From: an uncultured Verrucomicrobiota bacterium
GTDB lineage: Bacteria; Verrucomicrobiota; Kiritimatiellia; RFP12; UBA3636
NCBI GenBank assembly: GCA_946624575.1
Contig: CAMOSH010000001.1
Location: forward strand, 7,778-71,777
Direction: 5' to 3'
DNA: 64,000 nt
In this document: piece after piece, positions 1-64,000 of the stretch
Numbering within the stretch: the first letter of the stretch is position 1
Layout of the letters: the number at the start of each line of letters is the position of its first letter
The notes under the pieces: model-generated
Seen by the model: the letters and a program-made list of their open reading frames with translations, nothing else
What the model was told of the DNA's origin: nothing
The model's database searches: none
Position numbers and translations under genes: made by a program

Positions 1-57
1 CCGCACGACGGGCCGCCCGGCGGGCGGCCCTTGCCGAATACCGGACTGGAATCGGAA

Positions 58-2301
58 ATGACAACTGTTCGCAAGGTATTCCTGTCGGCCGCGGTGTTCG
101 CCGCAGCGGCGGCCGCCGGTTGTGGCGGGCAAACCGGGGATGCCCCGCCCGCATCGTCGGGCCGCTGGCGGTTGCTGCCGCTGCAGGGCGGCGGCTTCGT
201 CCAGAATATCGTCTTCACGCGGAACCCGGACGTCCTCTACATGACGGTCGATGTCGGCGGCCCCTACCGCTCCGACGACGGCGGCCGTTCGTGGCGGCCG
301 CTCCACGGCGCGATGCCGTGGGAGATGCGGCGCCTCCAGCTCGACTGCGCGCGCAGCGTCAGCCCCGACCCGCGCGACGAGAACCGCATCGTCTGCGCTT
401 CGGGCGACGGCAAGGGCATCGTCGGCGGCATTGTCGTCTCGGACGACGGCGGCCGCTCCTGGAGGCAGACCGGGCGCGGCAACTTCCTCTCCAACGGACG
501 GCGGCGCTGGATGGGGCAGCTTCTCTCGCGAGACCCGAACAACCCGGACGTTCTGGTGGCGGGCGGCGACTGCACCGGCATCGTCGCGAGCCGCGACGGG
601 GGCGAAACGTGGCGCCAGATCGACGGGACGGATGGCTACTGGTTCAGCTGCATCCACCACGACCGCGCCGTTCCCGGCCGCGTCTGGGCCTGCGCCCCCG
701 GATTCGAGGACGTGCCGGAGGAGTCGCGCGACCTCGCCGAGGGGCGCGCCCCCAACCCGTGGCCGCAGCCGACGCGTCGGCGTGGCCTCCTGCGTTCCGA
801 CGACGGCGGCGCGACGTGGGTTGACACGGGCGCGGCGCGCGTCCCCGAAGAACTCGCGCAAATCGACGGCGACCCGCGCGTTGTCGGGCTCTTCGGCGAG
901 CGCGAGTCGCTGGCGACGCATGACGGCGGCGCAACGTGGGAGGACTTTTCAAAAGGGCTCGACCGCCTTTCCGGCAACGTCTGGGACAACTACGGATGCC
1001 TGCGCGGCCGCTACAAGGCCATCGGCGCCGGCGACGGGTTCCTGCTCGTCTGCGACACGCGAGGCAATGTCTTCCGCCGCGACGCGGCCGACGCGTCGTG
1101 GCGCGAAGTGCCGGCGCTTTCGCTGGAACGCTCGGAGCCGGCAAAGGAGCTCAAGCCGCGCGACCACATGCCGATGGCCTGTTCCATCGTCGTCGATCCG
1201 CGAAACCCCGATCGCTGGTTCGTCACCGACTGGTATTGCGCGTGGGAGACGACGGACGCCGGCGCCCACTGGCGGACGCGGATTTCCGGCGTCCAGCCGC
1301 TCGTCCAGTTCACCATCGACGCAAGCCCTTTCGATCCCGCCGTCGTCTTCTACGCCACGGCCGATTCGCCGATGTTCGTTTCGCGCGACGGCGGGCGGTC
1401 GTTCTCCCTCATGGGCGACGGCGGCGGCTCCGTCCTCTCGGAGAGCGTCAACTCCGTCGCCTTCTCGCAGACGACACCTGGACTGGCGCTCGTCGCGGGC
1501 GGCAAATTCCGTCCCTCCGTGCGCGTGACGGAGGACGACGGCGCGACGTGGCGCGTTTGCGGCCAGAAGGGGCTGCCCGAAATGAAGCCCGACTTGAAGT
1601 GGACGAGGGCCGACGGCTTCTACGCGGCCTACAGCGTCGCGGTCCACCCCCGCCGCGACGAGTTTTTCATTGCGATGGGCGGGCGTGTCGGCGAGAACAA
1701 GGGCGGCGTTTACCGCTCGCTCGACGCCGGAGAGACATGGGAGTGGTTCGGGCAGGGCCTGCCCGAAGGCGAAAACCTCTTCAAGTTCATGGAGTGGGGC
1801 AACGGCGAGGCGCTGGCCGTCTCCGAATCGGGCGACATGACGTGCTGGAGCATGGACGGGCGCCAGGTCTTTCGGCGCGGCGAAGGAGACGACCGCTGGA
1901 CGAAGGTCGATTTCTCCATGCGGGTCGTCGATTCGTCCGGCGTGGTCGTGCAGCCGTCGATCAAGGCCGTTCCGGGACGCGACGGCTGGTTCTTCGCGAA
2001 CTGCGGCAATGGCGAAGGGGCACTCTTCCGCTCGACGGACGGAGGCCGCACTTTTGCGAAGGTCGAACGCGGTCCCGCCGGGATGTTCCGCCCGCTCGCC
2101 TTCGACCGGCGCGTCCCCGGACGGTTTGTAGTCCCGGGCCCCGGCGTTGTCTATGTCACGGACGACTTCGGCGAAAGCTTCTCCGAGCTTCCGGGCGGGA
2201 TGGATTTCCCGTCCGGCGTGAAACCGCGCTTCTACGCCGACGGCGGCCGCCTCTGGGCGACCGGCAGCGGCAGCGGCGCATGGGAATACGTGGAACGATG
2301 A
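58..2301 (+). CDS. BNR/Asp-box repeat lipoprotein, sialidase/GH74-like beta-propeller glycosidase-like
   Basis: Signal peptide with lipobox (AAAGC). At least 10 Asp-box motifs (SDDGGRSW, SRDGGETW, THDGGATW, TEDDGATW, STDGGRTF and others). ATG at 58 is in frame with the track ORF 31..2301. Confidence 0.7.
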   Translation: MTTVRKVFLSAAVFAAAAAAGCGGQTGDAPPASSGRWRLLPLQGGGFVQNIVFTRNPDVLYMTVDVGGPYRSDDGGRSWRPLHGAMPWEMRRLQLDCARSVSPDPRDENRIVCASGDGKGIVGGIVVSDDGGRSWRQTGRGNFLSNGRRRWMGQLLSRDPNNPDVLVAGGDCTGIVASRDGGETWRQIDGTDGYWFSCIHHDRAVPGRVWACAPGFEDVPEESRDLAEGRAPNPWPQPTRRRGLLRSDDGGATWVDTGAARVPEELAQIDGDPRVVGLFGERESLATHDGGATWEDFSKGLDRLSGNVWDNYGCLRGRYKAIGAGDGFLLVCDTRGNVFRRDAADASWREVPALSLERSEPAKELKPRDHMPMACSIVVDPRNPDRWFVTDWYCAWETTDAGAHWRTRISGVQPLVQFTIDASPFDPAVVFYATADSPMFVSRDGGRSFSLMGDGGGSVLSESVNSVAFSQTTPGLALVAGGKFRPSVRVTEDDGATWRVCGQKGLPEMKPDLKWTRADGFYAAYSVAVHPRRDEFFIAMGGRVGENKGGVYRSLDAGETWEWFGQGLPEGENLFKFMEWGNGEALAVSESGDMTCWSMDGRQVFRRGEGDDRWTKVDFSMRVVDSSGVVVQPSIKAVPGRDGWFFANCGNGEGALFRSTDGGRTFAKVERGPAGMFRPLAFDRRVPGRFVVPGPGVVYVTDDFGESFSELPGGMDFPSGVKPRFYADGGRLWATGSGSGAWEYVER

Positions 2302-3578
2302 ACACGCAAGGCGGCCAATCAAAGGGCGGAATAGCCCAGTTCAGAAAGGGCGACCGAATCGTCTGCTTCGGCGATTCGAAAACCGAGATGGGTTTTTACC
2401 CGTTTGCGCTGCAACTTCTCTGCCAACTTCGAAAGCCGCAAGCCGGCATTCGCGTGGAGAATTGCGGAAAGAGCGGCGAAACGGCCAAGAGGGGATGCGC
2501 ACGTTGGCCACTTGACGGGCGGCCGCTCGGGTGCAATCGGGCGCTCGTCCTCTATGGAGGCAACGACATCGGACGCGAAGACTGGCGTGAGGAAGTCCCG
2601 TCTGACAATGCCATTGTCAGACGGCGCAATGCCGCCTTGGCGGATTTTGGAATCTGGCTTCCGAAGTGTGTCGATGCGATTCTTGCGGACGGCGTGCGCG
2701 CGGAGATTGTGTCGCCCGCCCCATTCGACGAGTGGGGGAATCAGCCAAACCTGCGCGAGCTCAAACTTGCCAACCGCGCGCTCGGAAGATGTCGTGAAAT
2801 CGCGCGAAAAACGGCGGAAGAAAAGGCGTTGGGGTTTTCGGACATTTTCGAGCCGCTGTCCGAAATCTACAGGCGTCGGCCGGACCTGGGCTTCACGGGC
2901 GACAGAATCCATCCCGACCCTGCGGCCTCGCTGCTGATGGCGTGCCGGATATGGTTGGATTCCGGCGAACCCGGCGAGTTCGCGCGGACGAAGGCGGATG
3001 CGGGCGGAGCGACATCGTTCGCAATGGAGATGGAACCGTCGGCGCTGCCGCTGCCGGTTGAGGACAAGTACCGAAAACTCAACAAGGCATGGCCTGTCAC
3101 GGAACTGGTGAACAGGGACATCCTGGCCGTTTCGAATCTCGCGGCGGGAACATACGCGATCAAGACGGATGGACGGACTCTCGGCGTTTTCCCGGCGGGC
3201 GTTCTGGCGGCCGGCGTGAACATTGCCGTGTTGGAAACGCCATGCCAGGAGTCGGCGAGGAAGGCCTCCGGGATTTGCGCGAAACTTGCCGAACTCGTCA
3301 GGACACGGCTCCTGCGCGGGCAGGTTGTCCGCGAAATCCGCGAATCCGGTTTTTCGCCGGACGATTCCGGAGGGCTTGCCTCGTTCTTCGCACTGGCGCG
3401 CAAGGCGGCTGAAGCGCTTCCGTGGAAGGACTTTCGAAACCACGTCCTGGACACGGCAGAACAGACGATTCCGCTCGGCGAGGAACTCGCGGCGGAGGAA
3501 GAGCGCCTCCGCAAGGAGCTTGGAGAAATCCGCCCGTTCCGTTACCAGATCGAAATCGAACGGATCGGAGGTGCGTGA
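2298..3578 (+). CDS. SGNH/GDSL family hydrolase (esterase/lipase-like)
   Basis: Block I IVCFGDSKTE, block III LYGGNDI, block V DRIHPD. ATG at 2298 overlaps the upstream stop (ATGA). The 5' part of track ORF 936..3578 is antisense/out-of-frame noise. Confidence 0.7.
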   Translation: MNTQGGQSKGGIAQFRKGDRIVCFGDSKTEMGFYPFALQLLCQLRKPQAGIRVENCGKSGETAKRGCARWPLDGRPLGCNRALVLYGGNDIGREDWREEVPSDNAIVRRRNAALADFGIWLPKCVDAILADGVRAEIVSPAPFDEWGNQPNLRELKLANRALGRCREIARKTAEEKALGFSDIFEPLSEIYRRRPDLGFTGDRIHPDPAASLLMACRIWLDSGEPGEFARTKADAGGATSFAMEMEPSALPLPVEDKYRKLNKAWPVTELVNRDILAVSNLAAGTYAIKTDGRTLGVFPAGVLAAGVNIAVLETPCQESARKASGICAKLAELVRTRLLRGQVVREIRESGFSPDDSGGLASFFALARKAAEALPWKDFRNHVLDTAEQTIPLGEELAAEEERLRKELGEIRPFRYQIEIERIGGA

Positions 3579-3580
3579 AC

Positions 3581-4492
3581 ATGGCCCGTGTGCCTCTTGA
3601 GGATTTGTCCCCGTTTTCCCGCAGGGGAGGCTTCGAGCGCCTGTCTCTCGGGATGGCCACCGTGGAAATCGGGCTTGAACGGCCGTTCTCGGTGCTGCAC
3701 GTTTCCGACACCCATCTTTCGGCGGCGGACGACGACGAACCGCCGGAAAAGCAGATACTCTCACTGAAGCGGACTCGCTGTTTCGGCGGAAGACAGGAGG
3801 AAGCGTTGAGAGACTCGGTGCTTTGGGCACGCGAACACGTTGATCTCGTCGTCCATACTGGGGACATCATCGACTGGCAGAGCCGGGCCAACTTCGCCCT
3901 CGTGCGCAAATACGCAGGACTGTGTCCCGGCGGACGCATGGTGGGGTGCTCGGGCAACCACGAGTTTTCGCAGTCGATGTGGCTGGGGACGCCGAAGGAG
4001 ACGCCAACCGAGGCGAACAAAGACATTTCACGCGAAACGCTCCGGGCGGAGCTTCCGTTTGATCCGTTTTTCCAGGCGAGCGTCTTCGGCGGCGTGAATT
4101 TCGTCGCGATGGACAACGCCTACGGTACTTTCAAACCGGATCAAATCGAACGCTTCTGGGCGGAACGCGACAAAGGTCTGCCCATCGTGCTGTGCGTCCA
4201 CGTGCCGATCCACGACGCCGACAGTTGGCGGATGGCGCGACACTTCTGGAACTGGCGCCGCCCGAAATTCGCCGACGCCGCCGTTCCGCCGGCAGACGGC
4301 GTTTTCGGCGCCCAACTCGAAGACCGCGCCACGGCCGCATTTCTCCGTGCGCTCCGCAGGGAACCGCTGCTCAAGGCGGTTCTTTGCGGACATGAACATG
4401 TCGGCATGCAAATTCCCTTTTCGCCGACTGCGACGGAATTCGCCGTCGCCGGAAACTTCCTGTTTGCCGGCGAGGAAATTCTTTTCGTGTGA
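3581..4492 (+). CDS. calcineurin-like metallophosphoesterase
   Basis: VLHVSDTHL, HTGDIID, GNHE, GHEHV metallophosphatase motifs. Starts 2 bp after the upstream stop. Confidence 0.7.
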   Translation: MARVPLEDLSPFSRRGGFERLSLGMATVEIGLERPFSVLHVSDTHLSAADDDEPPEKQILSLKRTRCFGGRQEEALRDSVLWAREHVDLVVHTGDIIDWQSRANFALVRKYAGLCPGGRMVGCSGNHEFSQSMWLGTPKETPTEANKDISRETLRAELPFDPFFQASVFGGVNFVAMDNAYGTFKPDQIERFWAERDKGLPIVLCVHVPIHDADSWRMARHFWNWRRPKFADAAVPPADGVFGAQLEDRATAAFLRALRREPLLKAVLCGHEHVGMQIPFSPTATEFAVAGNFLFAGEEILFV

Positions 4493-4523
4493 ATGAAACC
4501 GTCTTCCGGAAAAGGAAACATCA

Positions 4524-5318
4524 ATGAAACTCGGCATGATCCGCAACGCCTGCGACGACGCGGCGTTCCGATACGTCAAAGGCAAGGGACTCGACTTCAT
4601 CGAGGCGTGCTGCAACTTTCCGGAAGAGGCAGCGGCCTTCAACGCGCGTCGCGAGGAAATCAAGGCGCTTGTCGCGCGTCACGCCCTCCCCGTGCTCGCG
4701 TGCGGAAGATGGAATGGCGACGGCGGACCGCTTGACGCCGATGGCAGAGTCCGGGAAGATTTTCTAGCCGAGGCGAAGGAGACAATCTCGGCTTGCGCCG
4801 CCATTGGCTGTCCGGTTTACAACTGCGGCTGCAACCGCGTGGAGGGAATGAGCCTCTTCCGCAACTGCGCCGCCGCCATCGAATGGTTCGGGACGCTTCT
4901 CGACTTCGCCGGACCGCTCGGCGTGAAAATCGCCGTTTACAACTGCCCGTGGCACAACTTCGTCCGCGACATGGCGACGTGGGAAATCGTTCTCGGCGAA
5001 CTGCCGGACCTCGGCATCAAGTTCGACGCCTCCCACTCCATCGGCGCCGGACGGGACTACATGGAGGAGCTGCGCCTCTGGGGCGGCCGCATCCGCCACG
5101 TCCACGTCAAGGGCGCTCTGCGCGTGAACGGCCAATACGTGGACGACCCGCCGGCCGGACTCGACATGCTCCCCTGGCCGTCGATCCTCGGCATGCTCTA
5201 CAAGGCCGGCTACGACGGCGGCCTCTCCATCGAACCGCATTCCGACACCTGGCGCGGCGACCTCGGCGAACGCGGCATCGACCTGACGATCCGAACCATC
5301 CGCGCGCTCATCGTCTGA
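4524..5318 (+). CDS. sugar phosphate isomerase/epimerase (xylose isomerase-like TIM barrel)
   Basis: AAGGAAA SD precedes the ATG. HVHVKG and IEPH motifs typical of the AP endonuclease 2 / xylose isomerase-like fold. Confidence 0.6.
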   Translation: MKLGMIRNACDDAAFRYVKGKGLDFIEACCNFPEEAAAFNARREEIKALVARHALPVLACGRWNGDGGPLDADGRVREDFLAEAKETISACAAIGCPVYNCGCNRVEGMSLFRNCAAAIEWFGTLLDFAGPLGVKIAVYNCPWHNFVRDMATWEIVLGELPDLGIKFDASHSIGAGRDYMEELRLWGGRIRHVHVKGALRVNGQYVDDPPAGLDMLPWPSILGMLYKAGYDGGLSIEPHSDTWRGDLGERGIDLTIRTIRALIV

Positions 5319-5325
5319 AATCGCC

Positions 5326-7599
5326 ATGAACCGCAACCTAGTCAATTGGATCTTTTCGCGCCCGCGCGTGCACGAGGGGATTCCGTTCGCGAACGGCGTA
5401 TCCGGGGCGCTCGCGTGGGGCGAAGGGCGCATCCTGCGCGTGACGCTCGGGCGCGCCGACCTCTGGGACCACCGCGGCGGGATGCCGTGGACGGCCGCGC
5501 AGAACTTCCGCGACCTCCGCGCCGCGCTGGAAGCCGGCGACGAAGCGCGCGTGAAGGAGATGTTCGCCTATCCGCCGCCCGCGCCCGGAACCCCGCCGCG
5601 GCCGTTCAACGTGCCGGTTGGCACCGTGGCGTTCGACCTCGGAGCGGGACTGTGCCTGGAGTCCGCCGCTCTCGACGTCGAACGCGGCACGGCGACGGTC
5701 CTGGCGCGGCGGACGGACGGGAAGCGCGGGGCGGCGCGCATCCGCCTCGATTTCGACCTGGAGCGCGGCGTCCTGTGCATCGAGTGGCCGCGCGGTCTTG
5801 CGCCGAAGGTCTCCGCGCACCCCGCCTGGGAGAAGATGGGCGACAAGCTGGCGTCGCTCTCCTACGCGCCCCCGGCGCGTTTCCGCTGCAAGTCGGCCGC
5901 AGGCTGGACGCAGGCCCTTCCCGCCGACCCCGCCGTGGCGGCGGGCTGGCGGACCGAAGGAGGCGCGACGTTCGTCGGCGCGGCGCGGGGCGCCGGACCC
6001 GCCGCCGCGCGCAAGGCGCTGTGCGGCGCGTTCGACGGACTGCTGGCGGCTGGCGGCCTCGCCGCCGTCCGGCGGGCCTCCGCCCGTTGGTGGCGGCGCT
6101 ACTGGGCCGACGTGCCGCGAATCGGCATCCCCGACGACACGCTGCGGCGGATGCACGACTTCGGGATGTACAAGTTCGCCTGCCTCACGAGGCCGGAAGG
6201 CGTGGCGGCGACCTTGCAGGGCCCCTGGGTCGAGGACGACCGGATCCCCCCGTGGTCGAACGACTACCATTTCAACGTCAACGTCCAGATGTGCTACGCA
6301 CCGTCCTTCCACGGAAACCGCCTGGGGCATCTGGCCCCGCTCTTCCGGATGATCCGGTCGTGGTGGCCGCGGATGCGCGAAAACGCGCGCCTCTACGCCG
6401 GGGTGGAGGACGGTTTCCTGCTTCCCCATGCCGTGGACGACCGCTGCACTTGCATGGGCAGCTTCTGGACGGGCGCCGTCGATCTTGCCTGCACCGCGTG
6501 GATCGCCGCGCTGATGTTCCGCTACGTGCGCTACACCGGCGACCTGGACTTCCTGCGCTCCGACGCCTTCCCGTTCATGCGCGGCGCGATGCGCGTCCTC
6601 CGCGCCGTCATGGAGGAGAAGGACGGACGCCTCTCGCTTCCCGTCACCGTTTCGCCCGAATGGCACGGCGACGCGATGGACGCCTGGGGCCGCGACGCGA
6701 GCTTCCAGCTTGCCGCCGGGCACCGTCTCGCCGAAGACCTCGTCGAGGCGGCGCGGATGCTGGGCGGGGAACCCGATCCGGCATGGACCGACGTCCTCGC
6801 GCGGCTCCCGAAGGCGACGCTTGTCGATGGCGCGTACGGCCCGGTCGTCGGGCTGTGGGAAGGAACCGCGCTCACCGAGTCGCACCGCCACCATTCGCAC
6901 CTTGCCGCCATCGCGCCGTTCGACACCATCGACCTCGACGCCCCCGAATGGCGCGACGTCGTGCGCGACTCGCTCGACGACTGGATCGTGCACGGGCCGG
7001 GACGCTGGACGGGCTGGTGCATCCCGTGGGCGGCGATCCTCCATGCGCGCGCCGGACACGCCGACGCCGCCGAACTCTGGCTGGAAATCATGGACCGGCT
7101 TTACGTGAACGACGGCCACGGCACCCGCCACAACCCGCTCTTCCCCGGCCTTTCCGTCATGGGACGGTGCTCGTTCGACGCCTTCGGCGACGACTCCCGC
7201 GACGGCGGCGAAATCATGCAACTCGACGCCGGGATGGCCGCCGTCGCGGCGGTGCAGGAAATGCTGGCGCACGAGCGGCGCGGCGTCGTGCGCCTCTTCA
7301 AAGGCGCGCCGCAGCGCTGGCGCGAGGTGGAATTCCATGGCATCCGCGTCGCCGGCGGGTTCCTGGTTTCAGCGCGCCGCACGGCGGCACATGGCGTCGA
7401 ATGGGCGGAAATCCGGGCGACCCGTGCCGGAACGCTTCTTCTCGAATCGCCGTGGGGCGCGGGATCCGCCGTCCAGATCCGGGTCTCCGGCGCCCCTTCG
7501 CGCACCATTCGGCCGGATCTGCGTGGCGTACTCGCGCTCGACTTCGTTCGTCCCGGCGCCCAGACGAGCGTGACGCCGCGCCCGTCGACCTTGCGGTAG
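5326..7599 (+). CDS. glycoside hydrolase family 95-like (alpha-L-fucosidase family)
   Basis: N-terminal IPFANGVSGALAWG resembles GH95 PxGNGxLGAMxxG. WSNDYHFNVNVQMCY matches the GH95 catalytic-region signature (DYHxNINxQMNYW). Confidence 0.55.
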   Translation: MNRNLVNWIFSRPRVHEGIPFANGVSGALAWGEGRILRVTLGRADLWDHRGGMPWTAAQNFRDLRAALEAGDEARVKEMFAYPPPAPGTPPRPFNVPVGTVAFDLGAGLCLESAALDVERGTATVLARRTDGKRGAARIRLDFDLERGVLCIEWPRGLAPKVSAHPAWEKMGDKLASLSYAPPARFRCKSAAGWTQALPADPAVAAGWRTEGGATFVGAARGAGPAAARKALCGAFDGLLAAGGLAAVRRASARWWRRYWADVPRIGIPDDTLRRMHDFGMYKFACLTRPEGVAATLQGPWVEDDRIPPWSNDYHFNVNVQMCYAPSFHGNRLGHLAPLFRMIRSWWPRMRENARLYAGVEDGFLLPHAVDDRCTCMGSFWTGAVDLACTAWIAALMFRYVRYTGDLDFLRSDAFPFMRGAMRVLRAVMEEKDGRLSLPVTVSPEWHGDAMDAWGRDASFQLAAGHRLAEDLVEAARMLGGEPDPAWTDVLARLPKATLVDGAYGPVVGLWEGTALTESHRHHSHLAAIAPFDTIDLDAPEWRDVVRDSLDDWIVHGPGRWTGWCIPWAAILHARAGHADAAELWLEIMDRLYVNDGHGTRHNPLFPGLSVMGRCSFDAFGDDSRDGGEIMQLDAGMAAVAAVQEMLAHERRGVVRLFKGAPQRWREVEFHGIRVAGGFLVSARRTAAHGVEWAEIRATRAGTLLLESPWGAGSAVQIRVSGAPSRTIRPDLRGVLALDFVRPGAQTSVTPRPSTLR

Positions 7600-7835
7600 G
7601 CGAAGCACGGAAACGTCACGCTTGGTCCGCCTTCCAGTCGAATTGGATGGTCGGGAACGGGATAGACGAACGCTTCGGGGCGGCACTGCAGCGCGGCGTG
7701 CTGGCTGTAGCTCATCGCCATGCGGTCGCCGGACTTTACGGACGCCACGCCGCAAATCGACGCTCTCCGACTCTCCCCACGCGGCTCTCGTCCAGCGTGC
7801 GCTGGAAGTGATCGACGCCGAAAAAAATTCGGCAC

Positions 7836-7864
7836 TTGTGCGGAGAAAGGCATTGTGCTAGAAT
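7836..7864 (+). promoter_or_regulatory. putative sigma70-type promoter for fusA (TTGTGC, 17-bp spacer, TAGAAT with TGn extension)
   Basis: TTGTGC at 7836-7841, 17-nt spacer, TAGAAT at 7859-7864 preceded by TG. An A-tract lies upstream. It sits about 120 nt 5' of the fusA ATG. Confidence 0.3.
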
Positions 7865-7986
7865 CCCGCGCGTTTCTTTCCGGCCGCGCCATGCTCGGCC
7901 GCCTCCCCAACCGCTTTCGTCACACAAAGTCACAATACACAATCCGGGCGCCGCCGGCGCCCACAATCCACCACAAGGTTCGGAAA

Positions 7987-10095
7987 ATGGCACGCAAGAT
8001 CCCGCTCGAAAAATACCGCAACATCGGCATCATGGCCCACATCGACGGCGGCAAGACGACGACGACGGAACGCATCCTGTACTACACGGGCGAAAACCAC
8101 AAGCTCGGCGAGGTGCATGACGGCGCCGCGACGATGGACTTCATGGTCCAGGAGCAGGAGCGCGGCATCACGATCGGCTCGGCCGCAACGACATGCTTCT
8201 GGCGCGACCACCAGATCACGATCATCGACACTCCAGGCCACGTGGACTTCACGGCCGAAGTTGAGCGTTCGCTGCGCGTTCTCGACGGCGCGGTCGCGCT
8301 CTTCTGCGCCGTCGCAGGCGTCCAGCCCCAGTCCGAGCAGGTCTGGCGCCAGTCCGAGAAATACAAGGTCCCCAAGATCATCTTCGTCAACAAGATGGAC
8401 CGCGTCGGCGCCGACTTCTTCGGCTGCTACGAGGACGTGAAGACCATCCTGCACGGCAATCCCGTGCCGATCGTGGTCCCGATTGGCAAGGAGGACGCCT
8501 TCGAGGGCGTGGTCGATCTGGTGCGCATGCGCGCGCTCCGCTTCGACGAGGCGTCCAACGGGCTCAAGGTCATCGAGGGCGAAGTCCCGGCCGAGCTCAA
8601 GGACCAGGCCGAGGAGTGGCGCCAGAAGATGATCGAATGCGCCGCCGAGACCGACGACGCGCTTCTGGAGAAGTTCTTCTCCGGCGAGGAACTCACGGTT
8701 GACGAGATCATGGGCGCGCTTCGCAAGGCCACGATCGAGCGCAAGATCCAGCCGATGCTCTGCGGCACCTCGTTCAAGAACAAGGGCGTCCAGCCCCTGC
8801 TCGACGCGATCGTGGACTTCCTGCCGTCCCCGCTCGACCTGCCGCCTGTCGTCGGCGCGCTCCTCAAGAAGGATCAGGAGGCCGGCAAGGAGGCCCCCGT
8901 CCGCAAGCCTTCCGACGACGAGCCGTTCTCCGCGCTCGCGTTCAAGATCGTCTCCGACAAGATGATGGGCAAGCTCGTCTATGCCCGCATCTACTCCGGA
9001 AAGCTCGAAACCGGCGCGACCGTGTGGAACATGTCGCGCGAGCAGGAACAGCGCGTCGCGCGTCTCGTCCGCATGCACGCCAAGAAGCAGGAAGCGCTCT
9101 CGGAGGCATACGCCGGCGACATCGTGGCGCTCGTCGGCCTCGCCCGCACCCGCACGGGCGACACTCTCTGCGACGAGGACCACCCGATCATGCTCGAATC
9201 GATCGAGTTCCCGGCGCCGGTCATTTCGATTTCGATCAAGCCCGTCTCCCATGCCGATTCCGAGAAGCTTTCGCTCGGTCTCCAGGCGCTGGCCGACGAG
9301 GACCCGACGTTCGTGGTCGCCTACGACCAGGAGACGGAGGAGACGATCATCTCCGGCATGGGCGAACTCCACCTCGAAATCATCGTTGACCGCCTCAAGC
9401 GCGAATACGGCGTCGAGGCGCAGGTGAACCCGCCCGAAGTCGCCTACCGCGAGACGATCACGCAGACCGCCGAAGGCCAGTACAAGCACGTCAAGCAGAC
9501 GGGCGGCTCCGGTCAGTACGGCGATGTCTATCTCCGCCTCGAACCCCAGCCCGCCGGCACTCCGTTCGAGTTCGTCAACGCGATCGTCGGCGGCGCGATC
9601 CCCGGCGAGTTCATCCCCGCCGTCGAAAAGGGCGTCAAGGCCGCGATGGAGAAGGGACCCTACGCCGGATACCCGGTGGTCGATACGAAGGTCACGCTCT
9701 ACGACGGATCGTTCCACCCGGTGGACTCCTCGGCGATCGCCTTCGAACTGGCGGCGCGCCAGGGCTTCAAGAAGTACATGCTCGAAGCGAAGCCGCAGCT
9801 GCTCGAACCGGTGATGAACGTCGAGGTGACGATGCCCGAAGATTACTTCGGAGCGGTCTCCGGATCCATCGGCCAGCGTCGCGGCCGCATCGAAAGCATG
9901 GAGGACAAGGGCGGCCAGAAGGTGATCCACGCGCAGGTGCCGCTTTCCGAAATGTTCGGCTACTCCAACACGGTGCGCACCCTCACGCAGGGCCGCGGCG
10001 CGTTCACGATGATCTTCAACCAGTACGAGCCGGTTCCGGCCGGCCTGGCCAAGGAGATCGTCGAAAAGCGCCAGAAGGCTGGCAAGGTCCGGTAA
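7987..10095 (+). CDS. fusA: translation elongation factor G
   Basis: [39 protein letters not shown] and NKMDR GTPase motifs. Full-length EF-G domains (702 aa). Track ORF 7720 is extended upstream in frame. Confidence 0.9.
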
Positions 10096-10118
10096 GCACC
10101 GGCGATCGATGCCATTCG

Positions 10119-10155
10119 GAGGGGCGGCTTGACGGCCGCCCCTCATTTTTTGTTT
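10119..10155 (+). terminator. rho-independent terminator after fusA
   Basis: GAGGGGCGGC, loop ttgacg, GCCGCCCCTC (10-bp GC stem), followed by ATTTTTTGTTT. Lies 24 bp after the fusA stop, between convergent fusA and mutL. Confidence 0.6.
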
Positions 10156-10213
10156 CCGCTTGTTTCGGAATTTTTTTGAAGGACGCGCGGGACAGGCGGG
10201 ACGCGCGGGACGC

Positions 10214-12235
10214 CTACCTGCGGCCCAGGCGGCGTTCGACGTCGCCAAGCGGGTAGTGTACCATTGTGGGTCGTCCTCCCGGCGTGGCGTATGGTTGGCG
10301 GCAGGAGGCCAATTCCAGCAGGAGCGTTTCGATTTCGCGGGGATCGGCCAATTTGAGTGATCGGCCGGCTTCGCGCGCCGCGATTACGGCGATTCTTTCT
10401 TCGCGCCAGCGTTCGCGTCCGCGTTTCGGGCCGGCTTCCGCGAATGCGCGCGCCGTTTCCTCCAGTAGCATTCTGGCGTCGGCTTCGCACGCCGCGTCCG
10501 GCAGGGCGCGCACCACGAATGTGTCGCCGCCGAAATCCTCGATGTCGAAACCCATCGATTCGAAAACCGGCAGCAGCGAACGGACGCGCTGGGCGTCGAG
10601 CGGCGGCAGCTGCACCGTCTGCGGCAGCAGAAGCGCCTGGGATGCGCTTTCGTCCGACGACGTCATGTGCATGAGTCGCTCGTACGCTATGCGCTCGCGT
10701 GCCGCCGCTGGATCCACGACCGCGAATCCGCCGCCGGGGGTTTCCACCAGAATGTATCCGGAGCGCAATTGCCCGATGAGCCTGAATGCCGACGCAAGCC
10801 CTGAATGCCGCCGCTGCGGTGTCGGCGCGGCGGGAGCCGCTGCGGTATCGGCGCCGGCGGGAATTCCGGCGGGGGTGTTGTCGGGGCGGCGCGTTCCGGT
10901 CGGCAGAAACGTTGTGTCGTCGACCGGGGTGAAGAATGTCTGGATGGGCGGCGGCGCGAGCGCAATCGGCGGTGCCGGGGGGCGAAGCGGCGGCGCCGCC
11001 GGGATTTCGGAATTGGCGGGGGTGGAAATCTGGAGCGGATGCTCCCCCCTGGCGACATTGGCGCCGGGTGTCGCCGGCCTCTCGCGCGGCAGCGCCGGCG
11101 GGGGCGGGGCGGGGTGGGGCGGCAAAGGCGATGGCCGGACTGGCGGCGGCGCGGGAACTGCGGCCGCGGCGGCCGCCGAACCGGCCGCGAAGGTGCCGCC
11201 TCGAAAATCGGCCCCGGTGGGCTCCGCGTCCGGCTCGGCGCCGCGCAGCGCGAGCGCCAGCGCGGCGAGGACTGCGTCGCGGACCGCCGCCGCGGCGCGA
11301 AAGCGGACTTCGCGCTTTGCGGGATGCACGTTGACGTCCACCTGCGACCCCGGGACGTCGATGAAAAGAAACACCACGGGGCGGCGCCCCGCCGGAAGGC
11401 GCTGGTAGGATTCGCGGATGGCGGCCTGGACTATCGGCGCAGTGGCGGGGCGCCCGTTTATGAAGACGTACTGCCCGGCAGTGTCGCCGCGCGTGTTGTC
11501 CGGCCTTCCCGCCCAGCCGCTCACACGGATGTCGCCATCGGCGTGTTCGACCGGGAAGAAGCGCGAAAGGAAACCGGTTCCGAAAAGTGCCTCGATGCGT
11601 TCGCCGCGGCTTGACGCAGCCTGAAGGCGGCTCACGGCGTCGCCGTCGCACACAAGTTCCATCGCCACGTGCGGCCAGGCGATCGCATGGACCAGAAACT
11701 GCGCGCGGACATGCGCCTGCTCCGTGGCGTAGGACCTTAAAAACGCGCGTCTGGCCGGGAGATTGTAGAAAAGGTCGCGCACTTCGACGCAGGTGCCGGG
11801 CGGGGCGCCGCAATCGGACACGTCCGCAAGAACCCCGCCGTTGATTTCGACGCGCGTTCCTGCGGAGTCTCCGGCTCGCCGGGTCACGAGCATGAACCGC
11901 GAGACGGACGCGATCGAGGGGAGTGCCTCGCCGCGAAAGCCCATCGTCTCGATGGACTCGAGGTCCTCGGCCCTGCGCAGCTTGCTCGTGGCCTGGCGCT
12001 GGGGCGCCAGCAGCGCGTCGTCGCGGTTCATTCCGCAGCCGTCGTCGGACACCGACACCAGGCGCCGCCCGCCTGCCACGATCGTCACGCGAATGCGCCT
12101 GGCCCCGGCGTCAAGAGCGTTTTCCAGAAGCTCCTTGACGACTGACGCCGGCCGCTCCACCACCTCGCCGGCGGCGATTTTGTTCGCCACGTCCTCCGGC
12201 AGGAGGCGTATCACGGAACCGGCGGCGTCTGGCAT
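10214..12235 (-). CDS. mutL: DNA mismatch repair protein MutL
   Basis: N-terminal IRLLPEDVANKIAAGEVVERPASVVKELLENALDAG GHKL ATPase signature. Pro/Ala-rich linker and C-terminal dimerisation domain. Confidence 0.85.
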   Translation of the reverse strand: MPDAAGSVIRLLPEDVANKIAAGEVVERPASVVKELLENALDAGARRIRVTIVAGGRRLVSVSDDGCGMNRDDALLAPQRQATSKLRRAEDLESIETMGFRGEALPSIASVSRFMLVTRRAGDSAGTRVEINGGVLADVSDCGAPPGTCVEVRDLFYNLPARRAFLRSYATEQAHVRAQFLVHAIAWPHVAMELVCDGDAVSRLQAASSRGERIEALFGTGFLSRFFPVEHADGDIRVSGWAGRPDNTRGDTAGQYVFINGRPATAPIVQAAIRESYQRLPAGRRPVVFLFIDVPGSQVDVNVHPAKREVRFRAAAAVRDAVLAALALALRGAEPDAEPTGADFRGGTFAAGSAAAAAAVPAPPPVRPSPLPPHPAPPPPALPRERPATPGANVARGEHPLQISTPANSEIPAAPPLRPPAPPIALAPPPIQTFFTPVDDTTFLPTGTRRPDNTPAGIPAGADTAAAPAAPTPQRRHSGLASAFRLIGQLRSGYILVETPGGGFAVVDPAAARERIAYERLMHMTSSDESASQALLLPQTVQLPPLDAQRVRSLLPVFESMGFDIEDFGGDTFVVRALPDAACEADARMLLEETARAFAEAGPKRGRERWREERIAVIAAREAGRSLKLADPREIETLLLELASCRQPYATPGGRPTMVHYPLGDVERRLGRR

Positions 12236-12244
12236 CGCGGCGGC

Positions 12245-12787
12245 TCAGAGCCCGAGCAGTCGGGCGACTTCCGGGTCCTTGGCGCGGACTTCGTCCGGCG
12301 TCAGCCCCATCAGTTCGTGAGGGAACACAAGCCAGGCGTCCGTCTCGCGCAGGTAGTATTCCGGCTTGAAGGGCCAGCGGCTGCGCGCGGGCTTGTAGTA
12401 GAGCGTCGCGAACCGCAGATCCTTCACGAACGGGCGAAACGCCTCCTTGACCGCGGCCACGGTGTCGCCGCTGTCGAAGATGTCGTCCACGACAAGCACC
12501 CTTTCGGCCGCGCGAAGATGGTCGATCACGGCGCCGAGATTGTCGATCACCGGATGCTTGTGGGTCCCGATCCCGGTGTACGCCTGCGTCTTGATCGCGG
12601 TGTGCCAGCACTCGACGCCGAGATAGTGGAGAAACTCCTGCACGGCGACTGCGACGGGCGTGCCGCCGCGCCACAGCCCTATCACCACGTCCGGCCTGAA
12701 GCCGTCGTCGTAGATCTTGCGCGCCAGTGCGAAACTGTCGCGCGTCAGCCCGTTGGAGTCCAGGAATATCTTGCCGTCCATTTCCAC
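12245..12787 (-). CDS. purine phosphoribosyltransferase (XPRT/HGPRT-like, type I PRTase)
   Basis: PRPP-binding motif VLVVDDIFDSGDT. 180 aa. Ends 10 bp upstream of the mutL start, so probably co-transcribed. Confidence 0.6.
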   Translation of the reverse strand: MEMDGKIFLDSNGLTRDSFALARKIYDDGFRPDVVIGLWRGGTPVAVAVQEFLHYLGVECWHTAIKTQAYTGIGTHKHPVIDNLGAVIDHLRAAERVLVVDDIFDSGDTVAAVKEAFRPFVKDLRFATLYYKPARSRWPFKPEYYLRETDAWLVFPHELMGLTPDEVRAKDPEVARLLGL

Positions 12788-12796
12788 GATCCGGCT

Positions 12797-13684
12797 TCAG
12801 GCGCGACCGGCCTTGCGCAGCGATTCCGCGAACATGCGTTCCACGCGGCGGCCGTATTCGATGTACGCGGCGCGGCAGCGCACCGGATCTGGCTTGCCCT
12901 GCGGATCGTGGAAAACGTGCACGAGATGCGGTTCGATGGAAATGCCGCCGTCGTATCCGCGCATGGCCAGATCGTCGAAAATCCTCTGGATTTCGAGCGA
13001 CCCCTCGTCCGGATAGGAATAGACCATCTTGCCGTCGACCATCCTGCCGTCCTTGACGTGGACGTAGGCGACATGGTCCGCGACTGCGCGGTAGAACTCC
13101 CAGGGGTCCTGGTAGGGATAGGGCTCGGGCTTCGTCCGGTCGAGCGTGAATACTGGGTTGCCGGTGTCGAACACGAGCTTGATGCCGGGGACGTTGTCGA
13201 TGATTTCGAGCGTGTAGCTCCATCCGAGGCCGCCGTAGTTCATGCAGTTTTCGTGGACCGGCTGGAGTCCGGCCGCGAGGAACTTCCCGACGATGGCGCG
13301 CATGCGCTCGAAGCGCACTTCCTTCATCTGGTCGTCGGGAGCGCGGTCGGGAAGCACGGCGTAGCTCATGATGCGCACGAGCTTGGTGCCCAGGCGCAGC
13401 ATCCTGCGGATGGCGCGTTCGGTCTGTTCGAGATCCTTTTCGAAATCGGCCTCAGAGTCGATTTTCTTTCCCCAGTTGGCTATCGAGGAACCGAAGCAGT
13501 TGATCTTCACTCCGGCGGCTTCAAGTTTTTCCGCGACGCGGTCGAAGGCCTCGTCTGACAGGTCGTGTATGTTCACGCCGTCGATGTTGCGGGATTCAAT
13601 GTTCGACCAGCCAAGTTCCCTGGTGACGGCGATCTGATCGTCGATTCCCTGGGCGGCTTCGTCAGCAAAACCGGTGAAGTACAT
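12797..13684 (-). CDS. sugar phosphate isomerase/epimerase (xylose isomerase-like TIM barrel)
   Basis: Fold-level similarity (VHVKDG, IEPH). First gene of the - strand isomerase-PRTase-mutL string. Confidence 0.55.
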   Translation of the reverse strand: MYFTGFADEAAQGIDDQIAVTRELGWSNIESRNIDGVNIHDLSDEAFDRVAEKLEAAGVKINCFGSSIANWGKKIDSEADFEKDLEQTERAIRRMLRLGTKLVRIMSYAVLPDRAPDDQMKEVRFERMRAIVGKFLAAGLQPVHENCMNYGGLGWSYTLEIIDNVPGIKLVFDTGNPVFTLDRTKPEPYPYQDPWEFYRAVADHVAYVHVKDGRMVDGKMVYSYPDEGSLEIQRIFDDLAMRGYDGGISIEPHLVHVFHDPQGKPDPVRCRAAYIEYGRRVERMFAESLRKAGRA

Positions 13685-13725
13685 GGAAGTCTTCCGTGTG
13701 TTGATGTTGTGATGGAAGCGGAAAA

Positions 13726-13762
13726 AAACGCGACCGGGGCGGGTCCGCCCCGTGTGCCCGAA
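13726..13762 (-). terminator. putative intrinsic terminator hairpin (minus-strand sense)
   Basis: On the - strand: CGGGGCG, loop GACC, CGCCCCG, then gtcgcg and TTTTTTT. Lies in the purL 3' intergenic region, about 40 bp upstream of the isomerase start. Confidence 0.3.
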
Positions 13763-14072
13763 AGTCTAGCAGAACGCCACTGGCAAATCCACCCCCCCCG
13801 CGTCGGCTGGGCGTGACCAAAATCTGTTCGTGCAACGGAACGCAAAGAGCGCAGGGAAATTTGCGGTTGTGGCATCGGACGCCGCCGTTGGCGGCTATGC
13901 CACAAGCCGCCATCTTTAGTCCACTGTTTTTGGCCCCACAAAAAACGCGGGTCGATTGTGTCATAGCCGTGCAGCGGCGTTCAATGACACATCGGCCCGC
14001 GTGATTGCGGCCTTTGCGTTCTGACAAAGTTTGGCCACACCCCCGTCGGCTCTGGAGTTTGGGGAATAATCG

Positions 14073-17000
14073 CTAGCCGCAGAATTCGCGCGCGTTGCGG
14101 AACATGCGCATCCAGGGGCCGTCCTCTCCGTCGCAGAAGCCAGCGGGCCGCCAGGAAAGCTGTACCGAGCGGAAGCAGCGCTCCGGGTGGGGCATCATGA
14201 TCGTGGCGCGGCCGTCGAGCGTCGTGAAGCCGGTCAGTCCGCCTTCGCTGCCGTTGGGGTTGAACGGATAGCGCTCCGTGGGGGCGCCGGTGCCGTCGAC
14301 ATAGCGCAGGCTGGCGCGCTCGGTCGAAAGGACCCGCATTCTGGCCTCCTCGGTCTCGAACCGCGCGAAGCCCTCGCCGTGGGCCACTGCAATCGGCAGG
14401 CGCGAACCCTCCATTCCGCGCAGCAGGACGGACGGTGACTTCATGACTTCGAGCGTTGCGTAGCGCGCTTCGAACTGCATGGAGCGGTTGTGCAGGAAGC
14501 GCGGCCAGTCGCGGGCGCCTGGAATGATGTCGCGCAGCTGCGAAACCATCTGGCAGCCATTGCAGACGCCGAGCGTGAACGTGTCGCTGCGGTTGAAGAA
14601 CGACTCGAACATGTCGCGCAGGCGGTGGTTGAAGAGAATCGTCTTGGCCCAGCCGGATCCCGCGCCGAGCACGTCGCCGTAGCTGAAGCCGCCGCAGGCC
14701 ACAAGGCCGGAGAAGCCTGAAAGCGCGGCGCGGCCGGAAAGCAGGTCCGTGACGTGGACGTCGACCGCCTCGAAGCCCGCGGCGTCGAATGCCGCGGCCA
14801 TTTCGACATGTCCGTTGACGCCCTCCTCGCGCAGGATCGCGACGCGCGGGCGAACGGAGGAATCGGCGACCTTGGGTGCCTGCTCCGGATCGAACGAAAG
14901 GGAAAAGCGCATCGGCGCGGGATTTTCCTCGGCCGCGTTTTCGCGTTCCTGGCGTGCGCATTCAGGATTGTCGCGCAGTTCGCGCATGCGCACGGATCCT
15001 TCGCTCCAGATCGCGCGGATGCGGTTGAGGGGCGCGTCCAGCTTGATCGTGGCGCCGAAGCGGACGCACATGAAGCGGTTGCGCGTTTCGACGGTGCCTA
15101 TTCTGGAGACTGGCAGGCCGGCCTCGGAGAAGGCGGAAAGGACTCCGCCCTCGTCGCTTCCGGCGACCTGAATCACCATGCCGGGCTCTTCGCAGAAGAG
15201 AGTGGCCAGGCATTCCTGCTGCGTTCCGGCCGACGGGAAGCGCAAATCGACGCCGACGCCTCCGGCAATGGCCATTTCGGCCACGGTCGTGGCGAGTCCG
15301 CCGTCGGAGCGGTCGTGCGCCGCGAGCAGCCGCCCTTCGCGAAGCAGCCGCTGGAACACGGGCCAGAATGCGACCAGACGGGCGGGATCGTCGAAGTCCG
15401 GGACGTCGCCGCCTACGATGCCCCAGCACTGCGAAAGAATGGAACCGCCGAGCCGATGCCTGCCGCCGGAGAAATCGACGAGAATCAGACTGGAGCCCGG
15501 AACGGGCTTGAGCTCTGGCGTGATGCCGACGCGCACGTCCGGCACCGCGCCAAACGCGCTCACGACGAGGGAAACCGGGGACAGGCGCTTGTGGGTGACA
15601 TCCGGTCCGGGTGCGCCGTCCGGTCCGGGAGCGCCGGCCTCCGTCCAGACAGTCGACATTGAGCAGGAATCCTTGCCCACCGGGATTGACAGACCGGCGG
15701 CAGGGCAGAATTCCATGCCGACGGCGCGCACGGTGTCGTACAGCGCGGCGTCCTGCCCCGGCTGACCGCAGGCGGCCATCCAGTTCGCGGAAAGCTTGAC
15801 GCCGCCAAGCTCCGGAACGCCGGCGGATGCCAGGTTGAGGACCGCCTCCGCGACCGCCAGGCGCCCTGACGCCGGAGCGTCGGTGACCGCCACGGGCGAA
15901 CGTTCGCCGCAGGACATGGCCGCGCCGTCGTATCCCTTGTAGCCGGTCGTGACCACGGCGTTGTCCGCGACGGGGAGCTGGAACGGGCCGCACATCTGGT
16001 CGCGATGGACCATGCCGGTGACGGTGCGGTCCGCAATCGAAATCAGGAACGTCTTGTCGCCGACGGTGGGATGCGCCAGGACGCGATACAGCGCGTCGAG
16101 GGCTTCGGGCGCGACGGGCGGCGGGTCGGCCGGGGCGTCCGCGACCGCGGGGTCCGCAGTTTCCTCTGTCGGGTCGTCGGCCGTTTTCTCGGCGGGCGAG
16201 TCCGCGACAGCGGGGTCCGCCGTTTCCTCAGCCGGGGCGTCCGCGGACTCGGCGGACTTTGAGGTTTCGTCAGGTTCGGCGGAGACCGTGGCGTCGGCGG
16301 TGGAGTTCGGCGCGTCGGCGACTGGTTCGTCTTGCGTGGCCGGAGCGTCCGGTTCGGCTTCGTCGCGCGAGCCGTCCTGACCGAGGCGGCGTCTTTGCAG
16401 CGCCTCGAATTCTGCGAGAAGAGGATCGACAACCTCCGGAAGCGGCGGACGCCGGCACGTGGCGTCAGTGGCTTCGGTGAGGACCGTCGCGCCGGCGTCG
16501 CCGGCGTCGGCGTCGGCGGTGCCGTCCTCGCTGGCCTCGGCGTCCGCGTTCCCGCTGGCCTGCGGCGGCGGCGTCTCCGACGTGGAATCGCCAATGGCCA
16601 CCGTCGCCTGCGTCGCGTCGTCTTCGGCGTTTTCTGGGGCGGGGGAGGAGTCGGACTCGGCCGCGGCGCCGAATCCGGCAGGCAGCGCCGAGCGAACGGC
16701 CGGAGACGCGAACGCAACGGGGGGCAATTCGACGGGGCAGTGGCGGGCGTCGCGGTGCATTCGCGGAGGCTTGCCGAGAAGCACCCCCACGTCCATGTCA
16801 ATCGGCTTGTCACCGAAAACCGAATCTTCGAGGACGAGCCTGTGGTCGCCCGTGGCCACGCCGATGAAGGCCACCGGGCAGCGTTCGCGCTCGCAGAGCT
16901 TTTCGAATGCGTCCCTCGACTCCGGCCTGATCGCCAGCACGTAGCGCTCCTGCGCCTCGCAGCACCAGATTTCCATGGGGGTCATGGACGGCTCTTCGTT

Positions 17001-18629
17001 GTGGACTGCGCGCAGCTCGAACCGGCCGCCGGTCTTTTCCACGAGTTCGGGGCAGCCGTTGGAGAGGCCGCCCGCGCCCAGGTCGTGGATCGAGAGAATG
17101 GGATTGCGGTCCGGACCCATGGCGACGCATTCTTCGATCACCTCCTGGCAGCGGCGCTGCATTTCGGCGTTGCCGCGCTGCACCGAATCGAAATCCAGTT
17201 CTGCGTCGTTGGAGCCGAGAACGAGGGAGGAGGCGGCGCCGCCGCCAAGGCCGATGCGCATGGCCGGACCGCCGATCTGGACGATGAGCGAGCCTTCCGG
17301 AATCTCCTTCTTCTCGATCATGGAGCGGCGGATGTTCCCCATGCCGCCGGCAAGCATGATCGGCTTGTCGTAGCCCCATTCGCGCCCGCCGGCCTTCGCC
17401 TCGAACGTACGGAAGAACCCGCACAGCTGCGGGCGCCCGAACTCGTTGCCGAACGACGCGCCGCCGATGGGGCCGTCGAGCATGATTTGCAGCGGCGAAG
17501 CGAGACGCGGATTCCTGGCTGCTGGCTTTTCCCAGGGCAGAGTCCAGCCGGGAATGCGCAGATTGGAGACCATGAAGCCGCAAATGCCGCATTTGGTGCG
17601 CGACCCGGTGCCGGTGGCGGCTTCGTCGCGGATTTCGCCGCCGACGCCGGTGGCGGCGCCGGGAAACGGGGATATGGCGGTCGGGTGGTTGTGGGTCTCG
17701 ACCTTCATCAGGATGTCGATCAGATCGGGCTCGTAGCGCCAGACGCGCGTTTCGGGATCGCGTACAAACGCCTGGTTGTCGAAGCCCTCGATCACCGACG
17801 AATTGTCCTTGTACGCAAGAAGCGTCCCGTCCGGATGGCTCTCGTGCGTGTTGCGGATCATGCTGAAGAGCGAACGGTCCTGCTTCTTGCCGTCGATCGT
17901 CCACTCCGCATTGAAGATCTTGTGCCTGCAATGCTCGGAATTCACCTGGCCGAACATGGTGATTTCGGTGTCGGTGGGATTCTTGCCGGCCTTCGCGAAG
18001 CTGTCGGCGAGGTAGTCGATTTCGTCCGGTGCCAGGGCGAGCCCCATTTCGACATTCGCCTTTTCGATTGCGGCGCGGCCTTCGGAAAGCACGTCCCAGG
18101 TGCGTCCCGGGCGCGGCTCGCCGGCGGCGAAGATGTCGGAGAGGTCATCGTACACTCCCTCCGTCATGCGGTCGTGAAGCGCGGGGAGCGCGGGGCGGAT
18201 CTGGTCCAGCGTGAGAGCCTCGCCGGCGCGGACCGCGCGGAACGCGATTGCGCGCTCGACGCGCCGCACCGAGCGCCCGAGCCCGCACGAGCGGAATATG
18301 TCGCTGGCCTTGGAACTCCAGGGTGAAATCGTCCCCTTGCGAGGCGCAACGAAAAAGACGCCATTTTCGCGCGGCGTGGCGCGGCCGACGGCGCCAAGAA
18401 GCTCCGAGGCCTTGACGACCGCGTCGTCAGGCAGCGCGCCGTCGTCGTCCAGCAGATAGATCCAGTCGGCCGACAACTCCACGGGAGCGTCGGTTTTTTC
18501 CTGCCTGCTTGCGGCGGGCCTGTCGTCGGCCGGAGCCTCGCCGCCTCCGCGGATGAGTTCGTTCACCGCGCCAGCGAGCGCGTCAAGCCTGAATTTCGGA
18601 AATGCCTGCGTTCCCAGAAGAGTTGTCAT
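14073..18629 (-). CDS. purL: phosphoribosylformylglycinamidine synthase, large single-chain type
   Basis: FGAM synthetase N-domain, AIR-synthase-like repeats and C-terminal glutaminase domain (GVCNGCQM). ATG at 18629 ([10 protein letters not shown]). Carries a roughly 190-aa acidic low-complexity insertion. Confidence 0.9.
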
Positions 18630-18760
18630 GGCGAGAAATCGTCGGTTTTCGTGACGTCCGCGGGGGCGGCGCCGATTTTTTTTCGCCCCGGCCCGCGTGA
18701 TTCGCGCCAACTCTACCACAATCGCCTCTTCAGTGCATTCGCAAATTTCTATCGGCGGTC

Positions 18761-18861
18761 AGGAGCCCGGCGCACCCTTTGCCGCCAATATTCCGACCAT
18801 GGTTTCAATTTGCGGCGCTTTTGGCTTGTCGGCGGTCAGGAGCCAGGCGCACCCTTTGCGG
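18761..18861 (+). promoter_or_regulatory. pair of 34-bp direct repeats in the purL/EPS-cluster divergent promoter region
   Basis: aTCGGCGGTCAGGAGCCcGGCGCACCCTTTGCcG at 18761-18794 and gTCGGCGGTCAGGAGCCaGGCGCACCCTTTGCgG at 18828-18861 (32/34 identical), 67 bp apart. They are 55 bp upstream of the 18917 start. Confidence 0.4.
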
Positions 18862-18916
18862 GCGAGACTCCCGGCACCCGGATTCCGCGTGGTTTGCTTG
18901 ACTTTTTGAGGGATTT

Positions 18917-20911
18917 ATGACTGAATTCCCCGCGCAATACATGGAATACGTGATGTCAGAAAGCGAACGGGAGCAGCTTCAGCGGCTCTCGCTCCTCCAG
19001 AAGGTTTCAGGTCTCATTCTCAAAAAATGGGCCTGGTTGCTGGTGGGAACATTCGTTTTTCTGGCGCTTTCCTTCACGGCGTTTCTCGTGCGGCACACCG
19101 CCACCAGCGGCCACAGGTACACCGCGGTCACGAGCCTCATGTACGCGCCGCGGCAGGTGGCGCGCATCGAGAACATGAGCGACAAGCAGCTCATGAGCGT
19201 CCTGAGCCGGCGGTCCGTGAAGCGCAGGGTTGCCGGGGCGCTGCCCATGACGCGCGACGAGCTGGAATGCCTCACGATCGACCTGGAGATCCGGCAGGAG
19301 CGCCATCCGTCGAACATATTCTCGCTCACGGCCCGCGCGCCGTCCCGCGCCAACGCCGTCGCCAAGGTCAACGCATACGCGGCGCTTCTCATAAAGGAAT
19401 ATGTTTCGTACCGGACGATCGACCTGGAGAACTGGCGCGAATCGATCGTGGTGCGCAAGCAGTCGCTGCAGCGCCAGATTGCCGACCTGGAGAGCGAAGA
19501 GGCGACGGTCAAGGCGAGCGCCGGCGTCGTGGCGCCAGTCGAGACGCTGACGATGATCAACTCCATGCTCTCCGACCAGCGCCGCAACCAGTCCGACCTC
19601 AATGTCCAGATCGCCAACGAGGAGGCCAAGCGCAGAAGGTTGGAGGCTTCCGTCGGCAAGATCGGACCTCTCGTGGCGGAAAACGCCAACGCGATACGCC
19701 GCAAGACGGAGGAAATCTCCGCGCTCGACGCCGAAATCGCGCGGATGCGCGAAATCTACACTGACGCCAATCCCAAGGTCATCGGCAAGCTCGAAGACCG
19801 CCAGCGCCTCATGCAGGACTATTCCCGGTATCTGGAGTCACGCGGCATGACGGGCGTCGATCCGGCGTCGATCGACAGACTGACGGAATCGGCCGACGAG
19901 CTGGCCGAAGTGACGATGCGCGTGGCGGCGCTCAAGGAAAACCTCGCGGCGGTGAACCGCGCGATCGAGGACAACGAGAAGCGGGCCGGGGAACTGACGG
20001 CTGTCATTCCGGCCTTCGAGCGCCTGCGGGTGCGGCGCGCGGATCTTGAGACCATAATGCGCGGGCTGGACGACCAGCTGGAGAACATTTCCTACCTCGA
20101 AATGTCGATCGCCAACGACCTGCGGCAGATCGAGCGCACGGAGGGCGCGGACGGCACCGACCCGCTGCGCAGCCGCAACTTCGTCATCGCCTTCGCGGCG
20201 GCGGCGTTCTGCACCGCGGTTCTGGCGTTCTGGATCCTGGCGCTGGAGCTGGCCTTCGGCAGGGTGTCCGGCGGTCGCGAAATCGCGGTCTACGACGACA
20301 TGCGCTACCTTGGCGCCATGCCGGTGAAGGGCTCCATGTCGGAAGGCGCGGAGAAGGACGTGCTCGGCGTGATCTCGCTCAAGGTGGCCGAGGCCGACGT
20401 CCCGAACGGCATCGTCCTCGTGAGCCGTCTGCCCGGGGCGCAGTGGCATCCCGGCTTCTGGGAGTCGCTGGACTGGACGCTTTCGATGGCCGGGCGGCCG
20501 TCGTTCACGCTGGAAATAGTCTCGACGGCGGAATTCACGCCGCCGGAAGGCGCGGAAACGCTCGTGAATGCCGTGTGCAAGGGGCAGAAGGGCTGGTTCC
20601 CGGTGGACAACCGCTACACTCTGGCCCCCACGGAGCTGCAGCTCCTGCAGGCCGACTTGCAGCAGCTGCGCGAGAAATACGACATGATTCTTCTGGCGAT
20701 GCCGAGCGACATCCGCCGCGGCGGCAGTTTCTACGACCAGCTCCTTGGCGTGTGCGACACGGTGCTGCTCGGCATCGGCGTCGGGAAGACCCCGCGCACC
20801 TGGTTCTCGTATGCGAGGACGCACGTCGAGACGGCGAAGAAGCAGGCCATGGCCGTGGCCACCGGGGAAAGCGCGCGCAAGGTGCGCAGGGAAATGGAGG
20901 CAAGGCATTGA
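18917..20911 (+). CDS. polysaccharide co-polymerase (Wzc/GumC/chain-length-determinant family) with degenerate C-terminal kinase-like domain
   Basis: TM helix near the N-terminus (WAWLLVGTFVFLALSFTAFLV), long periplasmic coiled coil, second TM (FVIAFAAAAFCTAVLAFWILAL). The C-terminal domain lacks a clear Walker A GKS/T motif. Confidence 0.55.
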   Translation: MTEFPAQYMEYVMSESEREQLQRLSLLQKVSGLILKKWAWLLVGTFVFLALSFTAFLVRHTATSGHRYTAVTSLMYAPRQVARIENMSDKQLMSVLSRRSVKRRVAGALPMTRDELECLTIDLEIRQERHPSNIFSLTARAPSRANAVAKVNAYAALLIKEYVSYRTIDLENWRESIVVRKQSLQRQIADLESEEATVKASAGVVAPVETLTMINSMLSDQRRNQSDLNVQIANEEAKRRRLEASVGKIGPLVAENANAIRRKTEEISALDAEIARMREIYTDANPKVIGKLEDRQRLMQDYSRYLESRGMTGVDPASIDRLTESADELAEVTMRVAALKENLAAVNRAIEDNEKRAGELTAVIPAFERLRVRRADLETIMRGLDDQLENISYLEMSIANDLRQIERTEGADGTDPLRSRNFVIAFAAAAFCTAVLAFWILALELAFGRVSGGREIAVYDDMRYLGAMPVKGSMSEGAEKDVLGVISLKVAEADVPNGIVLVSRLPGAQWHPGFWESLDWTLSMAGRPSFTLEIVSTAEFTPPEGAETLVNAVCKGQKGWFPVDNRYTLAPTELQLLQADLQQLREKYDMILLAMPSDIRRGGSFYDQLLGVCDTVLLGIGVGKTPRTWFSYARTHVETAKKQAMAVATGESARKVRREMEARH

Positions 20912-22002
20912 AATCAGCGGTTTTCCGTTTTTCCGGCGTCCGGGCGGGCGCATTCGCGCTCGCCGCCGCAGCGGCCGCTTTCGCGGCGGGCTGCTATCCG
21001 GGACGCCTCACGCACAACTTCCGTTCGTTCGAGGCGCCGCCGGACGTTCTTGAGGACCCTGTTCTCGCCGTGTCCGGGCACGACGCGGTCAGCGCCGAGC
21101 GCCAGAAGGAGCGCCTGGAGCAGATAGCGCGCGAGGACGAGGCCGTGTATCGCATGAACTCCGGCGACCAGGTCGAAATCCGCGTTTACGGCCACGACGA
21201 CCTGGGCATGGTCACGCGGATCGGCCCCGACGGCACGGTGGGCTTCGCGTTCATGGGCCAGGTCAAGCTCAGCGACCTCACGATCGCGGAGGGATCCGAG
21301 GAAATACGCAAGGGGCTCGAAAAATACATCAAGAACCCCGTGGTGAGCATAACGATACGCGAAGTCGCCAGCGAAACCGCGACGATCTCCGGCGCGTGCT
21401 CCCACCCGGGAGTTTACCAGATCTCCAACCAGACCCGCCTCGCCGACCTCTACGCGCTGGCGGGCGCCAGCGGAGTCCGCCTCTTCAACGGAGTGGACGT
21501 CGACGTGGCCGACCTCGAGCACTCGATCATATTCCGCGAGGGCGAGATACTGCCGGTCGATTTCATGAAGGCTATAAACGCCGGCGACCCGCTCCACAAC
21601 ATCAAGATACGCAAGGGCGACTACGTCCACATCGCGCAGCGCCTGGAGGCGTCGGTCACGATCTGCGGCGATGTCAAGACCCCGCACAAGCGCCTCTACG
21701 AGGCGGGGATGGGGCTCGTGGAGACGCTCGCCACCGCCGGATGGATGCGCGACACTCACTGGGGGCACGTGATCCTCATCCGCGACAGCCTGGCCGACCC
21801 GAAGATGTACAAGGTCGATGTCGATGGCATATTGGCCGGGCGCTGCCGCAATGTCCCGCTGGCGCCGAACGACATCATCTACGTGCCAAAGGACGACCTG
21901 GCGGAGTTCAACGTGTTCGTGAACAAGCTGCTGCCCACGGCCGAGATAGCGAGTCTTGTGCGCAGCAGCGTGACCGGCACCTGGTCCATGAGCGCGGAAT
22001 GA
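20908..22002 (+). CDS. polysaccharide export outer-membrane lipoprotein (Wza/OPX family)
   Basis: Probable TTG start at 20908 (MKSAVF...) with lipobox AAGC. Poly_export/SLBB-like segments (YRMNSGDQVEIRVYGHDDL, DGTVGFAFMGQVKLSDLT). The upstream part of track ORF 20443 is another frame of the previous gene. Confidence 0.6.
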   Translation: MKSAVFRFSGVRAGAFALAAAAAAFAAGCYPGRLTHNFRSFEAPPDVLEDPVLAVSGHDAVSAERQKERLEQIAREDEAVYRMNSGDQVEIRVYGHDDLGMVTRIGPDGTVGFAFMGQVKLSDLTIAEGSEEIRKGLEKYIKNPVVSITIREVASETATISGACSHPGVYQISNQTRLADLYALAGASGVRLFNGVDVDVADLEHSIIFREGEILPVDFMKAINAGDPLHNIKIRKGDYVHIAQRLEASVTICGDVKTPHKRLYEAGMGLVETLATAGWMRDTHWGHVILIRDSLADPKMYKVDVDGILAGRCRNVPLAPNDIIYVPKDDLAEFNVFVNKLLPTAEIASLVRSSVTGTWSMSAE

Positions 22003-22053
22003 CGGAGAGTTGGGGTTCGAACGGCTGACGGCGGTTGAGACAGGAGAATTTCG

Positions 22054-23430
22054 ATGAAGTATCTCGTTTTCGCTATTGCCGCGCTTGGCGTCCCGCCCCT
22101 TGCATGGCTGCTTTCCCTCAACGCGCGCTGGATGCGGCACGCGTTCTGGGGCGTCGCGCTGGCGCTGTGCCTCTACCAGAACACCGCTATCAACTTCTTC
22201 TCCAACGAGTTCTACCGCGGCACCTCGCGCGGCATGGAGACGAGCCTGGCCCACCTGATGTGCGCCGCGATCGTGCTCGCGCTTGCGATGCGCCGCAGGA
22301 TCCGCTCGTGGCTTCCCGGCCCCGGCTTCAAGCTCTACGTGCTCTACTTCCTGCTCTGCCTGCCGAGCTTCTACACTGTCGAAAGCGCGCTCATCGGCTG
22401 GTTCGAAGTCTGGAAGATGCTCCTGCTGCCGATAATCGGGCTGGCCGTTTTCGGATATCTCGACACGACGGACGACATCGAGACTCCGATCCGGGCGCTC
22501 GCATTTCTCGTTATCGCCAACGCCGTCTGGGTCCTCCGCGCGCACTTCCTGCACATCTACCAGCCGGCCGGTCTCTTCCCGCACCGCAACAGCATGGCCA
22601 TGGCCATGCAGCTGGTGGGTCCGGTGTTCCTTGCGGCGTGGATCGAGTTCGGCCTGAGGCCGCGTTTCGGGCGGCTGTGCGCGCTCGCGTTCCTGTGCGC
22701 GGCGTTCGCCACCGTGCGGTCCTATTCGCGCGGCGCGATCGCGCTGGCGCCGATCGGCTACGGCATCACGGTCCTGTGCTGCGTCTCCGAGCGCATCGGC
22801 TTCGGGCGCAAGTTCCGGCGCATGCTCCCGATTGCCGTCATCGCCATGATCGGCGCCGCGATCATCGCGCCGCGAATCGTCGAGCGCTTCGAGACCGCGC
22901 CCGCTTCGTCGAAGGAGACGCGCGTGCAGCTCGCCGCCTGCGCGCGGGAGATGATTCTGGACGAGCCGTGGCGCGGCGTCGGCATCAACAACTGGGGCAT
23001 CAAGATCAATCCGCCGTATGACTACGCGGCGCGCGCCGGGCGTGACACCGGGCGCGGCGAGGGGTATGCGGACGGCATCGTCGAAACCGTTTACCTGCTC
23101 GTCGCCGCGGAGTGCGGAATTCCGGCCCTCTGCGCGATGCTGCTCTGGTTCTGGTGGTATTTCTTCAAGTGCATCGGGCTCATGCGGCGGACGAAGGGCA
23201 CCATGTGGCACTTCCTTCCGGCGGGCCTCGCGGGTGGCCTATTTGCGAACTATCTGCAGAGCGTCCTGGAATGGGTCCTGCGCCAGCCTATCAACATGAT
23301 GCTGCTCATGTTCCTCTTCGGAATGCTCTCGTGGCTTGACGTGCGCACCCGCAAGCGCCCCGATCTCGACGGAAGCGGCGGTTCCGACAGGGCGCCGGAC
23401 GCATTGGAAGCGGGGGTAGTCGTGCCGTGA
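22054..23430 (+). CDS. O-antigen ligase/polymerase family membrane protein (Wzy_C-like)
   Basis: AGGAGAA SD. About 10-12 TM helices with a large periplasmic loop, typical of the WaaL/Wzy family. Confidence 0.5.
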   Translation: MKYLVFAIAALGVPPLAWLLSLNARWMRHAFWGVALALCLYQNTAINFFSNEFYRGTSRGMETSLAHLMCAAIVLALAMRRRIRSWLPGPGFKLYVLYFLLCLPSFYTVESALIGWFEVWKMLLLPIIGLAVFGYLDTTDDIETPIRALAFLVIANAVWVLRAHFLHIYQPAGLFPHRNSMAMAMQLVGPVFLAAWIEFGLRPRFGRLCALAFLCAAFATVRSYSRGAIALAPIGYGITVLCCVSERIGFGRKFRRMLPIAVIAMIGAAIIAPRIVERFETAPASSKETRVQLAACAREMILDEPWRGVGINNWGIKINPPYDYAARAGRDTGRGEGYADGIVETVYLLVAAECGIPALCAMLLWFWWYFFKCIGLMRRTKGTMWHFLPAGLAGGLFANYLQSVLEWVLRQPINMMLLMFLFGMLSWLDVRTRKRPDLDGSGGSDRAPDALEAGVVVP

Positions 23431-24407
23431 ATGTGCGTGAATCCGGCACAGGCGCCGCCACCGCCGCGAATTCGACCGTGGTCACCGCGGGCGACGCCGC
23501 GTTCGCCTGGGGCGCGCTTACGCTTGTGGCGAGCATGCGCCGCAACGGCATGGCGCAGCGCGCGGTCGTGGGCGCCGTGCAGTGGCCGCAGCGGATGAGG
23601 GACCGCGTTTCCGCGCTTGGCGGCGTGACGCTGCTCGACCTGCCCGCCGACCGCCGCTGCGTGACGTGCCAGAAACCCATGCTCATGGCGCACGACGCCG
23701 TCGAGACCGACTGGGTCTGCTGGGCCGATTCCGACGGCGTGTTCGTGGGCGACTGCTCGGAATGGCTCTCCAACGAAAGCGACGGCGAAATCGCGGTCCG
23801 CAAATACGACCCCCCGCCGGAGGACTTCACTCCAGCGACGCTCGCGACGTGGCGGCGGGACGTGGAGCGGTTCTGCGGCCGCGCGAACCCCGAACCGCGC
23901 TACGCGACGCGCGTAAACGCGCCTTTCATAGTCGTCCACCGCAAGTGGAGGCCGTTCCTGGAGAGGTGGCGCCGTCAGATCGAATGCGTGCTCCCATCGG
24001 ACGTCGCGATCGTCATGGGGCGCGGCACTCCGTATTTCCAGACCGACGAAAGCGTTCTTGGCAGCCTGCTGCTTTTCGATCCGGACGCGCCGAAGGTGGC
24101 GGACGACTACCGCGCGAACGGCAGCGCTGACCGAACCCGCTACTTTGCGCATTTCGCGTATAATCCCAAGCCGTGGCAGATGTGGAACGGCTGGGCGGCG
24201 CGGTGGCGCGGGGAAGTCTTCGCGAATGCCGACTGGCTTGTGGAAAACGGTATCGTGCGCCGCGCCGAGCTCCCGCTCACGTATCGGCGCGACCTCTGGC
24301 CTCTCTGGCGCGCCGCCGCCCCGGCCGCGCCGTGGGTATGGCGCGCCGTCAAGGCGAGGCGCCGGCTTGCGGCGGCTGTCCGCCGGCGCGTCTCAGGAAA
24401 ACGATGA
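23427..24407 (+). CDS. putative nucleotide-diphospho-sugar glycosyltransferase (GT8-like)
   Basis: GTG start overlapping the upstream stop (GTGA). N-terminal TAGDAAFAWGALTLVASMRRNG resembles the GT8 NDP-sugar-binding beta-strand. DSDG is a candidate DxD motif. Confidence 0.35.
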   Translation: MNVRESGTGAATAANSTVVTAGDAAFAWGALTLVASMRRNGMAQRAVVGAVQWPQRMRDRVSALGGVTLLDLPADRRCVTCQKPMLMAHDAVETDWVCWADSDGVFVGDCSEWLSNESDGEIAVRKYDPPPEDFTPATLATWRRDVERFCGRANPEPRYATRVNAPFIVVHRKWRPFLERWRRQIECVLPSDVAIVMGRGTPYFQTDESVLGSLLLFDPDAPKVADDYRANGSADRTRYFAHFAYNPKPWQMWNGWAARWRGEVFANADWLVENGIVRRAELPLTYRRDLWPLWRAAAPAAPWVWRAVKARRRLAAAVRRRVSGKR

Positions 24408-25426
24408 AACTCGCGGCGATGGCACCGATGCGAATGAAGGATTTTCTCCGCGGAATCAAGCGGGCGATCGACGCGCGGGCGACGCGCCGCCGCGCCCTGC
24501 GCGACGCGCGGCGCGCGTTTCGCTACGACAGGGAGCGCTTCGAGCGCAACGCCGGAGCGCTCCATCTCGAGCGCGCCGCCGCCGCCGCGGCGGAGATTGC
24601 CATGGGCGCGCACGTCCTCGAAAAGGGGCTTACCATGCCGCGCCGCAGGATTCCCTTCGGCGAAAGGGCCGCGCTTCACCTCGCGAATCTCGTGGAAGCC
24701 TTCGAGCGCCGCTTCGGGCGCGACGACCCCAGTCCGCGGCACGCGACGGGCGTCCTGCGCGAGTGGCGCGCCGTTCACGCGGCCGCGGGCGTCGCAACGC
24801 CACGCGTCGACGCCTTCCTGGCCGCCCGTCCGGGCGTCCCCGCCGAGCCGCAGCCCCACGTGCGGCGCGAGGATTTCTTCGCGTGCCGGGACGCGCCGTT
24901 CGCGGCCTTCGCCGCGTCGCGCCACGTCGTGCGGCACTTCGCCGGCCCCGCGCCGCGCGACCGCCTCGACGCCGCGCTGCGCCTCGCTCCTCTAGCCCCC
25001 AGCGCCTGCAACCGCCAGCACTCCCGCGTCCGGGTCGTGGAGGACGCGGAGACGATCCGCGCAATTCTAGCCGTGCAGGGCGGGACGCGCGGGTTCGGCG
25101 ACGATGTCGGAACGCTTCTCGTGGTGACCGCAGACCTTTCCTGCGTGCGCTGGGGATGGGAGCGGCACGACGTCTGGACGAACGGCGGCCTGTTCGCGAT
25201 GAATCTTTGCTACGCGCTGCACCACAACGCGCTGGCGCACTGCATCCTTCACTGGTCGGTGCCGCCTTCCGCTGACCGCGCGGCGCGCGCCCTGCTGGCG
25301 CTTCCCGAATCCGAGGAGATAGTCCTCCTGATCGCCTGCGGCGAACCGCCGGCGGAGTTCGATGTCGCCTCCTCTCCGCGCCTGCCGGCCGAAATGGTAG
25401 TCCTGCGCCATGGCGGTGGAGGCTGA
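24404..25426 (+). CDS. nitroreductase-family protein with about 170-aa N-terminal extension
   Basis: ATG at 24404 overlaps the upstream stop. C-terminal RHVVRHFAG...PSACNRQHSRVRVV fits the nitroreductase RxxRxF / PSxxNxQ signature. Confidence 0.4.
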   Translation: MKLAAMAPMRMKDFLRGIKRAIDARATRRRALRDARRAFRYDRERFERNAGALHLERAAAAAAEIAMGAHVLEKGLTMPRRRIPFGERAALHLANLVEAFERRFGRDDPSPRHATGVLREWRAVHAAAGVATPRVDAFLAARPGVPAEPQPHVRREDFFACRDAPFAAFAASRHVVRHFAGPAPRDRLDAALRLAPLAPSACNRQHSRVRVVEDAETIRAILAVQGGTRGFGDDVGTLLVVTADLSCVRWGWERHDVWTNGGLFAMNLCYALHHNALAHCILHWSVPPSADRAARALLALPESEEIVLLIACGEPPAEFDVASSPRLPAEMVVLRHGGGG

Positions 25427-25460
25427 CCAAGGCATTTTGCCCCCATTGGAGAAAACTAAC

Positions 25461-26330
25461 ATGAACGCAACACGCAACGCCGCCTGTCTGATGGCGGCCC
25501 TGGCATGCGCCGCCGCTGTGGCGCTCGCCGTCCAGAACCGCGCGCTGCGCGCCTCGCTCGCGCGGGCGGAGACCGAAGTCGCCGACTTGAAGGCCGCCGC
25601 CGCCGAAAAGTCCTCGCGACCCGGAACGCCTGCCGTAGCGACGGCGGCCGCGCCGCAGTCCGCCCCGACAGCCTCTCCCGCCGCCGCGCCCGACGCCGAC
25701 ACGGCGGAACGCGACCGGGCTTCGTTCGAAAAGGCCGTGGAGGAGCGCGCCGCCGCGCGCGCCGACGAAATCGTCCGAGAACGCCACGAGGAGCGCGAGG
25801 CGCGCCGCCGCGAATGGGAAAACGCTACCGACGAGGAGCGCGAGGCGCGCCGCAGGGAGTTCCAGAAGCGCATGCAGGAACACGCCACGGCGCAGCTGGC
25901 GAAATTCGAGGCTGACGCCGCGCTCGACGACACGCAGTGCGCCGCGTTCGAAATGGAGCTGGAGGCGTTCGATTCGCGCGTGAAGGACATCGCCGAGCGC
26001 TACGCGGTGATGATCGACGGCGGCGTGCCGCTCGATTTCGAAATGCAGCTTCGCATGATGAACGAAATGAGTTCCGTGGCGCTTGACGCGTACACCGGAC
26101 TTGACGAGGTCCTTCCCGAAGGCTGGCGCAAGGCCGGGGACGGCTCCTTCAACGTCATGTTCGGGATTTCGCCATCGTCGCTGGAGCCGATTTTCGACGC
26201 CATCCAGCGCTCCTCCGGCACCAGTGGCTTACATGGCCCTGGAGGTCCTTTCGGGGGCTTTCCCGGAGGCGGGCGGCGCCGTCGTGGCGGCAATCGCGTC
26301 GGCAACGGCGGCGGCAACGGCGGCCAATGA
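25461..26330 (+). CDS. secreted hypothetical protein (signal peptide, Ala/Pro-rich linker, ER-rich helix, Gly/Arg tail)
   Basis: GGAGAAAA SD then MNATRNAACLMAALACAAAVALA signal-like N-terminus. Charged coiled segment RERHEEREARRREWENATDEEREARRREF. C-terminal GGGRRRRGGNRVGNGGGNGGQ. Confidence 0.4.
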   Translation: MNATRNAACLMAALACAAAVALAVQNRALRASLARAETEVADLKAAAAEKSSRPGTPAVATAAAPQSAPTASPAAAPDADTAERDRASFEKAVEERAAARADEIVRERHEEREARRREWENATDEEREARRREFQKRMQEHATAQLAKFEADAALDDTQCAAFEMELEAFDSRVKDIAERYAVMIDGGVPLDFEMQLRMMNEMSSVALDAYTGLDEVLPEGWRKAGDGSFNVMFGISPSSLEPIFDAIQRSSGTSGLHGPGGPFGGFPGGGRRRRGGNRVGNGGGNGGQ

Positions 26331-26336
26331 CGGCGG

Positions 26337-27782
26337 TCAGCCGCGTTCGCCGTTTCCGGCCATGCGGATCCGGGGATCGAGCCAGGCGTTGAGAAGGTCG
26401 GCCGCCAAATTGGAAAGCTGGTACAGGAGCGCCGAAATCAGGACGACCGCGCGTACCGTGGCGTAGTCGGCCGCGTACACGGCATCCAGTCCGATTCCGC
26501 CGAGCCCCGGCAGCCCGAAGAAGCTTTCCAGGAGGATGCTGCCAGTGAAAAGAAAAGGCACGGAAAGGCTGGCGTTCGTCACCACCGGCACCATCGAGCC
26601 GCGAAGCACGTGGACGAACAGCACACGCGCCGGCGAAAGTCCCTTCGCAATTGCGGTGCGCACATATGGCTTGCGGATTTCGTCCAGCACCACGGTGCGG
26701 TAGAAGCGGACGTCGCTGCCGAGCCCGCTGACGATTCCTATGATCGCCGGAAGAAGCAGGTACGTCCAGTTCTCGAATCCCCATATTGGAAACAGCCTCC
26801 AGCGGAAGGCCAGAAGGTACTGCCCGGCGGAAACCCAGATCACGTAGTTGACGCTCATGAGCGCTGTGGTGAAGGCCAGCGCCGCGCGGTCGAGCCAGCG
26901 CCCCGCCGCTGCCGCGGCCACGAGTCCCACGAGCAGCGCCAGCGTCGTGCCGAGCACGAGTATCGGCACCGTGAGGCAGAGCGAGACCCCGACGCCCTGT
27001 CGGAGCACCTCCCACACGGGCTGGCGCCACTGGAGCGATTCGCCGAAATCCCCGTGTGCCAGGTCGCGCAGATAGGCGAGGTACTGCACCGCGAGCGGCC
27101 TGTCCCAGCCATGCGCGTGGTCGTACTCTGCAAGCTGCTCGGCCGTGGCGTTCTTGCCTAGCACCTGCGCCGCGGGGGAGCCGCCGATGACGTTGAACAG
27201 CACGAAAGTCAGCAGTGTGACGCCTAAAAGCGTCGGTATCATCTGCAGTAGCCTGCGGACGACGTGGCGCCATGTGGAGGCGCGGCGCGGCGCCGCGCCG
27301 CGACTGCCGCCGGCCGTCGAAAGCCCGGCAATCCCGGTCTCGTCGACGAAGACGGCGTCTGGAAACGCGGCGGCGGCCGCCGCCGCCCAGGCTCCCGGGG
27401 CCCTGCGGCCGGTTTCGCCGCCGTCCTCGCGGTGCAGCGGCGCGGCCAGTCCGCAGCTCGGCGATCCGCTTTTCAGCAGAAATGCGTCGGGTGCTCCCTC
27501 CTGGCGGAATTTAGCAATCCTGGCGTCGCACGCGGCGCGGAGCGCGTCCGTGACATCCGCCGAGCGGTCAACGCGCTTGACGAGCGGCGCGGCATCGACG
27601 TCCCGCCCCTCCGCTTCCACGAGTTCGATGGGCGGGCGCGGGACTCCGAATCCTGCCGCGCATTCGGGGCAGAACTCCACGATTTCGGCGTCGGCGGGCA
27701 GCGCGTCCAGATTGGCCGGCCTGGAATCGCCCTTCCAGCGGCAGGCCCGGCCCGCCAGGCAGGCGCTCACGCAGATTTTCAC
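26337..27782 (-). CDS. DUF523-domain fused in frame to a DppB/OppB-type ABC permease
   Basis: GTG start at 27782 (MKICVSACLAGRACRWKGD, the DUF523 signature) with a GGAGAAGGAAGG SD. After about 150 aa there is no stop and the frame continues into a 6-TM binding-protein-dependent permease (LLQMIPTLLGVTLLTF..., EAA-loop IAKGLSPARVLFVHVLRGSMVPVVT). Confidence 0.55.
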   Translation of the reverse strand: MKICVSACLAGRACRWKGDSRPANLDALPADAEIVEFCPECAAGFGVPRPPIELVEAEGRDVDAAPLVKRVDRSADVTDALRAACDARIAKFRQEGAPDAFLLKSGSPSCGLAAPLHREDGGETGRRAPGAWAAAAAAAFPDAVFVDETGIAGLSTAGGSRGAAPRRASTWRHVVRRLLQMIPTLLGVTLLTFVLFNVIGGSPAAQVLGKNATAEQLAEYDHAHGWDRPLAVQYLAYLRDLAHGDFGESLQWRQPVWEVLRQGVGVSLCLTVPILVLGTTLALLVGLVAAAAAGRWLDRAALAFTTALMSVNYVIWVSAGQYLLAFRWRLFPIWGFENWTYLLLPAIIGIVSGLGSDVRFYRTVVLDEIRKPYVRTAIAKGLSPARVLFVHVLRGSMVPVVTNASLSVPFLFTGSILLESFFGLPGLGGIGLDAVYAADYATVRAVVLISALLYQLSNLAADLLNAWLDPRIRMAGNGERG

Positions 27783-29470
27783 GTTTGGCCCCCTTCCTTC
27801 TCCGCCGCGAGGCAACCGCGCTCGGCGTCCGGGACCGGTGCGTTGGAGGCGTACAGTTTTCGCGAAATCGCGTATTGCGCCACCGGTGCCTCCAGAAGCT
27901 CCGGGGCTTCGTCGCCGGCGGCGAGTCTGGCGCGTGCCTCCGTGGAGGAAACGTCAACCGCCAGTTCCGGGGAGAAGGCGCATGCAAGCCGCGCGTTTAC
28001 GACAGGGTCGAATCCGAGCGAGTCGCGGTCGATCGTCGTGCCGGGCCTGCCAAAGGAGACGACGCGGCACATGCGCACAAGTCTTGCGGCTTCGCGCCAT
28101 TTGTGGAAATCGCGCAGCGAATCTGCGCCAAGCAGGAAAAACCATTGCGCATCCCGGGGACCGTTGCGGCGCAACGCCTCCAGCAGCTCCACGGTGTACG
28201 ATATCCCGCCGCGCAGGATGTCGGTTTTGTCGATCGCGAAACGCGGCTCGGACGCGATGGCGCGCCGGAGCATGGCGACGCGGTCGGCGGCCGGCGTCGC
28301 CGCGCCGCGTCCGGTCTTGAAGGGGGAAATCGCGGTCGGCACGAAAAGGACGCGGTCGAGGCCCCAGCGTTCAAGCGCGGCGCGCGCCAGCGCCAGGTGC
28401 CCGCGGTGCACGGGGTCGAACGAGCCGCCGAAGACGCCGATGCGCGGCTGCGGCGGCAACGGCGGCGTGCTCCGCGCCGCCGGGTTCCCGGCCGCGCCTT
28501 CGGCCGCGCTGGCGGCGATTGCCGCGTCTATTGCCGTAAGCGTCACTTTCTCTGGATCCGCGCCAGATGCGTAAAGCGCCGCTGCGGCGCGCCGGCGCGC
28601 GAGCGCGGGGGCGCCGGGATCAGGAACCTCGGGCCGTCCGGACGATGCCATGAGGTCGAGCGCGTCTGCATCGTCGCGCAGGACGTCGAGCGTACGCCCC
28701 AGCGTTTCCGGGAACGACTTTCCGCAGGCGCGGATGGCTGCGGGCATGAGCCAGTGGCGAATTCTGTTTCTGTCCGCGGCGCCGGGGTCGGCGTTGGTGG
28801 CGTCTTCGCGCCAGACTATGCCCTGCGCTCGAAGCCACTCGCAAAGCGTCTCGTGGCGAAGCCGCAGAAACGGCTTGAGGAAGACCGGCGCGGTGGCGTC
28901 CGATGCGTCTGGGAGCGAAACCGGGCGCATCCCCGCGAGTCCGCGCAGCGAGGCGCCGCGAGAGAGGCGCAGGAAAAAGAGTTCGGCCTGGTCGTCGAGC
29001 GTGTGCGCAGTTGCGATCGCGGCCGCGCCGCAGGCCGCGGCGGTTTCGACGAGAAACGTGCGCCGCAGCCGCCGCGCCGCCATCTCCAGGGATTCTCCGG
29101 TTTTTTCAGCTTCCGCCGCGGGCGAGCCGCGCCCCGCGACGAAACGGATTCCAAGTTCCGCGCATTTGTCGCGGACGAGCGCTTCGTCCAGATCCGCGTC
29201 CACGGGGCGCAAGCCGTGGTTGTAATGCGCGGCGACCACGGGCGGCGCCCCTGGTTTGCCTCGCCAAAGCCAGCGCCGGATCAGATCGATCGAGCAGAGC
29301 AGGGCCATCGAGTCCGCCCCGCCGGAAACCGCCACCACGAGCGGGTCGCAACGCAACGCGGCCCCTAGCGCTGTCGACCCCCATGGTGCGGGGGCCAGCA
29401 GCTGCGTGGACGGAAGAAGTGGAGTTGGACGGGACATTTTCGGTTGGTCGCGACGGCGGCATTTTTCCAT
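27779..29470 (-). CDS. tRNA(Ile)-lysidine synthetase fused to nicotinate-nucleotide adenylyltransferase (TilS-NadD)
   Basis: N-terminal PP-loop LVVAVSGGADSMALL (TilS). After about 340 aa comes RIGVFGGSFDPVHRGH, and near the C-terminus VSSTEARARL (the NadD HxGH and ISSTxIR motifs). No stop or Met between domains, only a possible TTG. The stop abuts the downstream GTG start. Confidence 0.6.
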   Translation of the reverse strand: MEKCRRRDQPKMSRPTPLLPSTQLLAPAPWGSTALGAALRCDPLVVAVSGGADSMALLCSIDLIRRWLWRGKPGAPPVVAAHYNHGLRPVDADLDEALVRDKCAELGIRFVAGRGSPAAEAEKTGESLEMAARRLRRTFLVETAAACGAAAIATAHTLDDQAELFFLRLSRGASLRGLAGMRPVSLPDASDATAPVFLKPFLRLRHETLCEWLRAQGIVWREDATNADPGAADRNRIRHWLMPAAIRACGKSFPETLGRTLDVLRDDADALDLMASSGRPEVPDPGAPALARRRAAAALYASGADPEKVTLTAIDAAIAASAAEGAAGNPAARSTPPLPPQPRIGVFGGSFDPVHRGHLALARAALERWGLDRVLFVPTAISPFKTGRGAATPAADRVAMLRRAIASEPRFAIDKTDILRGGISYTVELLEALRRNGPRDAQWFFLLGADSLRDFHKWREAARLVRMCRVVSFGRPGTTIDRDSLGFDPVVNARLACAFSPELAVDVSSTEARARLAAGDEAPELLEAPVAQYAISRKLYASNAPVPDAERGCLAAEKEGGQT

Positions 29471-29476
29471 CGGGTG

Positions 29477-32400
29477 CTACCTTGCGCGTCTGCGGCGGAT
29501 TTTCTCCGCGAGCGCTGCCGCGGTCAAGACCATTGCCGCAAGCAGTGAGATCCCGCGCCCGACGCGCTCTGATTTCAGCGGCTTGCGGCGAAGTACTATT
29601 TCGCTGGCGCCGGGAGCGGGGCGAACTGCCATTTGGCCCCAGGGCAGGACGCCGATCGCGGCCGCGCCATCGGCCTCCCATCCGGGATCCGCCGTCACGG
29701 CCAGCGCGATCCAACGGCCGGAATCCGCGTCTGCCGGCAAATGCACCTCGACTGTGCCTGATGCTGAGTCGAGCGTTGCGTCCTGAATCCAGCCGTCGCG
29801 CGGCGCGGGTGGCGCTTTGCCCCGATTCCACCAGTCCGCGACGATGCGCTGCGGATTGCGCAGGGAGCTGGGCGATGGCAGCTCGTCCGGAACCGCGCCG
29901 CGCGGCAGCACCCGTGCGAGTCCGGGATCTTCCAGTCCAGATTCGTACACGCGCCAGGGGCCGGTGGAGGCGATCAGCCGCCACTGGCCGTCCGCTTCAA
30001 TGGCGTCCTGGACGCGCGCCGAGCGTGCCACGAATGAGCGAACCCCGAGCGCTTCGAGTCTGCGCAGTCCAAGCGCGGGGTCTTTGGGCAGCGGGCGCAC
30101 GAGAAGCGGCCAGCCCGTGGTGTCGTCGGACATCTGGCTTTGAGTGGAGTGCGCGGCTATAGCGCCAAGCGCTCCGTTTACCAGCCCTCCGGCCAGTGTT
30201 CTGGTTCCTGGCGCGAGGTAAGGCAGCGCCTCGAATGCGCGCGCCGAACCCAGGGCCTCGTTTCCTTCATGATGATCCCATGCGATCGCGCCCGGACGGC
30301 CGGCGACCGTCGCGGCGATGAGGCGCAGCGCGTCGGCGTCGGGCATCGCCTCGAATCCGCGAAATGCGCTTTGCGCCCAGGGACCCACCAGGCATTCGCG
30401 CGCCCAGCGTGGTTGTGCCGCGCCTCCGTTCCCTGTCGCGTCTTCGGGGATTTCGCGCCAGGCGAACGACGCCGCCAGCGCGGCGAGCGCGAGCGCCGTG
30501 GGCGTTTCGATCCGGAAAACGGCCGCCGCGCGGCCGGCGCCTATCGCGCACAGCGCCAATGCGGAGAAAACAGCGAACGGCCAAAGCCGGCAATTCACGA
30601 AGACGTCCGACAGGGCGCGCCCCCAGGCGAAAAGCGCCGCGGACGCGATCAGCATCGCGGTCGCGACGAACGCCGCCGCCGCCAGTGCTCCGCCGCCGCA
30701 AGCGCCACCCTTGGCCCGCTTTCGCGATGCGACGAGCGACAGCGCGAACACAAGCGCGGTCGCGCAGACGAATGTCGGATTCAATGCCGGCGGGAGCTGC
30801 TTCAGGACTTCGACGTTCCATTGTTCGCCATAGTCGACCGACCAGCCGCGCGTTGCGGCTAGCGGCAGCGTCCAGAATGCGCACAGTGCTCCGGCCGTCG
30901 CGCCTTCTGCGCACAGCGTCGCGGCCGCCGTGCGCCTGCGCAGCGCGGCAAGCGCCGCCGCGTACGCCAGTAGCGCCGTCGCGACGATCAGCGCCGCGAA
31001 GAAATGGCAAAGCGCCAATGCTGCGAACACCAGCGCGGACACGGCGGAGAAGCGTCCGCGCGATGCGTCGCGCAGGGCCAGGCCCAGGGCGATCGGCATC
31101 AGCGCGAACGACCAGGCGTTGGCGATCATGCCAGACAGCGCGCTGTAGGCGTTGCCACCCCACATCGTGTGCGAGTTGTCGAGCGCCACCGGAAGCGCGG
31201 CCGCGGCCAGAAGCGCGGGAACCGGGCGCGGCAGGCGCGCCAGACGGCCTCCGAGCCACGCGCAAAGAGGCAGCGCCGCAACTGGCAGCGCGATCGCCAG
31301 CGCAAGCGCGGTGTTGTGTCCGATCGCCCTGGAGGCCACGGCCGTCACGGCGTACGGAAGCGGGAAGTAATACCGAAACGCGGGAAATCCGCACCACCAC
31401 GCGCTTTCCCAGCCGAAGATGCGCCCGGTTTCGGCGATTCGCGCGACGAGGACGTTGTGCGCGGCAAGATCGCCTGCGACCGGGGTGCCGGCGCCAAGCG
31501 CAAGCCACATGTTCAGCATTTGCGCCAACCACAGCGAAAGCACTGCGGCCACTGCGAACCCGGTCCAGTCGCGTCCGGGTGCGGCGCCGTCGCGGCGGCG
31601 CCGCCGGAACGGAACCGTCGCCGCAAGTGCCAGCGCGAAAATCACGGCGGCGGCAAATGGCGGCGGCCTCCGCGCCGGCGCCGGAAATCCGGAAGCGTCC
31701 CGCGCGAACGCGACGGGCACCGCCGCATATTCGCACCAGCGCAATTCGGGCGCGGTCCCTTCGGCGGTTTCGACTGCGATTCGCACGGAGCCGCGCATGC
31801 CGAACGCCGAGCTCCTGCGCAGCGCGATCGTCTTTTCTGCGCGTCCGCGAGCCGGCGCTTTGATGACAAAGCGATCGGCGCCTGGATCCCGGACTCCGCA
31901 GCCGCTGGGCGTCAGCATCCGGCAGTCCAGCGCCAGTTCGGCGTCAGCTAGCGACTGGATCGCGACGACTATCGACGCGTCGGCGCGCGCTTCGTCCCGC
32001 GCGTCGCCCGTGGCGTCGCCAGGTACGAGCGACGCCTGCATGGAAAAGGCCTGAACGGCGGCGGCCGATCCGGAGGTTTGCGGCCACAGCCTAGTGCACG
32101 ACCAGGCGCGCGCGTCGTAGCCGTCCAGATCGACGCCCGTCGCGCGCAGCGCGTGCAGTTGCGGTCCGCGGCCTTCGGGGGCCTCCGCCTGGAACACGCC
32201 GCCCGTTTCCGCGCCGGGCGGAAGCCAGGTGCACTCGAATACGCGGCGCGCCGCACCGGATCCGGTGGCGACGCCGCTAAAGGCGTCCAGGGCCACGCGC
32301 TCCACTGGCGTCGCGCCGCGATTTGCCACGCGCCATGGAATGCTGGACGAGCCGCGCCGCACGGGGCCGACGGCCACGGCAAGCGGCGCGGTGGCTTCTG

Positions 32401-32512
32401 CCCCCGCCGCCTTCGGCACCGACAGCGCGGAGCAGAGAAGAGTCGTCGCCCAGGCCGCGACGGCAAGCGCGCGTTTCACGGCGCGCCGGCCGAAACGGCC
32501 CATTTCAGGCAT
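29477..32512 (-). CDS. large polytopic membrane protein of unknown function
   Basis: 1011-aa ORF with N-terminal signal/TM, soluble N-domain, central block of about 12 TM helices (FGWESAWWCGFPAFRYYFPLPY region), and soluble C-domain. No confident family call. Confidence 0.35.
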   Translation of the reverse strand: MPEMGRFGRRAVKRALAVAAWATTLLCSALSVPKAAGAEATAPLAVAVGPVRRGSSSIPWRVANRGATPVERVALDAFSGVATGSGAARRVFECTWLPPGAETGGVFQAEAPEGRGPQLHALRATGVDLDGYDARAWSCTRLWPQTSGSAAAVQAFSMQASLVPGDATGDARDEARADASIVVAIQSLADAELALDCRMLTPSGCGVRDPGADRFVIKAPARGRAEKTIALRRSSAFGMRGSVRIAVETAEGTAPELRWCEYAAVPVAFARDASGFPAPARRPPPFAAAVIFALALAATVPFRRRRRDGAAPGRDWTGFAVAAVLSLWLAQMLNMWLALGAGTPVAGDLAAHNVLVARIAETGRIFGWESAWWCGFPAFRYYFPLPYAVTAVASRAIGHNTALALAIALPVAALPLCAWLGGRLARLPRPVPALLAAAALPVALDNSHTMWGGNAYSALSGMIANAWSFALMPIALGLALRDASRGRFSAVSALVFAALALCHFFAALIVATALLAYAAALAALRRRTAAATLCAEGATAGALCAFWTLPLAATRGWSVDYGEQWNVEVLKQLPPALNPTFVCATALVFALSLVASRKRAKGGACGGGALAAAAFVATAMLIASAALFAWGRALSDVFVNCRLWPFAVFSALALCAIGAGRAAAVFRIETPTALALAALAASFAWREIPEDATGNGGAAQPRWARECLVGPWAQSAFRGFEAMPDADALRLIAATVAGRPGAIAWDHHEGNEALGSARAFEALPYLAPGTRTLAGGLVNGALGAIAAHSTQSQMSDDTTGWPLLVRPLPKDPALGLRRLEALGVRSFVARSARVQDAIEADGQWRLIASTGPWRVYESGLEDPGLARVLPRGAVPDELPSPSSLRNPQRIVADWWNRGKAPPAPRDGWIQDATLDSASGTVEVHLPADADSGRWIALAVTADPGWEADGAAAIGVLPWGQMAVRPAPGASEIVLRRKPLKSERVGRGISLLAAMVLTAAALAEKIRRRRAR

Positions 32513-33008
32513 CGCGCTGCCTGCGCAGCGCCGCCGACATCTTTTGCAGCCTGTCGTAGGACGCGGTTTTCACGCGAATGGGGCCGGTCGCGGTCTCCCA
32601 TTCGCATACGGTGCGCGCGTTGACGCCGAGAATACCGGCCAGTTGCGGCTGGGTCAGGTGCCGCGCCGTGCGCACCAGACGCACGAAGTTCGGTTCCACG
32701 AGCGCAAGCCCGCGCACGACCTGGTGCGCGCGCGGTCTTGCGTCGCCTTGAGCGGCCGCGCCGGACGCATCCGCGTCGGCGGCCGCTGCGGCATCGGCGG
32801 TGGCGGATGCGGCCCTGCGCCCGGAGCTTACGGTTTCCTCCGGACGCGGCTGCGGTGGCGAAAGCAGCGCCTCCAGTTCGGCGGCGGACAGTCCCACGAG
32901 AGAGGCCAATTCGTCGTCGGGCAGGGATCCGCGGAGCTTCAGCGCGATCGAACGCGCCATCGAACGGCGTCCTTCGGCAAAACCTTCGAGATATGGATCG
33001 GCAGTCAC
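32505..33008 (-). CDS. XRE-family helix-turn-helix transcriptional regulator
   Basis: C-terminal HTH LTQPQLAGILGVNARTVCEWE. Ala-rich N-terminal region. 8-bp overlap with the downstream membrane-protein gene. Confidence 0.5.
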   Translation of the reverse strand: MTADPYLEGFAEGRRSMARSIALKLRGSLPDDELASLVGLSAAELEALLSPPQPRPEETVSSGRRAASATADAAAAADADASGAAAQGDARPRAHQVVRGLALVEPNFVRLVRTARHLTQPQLAGILGVNARTVCEWETATGPIRVKTASYDRLQKMSAALRRQRDA

Positions 33009-33083
33009 TGTTCGCTCCTCGCGCGCTTCGCGTTTCCTCCGTGGCGGCGGCCCGGAAATTCGCGCCGCCGCAGGTGGCGGAAA

Positions 33084-33632
33084 TCAGTTCTTTCGCTCGG
33101 AAATCATGCCGACCTTGCGGGCGTAGGCGAACATTCCGCCGGCCTCCACCACGGGCGCCACTGCTCCCAGGTCCTTCAGGCGGAACGTCTTGCCGTCGGA
33201 AACGCGCACCAGGGTCTGGGCCTCGGTGTCCAGCTCCGCCTCGTCGCCCGTCTTGAATTCGGACACGAGGGGCACTGCGGTCTCGAACGGATAGACTTCG
33301 CCGGTAGCCACGCTGTTGCGGAAGAAAATCCTGGCGTAGTACTCGGCCACCACGGCCTTGCAGCCTGCCGCGCCGAGCGCGACGGGAGCGTGCTCGCGCG
33401 ACGAGCCGCAGCCGAAGTTCTTGCCGGCTATCATGATCCCGTACGGGGTCTTGCCGGTCTTCTTGTCGACGAAAGGCGTGGTGCCGTCAGGCATCCCGGC
33501 CATCGCGTACGATCCGAGCTTTTCGTATTCGGCCGGAATCGTCGGGACCAGATTGAGGTACTGTGCGGGGATGATGTTGTCGGTGTCGATGTTGTCGCCG
33601 ACGACATAGACTTTTGCGCGAATCTTGCTCAT
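33084..33632 (-). CDS. leuD: 3-isopropylmalate dehydratase small subunit-like (LeuD/aconitase swivel domain)
   Basis: MSKIRAKVYVVGDNIDTDNIIPAQYL and GKNFGCGSSREHAP motifs. 183 aa from the ATG at 33632. The upstream in-frame part of the track ORF is noise. No leuC adjacent. Confidence 0.65.
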   Translation of the reverse strand: MSKIRAKVYVVGDNIDTDNIIPAQYLNLVPTIPAEYEKLGSYAMAGMPDGTTPFVDKKTGKTPYGIMIAGKNFGCGSSREHAPVALGAAGCKAVVAEYYARIFFRNSVATGEVYPFETAVPLVSEFKTGDEAELDTEAQTLVRVSDGKTFRLKDLGAVAPVVEAGGMFAYARKVGMISERKN

Positions 33633-33795
33633 TTTGACCTTGCTTGTCGAAAGTGGTTGGCTTGCGGGACGATTCTTGCCAAAAACCGTCTCGAAGTCAA
33701 CAGCGCGCGCATAATCCGTGCAATATCCATATTTGATGCGTCGGCCATGCGTTCCGGTATTGAAGAGCGGCGGGAAATGCGATAGTATCGGGCGC

Positions 33796-34044
33796 ATGAA
33801 AAACCCGCAAACGTTCGAGCAGGCCGTCGCTCGCCTCGAAGAGCTCGTCGCTTCCATGGAATCCGGCTCCGGCGATCTGGACAGGACTGTCGCGTCGTTC
33901 GAGGAGGGCAGCAGGCTCGTGGCGTTCTGCAACGAGAAGCTTTCCGCCGTGGAGCGCAAGGTCGAAATGCTCGTCAAGGGCCAAAACGGCGAGTTGGGAG
34001 CCGTGCCGTTCGACGAGTCGCTTCCCGGCGGGGACGATCGGTGA
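33796..34044 (+). CDS. xseB: exodeoxyribonuclease VII small subunit
   Basis: 82 aa, FEQAVARLEELVASMESGSGDLDRTVASFEEGSRLVAFCNEKLSAVERKVEML, a typical XseB helical hairpin. Confidence 0.7.
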   Translation: MKNPQTFEQAVARLEELVASMESGSGDLDRTVASFEEGSRLVAFCNEKLSAVERKVEMLVKGQNGELGAVPFDESLPGGDDR

Positions 34045-34093
34045 GGTCCGCAGTCCGCCAGAACCGAAGAGACCCTTCACGGAATCCGATTCC

Positions 34094-35395
34094 ATGACGT
34101 ACACCGCGGATTGGATAGTCACGCAGGACGACGACCGCACCGTGGTCCGCGACGGGGCGCTGCTTGTGCGCGACGGCCTGGTGGCCGACGTGGGGCCGGC
34201 GTCGGAAGTGCTGCGGCGCAATCCCGGCGAAGGAACCGTTTCCCTCGGGGCGGCGGCGGTTTTCCCGGGGCTGGTGGACGCGCATTGCCACTTGCCGATG
34301 AGTCCACTGCGCGGGCTTGGCGACGACAAGCCGCTCCAGGCGTGGCTTCAGGAGGACATATTTCCGCGCGAGGCGCGCCTTACTCCGGAAATCGTGCGGC
34401 TGGGAGCTCTGCTTTCGTGCTGCGAGCTTCTCCGCACCGGCACGACCTCGTTCTTCGACATGTACATGCTAGAGGAGAACGTGTTTGCGGCGGCGGATCA
34501 GGTCGGTCTTCGCGGGGTGCTCGGCGAGAATGCCGTGCGCTTCTTCCCGCAGCTCGGCGGCGCCACGAAGGAGAAGCTTTTCGGGCGTGTCGCGGCCAAC
34601 GCCGAGGCCTGGCGCGGCCATCCGCGGCTGAAGGCGGCGATCTGCCCGCATGCGCCGTACACGACTGATCCGGCGCTCCTGCGGGAATGCCTGGAGCTGT
34701 CCCGCTCGCTCGGCATCCCGCTCGGAATGCATCTGGCGGAAACCGAACACGAAACGGAGACCTGTCTGCGCGAACACGGAATGCGCCCCGTGGAGTACTG
34801 CCAAAAACTCGGGTTGCTCGGCCCGGATTCCACGTTCTTCCACTGCGTTCACGTCACGCCGGGCGAAATCGAGGCGCTGCGGGATTCCGGGTGCGGCGTT
34901 GTCCACAACCCGGCGTCCAACATGAAGCTGGCTTCCGGCGCGTGTCCCGCCGCCGCGATGCTGGCCGCCGGCCTCGAACTGGCGCTCGGAACGGACGGCG
35001 CGGCGTCCAACAACCAGCAGAACATGGTGCGGGAGACGTGGCTCGCGGCGCTTCTCGGAAAGTCCGCCTCCGGGGATCCGGCGGCGATGACCGCGCAGAA
35101 GGCACTGGACATGGCGACCCGCAACGGCGCCCGCGCCCTGCACATCGACGGCATCGGCTCGCTGCGGCCGGGATGCCACGCTGACTTTTTCGCTCTCGAC
35201 CTTCGCTCTGCCCCCAACCTGCAGCCGTGCCACGAGCCGGTGTCCTCCCTGGTGTATTCCGCCACGGGGCACGAGATTCGGCTCGTCGCCGTCGCCGGCC
35301 GGGAACTCTATCGCGACGGCGAATTCCTGACGGTCGACTATCCCGCCCTTCTGGAGGAGGTCTCGAAGCTCAAACGCTGGGCCGAATCCCGCTAG
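34094..35395 (+). CDS. amidohydrolase, MTA/SAH deaminase (MtaD)/TRZ-ATZ family
   Basis: GLVDAHCHLPM metal-binding HxH, HCVHV, and LGTDGAASNNQQNM motifs. Confidence 0.65.
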   Translation: MTYTADWIVTQDDDRTVVRDGALLVRDGLVADVGPASEVLRRNPGEGTVSLGAAAVFPGLVDAHCHLPMSPLRGLGDDKPLQAWLQEDIFPREARLTPEIVRLGALLSCCELLRTGTTSFFDMYMLEENVFAAADQVGLRGVLGENAVRFFPQLGGATKEKLFGRVAANAEAWRGHPRLKAAICPHAPYTTDPALLRECLELSRSLGIPLGMHLAETEHETETCLREHGMRPVEYCQKLGLLGPDSTFFHCVHVTPGEIEALRDSGCGVVHNPASNMKLASGACPAAAMLAAGLELALGTDGAASNNQQNMVRETWLAALLGKSASGDPAAMTAQKALDMATRNGARALHIDGIGSLRPGCHADFFALDLRSAPNLQPCHEPVSSLVYSATGHEIRLVAVAGRELYRDGEFLTVDYPALLEEVSKLKRWAESR

Positions 35396-35429
35396 CGCCT
35401 TTTTCCAGACAAAACAAACGAAACAGACA

Positions 35430-37691
35430 ATGAAATTCGACAAATTCGGCAAGGCATACCATCTTTCCATCGAAACTCCGGACGATCTGGAAGGCGTTCT
35501 GGCGCTCGACGATTCGTTCTGGGCCGCAGTCTCCGCTCCGACGTCCGCGTTCCGCGAGGACGCCGCTTTCCTGAAGTATCTGGACAGCGACGGCAACGGC
35601 CGGATGCGTTCCGACGAAATCCGCTCCGCTTTGCGCTGGCTTCTGGACACGCTTGCCGACCGCTCGAAGATCGGCGCGCCGGAAGACGGCATCGCCCTCG
35701 CGTCCGTGCGCAAGGACTCGGCCGCAGGCCCCGGGCTGCTTGTCACGGCCGCCTACGTTAACGAGCAGGCCGGCCGCGCCGACGCCCCCGACGTGCGTCT
35801 CTCCGACGTGCGCTCCGCCATGCTCGAACTGCGCGGCAAGCCGCTCAACGGCGACGGCGTCCTCGTGTCCGCTGCCGCCGGCGACGACGCCGACCTGAAG
35901 GCGTACATCGACGCCGCGATCGCGGCCACCGGCGGCTCGGACGACATTTCCGGCGCCCGCGGCGTGTCTTCGGCCCAGCTTGACGCCTTCGCCGCCGACG
36001 TGGGCGACTACCTCGCCTGGCGCGCAAAGGGGCGCGACGACAATCCGGAAACCATGCCCTTCGGGGCGGACACCCCGGCCGTTGAAAACCTGCTTGCTCG
36101 CCATCGCGACGCAATCGACCGCTTCTTCTTCCTGGCTGACTTCCAGCGCTACGACCCGTCCGGCGCGGCTAAGTTCCTCGTTGCCGACGCCGCGTCCGAC
36201 AGCGCTTCGGCCGCGCTTGAGAATGCGCCGCTCGCGCGCCCGCTGCCGGATGGCTCCATGCCTCTGGACGGGCCGGCGGTCAATCCCCTGCGCCGCGACG
36301 TTGTCGCCGCGCTGCGCGACGGCCTTTTTGGAAAGGTTCTCGGACGCAGCGCCCCGGAGAGCGTGACGGAGGGGGACTGGCTTGCCGTCAAGAAGGCGCT
36401 TGCCGGGCACGAGTCGTGGCTCGCCTCCAAGAAAGGCGCGTCCGTCGAGGCGTTTGACGAGGCTCTTCTTCGCAAATGGGCCGACGGCCCGTTCGCCGCG
36501 CAGGCCGCGGAACTCCAGGAAAAGGACAAGGAGGTCGCGGTTCGCGTTTCGGCGTTCTCGGATCTGGAAAAGCTTCTGCTCTTCCATCGCCGGATTCCGC
36601 GCTTCCTCAACAACTACGTCGCGCTTGCGGAATTCTACCGCCCCGACCAGACTTCGCTCTTCGAGCGTGGGCGCCTGCTCGTCGACGGGCGCTGGTTCAA
36701 CCTCGCCATCGAGGTGGCTGACCCCGCCGCGCATTCGGCGGTCGCCAAAAACGGCGGGCTCTTCACGATGTACGTGAAAGTCGAACCCGTCGGCGGACCA
36801 CCGCCGTTCACCGTGGTTGTGCCCGCGACGAACGGGACTCGCGGCAATCTCGAAGTCGGCAAGCGCGGCGTCTTCTTCGACCTGGACGGACATGAGTTCG
36901 ACGCCACCATCACGTCGATAATCGAAGCGCCGATCAGCCTCAAGGAGGCGATTCTCTCCCCGTTCCAGAACATCGCCAAGGCGGTGATGGGCAAGATCGA
37001 GAATCTCTCCGCCGCAGCCCAGTCCAAGATCGAAAAGGCCGGCATCGATTCGGTGGACGCCGTCGAGAATGGCAAGACGCCGATTCCCGCCGCCGCTCCA
37101 GCTCCCGCGCCTGCCGCGGCGCCTGGCGGCGCCGGCGCCGCCGGAATGTTCATGGGCGTCTCCGTGGCCATCGCCGCTTTGGGCTCCGCGTTCGCCTTCA
37201 TCGCCAAATCGGTTGCGTCGATGTCCTGGACTTCGCGTCTGCTTTCGCTGCTGGCGATACTGGTCGTGGTATTTGGTCCAATCGTTCTCGCCGGAGTGCT
37301 CAAGCTGATGCGGCAGGACATGGGCCCGATCATCGAGGGTTGCGGCTGGGCTGTCAACAAGTCGATGCGCCTGACGCACCGCCTGCGGCGCCAGTTCACG
37401 CTCGTCAAGGCGTATCCGGAAGGCGCGGAAGGAACTCCGGCCAAGCGCCGCGGACTCCTTCTCTGCGTCCTGGCCGCGGTTTTCGCGATAGCGCTGGCCA
37501 TCACTGCAATCTGCCGCAACTGCCGCTCTTCAGCCGCCCAGTCGGAATGCGCCGCGCCCGTTGCTGATGCTGCTGCCGTCGCCGCTGATTCCGCAGCAGC
37601 TCCCGCCGCAGCCGTTGACGTTGCTGCGCCCGCCGCCGCGCCCGCCGCTGATGCCGCTGCTCCTGCCGCTCCTGCCGTTCCCGCCGCGTAA
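35430..37691 (+). CDS. hypothetical protein with canonical EF-hand loop, TM segments and Ala/Pro-rich C-terminal tail
   Basis: DSDGNGRMRSDE fits the 12-residue EF-hand consensus (D1, D3, N5, G6, E12). Two or three predicted TM helices around aa 560-660. C-terminal APAAAPAADAAAPAAPAVPAA. Confidence 0.4.
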   Translation: MKFDKFGKAYHLSIETPDDLEGVLALDDSFWAAVSAPTSAFREDAAFLKYLDSDGNGRMRSDEIRSALRWLLDTLADRSKIGAPEDGIALASVRKDSAAGPGLLVTAAYVNEQAGRADAPDVRLSDVRSAMLELRGKPLNGDGVLVSAAAGDDADLKAYIDAAIAATGGSDDISGARGVSSAQLDAFAADVGDYLAWRAKGRDDNPETMPFGADTPAVENLLARHRDAIDRFFFLADFQRYDPSGAAKFLVADAASDSASAALENAPLARPLPDGSMPLDGPAVNPLRRDVVAALRDGLFGKVLGRSAPESVTEGDWLAVKKALAGHESWLASKKGASVEAFDEALLRKWADGPFAAQAAELQEKDKEVAVRVSAFSDLEKLLLFHRRIPRFLNNYVALAEFYRPDQTSLFERGRLLVDGRWFNLAIEVADPAAHSAVAKNGGLFTMYVKVEPVGGPPPFTVVVPATNGTRGNLEVGKRGVFFDLDGHEFDATITSIIEAPISLKEAILSPFQNIAKAVMGKIENLSAAAQSKIEKAGIDSVDAVENGKTPIPAAAPAPAPAAAPGGAGAAGMFMGVSVAIAALGSAFAFIAKSVASMSWTSRLLSLLAILVVVFGPIVLAGVLKLMRQDMGPIIEGCGWAVNKSMRLTHRLRRQFTLVKAYPEGAEGTPAKRRGLLLCVLAAVFAIALAITAICRNCRSSAAQSECAAPVADAAAVAADSAAAPAAAVDVAAPAAAPAADAAAPAAPAVPAA

Positions 37692-38257
37692 TGCAGGCCT
37701 CAGTTCCGTTGCCGGCTTCGCATGTTCAACTTGAGGGCGCGGCCCTTCAGGCCGCGCCCGGCGCGTCCGATTTGCGCGCCAGCGCTGCGCTTCTTCTGCG
37801 GGAGTGCCGCGACCGCGGAATCTCGTTCGGCACGGCGGAGTCCTGCACCGGCGGCCTTGCGGCGCAAGCCGTCACGGCCTTGCCTGGCGCTTCCGAAGCG
37901 TTCTGCGGGGCCGTGGTTTCCTACTCCAACGACGTGAAGCGCAGATTGCTCGGCGTCCCGGAGGAGACGCTTTCGTCCCATGGCGCCGTCAGCGCCGAAA
38001 CCGCGATCGCCATGGCCGATGGTTGCCGCAGGGCGCTGCGGTGCGACGCCGCGCTCTCCATCACCGGCATAGCCGGCCCCGGCGGAGCGGTGCCGGGTAA
38101 GCCGGTGGGCACGGTCTTCGCGGCGACGAGCGTTCGCGGCAAAGTCACCGCCGCCTTCGAAATGCGCTGGCCGGAGTCGCTCGGACGCGACGGAATCCGT
38201 GTGGCGTCCGCCGCCACGGCGCTTGACGCGCTTGCGCGCGCTGTGGCAGCGCCGTGA
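37691..38257 (+). CDS. CinA C-terminal domain / NMN amidohydrolase PncC family
   Basis: GTAESCTGGLAA, VSYSNDVKRRLLGV and GIAGPGG motifs. ATG overlaps the upstream TAA (TAATG). Confidence 0.65.
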   Translation: MQASVPLPASHVQLEGAALQAAPGASDLRASAALLLRECRDRGISFGTAESCTGGLAAQAVTALPGASEAFCGAVVSYSNDVKRRLLGVPEETLSSHGAVSAETAIAMADGCRRALRCDAALSITGIAGPGGAVPGKPVGTVFAATSVRGKVTAAFEMRWPESLGRDGIRVASAATALDALARAVAAP

Positions 38258-40452
38258 CTACGCTCGACCTTTCGCAGGGCTGGAGCCTTGCCCGGGCGGA
38301 GAGGCCGCGCGAACGCTCGCGCCACTGTTCCGCGCCGTGCAGCGTCCTTTCCGTTCTGCGCGAACACGGCGAAATCCCGGATCCGCTTGTCGGATCCTCG
38401 ATCCCCGACGGCGTCCGCGACGCGCTCGCGGAAGACTGGGTTTTCGTGCGGCAATTCGACTCTCCGCCGGATTTTTCCGACGCGGCCGACGTGCGGCTTG
38501 AAATCGACTCGCTGGACACGCGGGCGGAAGTGACGCTTGGAAACGCGACGCTCGCGCGCTCGCGCGATCCCTGGCGTCCGCTTTCGCTACCGGTGCGCGA
38601 CGTGCTGAAGCCCGGTCGCAACGTCCTGCGCATTCGCTTTCCGCGGGAAACGCGCGAGACTGCGCCGGACAAGCCGGCGCTAGCGTTCGGGTCCTCGTGG
38701 AGTCCGGCTCTGCCCGACAGGGGCATCGCCGGCGGGGTTCGCCTTCGCGCCTGGAGCGGTGCCCGCCTGGCCTCGGTCGGCTGCGGGCAAAGACACGCGG
38801 CGGCCGGTCCGGCGGAACTGCTTGTCGGCGGATGGGTCGAGAGCCAGCTCGGTCCGGGCGCCCCTGACGCCGCTTCTCTCGTGGTGCGCGTGAAAGTGCG
38901 CGACTCCGCAGGCGCCCCGATTTTCGACGGACGTGCCACGATGTCGCCCGGCGGTGGCGGCGCGTACCAGGCCGTCGTCCGCATTGCCGAGCCGCGGCTC
39001 TGGTGGCCGGCCGGTCTCGGAGAACAGCCGCTCTACGAAGTCGAAGTCTCGCTTTTCCGCTTTGTTCGGCGCGGGACCCCGGCGCTGCTGCTCGATTCCA
39101 GAAGCCTGCGAATCGGACTGCGTACGCTGCGAACCGAAGAGCGGCCGGACGGCACGGTCGCGATGCTGTGCAACGGGCGGAATGCGTTTCTGCGCGGGGC
39201 GGTGTGGGCGGCGCCGCCTCAATGCGTTGGCGCCCCCGCGGCCGCCGCCGCGATGGAAGTGGCGCTCACGTCGCTGCGCGATGCCAACGCGAACGCGGTG
39301 ACGCTCGCGCCGGGCGCGCCTCCCCCTCCCGAAGAATTCTGGGATTTGTGCGACGCGCTCGGCCTCGTGGTTCTTGGCGCGGCCGATCCCGCCGCGCGCG
39401 CCGCGGAGGCGGATTCCATTTCCGCGCCGGCCTTTCTCGCTCATCCGTGCATTCCCGACAATCCGGCCGCCGAACCCACGGAGGAGACCGGTCTGCGCTT
39501 CGGGCGTTCTGCGGTCGCCTGGCCCGACGCGGAAACGCTCCGCGCCGCGCTGCCCGACGGAGGGCGCAATCCCAATTGCCCTGCGCTTGACGCGCGTTGC
39601 GCGTTGAGGGGTGGGGGATCCGCCCTTGTGGCGGCCATTGCCGCGGAGTGGCCGGTTCCGGCGCGGGCGGACCTCTGGTTCAGGTTGTCGCAGCTCGCCG
39701 CCGCCGCGCGGTTTCGCGCGTTCGCCGCGTCTGTCCGTTCGGATCCCCGCGCGACTGGCCTTTTCATCGAGCCGCTGCAGTCGCTTTGGGCCGCCGCCGA
39801 CGCGTCGGCGATCGATTCCGACGGTCGTCCCAAGGCCCTGCTCCACGAGGCGGCGCGTTCGTTTGCGCCGGAATCCCTTTTCGCGCGCATCGACTCCGAG
39901 GGCCGACCGGAGGCGCTTTTCGTGAATTCCACAGCGCTGACGCGACGCGCTCTGTCGCTTCACTGGCGTCTCGCGACGCTGGACGGTCGCTCGATTGCGC
40001 AGGGCCGGCTTCCCATTCTGGTTCCCGCGTTCGAGACGCGCCGCATCGCGCTGCCGCCTGCCGCGGCGCCGGGGCGCGGGGACGACCCAGCGTCCGTCGC
40101 GCTCTGGCTCGCCGTCCGCGACTCCGAGGGATTCACGATCGCGCGGGACTTTCTCCTGTTCGCGCCGCCGCGCGCCCTTGCTCTGCAGGATCCCGCGCTT
40201 TCGCTTTCCGTCACGCAGCTCCCCGACCAGGACGGCGAACAGGTTTTCCGCGTCGCGGTTTCGGCAGGCGCCGCCGCGTTCGGTGTGCGGCTTGAAAGCG
40301 ACGCCGTGCCGGCGCTTTTCGGAGACAACGACTTCGCGCTCGACCCGGACGAGACGCTGGAAGTCCCGGCCACGCCGCTGACGCGCACTGACGCGGTGCG
40401 GTTCAGGGCCGCGCTACGTGTTTCGTCGCTTTACGATATCGCAGCCCGCTGA
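38254..40452 (+). CDS. glycoside hydrolase family 2-like (beta-mannosidase-like) protein
   Basis: N-terminal sugar-binding-domain pattern (GWSLARAER...VLSVLREHGEIPDP, compare beta-mannosidase VHTDLLAAGLIPDPF) and LEIDSLDTRAEVTLGNATL (compare FEGVDTYADVYLNG). The catalytic residues were not confirmed. Confidence 0.45.
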   Translation: MTTLDLSQGWSLARAERPRERSRHCSAPCSVLSVLREHGEIPDPLVGSSIPDGVRDALAEDWVFVRQFDSPPDFSDAADVRLEIDSLDTRAEVTLGNATLARSRDPWRPLSLPVRDVLKPGRNVLRIRFPRETRETAPDKPALAFGSSWSPALPDRGIAGGVRLRAWSGARLASVGCGQRHAAAGPAELLVGGWVESQLGPGAPDAASLVVRVKVRDSAGAPIFDGRATMSPGGGGAYQAVVRIAEPRLWWPAGLGEQPLYEVEVSLFRFVRRGTPALLLDSRSLRIGLRTLRTEERPDGTVAMLCNGRNAFLRGAVWAAPPQCVGAPAAAAAMEVALTSLRDANANAVTLAPGAPPPPEEFWDLCDALGLVVLGAADPAARAAEADSISAPAFLAHPCIPDNPAAEPTEETGLRFGRSAVAWPDAETLRAALPDGGRNPNCPALDARCALRGGGSALVAAIAAEWPVPARADLWFRLSQLAAAARFRAFAASVRSDPRATGLFIEPLQSLWAAADASAIDSDGRPKALLHEAARSFAPESLFARIDSEGRPEALFVNSTALTRRALSLHWRLATLDGRSIAQGRLPILVPAFETRRIALPPAAAPGRGDDPASVALWLAVRDSEGFTIARDFLLFAPPRALALQDPALSLSVTQLPDQDGEQVFRVAVSAGAAAFGVRLESDAVPALFGDNDFALDPDETLEVPATPLTRTDAVRFRAALRVSSLYDIAAR

Positions 40453-40484
40453 CTTGCGCCCGCGCGGAGCTCGAAAGGCGGAAG

Positions 40485-41156
40485 TCATGCGAAGGTGTAG
40501 ACGCCTTCCACCGAAACCTTGGCGAAGTGCGCCGCGATCGCCGCATCGTATGCCGCTGTGTGCGCGAACGCCTTCTGCATGAGGCGGAAGCGGGTCGCGA
40601 GCGAAAGCTTGCCGCCCGAGGCGCGCAGTTCGGAAAGCAGCGCGGGATAGTCGGCCGTGTCGGTCACGGAGGCCACGCGGATGAAATTCTTGGCGGAGGC
40701 GCGGATCATGCACGGTCCGCCGATGTCGATGTTGGAACGGCAGTCCTCAGGCGACACCCCGGGCTGCGAGGCCACTTTTTGGAAGGGGTAGAGATTGCCG
40801 ACGACCATGTCGATTTCCACGGCGCCCGTGCGCTTGAGATCGGCCTGGTGCGCCTCGTTGTAGTGCTCTCCGAGAAGTCCAAGGTAGATCTTGAAGTCGA
40901 GCGTCTTGACGAGCCCGCCCTGCATTTCCGGCTGCCCCGTGTAGTCGGATACCTGCACGAGCTGGGACGCCGCAGCGTCGCCAAGCGCCGCCGCAAGTGC
41001 CTTGTAGGTGCCGCCCGTGCTGTAGAAGCGGATGCCCGGGCACGTTTCGAGCAGCCCTTTTGCGAACGCTTCGATGCCGGTTTTGTCGAAGAGGCTCACG
41101 AGAACGTTCCGCACGGAAACGAGATCGTCGATTTTGGTGACGTGATTGAAGGCCAT
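40485..41156 (-). CDS. standalone IMP cyclohydrolase domain (PurH N-terminal MGS-like domain), no AICAR transformylase domain
   Basis: 223 aa: MAFNHVTKIDDLVSVRNVLVSLFDKTGIEAFAKGL...STGGTYKAL...VSDYTGQPEMQGGLVKTLDFKIYLGLLG...MVVGNLYPF...IDIGGPCMIRASAKN...LATRFRLMQKAFAHTAAYDAAIA is collinear with PurH residues 1-200. The long track ORF 40485..43844 is otherwise antisense noise. Confidence 0.7.
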   Translation of the reverse strand: MAFNHVTKIDDLVSVRNVLVSLFDKTGIEAFAKGLLETCPGIRFYSTGGTYKALAAALGDAAASQLVQVSDYTGQPEMQGGLVKTLDFKIYLGLLGEHYNEAHQADLKRTGAVEIDMVVGNLYPFQKVASQPGVSPEDCRSNIDIGGPCMIRASAKNFIRVASVTDTADYPALLSELRASGGKLSLATRFRLMQKAFAHTAAYDAAIAAHFAKVSVEGVYTFA

Positions 41157-41224
41157 GGCAATGTGTCGTTGGTATGTTGAACGAAAGAATTTTGAAAGTT
41201 TTTTTAGTTGCAAAGCACGCAGAG

Positions 41225-41340
41225 TTCGCAGTGAAGTCTTTGAGTCCCTTTGAGTCCTTTGAGTCTCTTGAGTCCTTTGAGTTCTTTGAGTTCTTTGAGT
41301 CTCTTTGAGTCCTTTGAGTCCCTTTGAGTCCCTTGTGTCC
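41225..41340. repeat. tandem 9-10 bp repeat (about 12 copies of CTTTGAGTC(C)) upstream of the IMP-cyclohydrolase gene
   Basis: tctttgagtccctttgagtcctttgagtctcttgagtcctttgagttctttgagttctttgagtctctttgagtcctttgagtccctttgagtcccttgtgtcc. Intergenic between the symporter stop (41411) and the IMPCH start (41156). Confidence 0.7.
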
Positions 41341-41410
41341 CTTAGCGGCTGAAAAAAAATCAGCGGCCATGTGCTTGAACCATCATGGGAGGCCAGCGGA
41401 CTTTCGACTT

Positions 41411-43978
41411 TTACTTGTGCCATGTCATTCCGTTGTCGGAATCGTCGGCAACGCGCTTGTCCAGGTCCTTGAAGAGCTGGATGCCGTCGCGGATGCCGCC
41501 CCAGAGGAACCACACGGTCGAGACGCACCCGACGAGAATCGGGATGATGAGGCTCGTGATGAAGTAGTACTTTCCCCACCAGGCCTTGGGCCAGGGCGAA
41601 ACCGTGTTCCAGAAGAACACGAGCAAAAATGCGATCCCGAGACGGTAGCAAATCGAATAGACGAACACCGACCAGGCGATGATCTTGTCGCCGCGCGTGT
41701 ACTCGCTGTCGATTCCCACGATGCGCTGCAGAATCGATACCTTGACTTTGCCGCGCGCCGCGATGCGGGCCTTTTCGGCTTCGTCGGCGTATTCGCCGCG
41801 GTGCAGCATCTTGTCGAGGTTGAACGGCTTGCACCAGCCGGCCTTGAGCGCGATCCACGAGCCCAGGCAGTACGCGATCAGGGAAAGTACCATCGACAGT
41901 CCGTAGATTTCCGTGGAGTTCATGAAGAACTTCTCGCGGAAGAGCTGCAGAGCCTGTTCGAGAGAGCTCTCGCCGGAGTTGTACCCGAACGACCAGTCCA
42001 CCCACGGGTTGAGCGGCTTGGCGAGTTTGGCGAAGAAATGGAACACGCCCTCGGTCCAGCCGTGGCTGGCGAGCATCGGAATCACGTGCGCCGACCACGT
42101 GCGCTGCATGACGAGCCCGAAGAGCGAGAATCCGCTGCCGAATATGATCGAGCCCCACGCGCCCACGATGTTTCCGAAGCGGCTGTAGAGTCCGAACACC
42201 ATGATCGTGCCGCCGCCGCCAAGCCAGACGGCGCACATGATCTGCGTGAACATGGCGATGTAGTCGAGCTGGCTGAAGAACACCGCCACCACGAAGAAGA
42301 AGAGCGCCACAGCCACTGCCGACCAGCGCAGGTACGCGATGTGCTGCCTGCTCGTGAGCGGTTTCTTGCGGAAGGGCAGGATCACGTCCTGCACCCAGGT
42401 CGAGGACGCGTTGAAGATGCGCGAGTCGTCGGTCGAGACGAGCAGCATCAGCATGAGAAGCGCGAAGAGTCCGATGACGCCCGTTGGCAGAATCTGGCGC
42501 AGCGTGACCGGGAGCATCATCTGCCCGTAGAGCGTGCGGACCTTCTGCGCCTGCTTGGCGTTTTCGCCCTGCACCGCCGCCAGTTCCGGCGACGGCGTTG
42601 GCACTTCGACGCCGGGGTCCGTCCTGTGACGCTCGGTCGCCACGCGGATCGACTCGGCCTCGGCCTTGAGCGAGTCCGGGATGTTGGCGTTGATGGCGGC
42701 GCGCGCCGTGTCGATGTATGGAGTGTCGTTGTTCTTCAGTTGCGACAGCGGCATGTTGACTTCGAGGTACGCCGCCAGTTCCGGGCTCGGCTCCGGAAGC
42801 GCCGGGCCGCGCGGGTTCGTCGTGAGCGCCTGCATCGTCGCGAAGTATTGGTCGTGCTCGGCGCGGATCGCCTCCGGCACCGGATCCTTCACGACCTTGT
42901 GGACGGGCGGCGGGAGCGCTTCGAGGTCGGCGGCGATTTTTTCGCGCACCGCTTCGTCCGGCACGGCCTCGGACGCGACCTTGTTCAGCAGCGCGATGCG
43001 GGTGCGGTGAGAGGAAAACTTGCCGTGGGCGCCTGGGAAAATGAACGCCTCGTGGTTCATCACGGTGATGACGAGAAGCGTCACAAGTCCGATCATCGTG
43101 TAGGCGAAGCCGTTGCGCCACGTGCCGAGGACGCCGGCCATCTTCTGCTCGTGCGGGGTGCGGCCGGAGTTCGTCGTATCGTTGCCGAACCACGAGGCGC
43201 GCTGCAGGATTGCCGCCGCAAGCGTGACGCCGAGCGCGAACATGTTGAAGTCGCGCAGCTTCGCGACGTCGAACGGGTTGAGGAAGCTTTCGCCGGGAAC
43301 GCGGTCCATCATGACCGGCTCCATGGTCGTGCCCCAGTTGTAGTTGAAGAAGATGTAGCCGGCGATGATGACGAAAATCGGGTAGGAGAGCAGCGCCTGC
43401 ACTGTGTCGGTGATCAGCAGCGAGATGCGGCCGGCCGGCCAGATCGCGATCGTCGCGAGCGTGAGCGAGATGGCGACGAGGATCGCGAAGCACGGGAGGT
43501 TCACTCCGAAGACGTGGATGCGGTGCGGCAGTCCCAGGAAGTAGATGAAGAAGTTGGCGGCGATCGCCGGGCCGATCGCGTTGGTGATCATTTCGGAGAA
43601 GTTGCGCAGCGTCGCGCAGAAGATGCGGAACGTGCGGTTGTAGCGCATCTCGATGAACTGGCCGAACGAGAGCGCGCGCGTCGCGCGCCAGCGGTAGACG
43701 CAGTATCCGGAAAGCCCCAGGAACATTCCCAGCGGCATCGTGAGAATGCCCCAGAAGCCCATGGCCGAACCGGCGCGGTACGTCTGCTCGCAGTTGGCGA
43801 CGAGCGTGATCACGGACAGCGCCGCCGCCACGTCCCCGACGCACATCACGTAGCGCCCCGCAACGCGCCCGGCGGCTAGGAAGTCCACTACGTCGCGCGC
43901 GTACTTTTTCGCGTAGATCGCCAGGCCGAGAACGGCGGCGAGCGGGATGAGCATGATGAACCAGTCTATGATGTGCAT
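41411..43978 (-). CDS. sodium:solute symporter family (SSS) transporter with large hydrophilic insertion
   Basis: Multi-TM SSS-like N-terminal half (MHIIDWFIMLIPLAAVLGLAIYAKKY...), an insert of roughly 200 aa (hydrophilic, Pro/Ala/Glu-rich), then further TM helices. 855 aa. Confidence 0.65.
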   Translation of the reverse strand: MHIIDWFIMLIPLAAVLGLAIYAKKYARDVVDFLAAGRVAGRYVMCVGDVAAALSVITLVANCEQTYRAGSAMGFWGILTMPLGMFLGLSGYCVYRWRATRALSFGQFIEMRYNRTFRIFCATLRNFSEMITNAIGPAIAANFFIYFLGLPHRIHVFGVNLPCFAILVAISLTLATIAIWPAGRISLLITDTVQALLSYPIFVIIAGYIFFNYNWGTTMEPVMMDRVPGESFLNPFDVAKLRDFNMFALGVTLAAAILQRASWFGNDTTNSGRTPHEQKMAGVLGTWRNGFAYTMIGLVTLLVITVMNHEAFIFPGAHGKFSSHRTRIALLNKVASEAVPDEAVREKIAADLEALPPPVHKVVKDPVPEAIRAEHDQYFATMQALTTNPRGPALPEPSPELAAYLEVNMPLSQLKNNDTPYIDTARAAINANIPDSLKAEAESIRVATERHRTDPGVEVPTPSPELAAVQGENAKQAQKVRTLYGQMMLPVTLRQILPTGVIGLFALLMLMLLVSTDDSRIFNASSTWVQDVILPFRKKPLTSRQHIAYLRWSAVAVALFFFVVAVFFSQLDYIAMFTQIMCAVWLGGGGTIMVFGLYSRFGNIVGAWGSIIFGSGFSLFGLVMQRTWSAHVIPMLASHGWTEGVFHFFAKLAKPLNPWVDWSFGYNSGESSLEQALQLFREKFFMNSTEIYGLSMVLSLIAYCLGSWIALKAGWCKPFNLDKMLHRGEYADEAEKARIAARGKVKVSILQRIVGIDSEYTRGDKIIAWSVFVYSICYRLGIAFLLVFFWNTVSPWPKAWWGKYYFITSLIIPILVGCVSTVWFLWGGIRDGIQLFKDLDKRVADDSDNGMTWHK

Positions 43979-44133
43979 CTCTTATGGAAAGTTGTTTGCG
44001 GGTGGTTGGTGGAAAATGTGGCGGAGACTATCTGCGGGAGAGTAGGTTCCGCCGACTGCGGACAAGAACAAAAAGGGCTTTTGCGCGCTGTGCGCCGGGA
44101 AGGGCGGGGTAGGGGCTCCGCGCGCCGGCGCGA

Positions 44134-44679
44134 CTAGCGCGCCCAGGCGAGGACTTCGGCCGATAGCGGCGAAACCGCCTCGATCGAAATCTCCTCTTCG
44201 GTGAATTCGCCGTCGAAATCGGGATCGGGCAGCTGCACCACGCAGACCTGCCCGGCGCGGGCGCCCTCGACGGCGCGTGCAAGCGGCGCCCGCCGGGAGA
44301 CTATTCCAAGAGCCTCGTCGCCGTCCCAGTCGCCCAGAATCGAGATTGTGCGCGTGGTGCCGTCCGAGTAGCGTATCGACACGGACGACCCCGGTCCCGC
44401 GACGCCCTCCGGCGGCGTGTAGGCCGAGAAATCGAACACCGTCATCGACTGGAGCTCCTCGCGGAGCCGCGTCTGGCGCTCGATCAGCTGGCGTTCGCGG
44501 TTGCGGGCGCTTTCATATTCGAAGTTTTCCGACAGGTCGCCGAATTCCTTGGCTTCCTGGATGTCGCGCCTGTTGCGCGGCATCTCCTCGTTGACTATTT
44601 TGTCCAGCTGCGCCTTCCGCGCCCGGTATCCGCGCGCGGATGTCGCCCGTTCGGGCAGCGTGGTCAGCTGCGCGTCCAT
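44134..44679 (-). CDS. greA: transcript cleavage factor GreA/GreB family
   Basis: Coiled-coil tip FGDLSENFEYESAR (compare GreA HGDLKENAEYHAAR) and C-terminal FKBP-like domain. 181 aa. Confidence 0.65.
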   Translation of the reverse strand: MDAQLTTLPERATSARGYRARKAQLDKIVNEEMPRNRRDIQEAKEFGDLSENFEYESARNRERQLIERQTRLREELQSMTVFDFSAYTPPEGVAGPGSSVSIRYSDGTTRTISILGDWDGDEALGIVSRRAPLARAVEGARAGQVCVVQLPDPDFDGEFTEEEISIEAVSPLSAEVLAWAR

Positions 44680-47303
44680 TCCACGATCTCCTGGGGCAGG
44701 GGCTCAATGGAAACGACCGTGGCGGCAAGCGCCTCGTCGCCGTCGGACGGGATTTCGACCTTGTCGCCGACGCGATGGTCCATGACGGCACGCGCGACCG
44801 GGGTCTTGAACGAGACTATGCCCAGCTCCGGCGCGCTGTCCCATTCGCCGAGAAGCGCGTACGACTTGCGGGCGCCGTCCGCGAATTCCAGCGTCACGTA
44901 GGATCCCAGGCCGGCGAGTTCGATCTCGGCGTCGCCCTCCTGGGCGAAATCGAATGCCGAAACGCGCTTGAGATCCGCTTCCAGCTGCTGCTGGCGCGCG
45001 ACGAGTTCGCGCTCCTTGGCGCGGGCGCTTTCGTACTCGAAGTTTTCGGAAAGGTCGCCGAAGCCCTTGGCAAATTCGATGTCCTTGCGGTTCTGCGGCA
45101 TCTCCACGTCCATCAGATGGCGGTATTGCGCCTGGCGCTCGCGGATCGAGCGGATCGACGAGACGTTTTCAGCGGTTTCGCCGCGCGCCGGGGCGGGACG
45201 TTCCGCCGGAACCGAATCCTGAAGATCGGGGAACTTTGCGAGGAGGTTGGCAATGAGGTGCCGCTTCTTCAGCGGTTCCCAGATGCCTTCCATTCCCTGA
45301 AGCCGGATAAACACGGACGCGCGGCTTTCGTGGTCCATCTTCTCCATGAGCGGGAAGAGCCACTTGCACCCTTCGTCGATTTCGGCGGCAATCTTCGACG
45401 CGGCCGAAGTGTCGCGCCGGCCGGACACGAACAGCTTGCGTATGTCGTTCTTCATGCGGAGATTCTCCTTCTCCGCCTGGAAGCCGAGGGCGATGCTGGC
45501 CGTGGTGACGATCGCGTACGGGGAGACAACCTCGAAGAGCGCCTCGGAAAGCTTCGCGGATGCGGCCGCGTGGCATATCCAGCGCAGCAGCGGCATCGAA
45601 AGGCCGGGGGTGCCGCGCCTTGCGGCCGGGTACCGCCCGTCGTCCGCCGCGCCGTCCGCCTCGACGTATTCGGCGTCGTCTTCGACCGGGGCCTCCGGAT
45701 TGTGGATGCGGCCCTGCGCGAACTGTTCGCGAATCTTGGCCGCGAACGCATCCTTCGCGGGTCCGGAGAGAAGCTTCGGCGCGATGTGCTCGACGAGATT
45801 GGCGGTCATGTACGGAACCGCCTCGACGAAGCGCGACGCGACTTCAGTATCCTTGTCCAGCGGAATCGCCGCCAGAAGCGCCTCCATCTGGCCGGCCGGC
45901 AGCGTCTTCGATGCGTCCAGCACGACGAGCGGCTTGCAGAGTGTGCCCGCGGGATCGACGGCGGAGCACGTGTCGTCCGTGAACGCGAACGATTCGAGCA
46001 GGTCGTAGCGTGTGGACTCGTTCACGAGCAGCGGCACCGGGAGAGACGAGAGCCCGGCCTTGAGCGCCAGCAGGAGCGCCTGGACTTTGGCGCGGTTGCC
46101 GAGTTTGCGGTCTGCCACGGACGCCTTGACCACGAACGCGAGCCTGTCGCGAATCGCGGCGGCGGTCTCCGCCGGAAGCTTGTCGGCCGGCGTCGCCTGA
46201 AGCCAGGCCGCGGTCTGGTCGAGGATGAACTTGGCGTCGCGGCTCGCCACGAAGTCGCGCAGCGTCTTGTCCGCCTGCGCGGCGGCGTGGGTTTCGGCGC
46301 TGCCTGACCGCACCAGTTCCACCGGTGCGGTCTTCTTAACGGCCGGGGGCAGCACTACCATCGGATCCTTCGAGAGCTGGGCGCGCGCCTTGGTCCAGAA
46401 CGCCTTCCACTCCGTTCCGGCCGGCAGAAGCTTGAGTTCGGTGAAGATCGTCTCGATGCGGCCGGGCGTCATGTCGCCCCACGACTTGAGCGCGAGCTTC
46501 ACGACTTCGCCGGGATTTTCCGCGATCTGCTTGTCGAACGCGGCCGGGTCCGCGTGCCTCACGGAAAGCAGGTGTTCGGGGCCGATGAACGAAAGCGAGT
46601 CCACCGCGAACGCGAAGCCGAGGTCGCGGACCTTGTCCGGCTCCGAGTCGAATTTGACGCCGACAGTGCGGTAGAAGTCGTCTTCCCGCTCCACGATTCC
46701 GTAGCCGCGGACCTTGTCGGCCACCACCGTTCCGGGTTTGAGCGCCAGCAGAAACGCCAGTCGGTCGAGCGCGGCCACCGGCGGCTTGCGCCCAAGCCCC
46801 GACGACTCTATCTTGGCCGCGACGAGACGGTCCTTCGTGGCCGATGCGAGCAGGGCGGCGCATTCGTTGCCGTACGCGATGCGATTGCCCGTCCAGCGCG
46901 CCTTGAGGCGCAGCAGTCGCGCCAGCGAGACGATGTCGTGCATGTCGACGAAGCGCTGCTCGGCCACGAGGAACGCCTGGTCGCGGTATTGCTGCTCCTG
47001 CTGGTTCTTCGAATCGTTGAGGAGAAGCGCCAGATCGTGCATCCAGCCGAGGATTTTTGCCGCGTCTGGCACGGGGCGTTCTGCCTCGGTGACCACGAGA
47101 GCGCAGAGATCTGTTGTCGAAAGTGCGGAATTTGCTGGAGTTTCGTCGGACATGGCGCGGGCTTTCCTGGACTGATTCCGCGGCGCGTCGGGATTTGCGC
47201 CGGGAAAAAAAGGGATTTCGGGTTGTTCACCCGATGCGACGCGCGGAGGATACCACAATCCCCGCCGGAATGAAACGGAAAATTTCCGGCTCGCGTTTTT
47301 CAA
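44664..47303 (-). CDS. large GreA-domain protein: roughly 640-aa N-terminal domain of unknown function fused to a complete GreA module
   Basis: C-terminal 170 aa: IRERQAQYRHLMDVEMPQNRKDIEFAKGFGDLSENFEYESARAKERE... plus an FKBP-like domain. The N-terminal region has no recognisable family. Probable start at MSDETPAN (47153). 16-bp overlap with the downstream greA paralog. Confidence 0.5.
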   Translation of the reverse strand: MKNASRKFSVSFRRGLWYPPRVASGEQPEIPFFPGANPDAPRNQSRKARAMSDETPANSALSTTDLCALVVTEAERPVPDAAKILGWMHDLALLLNDSKNQQEQQYRDQAFLVAEQRFVDMHDIVSLARLLRLKARWTGNRIAYGNECAALLASATKDRLVAAKIESSGLGRKPPVAALDRLAFLLALKPGTVVADKVRGYGIVEREDDFYRTVGVKFDSEPDKVRDLGFAFAVDSLSFIGPEHLLSVRHADPAAFDKQIAENPGEVVKLALKSWGDMTPGRIETIFTELKLLPAGTEWKAFWTKARAQLSKDPMVVLPPAVKKTAPVELVRSGSAETHAAAQADKTLRDFVASRDAKFILDQTAAWLQATPADKLPAETAAAIRDRLAFVVKASVADRKLGNRAKVQALLLALKAGLSSLPVPLLVNESTRYDLLESFAFTDDTCSAVDPAGTLCKPLVVLDASKTLPAGQMEALLAAIPLDKDTEVASRFVEAVPYMTANLVEHIAPKLLSGPAKDAFAAKIREQFAQGRIHNPEAPVEDDAEYVEADGAADDGRYPAARRGTPGLSMPLLRWICHAAASAKLSEALFEVVSPYAIVTTASIALGFQAEKENLRMKNDIRKLFVSGRRDTSAASKIAAEIDEGCKWLFPLMEKMDHESRASVFIRLQGMEGIWEPLKKRHLIANLLAKFPDLQDSVPAERPAPARGETAENVSSIRSIRERQAQYRHLMDVEMPQNRKDIEFAKGFGDLSENFEYESARAKERELVARQQQLEADLKRVSAFDFAQEGDAEIELAGLGSYVTLEFADGARKSYALLGEWDSAPELGIVSFKTPVARAVMDHRVGDKVEIPSDGDEALAATVVSIEPLPQEIVEWTRS

Positions 47304-47357
47304 GGCGATTTCGGGGCGAAGCCCCCTTCGCCGCTGCGGCGGTCGCGCCCCGGTTCT

Positions 47358-47594
47358 TCACCTTAGGCCCCAGAACTTCTGCAGCGCGGCGGCGATCGCG
47401 AGCGCGATTTCCTGTTTGCGTCCCGCTGGCGCCGGCCGCGGTTTCGCGGGATCAGGGTCCGGGAGCATCCAGGAAAGCTTTGGCACGATGCGGGCCAGCA
47501 GCTGCATAAGGAACACCAGGACCACGAGGAATGAAAAGACCAAGGTCATGCCCATTGTCATGAGAATGATCGAGGAAAGCAGTTTTTCGTTCAT
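47358..47594 (-). CDS. OadG-like small membrane protein (Na+-decarboxylase gamma-subunit family), orphan
   Basis: 78 aa: MNEKLLSSIILMTMGMTLVFSFLVVLVFLM (single TM), Pro/Ala linker PDPDPAKPRPAPAG, then EIALAIAAAL, the OadG-like architecture. No alpha/beta subunit genes nearby. Confidence 0.4.
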   Translation of the reverse strand: MNEKLLSSIILMTMGMTLVFSFLVVLVFLMQLLARIVPKLSWMLPDPDPAKPRPAPAGRKQEIALAIAAALQKFWGLR

Positions 47595-47638
47595 TTCGGT
47601 TTGCGTTGTTTCAGGATGGGTTCATGGATCGCGCGGAA

Positions 47639-47845
47639 TCACTTTCCGTCGCGCGTGCCGCGTTCCGGGGCTTCCGGGACTGTTCCGGGCGGATTTCCGG
47701 CGCCGGTGGCGGATTTTCCGGGTTTTGGCGTGTCGTCGTCCGTTTTTCCGTTCTTCGAACCCGGTGCCAGTTTCCCTATAAGGAACATTCCGGCGTAGAA
47801 GACCGCGAAACCGACGAAGAATGCGGCGATTTTGATTGTGTTCAT
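47639..47845 (-). CDS. small single-TM membrane protein
   Basis: MNTIKIAAFFVGFAVFYAGMFLIGKLAP then a Gly/Pro/Lys-rich tail. The ATG overlaps the anti-sigma stop by 4 bp. Coding status is uncertain. Confidence 0.3.
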   Translation of the reverse strand: MNTIKIAAFFVGFAVFYAGMFLIGKLAPGSKNGKTDDDTPKPGKSATGAGNPPGTVPEAPERGTRDGK

Positions 47846-48249
47846 TGGTTGTCGTTCGATTGGTCCGGCGTGATGTCGGCGATGTCGTTTTCCTCGTTGC
47901 GCCGGCGGCGGCGCAACGTCCTGCAAAGTCCGGCGAGAGTCCAGCTTCCGGCAAGTTCCGTCACGGGGCCGTCGCCGGGATTCTCCGCCAGAATGCCCGA
48001 AACGCGGCCGGTGGGGCCGGACGGGCCGTGCAGGGAGAACGCGAGTGCGGCGATTGTCGCCGCGAAAGCCGCGACAAGAGCCGCCGCGGCGAATTTCCGG
48101 CGACGGCAGACGCGGCGCCGCGCCGCGAACGCCGGGGCGAGGCGCGCGGAAAATCCCGGAGGCAGGCGCAGGTCGTCGACGCTTTCCCGAAGCCGTGCGG
48201 ACAAGGTCCGCTCCAAATCCGTCCAAGTCAAATCGATGTTGTCGTTCAT
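47842..48249 (-). CDS. putative anti-sigma factor (single-pass membrane protein)
   Basis: Translationally coupled (ATGA) to the upstream ECF sigma gene. One TM helix FAAAALVAAFAATIAALAF. Confidence 0.4.
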   Translation of the reverse strand: MNDNIDLTWTDLERTLSARLRESVDDLRLPPGFSARLAPAFAARRRVCRRRKFAAAALVAAFAATIAALAFSLHGPSGPTGRVSGILAENPGDGPVTELAGSWTLAGLCRTLRRRRRNEENDIADITPDQSNDNQ

Positions 48250-48797
48250 GGCATGGAATCCCTTTCAGGCTGGTTGTCAAGCAATTCTGCGCGGAGCACG
48301 TCCGTAGCGCGGGAAAGACGGCTTTTGACGGTTCCGGGCCGGACGCCCTGCGCGTCGGCGATTTCCTTCTCGGAAAGCCCGGCGAAATAGCGCAGCACGA
48401 CGGCTTCCCGGGCATCCGGCGGAAGGCGCCTCACCGCTTCCCGCACCACGGCGCGGTCCGCGGCTTCCGGCGGACTGGTCGGCGCTCCCGGCCGGCCCGG
48501 GTCGGACGCGATGGCTTCAATGGAAGTGCCCGGATTCTCTTCGGGGCGCTTCCGCCTGGCGTCCATGCGCCGGAAATTGAGCATGATGGAGTAGAGCCAG
48601 GCGAAAAACGAACCGGTCGGGCGATACGAGGATATCTTGCGCACGGCACGGTCGAGCGTCCGGAAGACTAGATCCTCGGCGTCGCTGCCGTCGGGGCAAA
48701 GCAGGACCGCAGCCGCGAAAAGCCTGTCCCCGTATTCGGAGACGAGCCTTTCGGCGCCGGCTTCGCCGTCGATTTTCAATTGCCGCCAGATTTCCAT
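48246..48797 (-). CDS. RNA polymerase ECF-type sigma factor (sigma-70 region 2 and 4)
   Basis: Region 2 (FFAWLYSIMLNFRRMDARR) and region 4 HTH (REAVVLRYFAGLSEKEIADAQGVRPGTVKSRLSRA). Confidence 0.75.
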   Translation of the reverse strand: MEIWRQLKIDGEAGAERLVSEYGDRLFAAAVLLCPDGSDAEDLVFRTLDRAVRKISSYRPTGSFFAWLYSIMLNFRRMDARRKRPEENPGTSIEAIASDPGRPGAPTSPPEAADRAVVREAVRRLPPDAREAVVLRYFAGLSEKEIADAQGVRPGTVKSRLSRATDVLRAELLDNQPERDSMP

Positions 48798-48973
48798 CGC
48801 TTTTCAATGTAAATGCGGCATGGCGTGAAAAGGTTCCCGCCACGGCAAAAAAACGACCATGCGGAAAAACGGCGCCTTGAGGCTGCCGGCGAGCGTCACG
48901 GCGGCGGCGCGCGCCGTGACGGTGAAAAGTCGAAAGGCGGAAAGGCCGAAAAGACGAAAGGCGGAAAGAATGC

Positions 48974-49009
48974 CCGGTGATTGCCAATCCTGCAATTGGC
49001 AATCACCGG
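48974..49009. repeat. perfect 15-bp inverted repeat with 6-bp spacer
   Basis: CCGGTGATTGCCAAT cctgca ATTGGCAATCACCGG. It lies between the infC stop (49145) and the ECF sigma start (48797). On the - strand it is followed by a T-rich tract (GCATTCTTTCCGCCTTTCGTCTTTTCGG). Confidence 0.5.
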
Positions 49010-49144
49010 ACTATCCAATTTCGCCGATTCCCGGGGTCGCGATTCACATTTCGCGATCGCCACTGGCGTTTTCGGCGTTTCGGTCGAATTGTGTTTTTGG
49101 TGGCGTGGGCGGTCGGACCGCGCCCGGCGCAGCCGCCGCAGCCG

Positions 49145-49648
49145 TCAGCGGCCCTTCTGGGACTTCGGCGAAAGCATGCCCGTGCAGCTTCTGCCCATGA
49201 CCTTGGGGGCCTGCTCGACATTGGCCACGTCGGCCAAATCGGTACACACGCGCTGGAGGACCTCTTCGCCAAGTTCCTTGTGGGCGTTTTCGCGGCCGCG
49301 GAACATGAGCGTGAGCTTGACCTTGTTGTCGTCGGCCAGAAATGCGCGGATGTTGCGGATCTTGAGCGCGTAGTCGCCCACGTCTGTGTTGGCGTGGAAC
49401 TTGACTTCCTTCACCTGTGTGCGACTCTGGTTCTTGCGCGCTTCCTTGCGTTTGCGCTCCTCCTCGTACTTCCATTTGCCGTAGTCCATTATGCGGCAAA
49501 CCGGAGGCACGGCGTTGGCGCTGACTTCGACCAGGTCCAAGTCCATCTGGCGGGCGCGTTCAAGCGCGTCCCTTGTCGGGACCACGCCCAGCTGCGAGCC
49601 GTCTGGGAGGAGCAGGCGCACCTGCGGCGCGCGGATCTGCTGGTTCAC
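49145..49648 (-). CDS. infC: translation initiation factor IF-3
   Basis: INQQIRAPQVRLLLPDGSQLGVV...PPVCRIMDYGKWKYE...VKEVKFHANTDVGDYALKIRN...LMFRGRENAHKELGEEVL is collinear with E. coli IF3. The track ORF extends to the ATG at 49870 with a Q/G-rich low-complexity 74 aa. A GTG at 49648 (MNQQIRA...) gives a canonical 168-aa IF3, and IF3 genes typically use non-AUG starts. Confidence 0.7.
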   Translation of the reverse strand: MNQQIRAPQVRLLLPDGSQLGVVPTRDALERARQMDLDLVEVSANAVPPVCRIMDYGKWKYEEERKRKEARKNQSRTQVKEVKFHANTDVGDYALKIRNIRAFLADDNKVKLTLMFRGRENAHKELGEEVLQRVCTDLADVANVEQAPKVMGRSCTGMLSPKSQKGR

Positions 49649-50023
49649 ACGTGTTGTATCGTCGCCTGGACGGCGGCCCTTTGCGTCGCGCGGGCCGCGC
49701 TGCTGCTGGCCCTGGCCGGAGGCTCCGCCGCCACCGGCGGCGCCACCGAAGCGCTGGCCGTAGGCAGATGCCTGCGATGTCTGGTTTCTGAACGGGGCCG
49801 GGGACTGCTGGTTGAACCCGGTTGCCTGTTGGCTGCGGAACGGCGCCTGGCCGGAAGCGGCGGGGCGCATTTGTGGAAGCGGGCTGATATTAGGCCTCTT
49901 TCTCTGTTGGTGTGTCTGTTTTCCGGCGGCCCACCCGGGACGCCAAATCCAAGAAACGCGAATCCGGCAAAACGGAATGTCCTCTCATCGAAAATTGACG
50001 GAACGGCGGCGATTGTAGCACAT

Positions 50024-50893
50024 TCACCGAATAATGGAAGGGGGTGCGGGGATTTTTCTGCGAAAACGCGCTTCGGCGCGCCGCACGCCGGGGCGCAGGT
50101 GTCGCGCGGCGGCGCATGCGCCCGCGAACGCGGCCGCCGCGAACGCAATCGGCGCCGAGGGGGGAAAGTCCATTTTCCAGCTCGCCGCCAGCCCGATGCA
50201 CATGGACGCGAATGCGATGATGCCGGAGGCGACCATCATGCCGGGCAGGGTGCGCGAAAACGACTTCGCCGCAAGCGAAGGAAGCACTAGCAGGGCAACC
50301 ACGAGCACTACTCCGGTGACGCGCACGAGCACCACGACGGCAAGCGCCGCGGAAACGGAAAATACAGTTTCGTAGAGGCGTTCCGGCGCCCCGCGCAGAC
50401 GCGCGGTCTCCGGCGAGAAGGACACGGCGAGAAGCCCGCGCCAGAAAAGCGGCACCGCGATCGCCAGCGCTGCGTCCAGCGCCGCCATCCGCGCCAGGTC
50501 CCCGGGCGTCGCGAAAAGAAGCGATCCGAAAAGATACGACGCCAGGTCGCCCTTGAATCCCGGCGTTGCGGCCAGAAACGCCAGCCCCGTCGCCATCCCC
50601 AGCGCCCAGATCGCGGACAGTTCGGCGTCCGATCCCCGGGTGCGGTCTCCGGTGCGCAGCGCGAGCGCGAGGGCCGCGACCAGCGCCGCCGCGAGCGCGC
50701 CGAGGTCCGGCGTGGCCCAGGCGCATCCGCGCGACCACGACAGCCACTGCGCCGCGCCAAGCCCCGCAAAGCAAGCGTGCGCCACCGACCCGGCCACGTA
50801 CGAACTGCGCCGCGCGACGCAGAGCGGTCCCACGAACGCGCACGCGACCGCGGCTAGCGCCGAGGCGCAGACCGGTAGGAGCATGAAGTTCAT
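50024..50893 (-). CDS. metal (Zn/Mn-type) ABC transporter permease, ABC-3 family
   Basis: MNFMLLPVCASALAAVACAFVGPL... has 8-9 TM helices typical of ZnuB/MntB. The ATG overlaps the ATPase stop (ATGA). The N-terminal part of the track ORF is noise. Confidence 0.6.
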   Translation of the reverse strand: MNFMLLPVCASALAAVACAFVGPLCVARRSSYVAGSVAHACFAGLGAAQWLSWSRGCAWATPDLGALAAALVAALALALRTGDRTRGSDAELSAIWALGMATGLAFLAATPGFKGDLASYLFGSLLFATPGDLARMAALDAALAIAVPLFWRGLLAVSFSPETARLRGAPERLYETVFSVSAALAVVVLVRVTGVVLVVALLVLPSLAAKSFSRTLPGMMVASGIIAFASMCIGLAASWKMDFPPSAPIAFAAAAFAGACAAARHLRPGVRRAEARFRRKIPAPPSIIR

Positions 50894-51546
50894 GTGACGG
50901 CGGAATCCGAAACTACCGTGCCGCGATCTAGCCGCACGACGCGCGTCGCAACCGCGCGCACGAAGCCTTCGTCGTGCGTGGAAAACACGATCACGCGACC
51001 GTCGGACGCGTCGGCGCTCGCGAGCATCGCGGAAAGCTGGGCCATTCCCTCGGCGTCCAACCCGGCTGCGGGGTCGTCGAGTAGCAGCACCTGAGGTTCG
51101 TCGAGCAGGGCCTCCGCCAGGCATGCGGTCTTGCGCTGGCCTCCGGAAAGCGCCGAAACCGGAGTCCCCAGCAGGGCCGAGATCCTGCAGAACGCGGCGA
51201 CTTCTCGCACGCGGCGCCGAAGCCTCCGCGCCGGCATCCGCCTGAGTTTCCCGCGGAAGCGCAGCCATTCGCGTATTGTCAGGTCCGGGTCCGCAGGGGC
51301 GCCTTCGGGCACGTAGCCCGTGATCGCGCGCACCAGCTCCGGACTCGAAAATGCGTCGATCCCGTCCACCGCAATGCTTCCCGAATCCGGCGGCAGGACC
51401 GTCGCGAGTATCCGTAGCAGCGTGGTCTTGCCTGCCCCGTTGCGGCCCACGAGCGCGATGCGTTCGCCCGCCACGGCGCGCAGCGTCACGCGTTGCAGCG
51501 CCCGCGTCTTGCCGAAATGGCGGCAGATGTCAACGGCTTCGATCAT
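50890..51546 (-). CDS. ABC transporter ATP-binding protein (ZnuC-like)
   Basis: Walker A GRNGAGKTTLL, signature LSGGQRK, Walker B LLLDDPAAGLD, H-loop STHD. Probable start MIEAVDICRHFG at 51546. Confidence 0.7.
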   Translation of the reverse strand: MIEAVDICRHFGKTRALQRVTLRAVAGERIALVGRNGAGKTTLLRILATVLPPDSGSIAVDGIDAFSSPELVRAITGYVPEGAPADPDLTIREWLRFRGKLRRMPARRLRRRVREVAAFCRISALLGTPVSALSGGQRKTACLAEALLDEPQVLLLDDPAAGLDAEGMAQLSAMLASADASDGRVIVFSTHDEGFVRAVATRVVRLDRGTVVSDSAVT

Positions 51547-51550
51547 CGCT

Positions 51551-53020
51551 TCAGGCTCCGGGTTCCGGATGCGTCGCCGTGAGCTGTTCGGCATTTGCAG
51601 GAGTCTGATTGGCGCCGGCGGCCAGCCGCGCGAGGGAGCGACGTTCGCGCAGGACCGGCGGCATGGAGGCCACGAACGCGATGAAGTCCGACACCGGCAG
51701 CGCCAGCCAGGTTCCCAGCAGCGGATGGGACGGCATCAGCAGCGGCAGTACCCATACGCACGGCAGCAGGACGACCACCTGACGCAGCAGCGAAAGCAGG
51801 ATCGCGGTGCGCGGGCGCCCGACGGACTGGAAGTATGTGGATGCCGATACGTTGAGCGCGATGCACCATGTCATGCAGCAGCCGACGCGCAATGCGAAGC
51901 TTCCGGCGCGCAGGACGTCCGGGTCGTTCGCGAAGCCGCGGGCGATCGCCGGCGCGAAAATCTCCGGCACGACCGTGGAGAAAATCACGGTGACGCTGGT
52001 GAGAAGAAACGCCAGATCCCAGGCACGGCGGACGCGCATGTAGTTCTTCGCTCCCCAGTTGTATCCGAGTATCGGGCCTATGCCGTGCTGGACGCCCATC
52101 GATGGCATGAAAAAGAGCATCATCGCGGTCTGGTAGATACCGAAGGCGGCCACCTGCGCGGTGCCGACTTGCGGCGACGGGCTCCAGCGGGCGAAGGCGT
52201 GGTTGAGCGAAAAGTTGATGGACGATCCGGCCAGCTGCATCAGGAACGGCGCGAGCCCGATCGAGAGTACCCGCGCGGCGAGCGCGCCGCGCACCCGCAC
52301 CTGCCTCAGGCAAAGCTTGACTACCGAGCGCCCGCGCACGTAGTGCGAAAGCGCCATGGCGCACGAGGCCGTCATGGCGATGTTCGTGGCCCACGCCGCT
52401 CCGGCGACGCCCCAGCCGAATCCGAAGATGAACAGAGGGTCGAGCACTATGTTGACGAGCGCCCCCACGACCATGCAGCGCATCGCCGAGACGGGCGACC
52501 CCTCCGCGCGCATGCAGGCGGAGAGTCCGAAGGCGAGATGCGCCAGAAAATTGAACGGCAGCACTATGCGCAGGTACTGGACGCCGGCTGCGAGCGTTTC
52601 CTCCGTCAGGCGCCCTCCACCGATGGACCGCAGTATCGGGGCCAGAAACGCGAAAAGCGCCGGCGCCACGGTGATTCCCAGCAGCAGCTTGAGGGCCACG
52701 CACTGCCCAAGTGCTCGCTCGGCCGTTTCATGGTCCTTCTCGCCCAGGGAAATCGAAATCACGGTGCTTGAACCGACTCCGATGAGCGGCCCGAACGCGC
52801 CCAGCACCATCATCACGGGAAACGTGAGAGCGAGTCCCGCTATCGCGTCCGCCCCGCAGCCGTGGCCGATGTATATCCGGTCCACGACATTGTAGAGCAT
52901 GTTCAGCGTCATCGTGACGAGCGACGGCCAGGCAAAACGCCACAGGAGCGGCAGCAGCCGCCCGGACCCCATGTCCCCGAGCCGTGCGTCCTGCGATTTT
53001 TCGCTCATCGCCGATGGCAT
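51551..53020 (-). CDS. MATE family efflux transporter
   Basis: 12 predicted TM helices. N-terminal LLWRFAWPSLVTMTLNMLYNVVDRIYIGHG matches the MATE/NorM signature region. Confidence 0.75.
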   Translation of the reverse strand: MPSAMSEKSQDARLGDMGSGRLLPLLWRFAWPSLVTMTLNMLYNVVDRIYIGHGCGADAIAGLALTFPVMMVLGAFGPLIGVGSSTVISISLGEKDHETAERALGQCVALKLLLGITVAPALFAFLAPILRSIGGGRLTEETLAAGVQYLRIVLPFNFLAHLAFGLSACMRAEGSPVSAMRCMVVGALVNIVLDPLFIFGFGWGVAGAAWATNIAMTASCAMALSHYVRGRSVVKLCLRQVRVRGALAARVLSIGLAPFLMQLAGSSINFSLNHAFARWSPSPQVGTAQVAAFGIYQTAMMLFFMPSMGVQHGIGPILGYNWGAKNYMRVRRAWDLAFLLTSVTVIFSTVVPEIFAPAIARGFANDPDVLRAGSFALRVGCCMTWCIALNVSASTYFQSVGRPRTAILLSLLRQVVVLLPCVWVLPLLMPSHPLLGTWLALPVSDFIAFVASMPPVLRERRSLARLAAGANQTPANAEQLTATHPEPGA

Positions 53021-53039
53021 GGTGCTTGCGGACCGCGCC

Positions 53040-54053
53040 CTACAGGAACTGGCGCAGATATCGCAGGTCGCCGCCGTAGAGCATGCGCAGGTCGGTGACC
53101 CCGTGCTTGATCATCGCGATGCGCTCGACTCCCATGCCGAAGGCGTAGCCGTAACATTCCGGATCGTAGCCGACTTTCTCGAACACGCGCGTGTCGACGA
53201 TCCCGGCTCCCATCACTTCGATCCAGCCGCTCTGCTTGCAGACGGCGCACCCGCGCCCCTTGCAGACATGGCAGGTGAAATCGACTTCTACGGACGGCTC
53301 CGTGAACGGAAAGAAGTGCGGGCGGAACCGCACCTGCACCGACTGCCCCATCATTTCGCGCGCGAAGTGCGCCAGCGTCGATTTGAGGTCGGCCAGCGAA
53401 ACCGGCTTGACGTCGACGTAGAGCCCTTCGATCTGGTGGAAATTGGCCGCGTGTGTCGCGTCGGTTGTGTCGCGCCGGTAGCAACGGCCCGGGTTGATTA
53501 TGCGCACCGGGGGCTTTTTCGCGAGCATGGCGCGGATCTGCACCGGGGAGGTCTGGGTGCGCAGCAGGAGTTCGGGTCCCAGCCAGAACGTGTCGCGAGC
53601 GTCGCGGGAGGGATGGTGCTTCGCCGTGTTGAGCGCGTCGAAGTTGTTGAATTCCGTCTCGATGTCCGGCCCGTCGGCGACGGTGAATCCAAGGCGGGCG
53701 AAGATGCGCGTCGTCTCCTCGATGACTTCCGACACGGGATGGATCGCGCCGGTACCGCGCCAGGATCCGGGCATCGAGAAATCGAACGAGACCTTGGGCG
53801 CCGCAGATGTCTCCGCCGCCGCGCGGCGCTCCTCAAGCGCCGCCGAGAGCGCGCCGCGGAGTGCGTTGAGCGCCTGGCCGAACGCGGGCTTTTCGGCGGG
53901 GGGAACGTCGCGCAGCCCCTTCATCAGTGCCGGCAGAAGCCCGTTGCGGCCAAGGTATTTGACTCGCGCCGCTTCGATCGCGACCGAATCGGCCGCAGCC
54001 GAAATTTCGGAGAGCGCTTCCGCCTGCTTGGCGGCAATTTCGGAAAGTGTCAT
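53040..54053 (-). CDS. pheS: phenylalanine--tRNA ligase alpha subunit
   Basis: 337 aa from the ATG at 54053. Class II motifs (FRPHFFPFTEPSVEVD, GAGIVDTRVFEKVGYDPECYGYAFGMGVERIAMIKHGV). No pheT adjacent. Confidence 0.85.
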   Translation of the reverse strand: MTLSEIAAKQAEALSEISAAADSVAIEAARVKYLGRNGLLPALMKGLRDVPPAEKPAFGQALNALRGALSAALEERRAAAETSAAPKVSFDFSMPGSWRGTGAIHPVSEVIEETTRIFARLGFTVADGPDIETEFNNFDALNTAKHHPSRDARDTFWLGPELLLRTQTSPVQIRAMLAKKPPVRIINPGRCYRRDTTDATHAANFHQIEGLYVDVKPVSLADLKSTLAHFAREMMGQSVQVRFRPHFFPFTEPSVEVDFTCHVCKGRGCAVCKQSGWIEVMGAGIVDTRVFEKVGYDPECYGYAFGMGVERIAMIKHGVTDLRMLYGGDLRYLRQFL

Positions 54054-54171
54054 GGTGTCGTCGTGGAAAAAAACCGGCGCCCGCCTCTTGCGGGCGCGCG
54101 GGAGCGAATGATAGCGCAATGCGCCGCCGTTGCCAAATGAAAAAAAGTGCCGTTCCGGCGCCACGCCGCCG

Positions 54172-54921
54172 TCAAGACCCTTTCGCGCCGAAGGAGAACC
54201 CCGCGCCCGGCAGGCTGCAGAACAGGAATTCGATGGGATACAGGACGAGTCGCGCGGCCAGTTCCGCGGCCATTGTCTGGAACTTGTCATACCACGCCAC
54301 GCTGTAGGGGTCGCCGGTCTCCTTGAAGACGAGCCGGTGCCACGCCACCTCTTCCCAGAGGCCATTGGCGATGACTCTGTTCGTTCCGACCCTGCGGTAT
54401 TCCCTGACGGCCAGCTCCGTCGTTTCGTCGTCCATCGGACAATGGCAGTCCTTGAAGCGGAGGCGCGGGCTGTCGGGCGCAAGAAACCAGGCTTCGAGCC
54501 TCCCTTCGTCGATTTCGGCGGCGCGGCCTCCGAGGAAGTCCCAGAAACGGTCGACGTAGGCATGCGCCTGCGTCCGGTTGATCACGGACTGGATTTTCCC
54601 GAACGTGATGTCGCGGTCGAATCCGAAATCGTTCCCCATGTCGGTGCCGACGGCCGCGGCGATGCGCTCGGCGCATATCCGGAAACTGTCTTCCGGGTCG
54701 GCGCCGCGAGCCAGGGCCGCCTCGTAGTCGCGGAGCGCCGCCCGCCCGCCGATGTCGAAATCGATCTCCGGCTCGTCCTTGGCCAGGAGCGCATCGCCCC
54801 GCGACCGACGCCGCGGCCAGATCGGCTCCGCGAGAACTTCCCTCACGGCCCGCCCGAACGGATCGCTGAAAAGAGCGATGGCATTCCCCATCCTGTGAAT
54901 CGTGTCGCTTGTCATTGTCAT
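54172..54921 (-). CDS. hypothetical protein
   Basis: 249-aa ORF with normal amino-acid composition and no recognisable motifs. GC-rich like the backbone. Confidence 0.35.
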   Translation of the reverse strand: MTMTSDTIHRMGNAIALFSDPFGRAVREVLAEPIWPRRRSRGDALLAKDEPEIDFDIGGRAALRDYEAALARGADPEDSFRICAERIAAAVGTDMGNDFGFDRDITFGKIQSVINRTQAHAYVDRFWDFLGGRAAEIDEGRLEAWFLAPDSPRLRFKDCHCPMDDETTELAVREYRRVGTNRVIANGLWEEVAWHRLVFKETGDPYSVAWYDKFQTMAAELAARLVLYPIEFLFCSLPGAGFSFGAKGS

Positions 54922-55052
54922 GGCATTCCTATGTCTCCCGGGACAGTGTCGGCTCGTTTACAAGACTCGATCCGTTCCTTAATGAACGATTCCTGAAAAT
55001 GGCCGTCAAAACAACTCCGATGAGTCCTATGGCCCCGCCAACGCTATGCCGA

Positions 55053-56801
55053 TTATCCCAGGATTTGTCGCAGACTTGCCTTCAAATTGCGCTGTCTGGC
55101 CTCAATGAATGACCGGAAATCCTCAATTGCAAGGCTCGTGTCATCATCCACGAACAAGTCGCCGGTCGAGACATGTTTTTGACTGGCCCACTCCTGCAAG
55201 GGGGCGTCGCCTTTGCCACCTGAACCGTTTTCCTGCGTGCCGAGGAGCTGCAGATTGAGGACGGTGTTGTAGTTTTCCAGGAAGAACTTGCGGTCATCGT
55301 CGGAAAGGTTCAACTGTGCCAATTTGGCCTTGTCCTCAAAGATGGTCTTCGGATGCATGTGATCCTGGGCAACGGCCTTTCCGAACTGAATCGCCTTGTC
55401 CGGATACAGCAACTGAAGGACGAGCGTGCATTCTGGACTTTGATATTGGGACGAAAGCAGTCCCTCAAGGAAATCGTCCTCAAAAGAATAGTTTTTAACG
55501 GCATCTCCAGTGCAAGAGGCGACAATTTCATCGAACGGGAAGCTGCCCGAGGAATCGTTGCGAATGACCTCGCGGAATCTCCGCAGGATCGTGTCTGACT
55601 GTCCACTGAAAATCCGCTTCAGCAAAGACAGGTTCAGCCATTTGAGGATTGACTTCCTGTCCTTTTCCGGGAAGGACGGCTTCGACACCTTGTCGGCAAG
55701 ACGGTTCTTGTACAGCCAATAGGCGATCGGGATCGCCGCGTTCTTTGCGGTGAGCAGCGAATCGGAATATCCAATCGACTCCAGAAGCTCGAACGTGGAC
55801 ACCAACGCCTTTTTGATGTCATCCCACGCCGCTTCGAACCGGCGCACCTGCTCCAAATTGAAATTGGCCAACTTGAATCGGATGTCCTCCGATTCGCAAA
55901 CGAGCATTGCCTTCGAGATGAAATCCTGGGAAACGTTGAAGTTGGGATTGCCAAAGCCGAAAATGAGCTTCCTGACGTTGGCGATCTCCTTTCTCGCGTC
56001 ATGACGCTCCCAGTTTGCGGACGAGATGGACATCAGAAGGTCGGAAAACGACAATGGCGTTCCGCCGCTGTTCGTCCGGAGGAAGATGTCCAGAACCTTG
56101 TCCTGGTCCTGCGATGCGATTGTCGTGTAGTTCATCACCTCTTCCGTATGGTATTTGCGGAAGAGCTTCATAAGAGTCGCCCGGGCGAATTCGTTGCCAT
56201 GCAATTTGTTTTCAAACAGGAAGGACACGAGTTTCCCGTCATCGAAACCTGCGATCTCACCGACTTTGAACCAGAAGTACCCTTCATTGCAGTTGCATGA
56301 GCGGACTTCGTCATCGGTCAGAAACTTGAACTCGTACTCCTTCTGATTGTCGATTTGCGATGGCAATCGGCGCCCCAGATTCAGATACAGGCGCCTCGTG
56401 GGGAACGCGTCCTCGGTGTCCCTGTACCACTTGCCGGCCTTCTTGTACCTGTAGGTTCCGAAAAGGCCGATGTAGAGGCTCGTAAGGCGCTGTTGCCCGT
56501 CGATCACGGCGAAAAAGTCCGGCACTGCACCGGAGGCAAAGTCCGGGTTGTTCTCGTGGAAATGTTCGCAGTAATTCAGCAGAAAGCCATAGAACTGCTG
56601 GGTATTCCGTATGGCTGCGTCCTCCACGTGCCACAACATGAACGAATTGATGGGGTAGCCGCGCATGATGCTGTCGAAAAGCATTTCGATCTGCTCCGGG
56701 GACCAGACAAACTTCCGCTGAATGGCAGGGAGGACAAAATGGTGGGATTCGATATTCTCCATCGCCGTCTTGATGGTCTTGTCGATTGTAATCGCTGACA
56801 T
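55053..56801 (-). CDS. GmrSD-like type IV (modification-dependent) restriction endonuclease, DUF262 + DUF1524
   Basis: N-terminal DUF262 signatures HFVLPAIQRKFVWSPEQIEMLFDSIMRGYPINSFMLW and FFAVIDGQQRLTSLYIGL (the DGQQR motif). C-terminal DUF1524 His-Me-finger-like VAQDHMHPKTIF. Region is AT-richer than the flanks. Confidence 0.7.
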   Translation of the reverse strand: MSAITIDKTIKTAMENIESHHFVLPAIQRKFVWSPEQIEMLFDSIMRGYPINSFMLWHVEDAAIRNTQQFYGFLLNYCEHFHENNPDFASGAVPDFFAVIDGQQRLTSLYIGLFGTYRYKKAGKWYRDTEDAFPTRRLYLNLGRRLPSQIDNQKEYEFKFLTDDEVRSCNCNEGYFWFKVGEIAGFDDGKLVSFLFENKLHGNEFARATLMKLFRKYHTEEVMNYTTIASQDQDKVLDIFLRTNSGGTPLSFSDLLMSISSANWERHDARKEIANVRKLIFGFGNPNFNVSQDFISKAMLVCESEDIRFKLANFNLEQVRRFEAAWDDIKKALVSTFELLESIGYSDSLLTAKNAAIPIAYWLYKNRLADKVSKPSFPEKDRKSILKWLNLSLLKRIFSGQSDTILRRFREVIRNDSSGSFPFDEIVASCTGDAVKNYSFEDDFLEGLLSSQYQSPECTLVLQLLYPDKAIQFGKAVAQDHMHPKTIFEDKAKLAQLNLSDDDRKFFLENYNTVLNLQLLGTQENGSGGKGDAPLQEWASQKHVSTGDLFVDDDTSLAIEDFRSFIEARQRNLKASLRQILG

Positions 56802-56898
56802 AAAAACACTCCTGTGTTGGTTGGTTGTTGGTGAAAGTAGTGGTTGGTTGTTCGCCCCGCCCGGCGGGCGCCGGACGGGGCGAATTGAGTTCCAACCG

Positions 56899-57261
56899 CT
56901 ACTTCGCCGGCCTGTATTTCGCCAGCTGCGGCTGGGCCTCCAGAAGCCACGCCCAGTCGCGATCGTCGAGGGCTTTCCACATTCCGGCCTTCCAGTATTC
57001 GTCCGTGCGGAGATCGACGAATTCGGGGCGCTCGCGCAGGAGTTCCACCCAGTCGTAGGTCGTGACTTCGGACCAGTCGCACTTGTCGGCGAGCTGGGGG
57101 AGTTTTGTCAGAATCCGCACCCAGTCCTCGCCGTTGATGCGCTTCCAGCTCAAGTCGTAGTTCCGTTCGGCCTCTTCGTAGTTCTCCAGAATCAGGTCGG
57201 CGATGTCGGCCGATGCGAGATGCGACGTGTCGAGTTTGCTGTTGCAGTTTTCCGTGTTCAT
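56899..57261 (-). CDS. hypothetical protein with three W-x-x-LL repeats
   Basis: MNTENCNS...EDWVRILTKLPQLADKCDW / YDWVELLRERPEFVDLRTDEYW / DRDWAWLLEAQPQLAKY. AAGGAAAA SD upstream of the ATG at 57261. The longer track ORF (to 57456) is an upstream in-frame extension. Confidence 0.35.
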   Translation of the reverse strand: MNTENCNSKLDTSHLASADIADLILENYEEAERNYDLSWKRINGEDWVRILTKLPQLADKCDWSEVTTYDWVELLRERPEFVDLRTDEYWKAGMWKALDDRDWAWLLEAQPQLAKYRPAK

Positions 57262-57464
57262 GTGGCGTTGTTTTCCTTGGGGTGTGGTTGGCAAATGCCC
57301 AGAAGGGACCGGGACGATCCCGTGGAACGTGATTTCCATTATCGCCAACTCCCGTTGAAAGATCAAGGTTAAAACGGGAAAAACTCGGTGAACCGGAAAA
57401 TTTTTTTTGTGCTGCCGCGCTTTTCCGGGACCGCGCCGTCGCACTTCGCCCCGCATGGGATGGC

Positions 57465-58075
57465 CAAGTCAAGGTCATCACGGGTTTGAGGCGATGCGGG
57501 AAATCGTATCTGCTCCGCAAACTCTTTTTCGACCACCTCCTTGCGTCCGGCGCAACACCAGAAGACATTCTTGTCATCGATCTCGATCGCGACGACATGG
57601 CGGACTTGCGCCATCCGCTTCGCCTTGGATCCCATGTCCGTGAATGGATTGGAAAAACGACTGCGCGGCGGCATCTGTTCGTTGACGAAATCCAGCGGTG
57701 CGAATCCGTGCCGAACCCGGCCATTCCCGAAGGAGCGCCGATAACGTTATCTGCAACGAGTAGCTTGCGAGAGGACAATCCGTGGACGTCGGCGTTGTTC
57801 CCGGGCGCGAGACCGACGTCAAGGGCAATTCCATCCACGTCAACCGAGAAATCGATTTTGTTGTGAACAAACCCGGAACACGCGTGTACATCCAGTCCGC
57901 ATGGGCGATGCCCGATGATGACAAGCGGGAGCGCGAACTCGCTCCGTTTTCCAAGACCGGCGACTCCTTCCGCAAGATTGTCGTTCGGGGCGATGTCGGA
58001 CGTGGCTGGCAGGATGACCGAGGAAGCCTTCATGTAGGCCTGGCGGAGTTTCTGCTCGACGAAACGCTTGTCTGA
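57465..58075 (+). pseudogene. frameshifted and internally deleted AAA-family ATPase (AAA_14 + DUF4143 type) remnant
   Basis: Frame 0: KVITGLRRCGKSYLLRKLF...DILVIDLD...RHLFVDEIQRCE (P-loop and Walker B). Frame +2 from about 57782: NSIHVNREIDFVVNKPGTRVYIQSAW...FRKIVVRGD (DUF4143 C-terminus). Only about 200 of the expected 400 codons remain. Confidence 0.5.
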
Positions 58076-58227
58076 TTCGTGGACATCACGCTCTGCAGCG
58101 GAAACGACAAGCACTTCCGCGGCATCGAAGGAATCCGCGCGCAAGTGTTCCGGCCGGAGTAGCGTTGCCATTGTCAACGCCTCCCGCTTCCGTTCGCGGC
58201 CTCCACAGTGGCGTCTGCCGCCAGAGG

Positions 58228-58465
58228 CCGGACGGGGTGCGACCTGTTGTCGTTTCATCCTTTCGCCCTGTTGCCGAGCGGGCCGGACCTCGGGGGCAAG
58301 CCACCCCCGGTCGCGGTCGGTCGACGAAAGGACAACAGGACATCAGGACGAAAGGTCGTGCCCCGTTCGCCGAAGGTTCCGGGGGCGCGACCGATCAAGT
58401 CTCCCCGTTTGCCAAAGGCATCAGGGGCGCGACCTGTTGTCCTTTCGTCCTTTCGTCCTGTTGTC
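58228..58465. repeat. iteron-like array of 8-bp motifs (CTGTTGTC / CTTTCGTC) in direct and inverted blocks
   Basis: Block 1 (58233-58273) gcgacc TGTTGTC gTTTCaTC CTTTCGcC CTGTTGcC gagc. Inverted block (58316-58350) GACGAAAG GACAACAG GACATCAG GACGAAAG. Block 3 (58421-58462) gcgacc TGTTGTC CTTTCGTC CTTTCGTC CTGTTGTC gagc. GGGGCGCGACC repeated at 58377 and 58416. Block 3 overlaps the last about 20 codons of the McrC-like ORF. Confidence 0.45.
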
Positions 58466-60050
58466 GAGCACACTCCAAAATTGGATCAAGCCGGGTGGAT
58501 TTGGATGGATCCAGCGGACGCCCTTCGGCATAGGCCCTGAACAAGGCCATTCCATCGACTTGTACTGCGAGGATGTTTTCCGACAGGCAATTCGTGTATT
58601 CCTGCGAAATATTTTCGCGAATCCAGCTGAACAAGGGAACGGTGATCGTGGCGAAATTGCTGACGGGCTTCCCCTCGGCAACCTGTTCGTCACCCTTGTT
58701 GGGAAAGACGAAGGCGTTGCAGACCTTAAGATTGTTATCCTTGCAAAGGTCCGCGAATGCCAGCTGATAGAGAAACTGCTTGTCGATGTCGCCGACGCCC
58801 GGGCAGTTGCTGATCGTCTTTCCGCCGGTTCCAAACTCCGGAAGATAATACTTCGCGTCGAGGATTACGAGCCTAGTTTTGGCGGTGTCAACGGCAATAA
58901 AGTCAGGCCGAAGCCGTGAACCCGAAGCGCCGTCTTCCCCTTCACTTTGTTCGGCATCGGCTTGTTGGCCGTGTTTCGTCCATTTGGGCGGCTCGATGAA
59001 ATCTTTGAGCGCTTTGCCATTCCCCTCGTTACAGCGCAGGCCTAGATCGCCCGGCTTCTTGTCCATTTGGTCCCCGAACACGTCCTTGACGGCACGTTCC
59101 CACAGCTGCGCGACACCGTTCATTCCGAAGGAGAGGGACTGGTTGTCGGCGGCCTTGTTCTCGGCGGTCTCCCGGATCAGGTCCTTCATCAGCGAAAGGG
59201 TGTGGCGCGATTTCGTGACGAACTGGACCTTCAGTTCCTTGTCGATCTGGGCGATCTGGTAGTCGGGCTCGCCGAACCAGTCGAGTTCCTCCTCGCTCAG
59301 GAGCGGCACGTTCACCCGCAGGACGGACGAAAGTCCCAGTTCCTCCAGCTTGCGTCCCCACATGGTGACGAGGCACTGGTGGAGACGCGTGATGTAGTGG
59401 TCCTCGTCCGACCAGGCGAGCTCGGTGGCGTAGTCCATGTAGACGGGACGTGCCTTTCCGTCCTTCTTCAGGAACACGGGCTGGTATTGGTCGATGGTCG
59501 TCTCCCAGTCGATCTCGCCCTGGCCGTTGTGCTCCAGCTCCCGCCGTTGGACTGTGTAGACGCCGTTCTCGAGGTAGTCGCGCAGGAGGCGCACGGCGAG
59601 TTCAAGCAGACTTTCCTTTTGCTCTTCCGTTTCCTCGGTCTGGTCATCGATCTGGCTCCGGTTTCCGGGGTAGCGGTCGATGGCCTGGAGAACGACATCC
59701 CGGACGGACGGATCTTGCAGCTGGCTCCTGGAAACGAACTTCGGCATGAAGAAGAAGGTCAGGTTTCTTCCCGTTCCCTCCTCGCCGTTGTCGACATAAT
59801 CGTAGAGCCCGACGAACCGGAACGAATACCCGTCGTTCGTCTTTTTGACGACGGTCGTCTCGTCCTTGTCGGCAAGACCGTTGTCCATCGACTTCTTCAG
59901 GCGGGCAAGGAAATCATCGTCTAGCCAGTCAAGATTCGTTTCGCCGGACTCCGCCTCCGACGACTCCCCCATCGAAGCCGAAACGTCCTTCCGGAACGTC
60001 TCGACGCCATAGGATGTTTCTTCGCGGAGGTAGACGAGACGAATGCTCAT
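58395..60050 (-). CDS. McrC-like / LlaJI-type restriction endonuclease subunit (PD-(D/E)xK)
   Basis: PDFIAVD...RLVILDAKYY resembles the McrC PD...D-x-K nuclease motif ((I/V)xDxKYK). 4-bp overlap with the upstream McrB-like gene. Confidence 0.6.
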   Translation of the reverse strand: MSIRLVYLREETSYGVETFRKDVSASMGESSEAESGETNLDWLDDDFLARLKKSMDNGLADKDETTVVKKTNDGYSFRFVGLYDYVDNGEEGTGRNLTFFFMPKFVSRSQLQDPSVRDVVLQAIDRYPGNRSQIDDQTEETEEQKESLLELAVRLLRDYLENGVYTVQRRELEHNGQGEIDWETTIDQYQPVFLKKDGKARPVYMDYATELAWSDEDHYITRLHQCLVTMWGRKLEELGLSSVLRVNVPLLSEEELDWFGEPDYQIAQIDKELKVQFVTKSRHTLSLMKDLIRETAENKAADNQSLSFGMNGVAQLWERAVKDVFGDQMDKKPGDLGLRCNEGNGKALKDFIEPPKWTKHGQQADAEQSEGEDGASGSRLRPDFIAVDTAKTRLVILDAKYYLPEFGTGGKTISNCPGVGDIDKQFLYQLAFADLCKDNNLKVCNAFVFPNKGDEQVAEGKPVSNFATITVPLFSWIRENISQEYTNCLSENILAVQVDGMALFRAYAEGRPLDPSKSTRLDPILECARQQDERTKGQQVAPLMPLANGET

Positions 60051-61750
60051 GCGTGTTCGCCGGTTTTGTTCCAGGGGGCCTTCCAGTTTTCATCGTCCTT
60101 ATCGGTAACATTTTTGAAGACATCTTTGGCCCCAGGCCACGTGTCCACAATATCCGAGTAGGTTTTGATTTTGTCTCCGAAAAGCTTTTTGCGGCACATT
60201 CGGCCGGCGTCTTCCCAAAGGTACATAAGAACCTTCGACTTGAACTGGTCCGCGGATACGGATTTGTTGTTCTCCGGCTTTACGAACCACGGCCCCATCA
60301 ACTTATCCTCGTTGACTCCATTGTCTGAAAGTTGCTTATTGACAAATCTACGAATCTGGTCCCAATAGTAGCCCGAATCGCCAACAACCCACTCGCTGGG
60401 AGCACCTTTGTCACCTTGTTTGTTATACCCCTCGTCAATTCCGACATACTTGAACTCCCACCGGCGCTTGAAGGCGGTGTCCATCGGGAAAACGCCCTGG
60501 TCGGCGCTGTTCATCGTCGCCCAGATGTACATGTTGGAGGGAATGCGAAGGCGGCATTCCTTCCAGATGTTATTCCCGTTTTCGTCTTTGCCCGGAACAA
60601 CCTTCAGAAACTTGCGTGCCGACTCGCATTTCGCAAGTTCTTCCTTGAGATATCGTTTGATGTCTTCAGAAGCCGCCACATCGTACTCGCTAGCGGCACC
60701 GTCTCCAAAGAACGGCTTGATTGATTCGTCGTCACCGTCACTCCACTTGCCTCCGCGATCCAGCAGCTGGAACACGTCGCCGAAGACCGCTGCCGCGTTG
60801 GCGCGGTTGATCTCCTCGATGACGAGACAGTGGTTGTGGGCGTGATCTTTTAGCGCATCCACCAGCACACGGAGGAACGGACCGGGGACGAATTGGTAGG
60901 CAATTTCTTCCGATTTCTTGCCGTCCGTATCCGTTGTTTCTTTCATCACCGGCTTGTAGCAACCGACGAACTGGGCGTAGGAATACGTAGGATAGAACGT
61001 CACGCGCTCGTAGCGGCGTTTGACAACTTTTTCATTGTCGATGTCGACAAAATATCCGAATATCTCATTGCCGTCAACATCCTTTTTGGATGCCTTCCCC
61101 GCATTGTCCACTTTTCCTTCGACAGCTTCTTTGAGCTTATGGCTCTTCCCCGTCCCTGGTGCGCCAAAGTAGATGAGGTTGCGGGAGAGCGGCTTGTCGT
61201 TTTGGTCAGCTGGGTGGCTGGCTGGAACTAGTGGAGAACCAGCCTGTGCGTCATGGCTGCTGTCAGAGTCAAAGACTTGTCCATGATACTTGGCGGTTGC
61301 ATCTACAACTGTGCTGACTTTGGTAACAAGTTCTTTGAAAAAGCTACGCCATGCAGTTGCATCTTTAGGCGAAGCGACAATTTGCTCATATGCTTTTTGA
61401 GGGGCCTCACATCCATCCCGATAAAACCATAGTGTTCTTGGTTTCGCGTTTTTCTTTTCAGCAGTTTTAATGTTTTTTCCAAGTTGGTCTTCATTGAGCA
61501 TAAATCCGGGAGACTCAATTTGTAGTTCCTTTAATCTGTTCAAAATGTCTTCTGGATCATTCCCCTGCACACTAAGACCAAACCCAGGTTTGCTAGGCTT
61601 AGTGTAACCGTATACAAAGATGATTGTCACATTACCAATATCACACAATGCGCAGTCGTAAACATTCCCGTTTGGTTGTGACCATGACTTGGGTTCCGTG
61701 ACAAATTGCCGTGCAATTTCTGCTTTCTGTTCGTTACTCAGGGGGTTCAT
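60047..61750 (-). CDS. McrB-like GTPase (AAA+ AAA_5) restriction-system subunit with N-terminal DNA-binding domain
   Basis: Walker A NLIYFGAPGTGKSH. McrB signature CLVIEEINRANAAAVFGDVFQLLDR. The 5' third is strongly AT-rich. Confidence 0.75.
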   Translation of the reverse strand: MNPLSNEQKAEIARQFVTEPKSWSQPNGNVYDCALCDIGNVTIIFVYGYTKPSKPGFGLSVQGNDPEDILNRLKELQIESPGFMLNEDQLGKNIKTAEKKNAKPRTLWFYRDGCEAPQKAYEQIVASPKDATAWRSFFKELVTKVSTVVDATAKYHGQVFDSDSSHDAQAGSPLVPASHPADQNDKPLSRNLIYFGAPGTGKSHKLKEAVEGKVDNAGKASKKDVDGNEIFGYFVDIDNEKVVKRRYERVTFYPTYSYAQFVGCYKPVMKETTDTDGKKSEEIAYQFVPGPFLRVLVDALKDHAHNHCLVIEEINRANAAAVFGDVFQLLDRGGKWSDGDDESIKPFFGDGAASEYDVAASEDIKRYLKEELAKCESARKFLKVVPGKDENGNNIWKECRLRIPSNMYIWATMNSADQGVFPMDTAFKRRWEFKYVGIDEGYNKQGDKGAPSEWVVGDSGYYWDQIRRFVNKQLSDNGVNEDKLMGPWFVKPENNKSVSADQFKSKVLMYLWEDAGRMCRKKLFGDKIKTYSDIVDTWPGAKDVFKNVTDKDDENWKAPWNKTGEHA

Positions 61751-61834
61751 AGCATTAGTTCCTTACTGTTTTTCTCTCCGCTCCTTAGCGGCTGGAGGGG
61801 TTGGTTGTTGAAAATGAAGTGGGCTGGATTCGTT

Positions 61835-62092
61835 CTACCGCTCGTGCCGTCGGGTTGGCGAGTACTGGCACCCGGCGCCGGTGGAGGTGGAGCCGCACCA
61901 GATGCACTTGCCGCCGCCGTGCCCGTGGCGGTGGAGGCGGTTCGGCCCGTACTGGCAGCCGTGGCCGTAGGACGAGCTGCCGCACCATTCGCAGTGCTTC
62001 TCGTCGTCGATGTGCTCGTGGAGGTGGTCGGGTCCGTACTGGCAGCCGTGGCCGTAGGACGTGCTGTTGCAGTGCCTGCATTTCGTGCTCAT
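61835..62092 (-). CDS. small Cys/His-rich protein with three tandem CxxC-(8)-GxGC-QYGP-x-x-(L/R)H repeats
   Basis: 85 aa: CRHCNSTSYGHGCQYGPDHLHEH / CEWCGSSSYGHGCQYGPNRLHRH / CIWCGSTSTGAGCQYSPTRRHE. GGAGAA SD 7 nt upstream of the ATG. GC-rich like recD. The DNA repeats are near-identical. Confidence 0.45.
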   Translation of the reverse strand: MSTKCRHCNSTSYGHGCQYGPDHLHEHIDDEKHCEWCGSSSYGHGCQYGPNRLHRHGHGGGKCIWCGSTSTGAGCQYSPTRRHER

Positions 62093-62149
62093 AGTCGGTT
62101 CTCCGCGTGTCCTTCGTGAATTCAGTATGCAAGAATATCCCGGTGGCAG

Positions 62150-63796
62150 TCAAGAATCGTTTCGTGCCGCCAGTCCCGAAACGCGCTCGATGGCGTGTTG
62201 CGCGCAGTGGCGGATCGCATCTTCGGATCCCCAGATGGCGACGGTCTTCTTCGTCCGCGTGATCGCGGTGTAGAGGATCTCGCGTGTGAGGAGCTTGAAG
62301 GAATCGGACTCCTCCTTGCGTTCCTCCGGCTTGCCGGTGTTGGGCGGAAGCACAATCGCCACGTCGTCGAATTCCGACCCCTGCGCCTTGTGAACGGTCG
62401 ATGCAAACGCGAGTTCCGTATCCGGCAGCAGCTCCAGCCTGATCTTTCTGCCCCCAGGGAGATGCAGCGTCTTCGGGTCGTCCGGCATGACCACGCCGAC
62501 GTCGCCGTTGTCAACCCCCAGCGTCCGGTCGTTCTTCGTGATCATCAACGGAACCGGACACTTCTTATCCAGCAGCTTCTTGATCCATCTGGCGAGTTGC
62601 TCCGAACCAAAGGGGCCGTGGCGCAGGGCGCAAAGCACACGGAAGTCGTTCAGGTGCGCGAGGGCGAACTCGACGGAATCCTTTGGCTCGCCCTCCTTGC
62701 CTTCCGGCTTATAAGCGGGACTTCCGGCGAAAGCCGCGAAGCCGGCCCGAACCTTGTCCGCGAAGCCTGGCCACTTCGCAGGATCAAAGACCGCGTCCCT
62801 GGACAGGCCGGCAAGGTCGACGTAGGAGACGAGATCGGACTTGCCTTTCAGGATGGCCATCGCCTCGTCGGCCTTCTCGTCGGTGCCGGCGTTGACGGCG
62901 GCGGCTAGCTTTGCGATGTCGCCGTCTGGCGGGAATCGGCGACTCTCCACGAGGCGCGAGACCGCGACGCCCGGGAAGCGGCAGAGATCATGGAAGACGC
63001 ACCCACGCTCAACGGAGGCGAGCTGGTCGGCATCGCCGGCGAGGGTGAGACGGCAGGAGGCCGGAATGGCGTCGACAAGCTTCGCCATGAGCGGCAGGTC
63101 GATCATGCTCGCCTCGTCGATGACGAGCCAGTCGAAGGCGAGCGGATTGTCGCGGTTGTGCTTGAAGGTCACTAAATCGTAGTTCGATTCCAGCAGCTTG
63201 TGGATGGTCGTGGCCTTCGGAATGGCGAAACCCATGTCCTTTGGCATGGACTCCATCATGCGGGCGGCGGCCTTGGCGGTGGGTGCGGCAAGTCCCAGCC
63301 GGAAGTCCGGCCGGCCGTCGTGGATGAACTTGACGGCGCGGGATATCGTAAACGTCTTGCCGGTGCCGGGGCCGCCGGTGAGAATGGAGAAACGCGAGTT
63401 GCACATCGCGATCACGGCATCCCTTTGTTCGGAGCGGAGGCCGGCGTAGAACAGGTCGTTTGGAAGTTCCGTGACGGAATCGTCCATTTTCGTCTGAATG
63501 CTGCGCACTATCCAATCCCGGACCCGCCGTTCATAGACCCAGTTGCGCCGCGTGTAGAGGTGGCCGTCGGCAACGACGAACGGCGTACGGACTGTGTCGG
63601 GGGATGTGCCTTCCACCACGAAGGAAACGACATCGGGAAAGCCCTTGAGCAGCTCTCGCTGCTCTTCGTCGATTTCGCGGCAGACGTCGCCCTCCTCGAG
63701 GGCGCCAACCGTCGCGGCGCACAGCTCCGCCACGTTCACGGCCTTGTCGCCGCCGCCGATCATGCGGAAAACGAAATCGAAAACAGTGTCTTTCAT
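62150..63796 (-). CDS. recD: RecD-like helicase (exodeoxyribonuclease V alpha subunit family)
   Basis: Walker A LTGGPGTGKTFT, motif II WLVIDEASMIDLPLMAKL, LAGDADQL, and C-terminal SF1B motifs (STVHKAQGSEFDDVAIVLP). Confidence 0.75.
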   Translation of the reverse strand: MKDTVFDFVFRMIGGGDKAVNVAELCAATVGALEEGDVCREIDEEQRELLKGFPDVVSFVVEGTSPDTVRTPFVVADGHLYTRRNWVYERRVRDWIVRSIQTKMDDSVTELPNDLFYAGLRSEQRDAVIAMCNSRFSILTGGPGTGKTFTISRAVKFIHDGRPDFRLGLAAPTAKAAARMMESMPKDMGFAIPKATTIHKLLESNYDLVTFKHNRDNPLAFDWLVIDEASMIDLPLMAKLVDAIPASCRLTLAGDADQLASVERGCVFHDLCRFPGVAVSRLVESRRFPPDGDIAKLAAAVNAGTDEKADEAMAILKGKSDLVSYVDLAGLSRDAVFDPAKWPGFADKVRAGFAAFAGSPAYKPEGKEGEPKDSVEFALAHLNDFRVLCALRHGPFGSEQLARWIKKLLDKKCPVPLMITKNDRTLGVDNGDVGVVMPDDPKTLHLPGGRKIRLELLPDTELAFASTVHKAQGSEFDDVAIVLPPNTGKPEERKEESDSFKLLTREILYTAITRTKKTVAIWGSEDAIRHCAQHAIERVSGLAARNDS

Positions 63797-63800
63797 GTCC

Positions 63801-63998
63801 TCAGTCCTTCAGTCCAAGTGCGTCGCAAAGGCGGTTGAGCAGATTCTCCACGGGGCGGTCCTCAAAGACGGGGGCCACCCCTTTCGCAGCGATTCCGCGT
63901 AGGAAGTAGTACCGGATGCCGCCGAAGTTTCTTTCCCAGGAGTAGGCCGGCCCAAGCGTTTCCTTGAGGAATCGGTGGAGAACGGCCGAGTAGAGCAA
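63801..63998 (-). CDS. 3' end of upstream ORF (continues beyond window), possibly recB by synteny
   Basis: ORF ending ...LCDALGLKD* 4 bp before the recD ATG (AAGGACTGAGGACATG). No domain can be called from 65 aa. Confidence 0.25.
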   Translation of the reverse strand: MLYSAVLHRFLKETLGPAYSWERNFGGIRYYFLRGIAAKGVAPVFEDRPVENLLNRLCDALGLKD

Positions 63999-64000
63999 GT

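Follow-up and report, generated by a model that had tools for sequence, protein, structure and literature searches.

A TudS-type (DUF523) domain fused in frame to a DppB-like ABC permease in rumen and gut Kiritimatiellia

Organization of the locus

Within the window, the whole 64-kb stretch of DNA analysed here, three genes on the minus strand probably form a single transcription unit, in which a gene for a large PTPS_related membrane protein comes first and is followed by a tilS-nadD fusion gene and by the gene that is the subject of this report (Table 1). The only promoter-like site that a scan gave, at 29499-29527, is weak, and shuffled sequence contains terminator-like sites at least as often. 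The PTPS_related gene is not kept upstream in two related loci (L002 and L009). Concerning the junction with tilS-nadD, the initial annotation was right that there is no gap, but the order that it gave, TGA and then GTG, has to be replaced by a 4-nt overlap in which start and stop codons share the sequence GTGA, and this overlap implies that translation of the last gene is coupled to that of tilS-nadD.

Table 1. Features of the fusion locus in window coordinates
Feature	Position	Strand	Description and basis
PTPS_related (PF10131) large membrane protein gene	29477..32512	minus	Ends 6 nt before tilS-nadD; Pfam
TilS (PP-loop lysidine synthetase)-NadD (nicotinate-nucleotide adenylyltransferase) fusion gene	27779..29470	minus	563 aa; upstream of the TudS-permease fusion and co-oriented with it; Pfam, NCBIfam
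Shine-Dalgarno-like GGAAGGGGG	27789..27797	minus	6 nt 5' of the GTG start; read from the sequence
GTGA start/stop overlap with tilS-nadD	27779..27782	minus	4 nt; from the sequence
TudS-linker-DppB-like permease fusion CDS	26337..27782	minus	481 aa; GTG start, TGA stop, frame open throughout
Predicted TudS (DUF523, PF04463) [4Fe-4S] desulfidase domain	27351..27782	minus	aa 1-144; Pfam, 6Z92 alignment
Linker FVDETGIAGLSTAGGSRGAAPRRASTW	27270..27350	minus	aa 145-171; short helix, then disordered Arg-rich stretch before TM1
DppB/OppB-type ABC importer transmembrane subunit	26337..27269	minus	aa 172-481 and stop; Pfam, alignment to DppB 8Z1V/8WD9
EAA/coupling-helix loop, putative ABC ATPase docking site	26598..26687	minus	aa ~366-395; E. 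coli DppB alignment

The last gene encodes a polypeptide in which a GTG-initiated DUF523 module runs in frame into a permease, as had been read from the sequence at the outset, and both domains are confirmed by Pfam. The head matches PF04463 (2-thiour_desulf, formerly DUF523) over residues 3-144, with 86 bits against a cutoff of 34.7 and coverage of profile positions 1-137 of 141, while the remainder matches PF19300 (BPD_transp_1_N; residues 172-244, 44 bits) and PF00528 (BPD_transp_1; residues 283-473, 100 bits). The short linker described as Gly/Ala-rich is present between them, with a composition dominated by Gly, Ala and Arg. From the TudS start to M182, a residue within TM1, the window sequence offers no in-frame start codon, so in this lineage the permease can be produced only as a fusion.

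Conservation of the fusion

An identical 481-residue product is on record in NCBI, Logan and ENA sources, and the same fusion, which the initial annotation had proposed to look for in relatives, is found at 74-84% identity in other assemblies, which add at least four sequence clusters. The architecture is seen in L001, L002, L009, P0003 and P0005, with linkers that differ in sequence and length (by 18-40 residues among relatives, at 19-38% identity) and with the frame always kept. Wherever upstream DNA is at hand (L001, L002 and L009), the fusion directly follows tilS-nadD with a 4-nt overlap, which reads ATGA in L009 and L002. A frameshift or stop between the domains had been raised as a concern; none separates them in the assembled sequence, and in-frame, indel-tolerant junctions are conserved in independent assemblies. 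The architecture does prove to be non-standard, being confined to one 50%-identity cluster among the best 150 matches from 1.84 billion representative proteins; the species of the window is absent from the best 80 GTDB species-representative loci, of which the closest is from UBA6982, at 74% identity. Values of dN/dS are 0.15-0.21 for TudS and 0.05-0.13 for the permease (dS 0.8-1.8), and these low ratios point to purifying selection on both halves.

It is highly improbable that two genes were merged through an error of sequencing or assembly, or through chimeric joining at the GC-rich linker. The junction does lie within a low-complexity, GC-rich stretch, and one independent assembly (L095), which matches the window over 5,188 nt and is identical to it up to coordinate 27283, departs from it from 27282 on, 4-5 codons before the permease part, and ends 33 nt later with its contig. 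This 33-nt tail, however, has no match in the window or in the JGI metagenome contigs, as is typical of a spurious contig tip; the window's own junction has no match in the JGI contigs either. Such an error is also opposed by the recurrence of the architecture with differing, in-frame linkers, by the identity of the protein from three sources, and by the lack of a start codon for a separate permease in the window. The fusion is genuine and conserved. Given the divergence of L095, an unfused variant possibly co-exists with it.

The TudS head

The assignment of the head to DUF523 holds, and this family has since been given a function, that of the TudS [4Fe-4S] desulfidases of thiouracil and 4-thio-UMP (PMC10611767; PDB 6Z92). 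In an alignment to 6Z92, residues C8 (27759-27761), C38 (27669-27671) and C110 (27453-27455) fall on the cluster ligands Cys10, Cys43 and Cys104 of TudS_A, and E40, S107 and S109 correspond to the catalytic residues Glu45, Ser101 and Ser103, the roles being those established for TudS (PMC10611767). All six are kept in every sequence that spans the column in question, that is, in 45-46 of 46 DUF523 sequences, other fusions included. The pLDDT of the TudS domain in the AF2 model exceeds 94, and Foldseek superposes it on 6Z92/6Z93 with a TM-score of 0.79 and an rmsd of 3.1 Å over 160 columns at 31% identity. The intact residues and fold suggest that the fused head binds an Fe-S cluster and has desulfidase activity.

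The PF04463 match, the six residues and the fold liken the head to stand-alone TudS (PDB 6Z92-6ZW9). Known TudS proteins are soluble monomers of ~150-180 residues, whereas the fused head is tethered covalently to a membrane protein. A precedent for a C-terminal fusion partner that gives TudS a new context is RudS (TudS-DUF1722), a tRNA 4-thiouridine desulfidase; 58.9% of the TudS family are single-domain proteins and 40.1% are of the TudS-DUF1722 type (PMC11417400). In the fusion protein, the only Pfam matches that follow TudS are BPD_transp_1_N and BPD_transp_1, and there is no DUF1722; because the partner is a transmembrane ABC subunit and not an RNA-binding domain, there is no reason to expect a tRNA substrate. 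No TudS-transporter fusion is mentioned in the TudS and RudS papers (PMC10611767; PMC11417400), and a full-text literature search found none.

The permease half and its topology

The alignment with DppB spans the whole of residues 172-474 and takes in the EAA loop as well as the periplasmic TM1-TM2 region, and in the alignment to 8Z1V/8WD9 the match begins at DppB residue 3-4. The EAA loop, EIRKPYVRTAIAKGLSPARVLFVHVLRG, aligns to EDYIRTARAKGLTRMRVIIVHALRN of E. coli DppB, and the permease part of the AF2 model superposes on M. tuberculosis DppB (8WD9_B) in Foldseek with a TM-score of 0.88. Comparison with the solved DppB structures predicts a six-TM DppB-type fold, which, together with the two Pfam matches, bears out the earlier description of a 6-TM DppB/OppB-type permease with an EAA loop. 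Fold and loop are shared with the DppB, OppB and NikB subunits of DppBCDF- and OppBCDF-type importers (8Z1V, 8WD9, 8J5Q, 8Z21), from which the fused permease differs in having an enzyme domain at its N-terminus. The permease does not reach the equivalog level of any named system (DppB, OppB, NikB, GsiC and others), since every NCBIfam model, including those of Opp2B, Opp3B, NikB and DppB, scores below its cutoff, the best being Opp2B with 210 bits against 350.

Both domains are modelled confidently by AF2 and the linker weakly, with low pLDDT at residues 158-169. The linker contains six Lys/Arg and no Asp/Glu residues, which fits a cytoplasmic location, and the EAA loop carries eight Lys/Arg residues, consistent with the cytoplasmic side. 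By the positive-inside rule and the DppB alignment, with the orientation taken from solved DppB structures, the N-terminus is predicted to lie in the cytoplasm, and the question mark that the initial annotation had placed after a cytoplasmic DUF523 head is answered in favour of that location.

A short tether beside the cytoplasmic face, where ATPases dock, would also suit a regulatory head, in which a TudS-like [4Fe-4S] domain with an open iron site would sense sulfide, thiols, oxygen or Fe-S status and gate the transporter through a steric or allosteric effect on ATPase docking at the EAA loop. Fe-S clusters recur in Dpp/Opp-type systems, where the solved complexes of M. tuberculosis and E. 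coli have them in the C-terminal parts of the ATPases, and this recurrence favours such a role. We nevertheless consider it quite unlikely: the strict retention of E40, S107 and S109 besides the Cys ligands fits an enzyme better than a sensor, dN/dS of the TudS domain is ordinary, and the TudS and RudS papers (PMC10611767; PMC11417400) give no sensor precedent.

Transport partners and unfused relatives

The canonical DppBCDF/OppBCDF operon, with genes for a binding protein, for the permeases B and C and for a pair of ATPases, is not in the window. A Pfam search of 27 candidate ORFs, mostly picked for high GC3, and a tblastn search of the whole window with the partner proteins of relatives found no second BPD_transp_1 permease, binding protein or Dpp/Opp-type ATPase in the 64 kb, so that the absence of partners first noted for the neighbourhood extends across the window. 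The sole ABC ATPase found, encoded on the minus strand at 50890-51735 and 23 kb from the fusion, belongs to the GldA/DrrA type of ABC-2 exporters. The permease is an orphan in the window, as the initial annotation had it, but this is not special to the fusion, solitary genes being typical of the permease family in Kiritimatiellia: 52 of the best 80 species-representative loci have no partner in the flanks examined.

The stand-alone permeases of Kiritimatiellia (e.g. MBR1608739.1-like proteins), which are 52-78% identical to the permease half and whose genes are often solitary, differ from the fusion in their length of ~306-310 residues and in having no head. Their neighbours vary and include an FHA-T2SSE ATPase, a 650-residue protein without a Pfam match, and, in some relatives, potential partners, namely an adjoining DppC-like permease or a PotA-like ATPase with a binding protein of 586-599 residues. 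The binding proteins beside close relatives resemble SBP_bac_11/PhnS2 weakly. The 650-residue protein, which is encoded upstream of many orthologues, was considered as a diverged binding protein and rejected, having no similarity to the 586- and 599-residue binding proteins and no match in Pfam, NCBIfam or PDB.

Candidates for further fusions were likewise discarded. Three loci (L015, L020 and L049) whose matches begin at query residues 49-119 contain no DUF523 by tblastn, L015 being an ordinary 306-residue permease with an unrelated small ORF upstream. Longer homologues (425-442, 510 and 518-747 residues) were examined as headed permeases and none carries DUF523; each proved to be a protein with an insertion in the periplasmic loop, one with a miscalled start, a fusion of B and C permeases, or one with a weak match to FHA.

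Where either half occurs unfused, its orthologues have unrelated and variable gene contexts, which indicates that the fusion is lineage-specific and argues against an old functional partnership. Since permeases 60-78% identical to the fused half have no TudS partner, the transporter role predates the fusion and is probably unchanged.

Functional interpretation

The best reading of the locus, to which we give a probability of roughly 0.55, is a genuine fusion in which a TudS that acts independently as an enzyme is tethered to the membrane through a functional permease subunit. The gene fusion is confined to one clade of rumen and gut Kiritimatiellia and would give rise to a single inner-membrane polypeptide, whose N-terminal 150 residues would form a cytoplasmic TudS-type [4Fe-4S] domain removing sulfur from thiouracil or 4-thio-UMP, and whose flexible, Arg-rich tether of 12-30 residues would link this domain to TM1 of a DppB-type importer subunit. 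A transporter would be expected to assemble around the fused permease, which would need ATPases, a binding protein and a second, perhaps DppC-like, permease as partners; their genes would lie elsewhere in the genome, as is usual for the permease family in Kiritimatiellia. The most likely origin is the loss of a stop codon between two adjacent genes downstream of tilS-nadD, and the former start Met of the permease appears to persist just past the linker in the UBA6982 lineage; a relic Met occurs at this point in L009 and P0004 (...GRT-MVRYAARRIAQ) and in P0005 (...RRP-MLRYAARRLAQ). The halves would most probably keep separate jobs, salvage and detoxification of thionucleotides from tRNA turnover on the one hand and solute import on the other, and the fusion would bring about only the co-expression of TudS with the permease and its tethering to the membrane. 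We infer the independence of the two activities against one general consideration: in prokaryotes, the proteins joined by a fusion are functionally linked in the majority of cases, and an advantage of coupling could thus be the reason why this fusion has been retained through dS >1.

The coupling that comes to mind, possible but doubtful in our estimate, is one of import and desulfuration, in which the ABC system would take up a thiocarbonyl compound and the tethered TudS would desulfurate it at the exit of the translocation pathway. Candidate substrates would be 2- or 4-thiouracil, thiouridine or a related thio-nucleoside freed from rumen tRNA, and the outcome would be usable uracil or UMP and sulfide, with the toxicity of the thio-base avoided. 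By the Rosetta-stone principle, fusions generally predict functional links, and here a TudS that looks catalytically competent would be held within 12-30 residues of the cytoplasmic face of a permease that exists in the window lineage as a fusion only and has been retained as such across substantial divergence. In other bacteria, moreover, TudS enables growth on exogenous thiouracil (PMC10611767; PMC11417400). Coupled import is opposed by the unfused relatives examined, in which the two halves are never near each other, by the closely related permeases that do without TudS, and by the weak resemblance of the relatives' binding proteins to SBP_bac_11/PhnS2. Dpp/Opp-type permeases, moreover, are not known to import nucleobases. 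If it did exist, such a system would pass a thiolated pyrimidine, nucleoside or other thiocarbonyl nutrient straight to the desulfidase at the inner side of the membrane, and we know of no precedent for vectorial processing of a substrate by an Fe-S enzyme that is part of an ABC importer's transmembrane subunit.

Significance

Both halves of the protein belong to known families, and their combination is undescribed. If the halves do not cooperate, the locus would provide a clear-cut example of a lineage-specific fusion that is tolerated, and a caution against Rosetta-stone inference of function, and it would indicate that the TudS domain and the DppB-type subunit both tolerate N-terminal tethering. 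If they do cooperate, the fusion would offer a natural instance in which an enzyme is wired to the exit of an importer, and it would point to the class of substrate taken up by an uncharacterised family of ABC permeases that is abundant and highly conserved in gut and rumen Kiritimatiellia.

Architecture and genomic context of the fusion

The initial annotation placed a DUF523 module and a DppB-like permease in a single open frame, and the two do lie in one uninterrupted ORF with distinct Pfam regions (table), the first of which, PF04463, formerly DUF523, now bears the name 2-thiouracil desulfurase (TudS). An in-frame TTG at 27815, upstream of the GTG, is a possible alternative start, but the GTG is the better one, since it stands 6 nt downstream of a Shine-Dalgarno-like GGAAGGGGG, shares the tetranucleotide GTGA (27779-27782) with the preceding gene's stop, lies at most three residues from the beginning of the TudS domain and corresponds to the position at which the ORFs of relatives begin. 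The junction with the preceding TilS-NadD gene had been described as gapless, with TGA followed by GTG; there is indeed no gap, but the order is not sequential, the two codons being overlapped. TilS-NadD is itself a fusion, in which aa 44-243 form the N-domain of TilS (PP-loop/lysidine synthetase) and aa ~342-542 a complete NadD (nicotinate-nucleotide adenylyltransferase); it is preceded, after only 6 nt, by a gene for a 1011-aa PTPS_related membrane protein. As the downstream neighbour of the TudS-permease gene is convergent, that gene comes last in what is probably a three-gene unit.

Elsewhere in the window, the upstream member of two tandem GreA/GreB-family genes has an open frame of 897 codons, with GreA domains at the C-terminus only and an N-terminal extension of ~730 residues without a Pfam match.

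Features of the window and of relatives' loci (L-numbers); positions are those of the window unless a locus is named
Feature	Position	Strand	Content
TudS-permease fusion ORF	26337..27782	minus	GTG to TGA, 481 codons
PF04463 (TudS)	residues 3-144 of fusion		Pfam, 86 bits
BPD_transp_1_N	residues 172-244 of fusion		Pfam
BPD_transp_1	residues 283-473 of fusion		Pfam, 100 bits
TilS-NadD gene, upstream of fusion	27779-29470	minus	TilS PP-loop domain and NadD (Pfam/NCBIfam)
GreA/GreB-family genes	44134-47357	minus	two in tandem
ABC ATPase gene	50890-51735		GldA/DrrA ABC-2 exporter type; adjoins MatE gene
Divergent contig tail	L095 5189-5221 (~window 27250-27282)		final 33 nt
Apparent operon	L003 10001-15000; L020 3821-8774		permease, 415-aa unknown, PotA/PhnT2-like ATPase, 586-aa SBP_bac_11-like binding protein
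Permease locus	L006		599-aa binding protein, then permease
Permease locus	L007		permease, then DppC-like permease
Loop-insertion permease	L007 8245-9543		DppC-like permease next
Permease locus	L003 6280-10000; L096 2256-5990		GT4 glycosyltransferase, RcpC-like, FHA-T2SSE (TadA-like) ATPase, then permease
Permease locus	L098; L099		solitary permease gene between opposite-strand genes
~650-aa upstream protein	L047 8031-9998; L033-L086		directly upstream of permease
Amidase_3 gene	L047 12365-13594; L058 11841-13001		just downstream of permease/DppC-like pair
Gene after UBA6982 fusion	L009 11538-12488		ParA/CbiA/MipZ-type P-loop Pfam matches

Recurrence of the fusion

When the same fusion was sought in relatives, a large protein search yielded four fusion clusters of full or nearly full length in addition to the window's own protein, among them P0002 (84% identical to it) and P0003 and P0004 (both 74%), the last with 20 members of 445 or 472 aa, the 445-aa versions being gene calls begun at an internal Met. 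A fifth cluster, truncated by contig ends, begins within the C-terminal end of TudS (FPDALFLDE...) and is annotated as 'ABC transporter permease, partial [Kiritimatiellae bacterium]' (MBR1608739.1). On contigs from other samples (L001, L002 and L009, the last being DJYI01000121.1 of Verrucomicrobia bacterium UBA6982), the TilS-NadD fusion is kept, precedes the TudS-permease gene in the same order and is translationally coupled to it in every case, the fusion ORFs of L002 and L009 starting with ATG in an ATGA overlap with the TilS-NadD stop.

In a three-way codon alignment of fusions, dN/dS is 0.15-0.21 in the TudS domain, 0.05-0.13 in the permease domain and 0.24-0.49 in the linker, where identity falls to 19-38% and several indels are all in frame. 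Such low ratios, at a synonymous divergence of 0.8-1.8 in the two domains, indicate that purifying selection has long acted on TudS and permease within a single reading frame. NCBI, Logan and ENA sources all record the identical 481-aa product. One ENA contig (L095, sample SAMN02144231) is identical to the window over 5,188 nt and departs from it at coordinate 27282, 4-5 codons ahead of the permease part, where the contig ends in a short tail that matches neither the window nor JGI contigs; we consider this tail a spurious end of the contig, in a low-complexity stretch rich in GC, the other choice being the trace of a co-existing unfused strain variant. That the fusion is an artefact in the window's genome is very improbable.

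Origin and rarity

The nearest unfused relatives of the head are stand-alone DUF523 proteins (54-60% identical), encoded, in the cases examined, in neighbourhoods that are unrelated and differ from one another, never beside TilS-NadD or the permease, while the nearest unfused permeases (75-78% identical) adjoin neither DUF523 nor TilS-NadD. It follows from these unlinked contexts that the fusion arose secondarily in one lineage and did not grow out of a long-standing operon. Fusions of the UBA6982 lineage and P0005 have a Met exactly at the start position of stand-alone permeases (MVRYAARRIAQ and MLRYAARRLAQ in fusions vs MLRYTLRRLLQ), which suggests an origin of the linker from an intergenic spacer that came to be translated once the TudS stop codon was lost.

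The initial view that a DUF523-permease is not a standard transporter architecture agrees with a phmmer search, run without filters, of 1.84 billion representatives at 50% identity, in which the window's own cluster alone was matched over both domains among the 150 best matches, down to 162 bits. Longer matches were rejected as further fusions, being loop insertions, B-C permease fusions and one weak FHA match. As a distant fusion should exceed ~200 bits, we think, judging from these 150 matches, that fusions elsewhere are few or none. Single-domain and DUF1722-fused members account for 58.9% and 40.1% of the TudS family (PMC11417400), a transporter fusion is not mentioned in the TudS and RudS papers (PMC10611767, PMC11417400), and a full-text literature search for DUF523 with 'permease' gave nothing relevant.

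The TudS head

The only solved relatives of the head are the TudS structures 6Z92-6ZW9 (E = 8e-11). The catalytic set of TudS, comprising the cluster ligands Cys10, Cys43 and Cys104 together with Glu45, Ser101 and Ser103 (PMC10611767), corresponds to C8, C38, C110, E40, S107 and S109 of the fusion, and all six residues are invariant across 46 aligned DUF523 sequences, other fusions included. In the AlphaFold2 model (mean pLDDT 89, N-terminal domain >94), the head superposes on TudS with a TM-score of 0.79 and seems to be catalytically competent; that it binds the cluster and is active we infer. A role for the head as an Fe-S sensor is improbable.

The gene after the UBA6982 fusion encodes a product that, from its GKGGVGKS and CPHCG motifs, reads like an Mrp/ApbC-type Fe-S cluster carrier ATPase; such a neighbour is suggestive beside an Fe-S head, but the window does not conserve it.

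The permease half and its tether

Residues 172-474 align over their full length with E. coli DppB, M. tuberculosis DppB and OppB, from residue 3-4 of these proteins, with a well-conserved EAA loop relative to DppB and a model TM-score of 0.88 to M. tuberculosis DppB. The top NCBIfam models (Opp2B, Opp3B, NikB, GsiC and DppB) all score far under their equivalog cutoffs and do not assign a substrate. The stretch before TM1 holds six Arg/Lys and zero acidic residues, acidic residues prevail in the TM1-TM2 loop and basic ones in the EAA loop; together with solved structures, in which the DppB N-terminus is cytoplasmic, this pattern places the Fe-S head in the cytoplasm, as first proposed, where Fe-S assembly is possible. 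The model is disordered from the head's last helix (~residue 157) to TM1 (~residue 170), predicting a flexible tether of about 12 residues in the window and up to ~30 in L001. Both valines ahead of TM1 are GTC codons, and no in-frame start codon occurs in the window from the TudS start to M182, inside TM1, so that the permease can be produced there only as a fusion.

Partner genes of the permease family

The claim that no partner permease, cognate ATPase or binding protein lies nearby holds within the 64-kb window. Among 27 candidate ORFs, mostly picked for high GC3, Pfam revealed neither a second BPD_transp_1 nor a binding protein, and a single ABC ATPase, of exporter type; tblastn of the window with relatives' partner proteins added nothing. 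Nor is the orphan state confined to the fusion. When GTDB was scanned with a single genome for each species, at least 583 permease loci were obtained, of which the best 80, nearly all labelled Kiritimatiellia, Lentisphaerae or Verrucomicrobia gut/rumen MAGs and not including the window's species, were examined: in 52, the fetched flanks lack any homologue of the DppC-like permease, the ABC ATPase or the 586/599-aa binding proteins, while a DppC-like gene occurs somewhere in 19 and directly downstream of the permease in 9. Partner genes being present in the class but scattered, those of the window's fusion presumably lie elsewhere in its genome.

In the apparent operon of L003 and L020, the permease is the only one detected; this membrane subunit is of peptide type, the ATPase and binding protein of polyamine/phosphonate type. 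Among the closer unfused relatives, the FHA-T2SSE (TadA-like) ATPase is immediately 5' of the permease not only in L003 and L096, the two loci with annotated upstream genes, but also in L011, L013, L016, L017, L020 and L021, and the representative protein P0337 has a weak FHA match N-terminal to its permease part. In about 45 of the 80 Kiritimatiellia loci, the gene immediately 5' of the permease encodes a ~650-aa protein (50-73% mutual identity), missing from the window, with no Pfam, NCBIfam or PDB match and no signal peptide apparent from its N-terminal sequence; this uncharacterised partner of the Kiritimatiellia permease family is strongly conserved. The proximity of Amidase_3 (N-acetylmuramoyl-L-alanine amidase) genes, in L047 after an intervening 169-aa ORF, hints at a cell-wall peptide link of the transporter family. 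A permease subgroup (P0064, P0077 and P0090, 424-442 aa) has a ~120-residue insertion in the periplasmic TM1-TM2 loop.

Functional interpretation

The results favour a single polypeptide with two functions, both of its modules being intact, and the reading we favour, with a probability of roughly 0.55, is that TudS and permease would be tethered yet independent. Desulfuration coupled to import is unlikely, though a better candidate than a sensor: proteins joined by gene fusion generally have linked functions, the tether is short and the permease exists solely as a fusion in the window's lineage, all of which would favour cooperation, but the two genes are unlinked in every relative examined and the permease family, in which the head is otherwise absent, is highly conserved. 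The remaining probability belongs to readings other than independence, import coupling, a sensor or an artefact. The initial observation is thus confirmed and its interpretation, as refined here, supported: two known families have been assembled into a new domain architecture, which is limited to a small clade of uncultured Kiritimatiellia.

Follow-up and report, generated by a model that had tools for sequence, protein, structure and literature searches.

An unfused IMP cyclohydrolase gene and a probably lineage-specific tandem array on its 5′ side in a Kiritimatiellia-type genome

If an open reading frame (ORF) matches only the first part of PurH and a short tandem repeat lies on its 5′ side, is it a broken gene whose damage the repeat marks, or a complete gene, and what then is the repeat? 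This question is raised by a locus in the 64-kb stretch of DNA analysed here (the window). The original prediction was that the ORF encodes just the IMP cyclohydrolase (IMPCH) domain, that no AICAR transformylase (AICARFT) domain follows it, and that the upstream repeat either varies expression by slippage or derives from an insertion that truncated purH. The best joint explanation, and one that we regard as probable, is that the ORF is the IMPCH half of a split purH and the array a lineage-specific VNTR produced by slippage.

The gene, an unfused PurH2-type IMP cyclohydrolase by its Pfam, NCBIfam and PDB matches, lies on the minus strand at 40485..41156, running from an ATG at 41156 to a TGA at 40485 and encoding 223 aa plus the stop. 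Its product corresponds to the IMP-cyclohydrolase domain (MGS-like, PurH2) at the N-terminus of PurH and to nothing more, much as predicted: Pfam finds MGS (2e-09) and the first 59 positions of AICARFT_IMPCHas (3e-15), the NCBIfam PurH model PRK00881 is covered at positions 4–196 of 510 (E 1e-59), and in a tblastn search of the window with E. coli PurH only residues 7–197 match (41114..40515, E 1e-36, 45% identity). The N-terminal domains of PurH/ATIC in the PDB match the protein with E values of 1e-38 to 1e-35, and PDB PurH chains do so with values up to 1e-29. Alignment to 5uy8 (offset 9) places K84, Y123, D144 and K156 opposite human ATIC Lys66, Tyr104, Asp125 and Lys137, residues that are important for IMPCH activity (PMC3261824), and all four are invariant across 22 homologues of 65–91% identity (alignment A1; mean column identity 76%). 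The third-position GC content (GC3) of the gene is 0.83, typical for coding sequence here, and the N-terminus MAFNHV and the protein length are kept among homologues. A longer protein, extended N-terminally through the array (an ATG at 41423 starts an open frame that runs on into the gene), was rejected on the GC3 of the added part (0.37 vs 0.83) and on the homologues, all of which start MAFN or MSFN.

Nothing in the window supplies the missing half. E. coli PurH residues 200–529 gave no match in any frame of the 64 kb (tblastn; best E 0.17), as the original prediction had stated, and the same search showed neither a full-length PurH nor a separate AICARFT in the window. Downstream, a convergent GH2/beta-mannosidase-like gene (38254..40452, plus strand; Pfam Glyco_hydro_2_N2, Ig_mannosidase and Mannosidase_ig) has its stop codon 32 nt from that of the IMPCH gene, so that there is no room for a transformylase domain. 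The ORF has none of the marks of a pseudogene: it is full length for its family, carries no frameshifts, and is followed by no AICARFT remnant.

A family of the same short form exists well beyond this locus. Matching loci were found in at least 535 species-level genomes, mostly Kiritimatiellia and Lentisphaerae metagenome-assembled genomes (MAGs), in a genome scan that did not include the window's own species and in which the best match to the window protein was 91%. Among the 80 best loci, 78 have an ORF of 224–230 aa, and the other two (L018 and L019) have the domain fused to an acyl-CoA-ligase-type enzyme. A library of 1.84 billion proteins gave 569 clusters at E ≤ 1e-30, with about 40 of the top 60 being 200–250 aa long. 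The 90% protein cluster contains only the window's protein and a same-species protein from an independent sample (contig L082), which differs from it by one residue; neither the IMPCH nor the symporter protein of the window gave a match when looked up exactly.

The transformylase is encoded separately in the same groups. An AICARFT-only ORF with the KHNNPCG motif directly follows the IMPCH gene in 3 of the 80 best loci (L038, L069, L074) and lies 3.4 kb downstream of it in L043, so that the partner falls within the fetched flanks in 4/80 loci and the two halves are usually not adjacent. Three of these four ORFs read as 417 aa, the one in L069 being longer at its first in-frame start. This 417-aa family covers PurH model positions ~212–510 and is widespread in Kiritimatiellia, Lentisphaerae and Verrucomicrobia. 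Searches with either half returned only split forms, and no fused PurH, among their top matches.

These findings contradict the suggestion that an insertion truncated purH and that the ORF is what is left of a full-length gene in decay. That reading can draw on the gene order, which is unlike that of close relatives: the window gene's neighbours stand beside the IMPCH gene in none of the 80 relatives, the neighbours of the gene in one close relative (L084) are nowhere in the 64-kb window, and the closest relatives (L002, L003 and L084–L087; 88–91% aa identity) have different neighbours. It can also draw on alignment A2, where upstream homology ends next to the array, the last ~30 nt before the ATG, which are C/A-rich, being the sole upstream part alignable with L003, L084 and L085. 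Yet the lost domain would be C-terminal, whereas the array precedes the N-terminal (5′) end; all those genomes conserve the short form in homologues that are not fragments of longer genes, the catalytic residues are intact, and the transformylase is a gene family of its own. We consider decay by a rearrangement or insertion that the repeat marks to be effectively refuted. On sequence grounds the unfused IMPCH gene is an intact gene and the normal form in this gut bacterial group, and the window's own genome presumably carries a partner AICARFT gene. A separate PurH1-type AICAR formyltransferase of ~417 aa, encoded elsewhere in that genome, would carry out formyl transfer, and the unfused PurH2-type (MGS-fold) enzyme would then cyclise FAICAR to IMP.

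The family does depart from canonical PurH in places. The motif GRVKTLHPxxHGG is replaced family-wide by GLVKTLDFKIYLG, with GLVKTLDFK(I/V)Y(L/M)G present in 79/80 best loci, and in the subclade of the window gene SLFDK takes the place of the SVSDK of E. coli and human PurH. Because of these departures, we infer rather than assert that the 223-aa protein cyclises FAICAR to IMP. The same departures would fit a PurH2-fold paralogue with another role, acting on a different substrate, as ForH of the formycin pathway does, or serving as partner of an acyl-CoA-ligase-like enzyme. ForH itself (PDB 6NKO) is a bacterial homologue of 216 aa that likewise stands alone (PMC7118188), and an AMP-binding, acyl-CoA-ligase-like gene lies directly 3′ of the IMPCH gene in 14/80 best loci, which, with the two fusions, hints at possible extra roles for the protein. 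Set against this are the invariance of all four catalytic residues, a match to PurH (E 1e-38) that is stronger than the one to ForH (E 1e-26), the AICARFT-only genes that adjoin the IMPCH gene in some relatives and occur in the same phyla, the wholly split top matches of both searches, and the lack of biosynthetic-cluster-like neighbours in the window. A paralogue with a different function is thus very unlikely, and we keep to the reading as one half of a split purH.

This reading has practical consequences. A half-length purH in gut or rumen Kiritimatiellia MAGs is neither a pseudogene nor an assembly break, as it is likely to be misread, and is no reason for a pathway reconstruction to mark purine synthesis as incomplete. 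The naming of the two halves exposes an annotation trap: the true IMPCH half is called ‘hypothetical protein’ or given the bifunctional name, and the AICARFT-only half is often called ‘IMP cyclohydrolase’. Since fused PurH is described as almost universal outside archaea (PMC6797443), a two-protein bacterial family of this breadth is a useful, if modest, addition.

What, then, is the repeat? TRF and unit parsing define an imperfect tandem array of 11 units of 9–10 bp at 41238..41341 (104 nt), in agreement with the predicted tandem arrangement and unit size and slightly below the predicted count of about 12. It had been placed immediately upstream of the start codon; it actually ends 81 nt before the ATG, and these 81 nt (41157..41237, minus strand, ~40% GC) form a putative leader or promoter region. 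On its far side, as predicted, lies a gene of the solute:sodium symporter family (41411..43978; 855 aa; Pfam SSF and TIGR00813, residues 484–615; GC3 0.90), to which we add that it is on the minus strand like the IMPCH gene. Between its stop codon and the IMPCH ATG there are 254 nt, so the array sits inside a spacer of that length between two co-directional genes. The IMPCH gene does not come next to symporter homologues in relatives, two of whose contigs (L208, L209) have such a homologue with neither an IMPCH neighbour nor an array, and symporter–IMPCH adjacency was seen in no relative examined.

The unit reads CTTTGAGTC on the plus strand and GACTCAAAG on the gene strand, where units 1–5 are, in order, GGGACACAAG, GGACTCAAAG twice, GACTCAAAG and AGACTCAAAG, and units 6–11 are AACTCAAAG twice, GACTCAAGA, GACTCAAAG twice and GGACTCAAAG. 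An AAAGGAC core recurs every 9–10 nt. TRF reports 41238–41340 with period 9, 11.1 copies, 86% matches and a score of 137, as well as a higher-order period of 19 bp (10 + 9) whose score of 156 makes this the strongest array in the window. A two-unit pattern with ≤3 mismatches had seven matches, all of them at the array site, where shuffled sequence would give 0.02. It is, as had been proposed, a genuine short-unit tandem repeat of a kind able to change length by slippage. Neither AAAGGAC/GTCCTTT nor the 9-mer is enriched elsewhere in the 64-kb window, on which ground a dispersed motif or regulon was rejected; unit and core form an array only here in the window, and over these 64 kb they do not behave as a genome-wide repeat family. 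A cluster of methylation sites was also rejected: each unit holds a GANTC, of which the window has 265 against 326 expected, neither avoided nor enriched.

The open frame through the array has a GC3 of 0.37, compared with 0.83–0.90 in the flanking genes, and for this reason the array was judged non-coding. The spacer RNA folds less well than its shuffles (z = +1.6), as does the array as DNA (z = +1.4), and the array is predicted to be unstructured both as RNA and as single-stranded DNA. In its centroid fold the spacer has one stable element only, a weak predicted hairpin at 41343..41369 (minus strand) ~40 nt past the symporter stop, whose 4 + 5 bp stem contains an internal mismatch and whose loop is U7. 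Its energy of -11.6 kcal/mol is not significant (z = -1.45, equalled by 21/200 shuffles) and the terminator scan does not call it; it could be a terminator that lacks a U tail, or a structure formed by chance. A terminator consensus scan near the array gave nothing convincing, and neither a sigma-70 consensus search nor a relaxed -35/-10 search of the IMPCH upstream region gave a convincing promoter. Rfam at E ≤ 1 had no family match for the array region, and a search around it for mobile-element scars turned up neither inverted repeats nor target duplications of any consequence.

The same-species contig L082 (1454 bp, 99.5% nucleotide identity, from an independent sample) carries the five gene-proximal units unchanged and ends inside the array. 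Those unchanged units mean that the array is real biology rather than a one-off assembly artefact. The break could reflect length heterogeneity in the population, which would favour a dynamic or functional reading. When the symporter C-terminus was used as query, no fragment from the same species turned up (best match 83%).

Relatives have arrays too, with other units. The closest ones (L002, L003 and L084–L087) have no array like that of the window, and one relative of 90% aa identity (L083) has instead an unrelated 8-bp array, ACCATCCG repeated about eight times, close to the ATG, and unrelated arrays also lie upstream of the IMPCH gene in L026 (CCCTGTT, 9.4 copies) and L057 (CCAACTA, 5.6 copies). 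Across 860 kb comprising the relatives' loci and the window there are 12 short-unit arrays, ~1 per 70 kb, with a different unit each time, and G-poor arrays directly before start codons are common in relatives (L083, L057, L014, L072). In one fumarase gene a single 7-bp unit occurs in two places. As judged from sequence comparison, the window's array is lineage-specific, and Kiritimatiellia-type genomes seem to tend in general to carry arrays of 7–14-bp units, of which it is one.

A metagenome scan with GACTCAAAGGACTCAAAG returned more than 120 contigs, none of them from the window species by blastn. Many of the matches are arrays of the same 9-mer, and many are coding-compatible (DSK or GLK). 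Same-unit arrays stand in unrelated metagenome contigs (L167, L146, L143/L152), and some of these mix 9- and 10-nt units, so that coding is unlikely for them. Since the matches were selected by the query and are partly coding-compatible, they do not demonstrate a shared function. Array density in these contigs was discarded as a control because it is biased, the contigs having been selected for having arrays.

The most likely description of the array is a slippage-born, non-coding VNTR or STRR-like repeat. It would have arisen by slipped-strand duplication in the spacer, lower in GC, that separates the symporter and IMPCH genes, and it would lie either upstream of an unrecognised promoter or inside a read-through or 5′-leader transcript, in which it would form an A-rich segment with no predicted structure. 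Strains would be expected to differ in the length of the array, which could shift expression gradedly. Neutrality is our default explanation, and we found no evidence for a selected switch.

A contingency or ‘rheostat’ repeat, in which slippage alters unit number and thereby promoter geometry or 5′-UTR length, turning IMPCH expression up or down, is unlikely, although it is the foremost functional alternative. A short-unit repeat lying 5′ of the gene suits it, and the hmw1A 5′-UTR repeat offers a precedent, setting expression inversely to its length (PMC12721329). The adjacent identical units (pairs 2–3, 6–7 and 9–10) and the 19-bp period are consistent with recent unit duplications, but identical neighbours do not cluster significantly (permutation P = 0.11). 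The units are also heterogeneous, with 9 and 10 bp mixed and 86–88% matches; phase-variable tracts are usually near-perfect. The sole other same-species contig ends within the array, as such variation might lead one to expect, yet the closest relatives lack the array at the orthologous gene. The spacer has no region complementary to the array for an hmw-like hairpin and is less structured than its shuffles, and consensus scans placed no promoter. Contingency loci typically serve surface or restriction functions, and the target here is a housekeeping purine enzyme.

We give somewhat less weight still, and consider it distinctly unlikely, to a binding platform, in which a transcription factor or nucleoid protein would bind the array as a series of iterated DNA sites, or the array would act as an RNA leader. 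By analogy, the RNA version would be an unstructured, A-rich, GGA-containing leader for S1, a cold-shock protein or a CsrA-like regulator, binding of the kind proposed for intergenic heptamer repeats (PMC4679880). The regular spacing of the AAAGGAC core, the predicted lack of structure, the G-poor arrays that relatives often have right before start codons, and the same-unit arrays in unrelated metagenome contigs, some of them unlikely to be coding, would agree with this. Against it, the unit is not dispersed in the window and so gives no sign of a regulon, the array stands 81 nt from the ATG rather than adjacent to it, relatives do not conserve it, the metagenome matches were chosen by the query itself and many are coding-compatible, and no candidate binding protein was identified. 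Similarly doubtful is a broader proposal in which an active process common to the Kiritimatiellia-type lineage seeds 7–14-bp arrays in leaders between genes and, without breaking the frame, in the loops of conserved enzymes, with the IMPCH array as a functional, length-tunable element; if true, a housekeeping step of purine biosynthesis would be under repeat-number control. The array would matter only if its length varies and affects expression; for now its use would be as a candidate VNTR marker with which to type strains of this lineage.

Among known systems, the only experimentally known split purH is that of Archaeoglobus, where A. fulgidus AF1811 was assayed and tested by complementation (PMC6797443). 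Like the window protein, AF1811 is a standalone MGS-fold IMPCH without an AICARFT domain and with the same catalytic residues. AF1811 is archaeal, however, and its suspected partner is the folate-independent PurP, whereas the window gene is bacterial (Kiritimatiellia-like) and its likely partner is the folate-type, 417-aa PurH1; the motif GLVKTLDFKIYLG is a feature of the window family as set against AF1811. The N-terminal domain of bifunctional PurH/ATIC is homologous to the window protein, but there the two activities are fused, and in the window family they are in two genes that are usually not adjacent. ForH is likewise a bacterial standalone PurH2-fold protein; it belongs to a Streptomyces secondary-metabolite cluster (PMC7118188), of a kind that the window does not have, and its match to the window protein (E 1.7e-26) is weaker than that of PurH.

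The array has its own counterparts. The (ATCTTTC)n repeat of H. influenzae hmw1A is, like it, a short-unit tandem repeat that precedes a coding gene and has a unit number that could set how strongly the gene is expressed. In hmw1A the repeat is near-perfect, is transcribed, pairs with a G-rich segment to form a hairpin processed by RNase III, and varies measurably in populations (PMC12721329). The window array differs from it in its imperfect units and in having no pairing partner. The STRR sequences of cyanobacteria are non-coding short-unit arrays between genes. TAACTGA heptamers, found in Beggiatoaceae, Cyanobacteria and Bacteroidetes, are intergenic and often lie just upstream of start codons (PMC4679880). 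The window array resembles both in being a non-coding run of short units between genes (7–9 nt in those systems), and Kiritimatiellia relatives show many such arrays. The difference is one of distribution: the TAACTGA and STRR repeats place one unit at many loci per genome, whereas here each array has a unit of its own, GACTCAAAG being found once in 64 kb.

The IMPCH gene, encoding the IMP-cyclohydrolase (PurH2) half of PurH, runs on the minus strand from an ATG at 41156 to a TGA at 40487-40485 (223 codons). A Pfam search of the protein returned the MGS-like domain and just positions 1-59 of 311 in AICARFT_IMPCHas; against the NCBIfam PurH equivalog PRK00881 (510 positions) it covered positions 4-196 (E 1e-59), falling below the full-length cut-off because half of the model is missing. 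When E. coli PurH (from NC_000913.3) was searched against the 64-kb window by tblastn, residues 7-197 aligned to 41114..40515 with 45% identity and residues 200-529 had no match. A GH2-like gene convergent with the IMPCH gene ends 32 nt past its stop codon, and there is therefore no room for a transformylase (AICARFT, PurH1) domain. The standalone IMP-cyclohydrolase domain of the original prediction was thus confirmed, tblastn having found no AICARFT in the 64 kb.

The short form is conserved. In a search of 5.8 billion proteins, nearly all of the best 120 matches were 216-231 aa long, 65-100% identical, and carried the same two Pfam matches, the exceptions being one 173-aa fragment and one frameshifted 288-aa call; the named organisms among these 120 were Kiritimatiellia or Lentisphaerae. 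A scan of one genome per GTDB species gave at least 535 loci encoding a relative (best match 91%), and the best 80 of these were overwhelmingly from gut, rumen, or sediment MAGs labelled Kiritimatiellae, Lentisphaerae, or Verrucomicrobia. The IMPCH ORF was 224-230 aa in 78 of these 80 loci; in the remaining two (L018 and L019) its fusion partner was an acyl-CoA-ligase-type enzyme rather than AICARFT. HMMER, run exhaustively over 1.84 billion cluster representatives, found 569 clusters at E ≤ 1e-30. Of the top 60 clusters, about 40 were 200-250 aa, and the first fused PurH (~510-540 aa) appeared at E ~1e-43, with fused forms frequent lower down the list.

Residues K84, Y123, D144, and K156 of the IMPCH protein were invariant in a 22-sequence alignment and correspond, by alignment to 5uy8 (numbering offset 9), to Lys66, Tyr104, Asp125, and Lys137 of human ATIC, which are listed as important for IMPCH (PMC3261824). 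The family has the motif GLVKTLDFKIYLG instead of the canonical PurH GRVKTLHPxxHGG, and the subclade of the window protein has SLFDK at the position of SVSDK in E. coli and human PurH; both departures are near the active site but outside the four listed residues. From its sequence, we infer that the window protein has IMP cyclohydrolase activity. The original prediction also offered truncation of purH by an insertion. The conserved short form and the invariant catalytic residues speak against this, and such an insertion would be on the N-terminal side, with the array, whereas the missing domain is C-terminal. A decaying purH remnant likewise does not fit the conserved short form, the invariant residues, a GC3 of 0.83 (similar to neighboring genes), and a near-identical copy in L082, a same-species contig from a second sample (99.5% nucleotide identity, one residue different). 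The window gene is accordingly best described as a predicted normal, conserved, unfused IMP cyclohydrolase, not a truncation.

Among relatives, an AICARFT-only ORF directly follows the IMPCH gene in L038, L069, and L074, and lies 3.4 kb downstream in L043. Three of these four ORFs are 417 aa (that of L069 is longer at its first in-frame start); the proteins have a KHNNPCG motif and a C-terminal FKH. With the L043 protein as query, nearly all of the best 120 matches were exactly 416-418 aa and PF01808-only, and came from Kiritimatiellia, Verrucomicrobia, Lentisphaerae, Latescibacteria, and Brocadiaceae; the proteins of this family span PurH model positions ~212-510. Because the AICARFT half has its own gene in these relatives, purH appears to be split across the group into PurH2 and PurH1 genes that are usually unlinked. 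NCBI records name true IMPCH-only proteins (P0038, P0044) 'hypothetical protein' and name 417-aa AICARFT-only proteins (P0122, P0125, P0130, and others) 'IMP cyclohydrolase' despite their partial model coverage, while JGI annotation puts the bifunctional name on both halves.

Other neighbors recur in relatives and are absent from the window. An acyl-CoA-ligase-type (AMP-binding) gene immediately follows the IMPCH gene in 14 of the 80 loci (L018, L019 [6001-8154], L015, L016, L022, L024, L028, L046, L057, L059, L063, L072, L078, and L080); the L018 and L019 fusions are 717-aa proteins, and the ligase falls under every NCBIfam cut-off. A class I fumarate hydratase alpha gene lies ~0.7-1.7 kb downstream in 23 of the 80 (e.g., L006, L014, L040, L045, L050), often with the beta gene next.

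Upstream of the IMPCH gene is a solute:sodium symporter family gene (41411-43978, minus strand, 855 aa), present beyond the array as originally described and, as a correction, co-directional with the IMPCH gene. Farther upstream are a gene for a 181-aa GreA-like protein (44134-44679, minus strand; Pfam GreA_GreB_N, GreA_GreB) and, slightly overlapping it, a gene for an 879-aa protein (44664-47303, minus strand) whose C-terminal part reads, in translation, like a second GreA-like module. The symporter-IMPCH spacer is 254 nt of 43-54% GC, vs ~65% in the flanking genes, and comprises, along the gene strand, ~40 nt of unique sequence, a weak hairpin (41343-41369; -11.6 kcal/mol, z = -1.45), the tandem array (41238-41341), and a leader of 81 nt and ~40% GC. 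The array, first put at about 12 copies immediately upstream of the start, is real but has 11 units and is separated from the ATG by the leader. Its units, in gene-strand order, are GGGACACAAG, GGACTCAAAG twice, GACTCAAAG, AGACTCAAAG, AACTCAAAG twice, GACTCAAGA, GACTCAAAG twice, and GGACTCAAAG. TRF called it as the strongest tandem repeat in the window (period 9, 11.1 copies, score 137), with a 19-bp (10+9) higher-order period (score 156), and a two-unit pattern with ≤3 mismatches had 7 matches vs 0.02 expected, all at this site.

The frame that begins with the ATG at 41423 stays open across the array and into the IMPCH gene. A coding array forming an N-terminal extension was rejected, the GC3 of this frame being just 0.37 and every homologue starting MAFN or MSFN; the array is non-coding. 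Folding also predicts it to be unstructured: of 200 shuffles, 197 folded better than the 281-nt spacer RNA (z = +1.6), and the centroid of the array as single-stranded DNA was at 0 kcal/mol (z = +1.4). No Rfam family matched the array region at E ≤ 1, no sigma-70-like promoter or intrinsic terminator was found in the spacer even with relaxed criteria, and no inverted repeats flank the array. The unit has no dispersed copies elsewhere in the window, and the GANTC sites embedded in the units are of unremarkable frequency by window count.

The array is lineage-specific. In the closest relatives (L002, L003, and L083-L087; 88-91% amino acid identity) it is absent, the neighbors differ, and upstream alignment with the window is confined to a C/A-rich leader, the ~30 nt preceding the ATG. 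No IMPCH gene was found after symporter homologues in relatives. Upstream of the IMPCH gene, unrelated arrays occur in L026 (CCCTGTT x9.4), L083 (ACCATCCG ~x8, taking up most of a 57-nt spacer to within ~14 nt of the ATG), L057 (CCAACTA x5.6, abutting the ATG), L014 (AACCATCC x3.4), and L056 (two inverted 8-bp arrays). A census (period 5-14, ≥4 copies, score ≥60) of the 80 relatives' loci plus the window gave 12 short-unit arrays in 860 kb, ~1 per 70 kb, each with a different unit; by a rough count the IMPCH upstream region has no special enrichment once intergenic concentration is allowed for. G-poor sense-strand 7-8-bp arrays near start codons (ACCATCCG and CCACCTTT at L083 731-800 and 4419-4461; CCAACTA at the L057 IMPCH ATG) lie a few to ~15 nt from those codons, which suggests that the group commonly has leaders that are repeat-derived, unstructured, and Shine-Dalgarno-less.

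Several relatives' arrays are in frame within conserved enzyme genes. These 7-9-bp arrays (L040 1463-1513 and 1881-1939; L045 2561-2626; L019 5473-5529; L032 7999-8036) lie in genes for fumarate hydratase alpha and beta, a FAD-dependent Succ_DH-type flavoprotein, and a glycosyltransferase, with Pfam matches spanning the insertions. Insertions in one fumarase loop, after CHFEQ, are variable and repeat-derived in L040, L045, L049, and L051 but apparently non-repetitive in L050. In the L040 fumarase gene, the unit GGGGAAC/T is arrayed twice ~270 bp apart (1195-1230 and 1463-1513), which is not obviously explained by local slippage alone; ectopic copying or a templated process may be involved.

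The window array is most likely a slippage-born VNTR/STRR-like tract, which would have arisen where the GC content drops between the symporter and IMPCH genes, an adjacency seen in no relative examined. Its standing as a short tandem repeat supports the initial view of it as a slippage candidate, and it should be prone to gain or loss of units because it has three pairs of identical neighboring units and a 19-bp super-period; identical units were not significantly clustered (P = 0.11). L082, the sole same-species contig found, begins inside the array at window position 41288 and matches the window exactly in the five units nearest the gene; this break is compatible with population length heterogeneity or plain assembly failure. 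A metagenome scan for two perfect units returned >120 contigs, all from other organisms and some with up to 100 copies of the same 9-mer; the query itself determined which contigs were picked up, and many of them fit coding DSK or GLK repeats. Arrays of GACTCAAAG/AAAGGAC-core 9-mers occur in the unrelated contigs L200 (1-939, 100 copies), L186 (806-1075, 22 copies, then an inverted 5-copy array), L131, L136, L154, and L159, some fitting such peptide repeats and others mixing 9- and 10-nt units. The window has, at 58230-58470 in an apparently intergenic region, a complex repeat of 8-nt GTCCTTTC/GTCCTGTT-like units. It includes a 46-nt sequence present in two direct copies 190 nt apart (89% identity), another direct pair of 32 nt (81%), and inverted arms of 17-28 nt (86-100% complementary), and it resembles the paired inverted arrays of L056, L052, and L186. 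The array before the IMPCH gene is, in sum, an ordinary short tandem repeat specific to its lineage, and any function is putative.

Non-archaea are reported to use fused PurH "almost uniformly" (PMC6797443), and the window gene is a new bacterial case of a known class, unfused PurH2 with a predicted split purH. A standalone bacterial homologue is ForH of the formycin pathway (PDB 6NKO, 216 aa; PMC7118188); the window protein matches PurH (E 1e-38) better than it does ForH (E 1e-26). Descriptively, the array is closest to the TAACTGA heptamer repeats that lie between genes in Beggiatoaceae, Cyanobacteria, and Bacteroidetes and have been proposed to bind S1, Csp, or CsrA (PMC4679880), although those genomes have one unit at many loci, a pattern not seen for the array unit in the 64-kb window. 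For any effect of array length on expression, the closest working model is the (ATCTTTC)n tract of H. influenzae hmw1A, the length of which sets expression via RNase III processing of a 5'-UTR hairpin (PMC12721329). The spacer RNA, unlike that of hmw1A, offers no pairing partner for the array.

Follow-up and report, generated by a model that had tools for sequence, protein, structure and literature searches.

In the core defence hotspots of Pseudomonas aeruginosa, defence genes occupy chromosomal sites with conserved flanks and lower GC content that carry no mobile-element signature, and homologous recombination has been proposed as the route of exchange (PMC10250203). LlaJI is a modification-blocked restriction system with an McrBC-like organisation (PMC3874153). 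BrxU (HEC-05; Escherichia fergusonii pEFER; PDB 7P9K) is an experimentally characterised type IV enzyme.

Relatives of all these systems meet in about 6.9 kb of the 64-kb window, as we call the whole stretch of DNA analysed here, from an uncultured lineage of the Kiritimatiellae. The region is probably a chromosomal defence hotspot of a gut or rumen member of the Kiritimatiellae, situated just downstream of recCBD, rather than a single mobile island. Two low-GC nuclease systems are set among native elements, and cargo would be exchanged after a small tryptophan-repeat gene, W-rep. As in cDHS1 and cDHS2 of P. aeruginosa and the defence-island hotspots of E. coli, variable defence cargo of lower GC lies between conserved chromosomal marker genes, a mobile-element signature is absent, and homologous recombination between conserved flanks can be proposed as the means of exchange. 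Here, however, a small multi-copy gene family takes the place of two single-copy core genes as the marker: in one genome recCBD is flanked by two copies or more, and tandem or fused copies occur at some loci. A further difference is that cargo follows the marker immediately, in the same orientation. The features are as follows.

54172–54921, minus strand: orf249, a native flank that bounds the BrxU module downstream (GC 0.647 and GC3 0.82, backbone-like)
55053–56801, minus strand: BrxU/HEC-05-type enzyme of the GmrSD family, 582 aa (PF03235, PADLOC HEC-05, PDB 7P9K)
56802–56898, minus strand: intergenic leader between W-rep and the BrxU gene (inverted repeat search, RNA fold)
56899–57261, minus strand: W-rep, a 120-aa tryptophan-rich helical-repeat protein, the hotspot anchor gene (homologues, dN/dS, GC3)
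57444–58072, plus strand: AAA_14/DUF4143-type ATPase pseudogene (six-frame translation, tblastn)
58225–58475, no strand: GC-rich palindromic repeat element of about 250 nt, overlapping the 3' end of the R2 ORF
58395–60050, minus strand: LlaJI.R2-family (McrC-like) PD-(D/E)xK nuclease subunit, 551 aa (PF09563)
60047–61750, minus strand: McrB-like AAA+ GTPase subunit, 567 aa (AAA_5/McrB-like matches)
61751–61834, minus strand: 5' leader of the McrB-like gene (sequence; comparison with the leaders of L011 and L012)
61835–62092, minus strand: native Cys-rich 85-aa protein, a second recurrent hotspot resident (sequence; GC3 0.94)
62150–63796, minus strand: recD, final gene of recCBD; upstream boundary (TIGR01447, 342 bits; cut-off 310)

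The native neighbours belong to no described family: orf249 has no match in Pfam, PADLOC or NCBIfam, and the Cys-rich protein, which contains three C-x2-C...G-x-GC-Q-Y-x-P...H repeats, has none in Pfam or NCBIfam. Homologues of the Cys-rich gene adjoin cargo in four related loci (L007, L011, L025 and L031), and recC and recB are found upstream of recD in three (L001, L004 and L005). Judged by codon composition (GC3 of W-rep, 0.83; backbone, 0.78 ± 0.08) and by their conservation in related gut and rumen Kiritimatiellae, W-rep, the Cys-rich gene and orf249 are all native.

W-rep has no Pfam, NCBIfam or PADLOC match, in keeping with the preliminary description, which saw no obvious family for it and gave its length as 121 aa, here corrected to 120. 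An AF2 model (pLDDT 92) is an all-helical solenoid, to which no significant PDB match was found. The 28 homologues are 73–100% identical, with dN/dS of 0.13–0.33 between loci and 0.44 against the own-genome paralogue in L003; W-rep is a genuine gene under purifying selection. The repeat also occurs 4–17 times in large proteins, including a TIR and P-loop NTPase fusion.

Of 22 evaluable W-rep contexts, 13 have an intact gene of a defence family no more than two genes downstream, and four (L008, L014, L016 and L032) have no recognisable defence cargo. Most of the loci compared are short contigs, assembled from metagenomes and drawn from a narrow clade. Conserved flanks, defence content that varies by locus, and empty sites are thus all present, as is expected of a core defence hotspot. 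Recurrent cargo is found on the same strand, 40–240 nt downstream of W-rep:

BrxU: the window, L017 and L024, and L022 (with a 246-aa gene first)
GmrSD-like: L009 (a pair) and L020
McrB with LlaJI.R2: L011 and L026
McrB with McrC (PF10117): L023 and L031
McrB-like: L029
PDC-S27: L007

Several other genes downstream of W-rep (L010, L018 and L019) match no recognised defence family. The four BrxU contexts may represent one orthologous locus, so that independent events would be fewer than contigs. At the empty site of L008, a homologue of orf249 (55% identical) lies directly 3' of W-rep, 38 nt away. The dS of W-rep there (0.72) is close to that of orf249 (0.82), so that W-rep is inherited vertically at this site. 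Gain or loss at the W-rep junction has occurred at strain level: L033–L035 have an additional gene of 441 aa, after which come a duplicated 3' remnant of W-rep, hairpin and leader, and this additional gene is absent from L003. Between L017 and the window, W-rep is 77–92% identical and BrxU 93–100%, and mosaic BrxU alleles are found in L022 and L024; these comparisons indicate that cargo is exchanged independently of its W-rep anchor.

It might be supposed that the W-rep protein is not a passive anchor but a functional partner of the downstream nucleases, whether as regulator, adaptor, sensor or decoy for phage anti-restriction proteins. The 40–240 nt spacing on one strand would suit such a role, as would the lack of a canonical terminator between W-rep and cargo in the window, the predominance of GmrSD and McrBC-type enzymes among the cargo, and the purifying selection on W-rep. 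Long C-terminal arrays of the repeat are found both in the TIR and P-loop NTPase protein and in one whose Schlafen and STAND NTPase matches are weak, several of them below the Pfam cut-off; such an architecture is typical of immune sensors. Nevertheless, W-rep is also found at empty sites or ahead of genes unrelated to defence (orf249 in L008, recC in L014, an FGE-sulfatase-like gene in L016), and homologues of BrxU and McrB beyond this clade function without it. A partnership is therefore doubtful. The earlier suggestion that W-rep may be an accessory to the two systems of this locus gives way to that of a lineage gene, conserved and present in several copies, after which cargo genes of many kinds are found.

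The first of the two systems is well supported as a type IV enzyme by homology. Its predicted order of domains is that of a DUF262 NTPase/sensor, a helical linker and a His-Me (DUF1524-like) nuclease. The protein matches PF03235 (GmrSD_N) above the gathering score (E 1e-31) and PADLOC HEC-05 (PDLC04151) over its full length (E 2e-190, residues 5–581), and it aligns collinearly with BrxU in PDB 7P9K (E 1e-93, residues 9–579 against 7–576). These matches support its placement as a close structural-family relative of BrxU. The motifs IQRKFVW (27–33), MLFDS (40–44), DGQQR (101–105) and DHMHP (480–484) are present, so that the N-terminal DUF262 (GmrS) half has both its QR and DGQQR motifs. The Pfam match to DUF1524 (GmrSD_C) is sub-threshold (E 0.015). 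A C-terminal GmrD nuclease of the His-Me/HNH type with the (D/E)H..P motif can still be assigned, since the alignment with 7P9K continues through residue 579 and DHMHP takes the place of DHIYP in BrxU. The preliminary description of a DUF262/DUF1524 enzyme is thus upheld by Pfam in its first half and by the BrxU alignment in its second.

Like BrxU, the enzyme is a single-gene system that keeps the QR, (R/M)LFDS, DGQQR and DH(I/M)xP motifs. Unlike BrxU/HEC-05 as described, it lies outside any BREX, Hma or type I R-M cluster and is preceded by a W-repeat gene; its RLFDS nucleotide-binding motif starts with M. By homology to BrxU, cleavage would depend on modified (hm, glc-hm or 5m) cytosine in the DNA. 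At 0.72, the GC3 of the gene falls short of the backbone by only about one standard deviation, so the clade may have harboured it for a long time instead of importing it recently. The leader that separates it from W-rep contains a GC-rich hairpin of 15 bp (56851–56884) without a U tract, AACAACCAACC repeats and an AGGAG Shine-Dalgarno sequence, and folds as RNA with −53 kcal/mol (z −7.4). This leader and its hairpin are also found 3' of W-rep paralogues in L003, L017 and L033.

The second system is the McrB-like/R2 pair. As in McrBC (E. coli; Thermococcus gammatolerans), an AAA+ GTPase with the McrB signature motifs is followed by an overlapping gene for a PD-(D/E)xK partner, the R2 start overlapping the McrB stop by 4 nt. 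Walker A, Walker B, an NxxD-type motif (MNSAD) and an arginine-rich motif lie at residues 196–203, 310–318, 413–419 and 427–431, respectively. The McrB-like subunit matches McrB structures in the PDB (E 5e-10 to 1e-7) and the NCBIfam McrB model, the latter with a score under its cut-off. The nuclease subunit belongs to PF09563 (RE_LlaJI; E 2.4e-41) and PADLOC REase_II (PDLC03447; E 4.5e-44), with RPDF at 381–384 and LDAKYY at 397–402 (PD...D-A-K, 381–400), and it does not match the McrC Pfam model PF10117. The predicted McrB-like and McrC-like pair is thus present, but its nuclease is of the LlaJI.R2 family. Beyond about residue 514, R2 is no longer similar to its relatives; its tail and stop codon fall inside the repeat element. 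That element and the ATPase pseudogene are the downstream neighbours of the pair; the Cys-rich ORF and recD are upstream. In the McrB leader, a AACAACCAACC motif and a small stem-loop are kept, with compensatory changes, in L011 and L012.

The pair also shares with LlaJI (Lactococcus pNP40; Helicobacter pylori LlaJI.R1) the conjunction of R1 (McrB-like) and R2 genes. Given the Pfam RE_LlaJI and PADLOC REase_II matches and the modification-blocked nature of LlaJI, the pair could be the restriction half of a LlaJI-type R-M system, and not type IV, with its methyltransferase or methyltransferases elsewhere in the genome. Both LlaJI methyltransferases, however, are missing from the locus. No methyltransferase gene adjoins the pair in the window or in L011, L012 and L026, and Pfam detected none in the large ORFs of the remaining 57 kb; without a linked methylase, an enzyme that cuts unmodified DNA would be toxic to its own cell. 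The N-terminal domain (residues 1–160) resembles neither the B3-like domain of LlaJI.R1 nor any reader domain of solved structure. In McrBC, too, this domain is variable and swappable among homologues. A LlaJI-type system is therefore quite unlikely. The earlier claim of two stacked type IV systems is well supported by homology for BrxU; for McrB/R2 modification dependence is unjustified, since the founder of the LlaJI.R2 family is modification-blocked and the putative reader domain resembles nothing known.

The low-GC shift first noted at about 55.0–61.8 kb is confirmed by sliding GC and tetranucleotide deviation. In a 400-nt profile GC is 0.43–0.60 at about 54.9–61.8 kb, lowest (0.43) at 61.4–61.8 kb, against 0.62–0.74 for the backbone; it is 0.60–0.71 throughout the remaining window. 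In 2-kb windows the tetranucleotide distance to the backbone has z of 3.9–9.4 over 54–63 kb, with |z| <1 in the flanks. Overall GC is 0.526 for BrxU and 0.496 for McrB, whose N-terminal part has GC3 of 0.41. These values, with the Pfam and PADLOC matches, support a stretch that is rich in defence genes and compositionally foreign.

The unbroken anomaly and the defence-type character of all the large genes inside it might suggest one horizontally acquired island of 6.9 kb, placed by a single insertion between orf249/pheS and recD. Against this, W-rep and the Cys-rich gene have native GC3 within the block, L008 keeps W-rep beside orf249 by vertical descent without BrxU between them, and each module occurs in relatives without the other: L017 and L024 have only BrxU, L011 and L026 only McrB/R2. 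Nor are the marks of an integrase-mobilised island present: the 64-kb window has no tRNA, Pfam reveals no integrase or transposase among the ORFs of the stretch or the large ORFs elsewhere in the window, and a repeat search found no direct repeats bounding the 54.9–61.8 kb block. A single insertion is thus very improbable. Of the preliminary description, the absence of integrase and tRNA at the edges survives; its single island bounded at 54.95 and 61.8 kb, with every ORF of defence or mobile type, is replaced by at least two foreign modules (BrxU; McrB and R2) interleaved with native genes.

Between the modules lie two further elements. The ATPase gene, correctly recognised as a frameshifted DUF4143 type, is also internally deleted: its N-terminal P-loop part (AAA_14, E 3.6e-13) and C-terminal part are in different frames, and some 210 central residues, the DUF4143 middle, are gone. 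With an intact 411-aa homologue from L012 as tblastn query, residues 15–123 align to 57444–57764 (frame 2) and residues 335–403 to 57842–58054 (frame 1). The palindromic element, with repeats detected at 58234–58470, is built of direct and inverted copies of a ACAACAGG-containing unit of about 45 nt, along with internal hairpins, and it accounts for all four ACAACAGG sites in the window. Copies 85–90% identical occur in L010, L026, L029 (two), L030 and L031, all within W-rep loci; the element has no Rfam family and is absent from viral contigs. As an imperfect palindrome that in the window and L010 lies where cargo genes end (3'), and in L026, L029 and L031 beside cargo, it recalls an attC-type recombination site in an integron-like cassette array, but this is most improbable, as no integron integrase was found in the window or at any of the loci, the element is missing from the BrxU module and most W-rep loci, its copies are variable (partial, tandem or inverted) like a REP or MITE-type repeat, and the cassettes are several kb long, each with its own leader.

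We return to the defence hotspot, for which the gene identities, composition and comparative pattern are direct observations. Its low-GC cargo comprises two independent, apparently intact nuclease systems. By homology with BrxU, the DUF262 domain of the first would bind and hydrolyse nucleotide and sense modified-cytosine DNA, which the C-terminal His-Me (DHMHP) nuclease would then cut. By homology with McrBC, the N-terminal domain of the McrB-like protein would select the target DNA, nuclease-stimulated GTP hydrolysis would take place in a hexameric AAA+ ring, and cleavage would follow translocation. Between and beside this cargo stand native W-rep, the Cys-rich gene and orf249, along with the palindromic repeat element and the remains of the AAA_14/DUF4143 ATPase gene. 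Cargo may be gained, lost and swapped directly downstream of W-rep family genes; the junction structure suggests that the route is most likely homologous recombination through conserved W-rep sequence and other conserved flanks, with no integrase.

Both restriction systems belong to known families and are ordinary in themselves. More interesting is that a small native tryptophan-repeat gene marks one insertion spot for differing defence genes in many related genomes.

Sliding-window GC content and tetranucleotide distance confirm the compositional anomaly that the preliminary description had placed at about 55.0–61.8 kb. In 400-nt windows the GC content is 0.62–0.74 up to ~54.8 kb and 0.43–0.60 across 54.9–61.8 kb, with its minimum (0.43) at 61.4–61.8 kb, and is at least 0.60 again beyond 61.8 kb; elsewhere in the 64-kb window it nowhere falls below 0.60 at 2-kb resolution. 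Tetranucleotide distances to the backbone give z values of 3.9–9.4 in each 2-kb window of 54–63 kb and absolute values below 1 in the flanks.

Features of the lower-GC region and its borders
53040 to ~54050, minus strand, pheS
54172–54921, minus strand, orf249, a gene of no family
55053–56801, minus strand, DUF262 (BrxU-like) enzyme
56899–57261, minus strand, W-repeat ORF (W-rep), 120 aa
57444–58072, plus strand, ATPase pseudogene
58225–58475, repeat element
58395–60050, minus strand, LlaJI.R2-like gene
60047–61750, minus strand, McrB-like gene
61835–62092, minus strand, Cys-rich ORF, 85 aa
62150–63796, minus strand, recD

The reported absence of integrase and tRNA was upheld: no tRNA occurs in the window, and the large ORFs of its remaining 57 kb, which are housekeeping, transport, and glycoside-hydrolase genes, include no methyltransferase, integrase, or transposase. 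Matches to Rfam families in 54.0–62.6 kb are at chance level only. A 560-aa ORF at 56576–58258 (minus strand), spanning W-rep and the pseudogene, was rejected as a shadow ORF (GC3 0.53). The best-supported reading is that the region is a chromosomal defence hotspot beside recBCD, marked by the small native W-rep and Cys-rich genes, at which low-GC restriction-type cargo would have been inserted, replaced, and left to decay, and which would at present house two independent systems. The original observation is thus confirmed, and the interpretation placed on it is supported in part.

W-rep is a real gene. Its 28 homologues are 73–100% identical, with dN/dS of 0.13–0.33 between loci and 0.44 against the own-genome paralogue in locus L003; its GC3 of 0.83 is native, and the AF2 model is an all-helical repeat with a pLDDT of 92. 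As first supposed, it has no obvious family: Pfam, NCBIfam, and PADLOC give no match, and no PDB neighbour is significant. Searching 1.84 billion representatives with a profile yielded 1147 W-repeat proteins at E 1e-3 or better, the majority with 4–17 repeat copies; one with 17 copies has no Pfam match at all. In one protein a TIR domain stands at the N terminus and is accompanied by a P-loop NTPase, and another combines Sel1 repeats with weak matches to Schlafen and STAND NTPase. Because of these matches, the W-repeat is seen to be an uncatalogued helical repeat that is present also in immune-sensor-like architectures.

Single ORFs can also contain two or three W-rep modules in tandem, joined in frame (L010 9623–10723; P0003 and P0149), and a 441-aa protein of L033 (10462–11787; also L034 and L035) joins N-terminal W-repeats to an unknown C-terminal domain. 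The only viral match is a long, weak, and distant array (~30–39% identical) at 8001–11101 of L013, a large (222-kb), putatively viral IMG/VR contig. Since the viral contigs hold one weak array and no copy of the repeat element, neither W-rep nor the element is phage-borne as far as is visible.

A RecD scan of genome contigs found no syntenic relatives, and the island boundaries were therefore approached through the W-rep family in Kiritimatiellae from gut and rumen metagenomes. Between species, nucleotide homology is confined to the W-rep coding sequence. Twenty-two contexts were evaluable; the loci are, with few exceptions, short contigs from metagenomes and come from one clade, several of the contexts with BrxU may be orthologues of one another instead of independent cases, and the defence-gene frequencies are raw counts uncorrected for a background rate.

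Gene or genes immediately downstream of W-rep on the same strand
BrxU: the window, L017, L024; L022, after a 246-aa gene
BrxU 5′ remnant and a 203-aa low-GC gene: L003/L015; L033–L035
GmrSD-like: L009 (a pair), L020
McrB-like and LlaJI.R2: L011, L026
McrB-like and McrC: L023, L031
McrB-like: L029
PDC-S27: L007
Unknown families: low-GC genes in L010 and L019; a W-repeat-like gene and a 429-aa gene in L018
orf249: L008
recC: L014
FGE-sulfatase-like gene: L016
Small ORFs of no family, then UPF0227 and cpYpsA genes: L032

That W-rep, so placed, is a functional partner of the nucleases is possible but rather doubtful. A broader proposal, which we consider unlikely, would make it an active, generic component of a modular Kiritimatiellae defence-cassette system, its gene being both a homology arm and a co-transcribed nuclease regulator or adaptor. 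Different restriction cassettes would be swapped in behind the W-rep gene, the protein would regulate or adapt whichever nuclease comes next, and the family would be an undescribed helical repeat that also forms the putative sensor arrays of the TIR/P-loop NTPase and weak Schlafen/STAND proteins.

The description of the DUF262 enzyme as GmrSD-like is borne out. The 582-aa protein matches Pfam GmrSD_N (E 1e-31) and, end to end, the PADLOC HEC-05 model (E 2e-190), and its residues 9–579 match the BrxU crystal-structure chain PDB 7P9K (E 1e-93). HEC-05 is BrxU, a GmrSD-family type IV enzyme whose substrate is DNA with modified cytosines (bioRxiv 10.1101/2024.01.29.577857, 10.1101/2024.04.04.588119). 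Motifs required in BrxU or HEC-06 are present: QR (27–33), the nucleotide-binding (R/M)LFDS (40–44), DGQQR (101–105), and the His-Me motif DHMHP (480–484). The DUF1524 domain claimed for the same enzyme is sub-threshold in Pfam (E 0.015), so the C-terminal nuclease is assigned from the collinear BrxU alignment, and the DHMHP motif favors it. The protein sequence occurs in the clustered collection, although an exact look-up gave no contig.

The McrBC-like pair was likewise correctly recognized. The 567-aa McrB-like protein has Walker A, Walker B, the MNSAD signature, and FKRRW, and matches McrB structures solely in the AAA+ part; its gene overlaps by 4 nt that of the LlaJI.R2-like partner, a member of Pfam RE_LlaJI (E 2e-41) with the nuclease motif PD...DAK. 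Among more than 8000 McrB-like homologues the C-terminal part, 62–67% of the protein, is conserved and the N-terminal domains are swapped. The domain found here is common to only ~11 proteins at 22–33% identity in a full-length search, and used alone as query it gave no match in a word-indexed search. The N-terminal domain sets the target of McrB homologues, which may be 5mC, 6mA, or a specific sequence (PMC7680126), and LlaJI itself is modification-blocked (PMC3874153); the type IV designation is therefore not established for the McrB/R2 pair. Of the two type IV systems proposed, BrxU stands by homology. A LlaJI-type restriction–modification system with a remote methylase is quite improbable for the pair. 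No methyltransferase adjoins the pair in the window or its homologues in L011, L012, and L026, so that a classical arrangement is unlikely. The BrxU-like and McrB/R2 genes constitute two independent, apparently functional systems.

A stem-loop in the 5′ UTR of the McrB-like gene (CTCCAGCCGC..GCGGAGAG, 61772–61797, minus strand) recurs in L011 (CCTCCCGCCGC..GCGGGGGAGG, about 5935–5965) and L012 (CTTCCCGTCGC..GCGGGAAG, about 9950–9980). Compensatory changes preserve it across homologous operons with just ~50% protein identity, and it may be regulatory. L011 also contains a gene for a Vsr (very-short-patch repair) endonuclease at 409–1002, 5 kb from its W-rep/Cys-rich/McrB/R2 locus. Its presence may point to a Dcm-type C5-methyltransferase encoded in the L011 genome, which would limit the possible targets of its McrB-like system.

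Acquisition of 54.9–61.8 kb as one island, as originally envisaged, is very unlikely and was discarded because composition and synteny speak against it. In L008 an orf249 homologue lies 38 nt behind W-rep with no BrxU between them, and the dS values against L008 are similar for W-rep (0.72) and orf249 (0.82). This arrangement and the similar dS imply that W-rep is vertically inherited and that BrxU is an insertion between two native neighbors; the matching dS also led us to reject the idea that W-rep is a mobile gene of recent spread.

In the genome type of the window itself, recCBD is flanked by two directly oriented W-rep copies that lie ~17 kb from each other. Behind the copy upstream of recC come the same hairpin as in the window (56851–56884), the same AACAACCAACC leader, and the first ~40 BrxU codons, and then unrelated sequence. 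The gene for the 441-aa W-repeat fusion, which some close strains have and others lack, is an extra gene of L033–L035 at the junction after this upstream copy; beyond it lies a duplicated 3′ remnant of W-rep, together with hairpin and leader, the signature expected of recombination within W-rep sequences. Between L017 and the window W-rep is 77–92% and BrxU 93–100% identical, and L022 and L024 have mosaic BrxU alleles; on these alignments, cargo appears to move independently of the W-rep anchor. Downstream of recD, L031 carries two W-rep genes, the repeat element, McrB and McrC, and then the Cys-rich gene, and thus has different cargo in the same chromosomal neighborhood.

W-rep loci repeatedly adjoin double-strand-break repair genes, namely recCBD, sbcCD, AddAB-like genes, and ligA (L007 14388–18773; L009 15504–20361; L031 1–9970; L033 1–1869 and 14561–20363), which may reflect conserved synteny of the clade or a real preference of the defence hotspot for such surroundings. 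Low-GC genes without a Pfam or PADLOC family occupy the cargo position at L003 4156–4767 (203 aa), L010 10860–13379 and 13991–15676 (839 and 561 aa), L019 436–1641, L021 2327–4681, and L022 1685–2680 and 3536–4276; they are candidates for new defence genes.

The supposed decayed AAA ATPase is indeed a pseudogene. The plus-strand remnant corresponds to residues 15–123 and 335–403 of an intact 411-aa AAA_14/DUF4143 ATPase from L012, in two different frames, the DUF4143 middle part having been deleted. The repeats described as an array are present, and are built as a single GC-rich element of ~250 nt, with a ~45-nt unit in direct and inverted copies and internal hairpins. The window's four ACAACAGG sites all fall within it, as do the stop codon and last ~37, non-conserved codons of the R2 ORF. 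Copies at 85–90% identity occur in other species (L010, L026, two in L029, L030, and L031), always inside W-rep loci. The element has no Rfam family and is regarded as a REP or MITE-like repeat of the Kiritimatiellae lineage. An integron-like array, with the element as attC site, can be dismissed as highly improbable, given the missing integrase and the element's inconsistent placement.

The Cys-rich ORF encodes three tandem C-x2-C-(G/N)S-x-S-x-G-x-G-C-Q-Y-x-P-x3-H-x-H repeats, has a GC3 of 0.94, and belongs to no Pfam or NCBIfam family. Homologues of 56–106 aa lie beside defence cargo in L007, L011, L025, and L031. The gene is a second resident of the hotspot, and its product may be a small zinc-binding protein. 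A C/A-rich motif of the (A)ACAACCAACC type, with an AGGAG-like Shine–Dalgarno sequence downstream, is repeated in the 5′ leaders of W-rep and of BrxU-like, McrB-like, and other cargo genes (window 56816–56852 and 61796–61809; before start codons in L011, L012, L017, L020, L024, and L033). It probably represents an unstructured leader or translation enhancer typical of the lineage; the promoter and terminator scans were of the sigma-70 type, which may not apply to the host phylum.

The hotspot resembles the core defence hotspots of Pseudomonas aeruginosa in its conserved flanks, lower GC content, and lack of a mobile-element signature; homologous recombination has been proposed as the route of exchange there (PMC10250203). 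It differs mainly in its marker, which is a gene family with several copies, located immediately upstream of the cargo.

Both defence systems are new members of known families, and the hotspot adds a case, from a little-studied phylum, of a phenomenon already known. Divergent BrxU/GmrSD and McrBC/LlaJI members, one with an uncharacterized McrB N-terminal domain as putative reader, are useful for cataloguing and unsurprising. What could prove to be new biology is confined to the W-repeat family and the regularity with which it precedes restriction-type cargo. The comparative pattern is more useful than the systems themselves: through W-rep, the variable defence cargo of Kiritimatiellae can be located in metagenomes of gut and rumen, and the pattern gives a case in which integrase-free exchange of defence genes by homologous recombination could be tested. 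If the cassette proposal were true, an integrase-free cassette platform would lie on both sides of recBCD.
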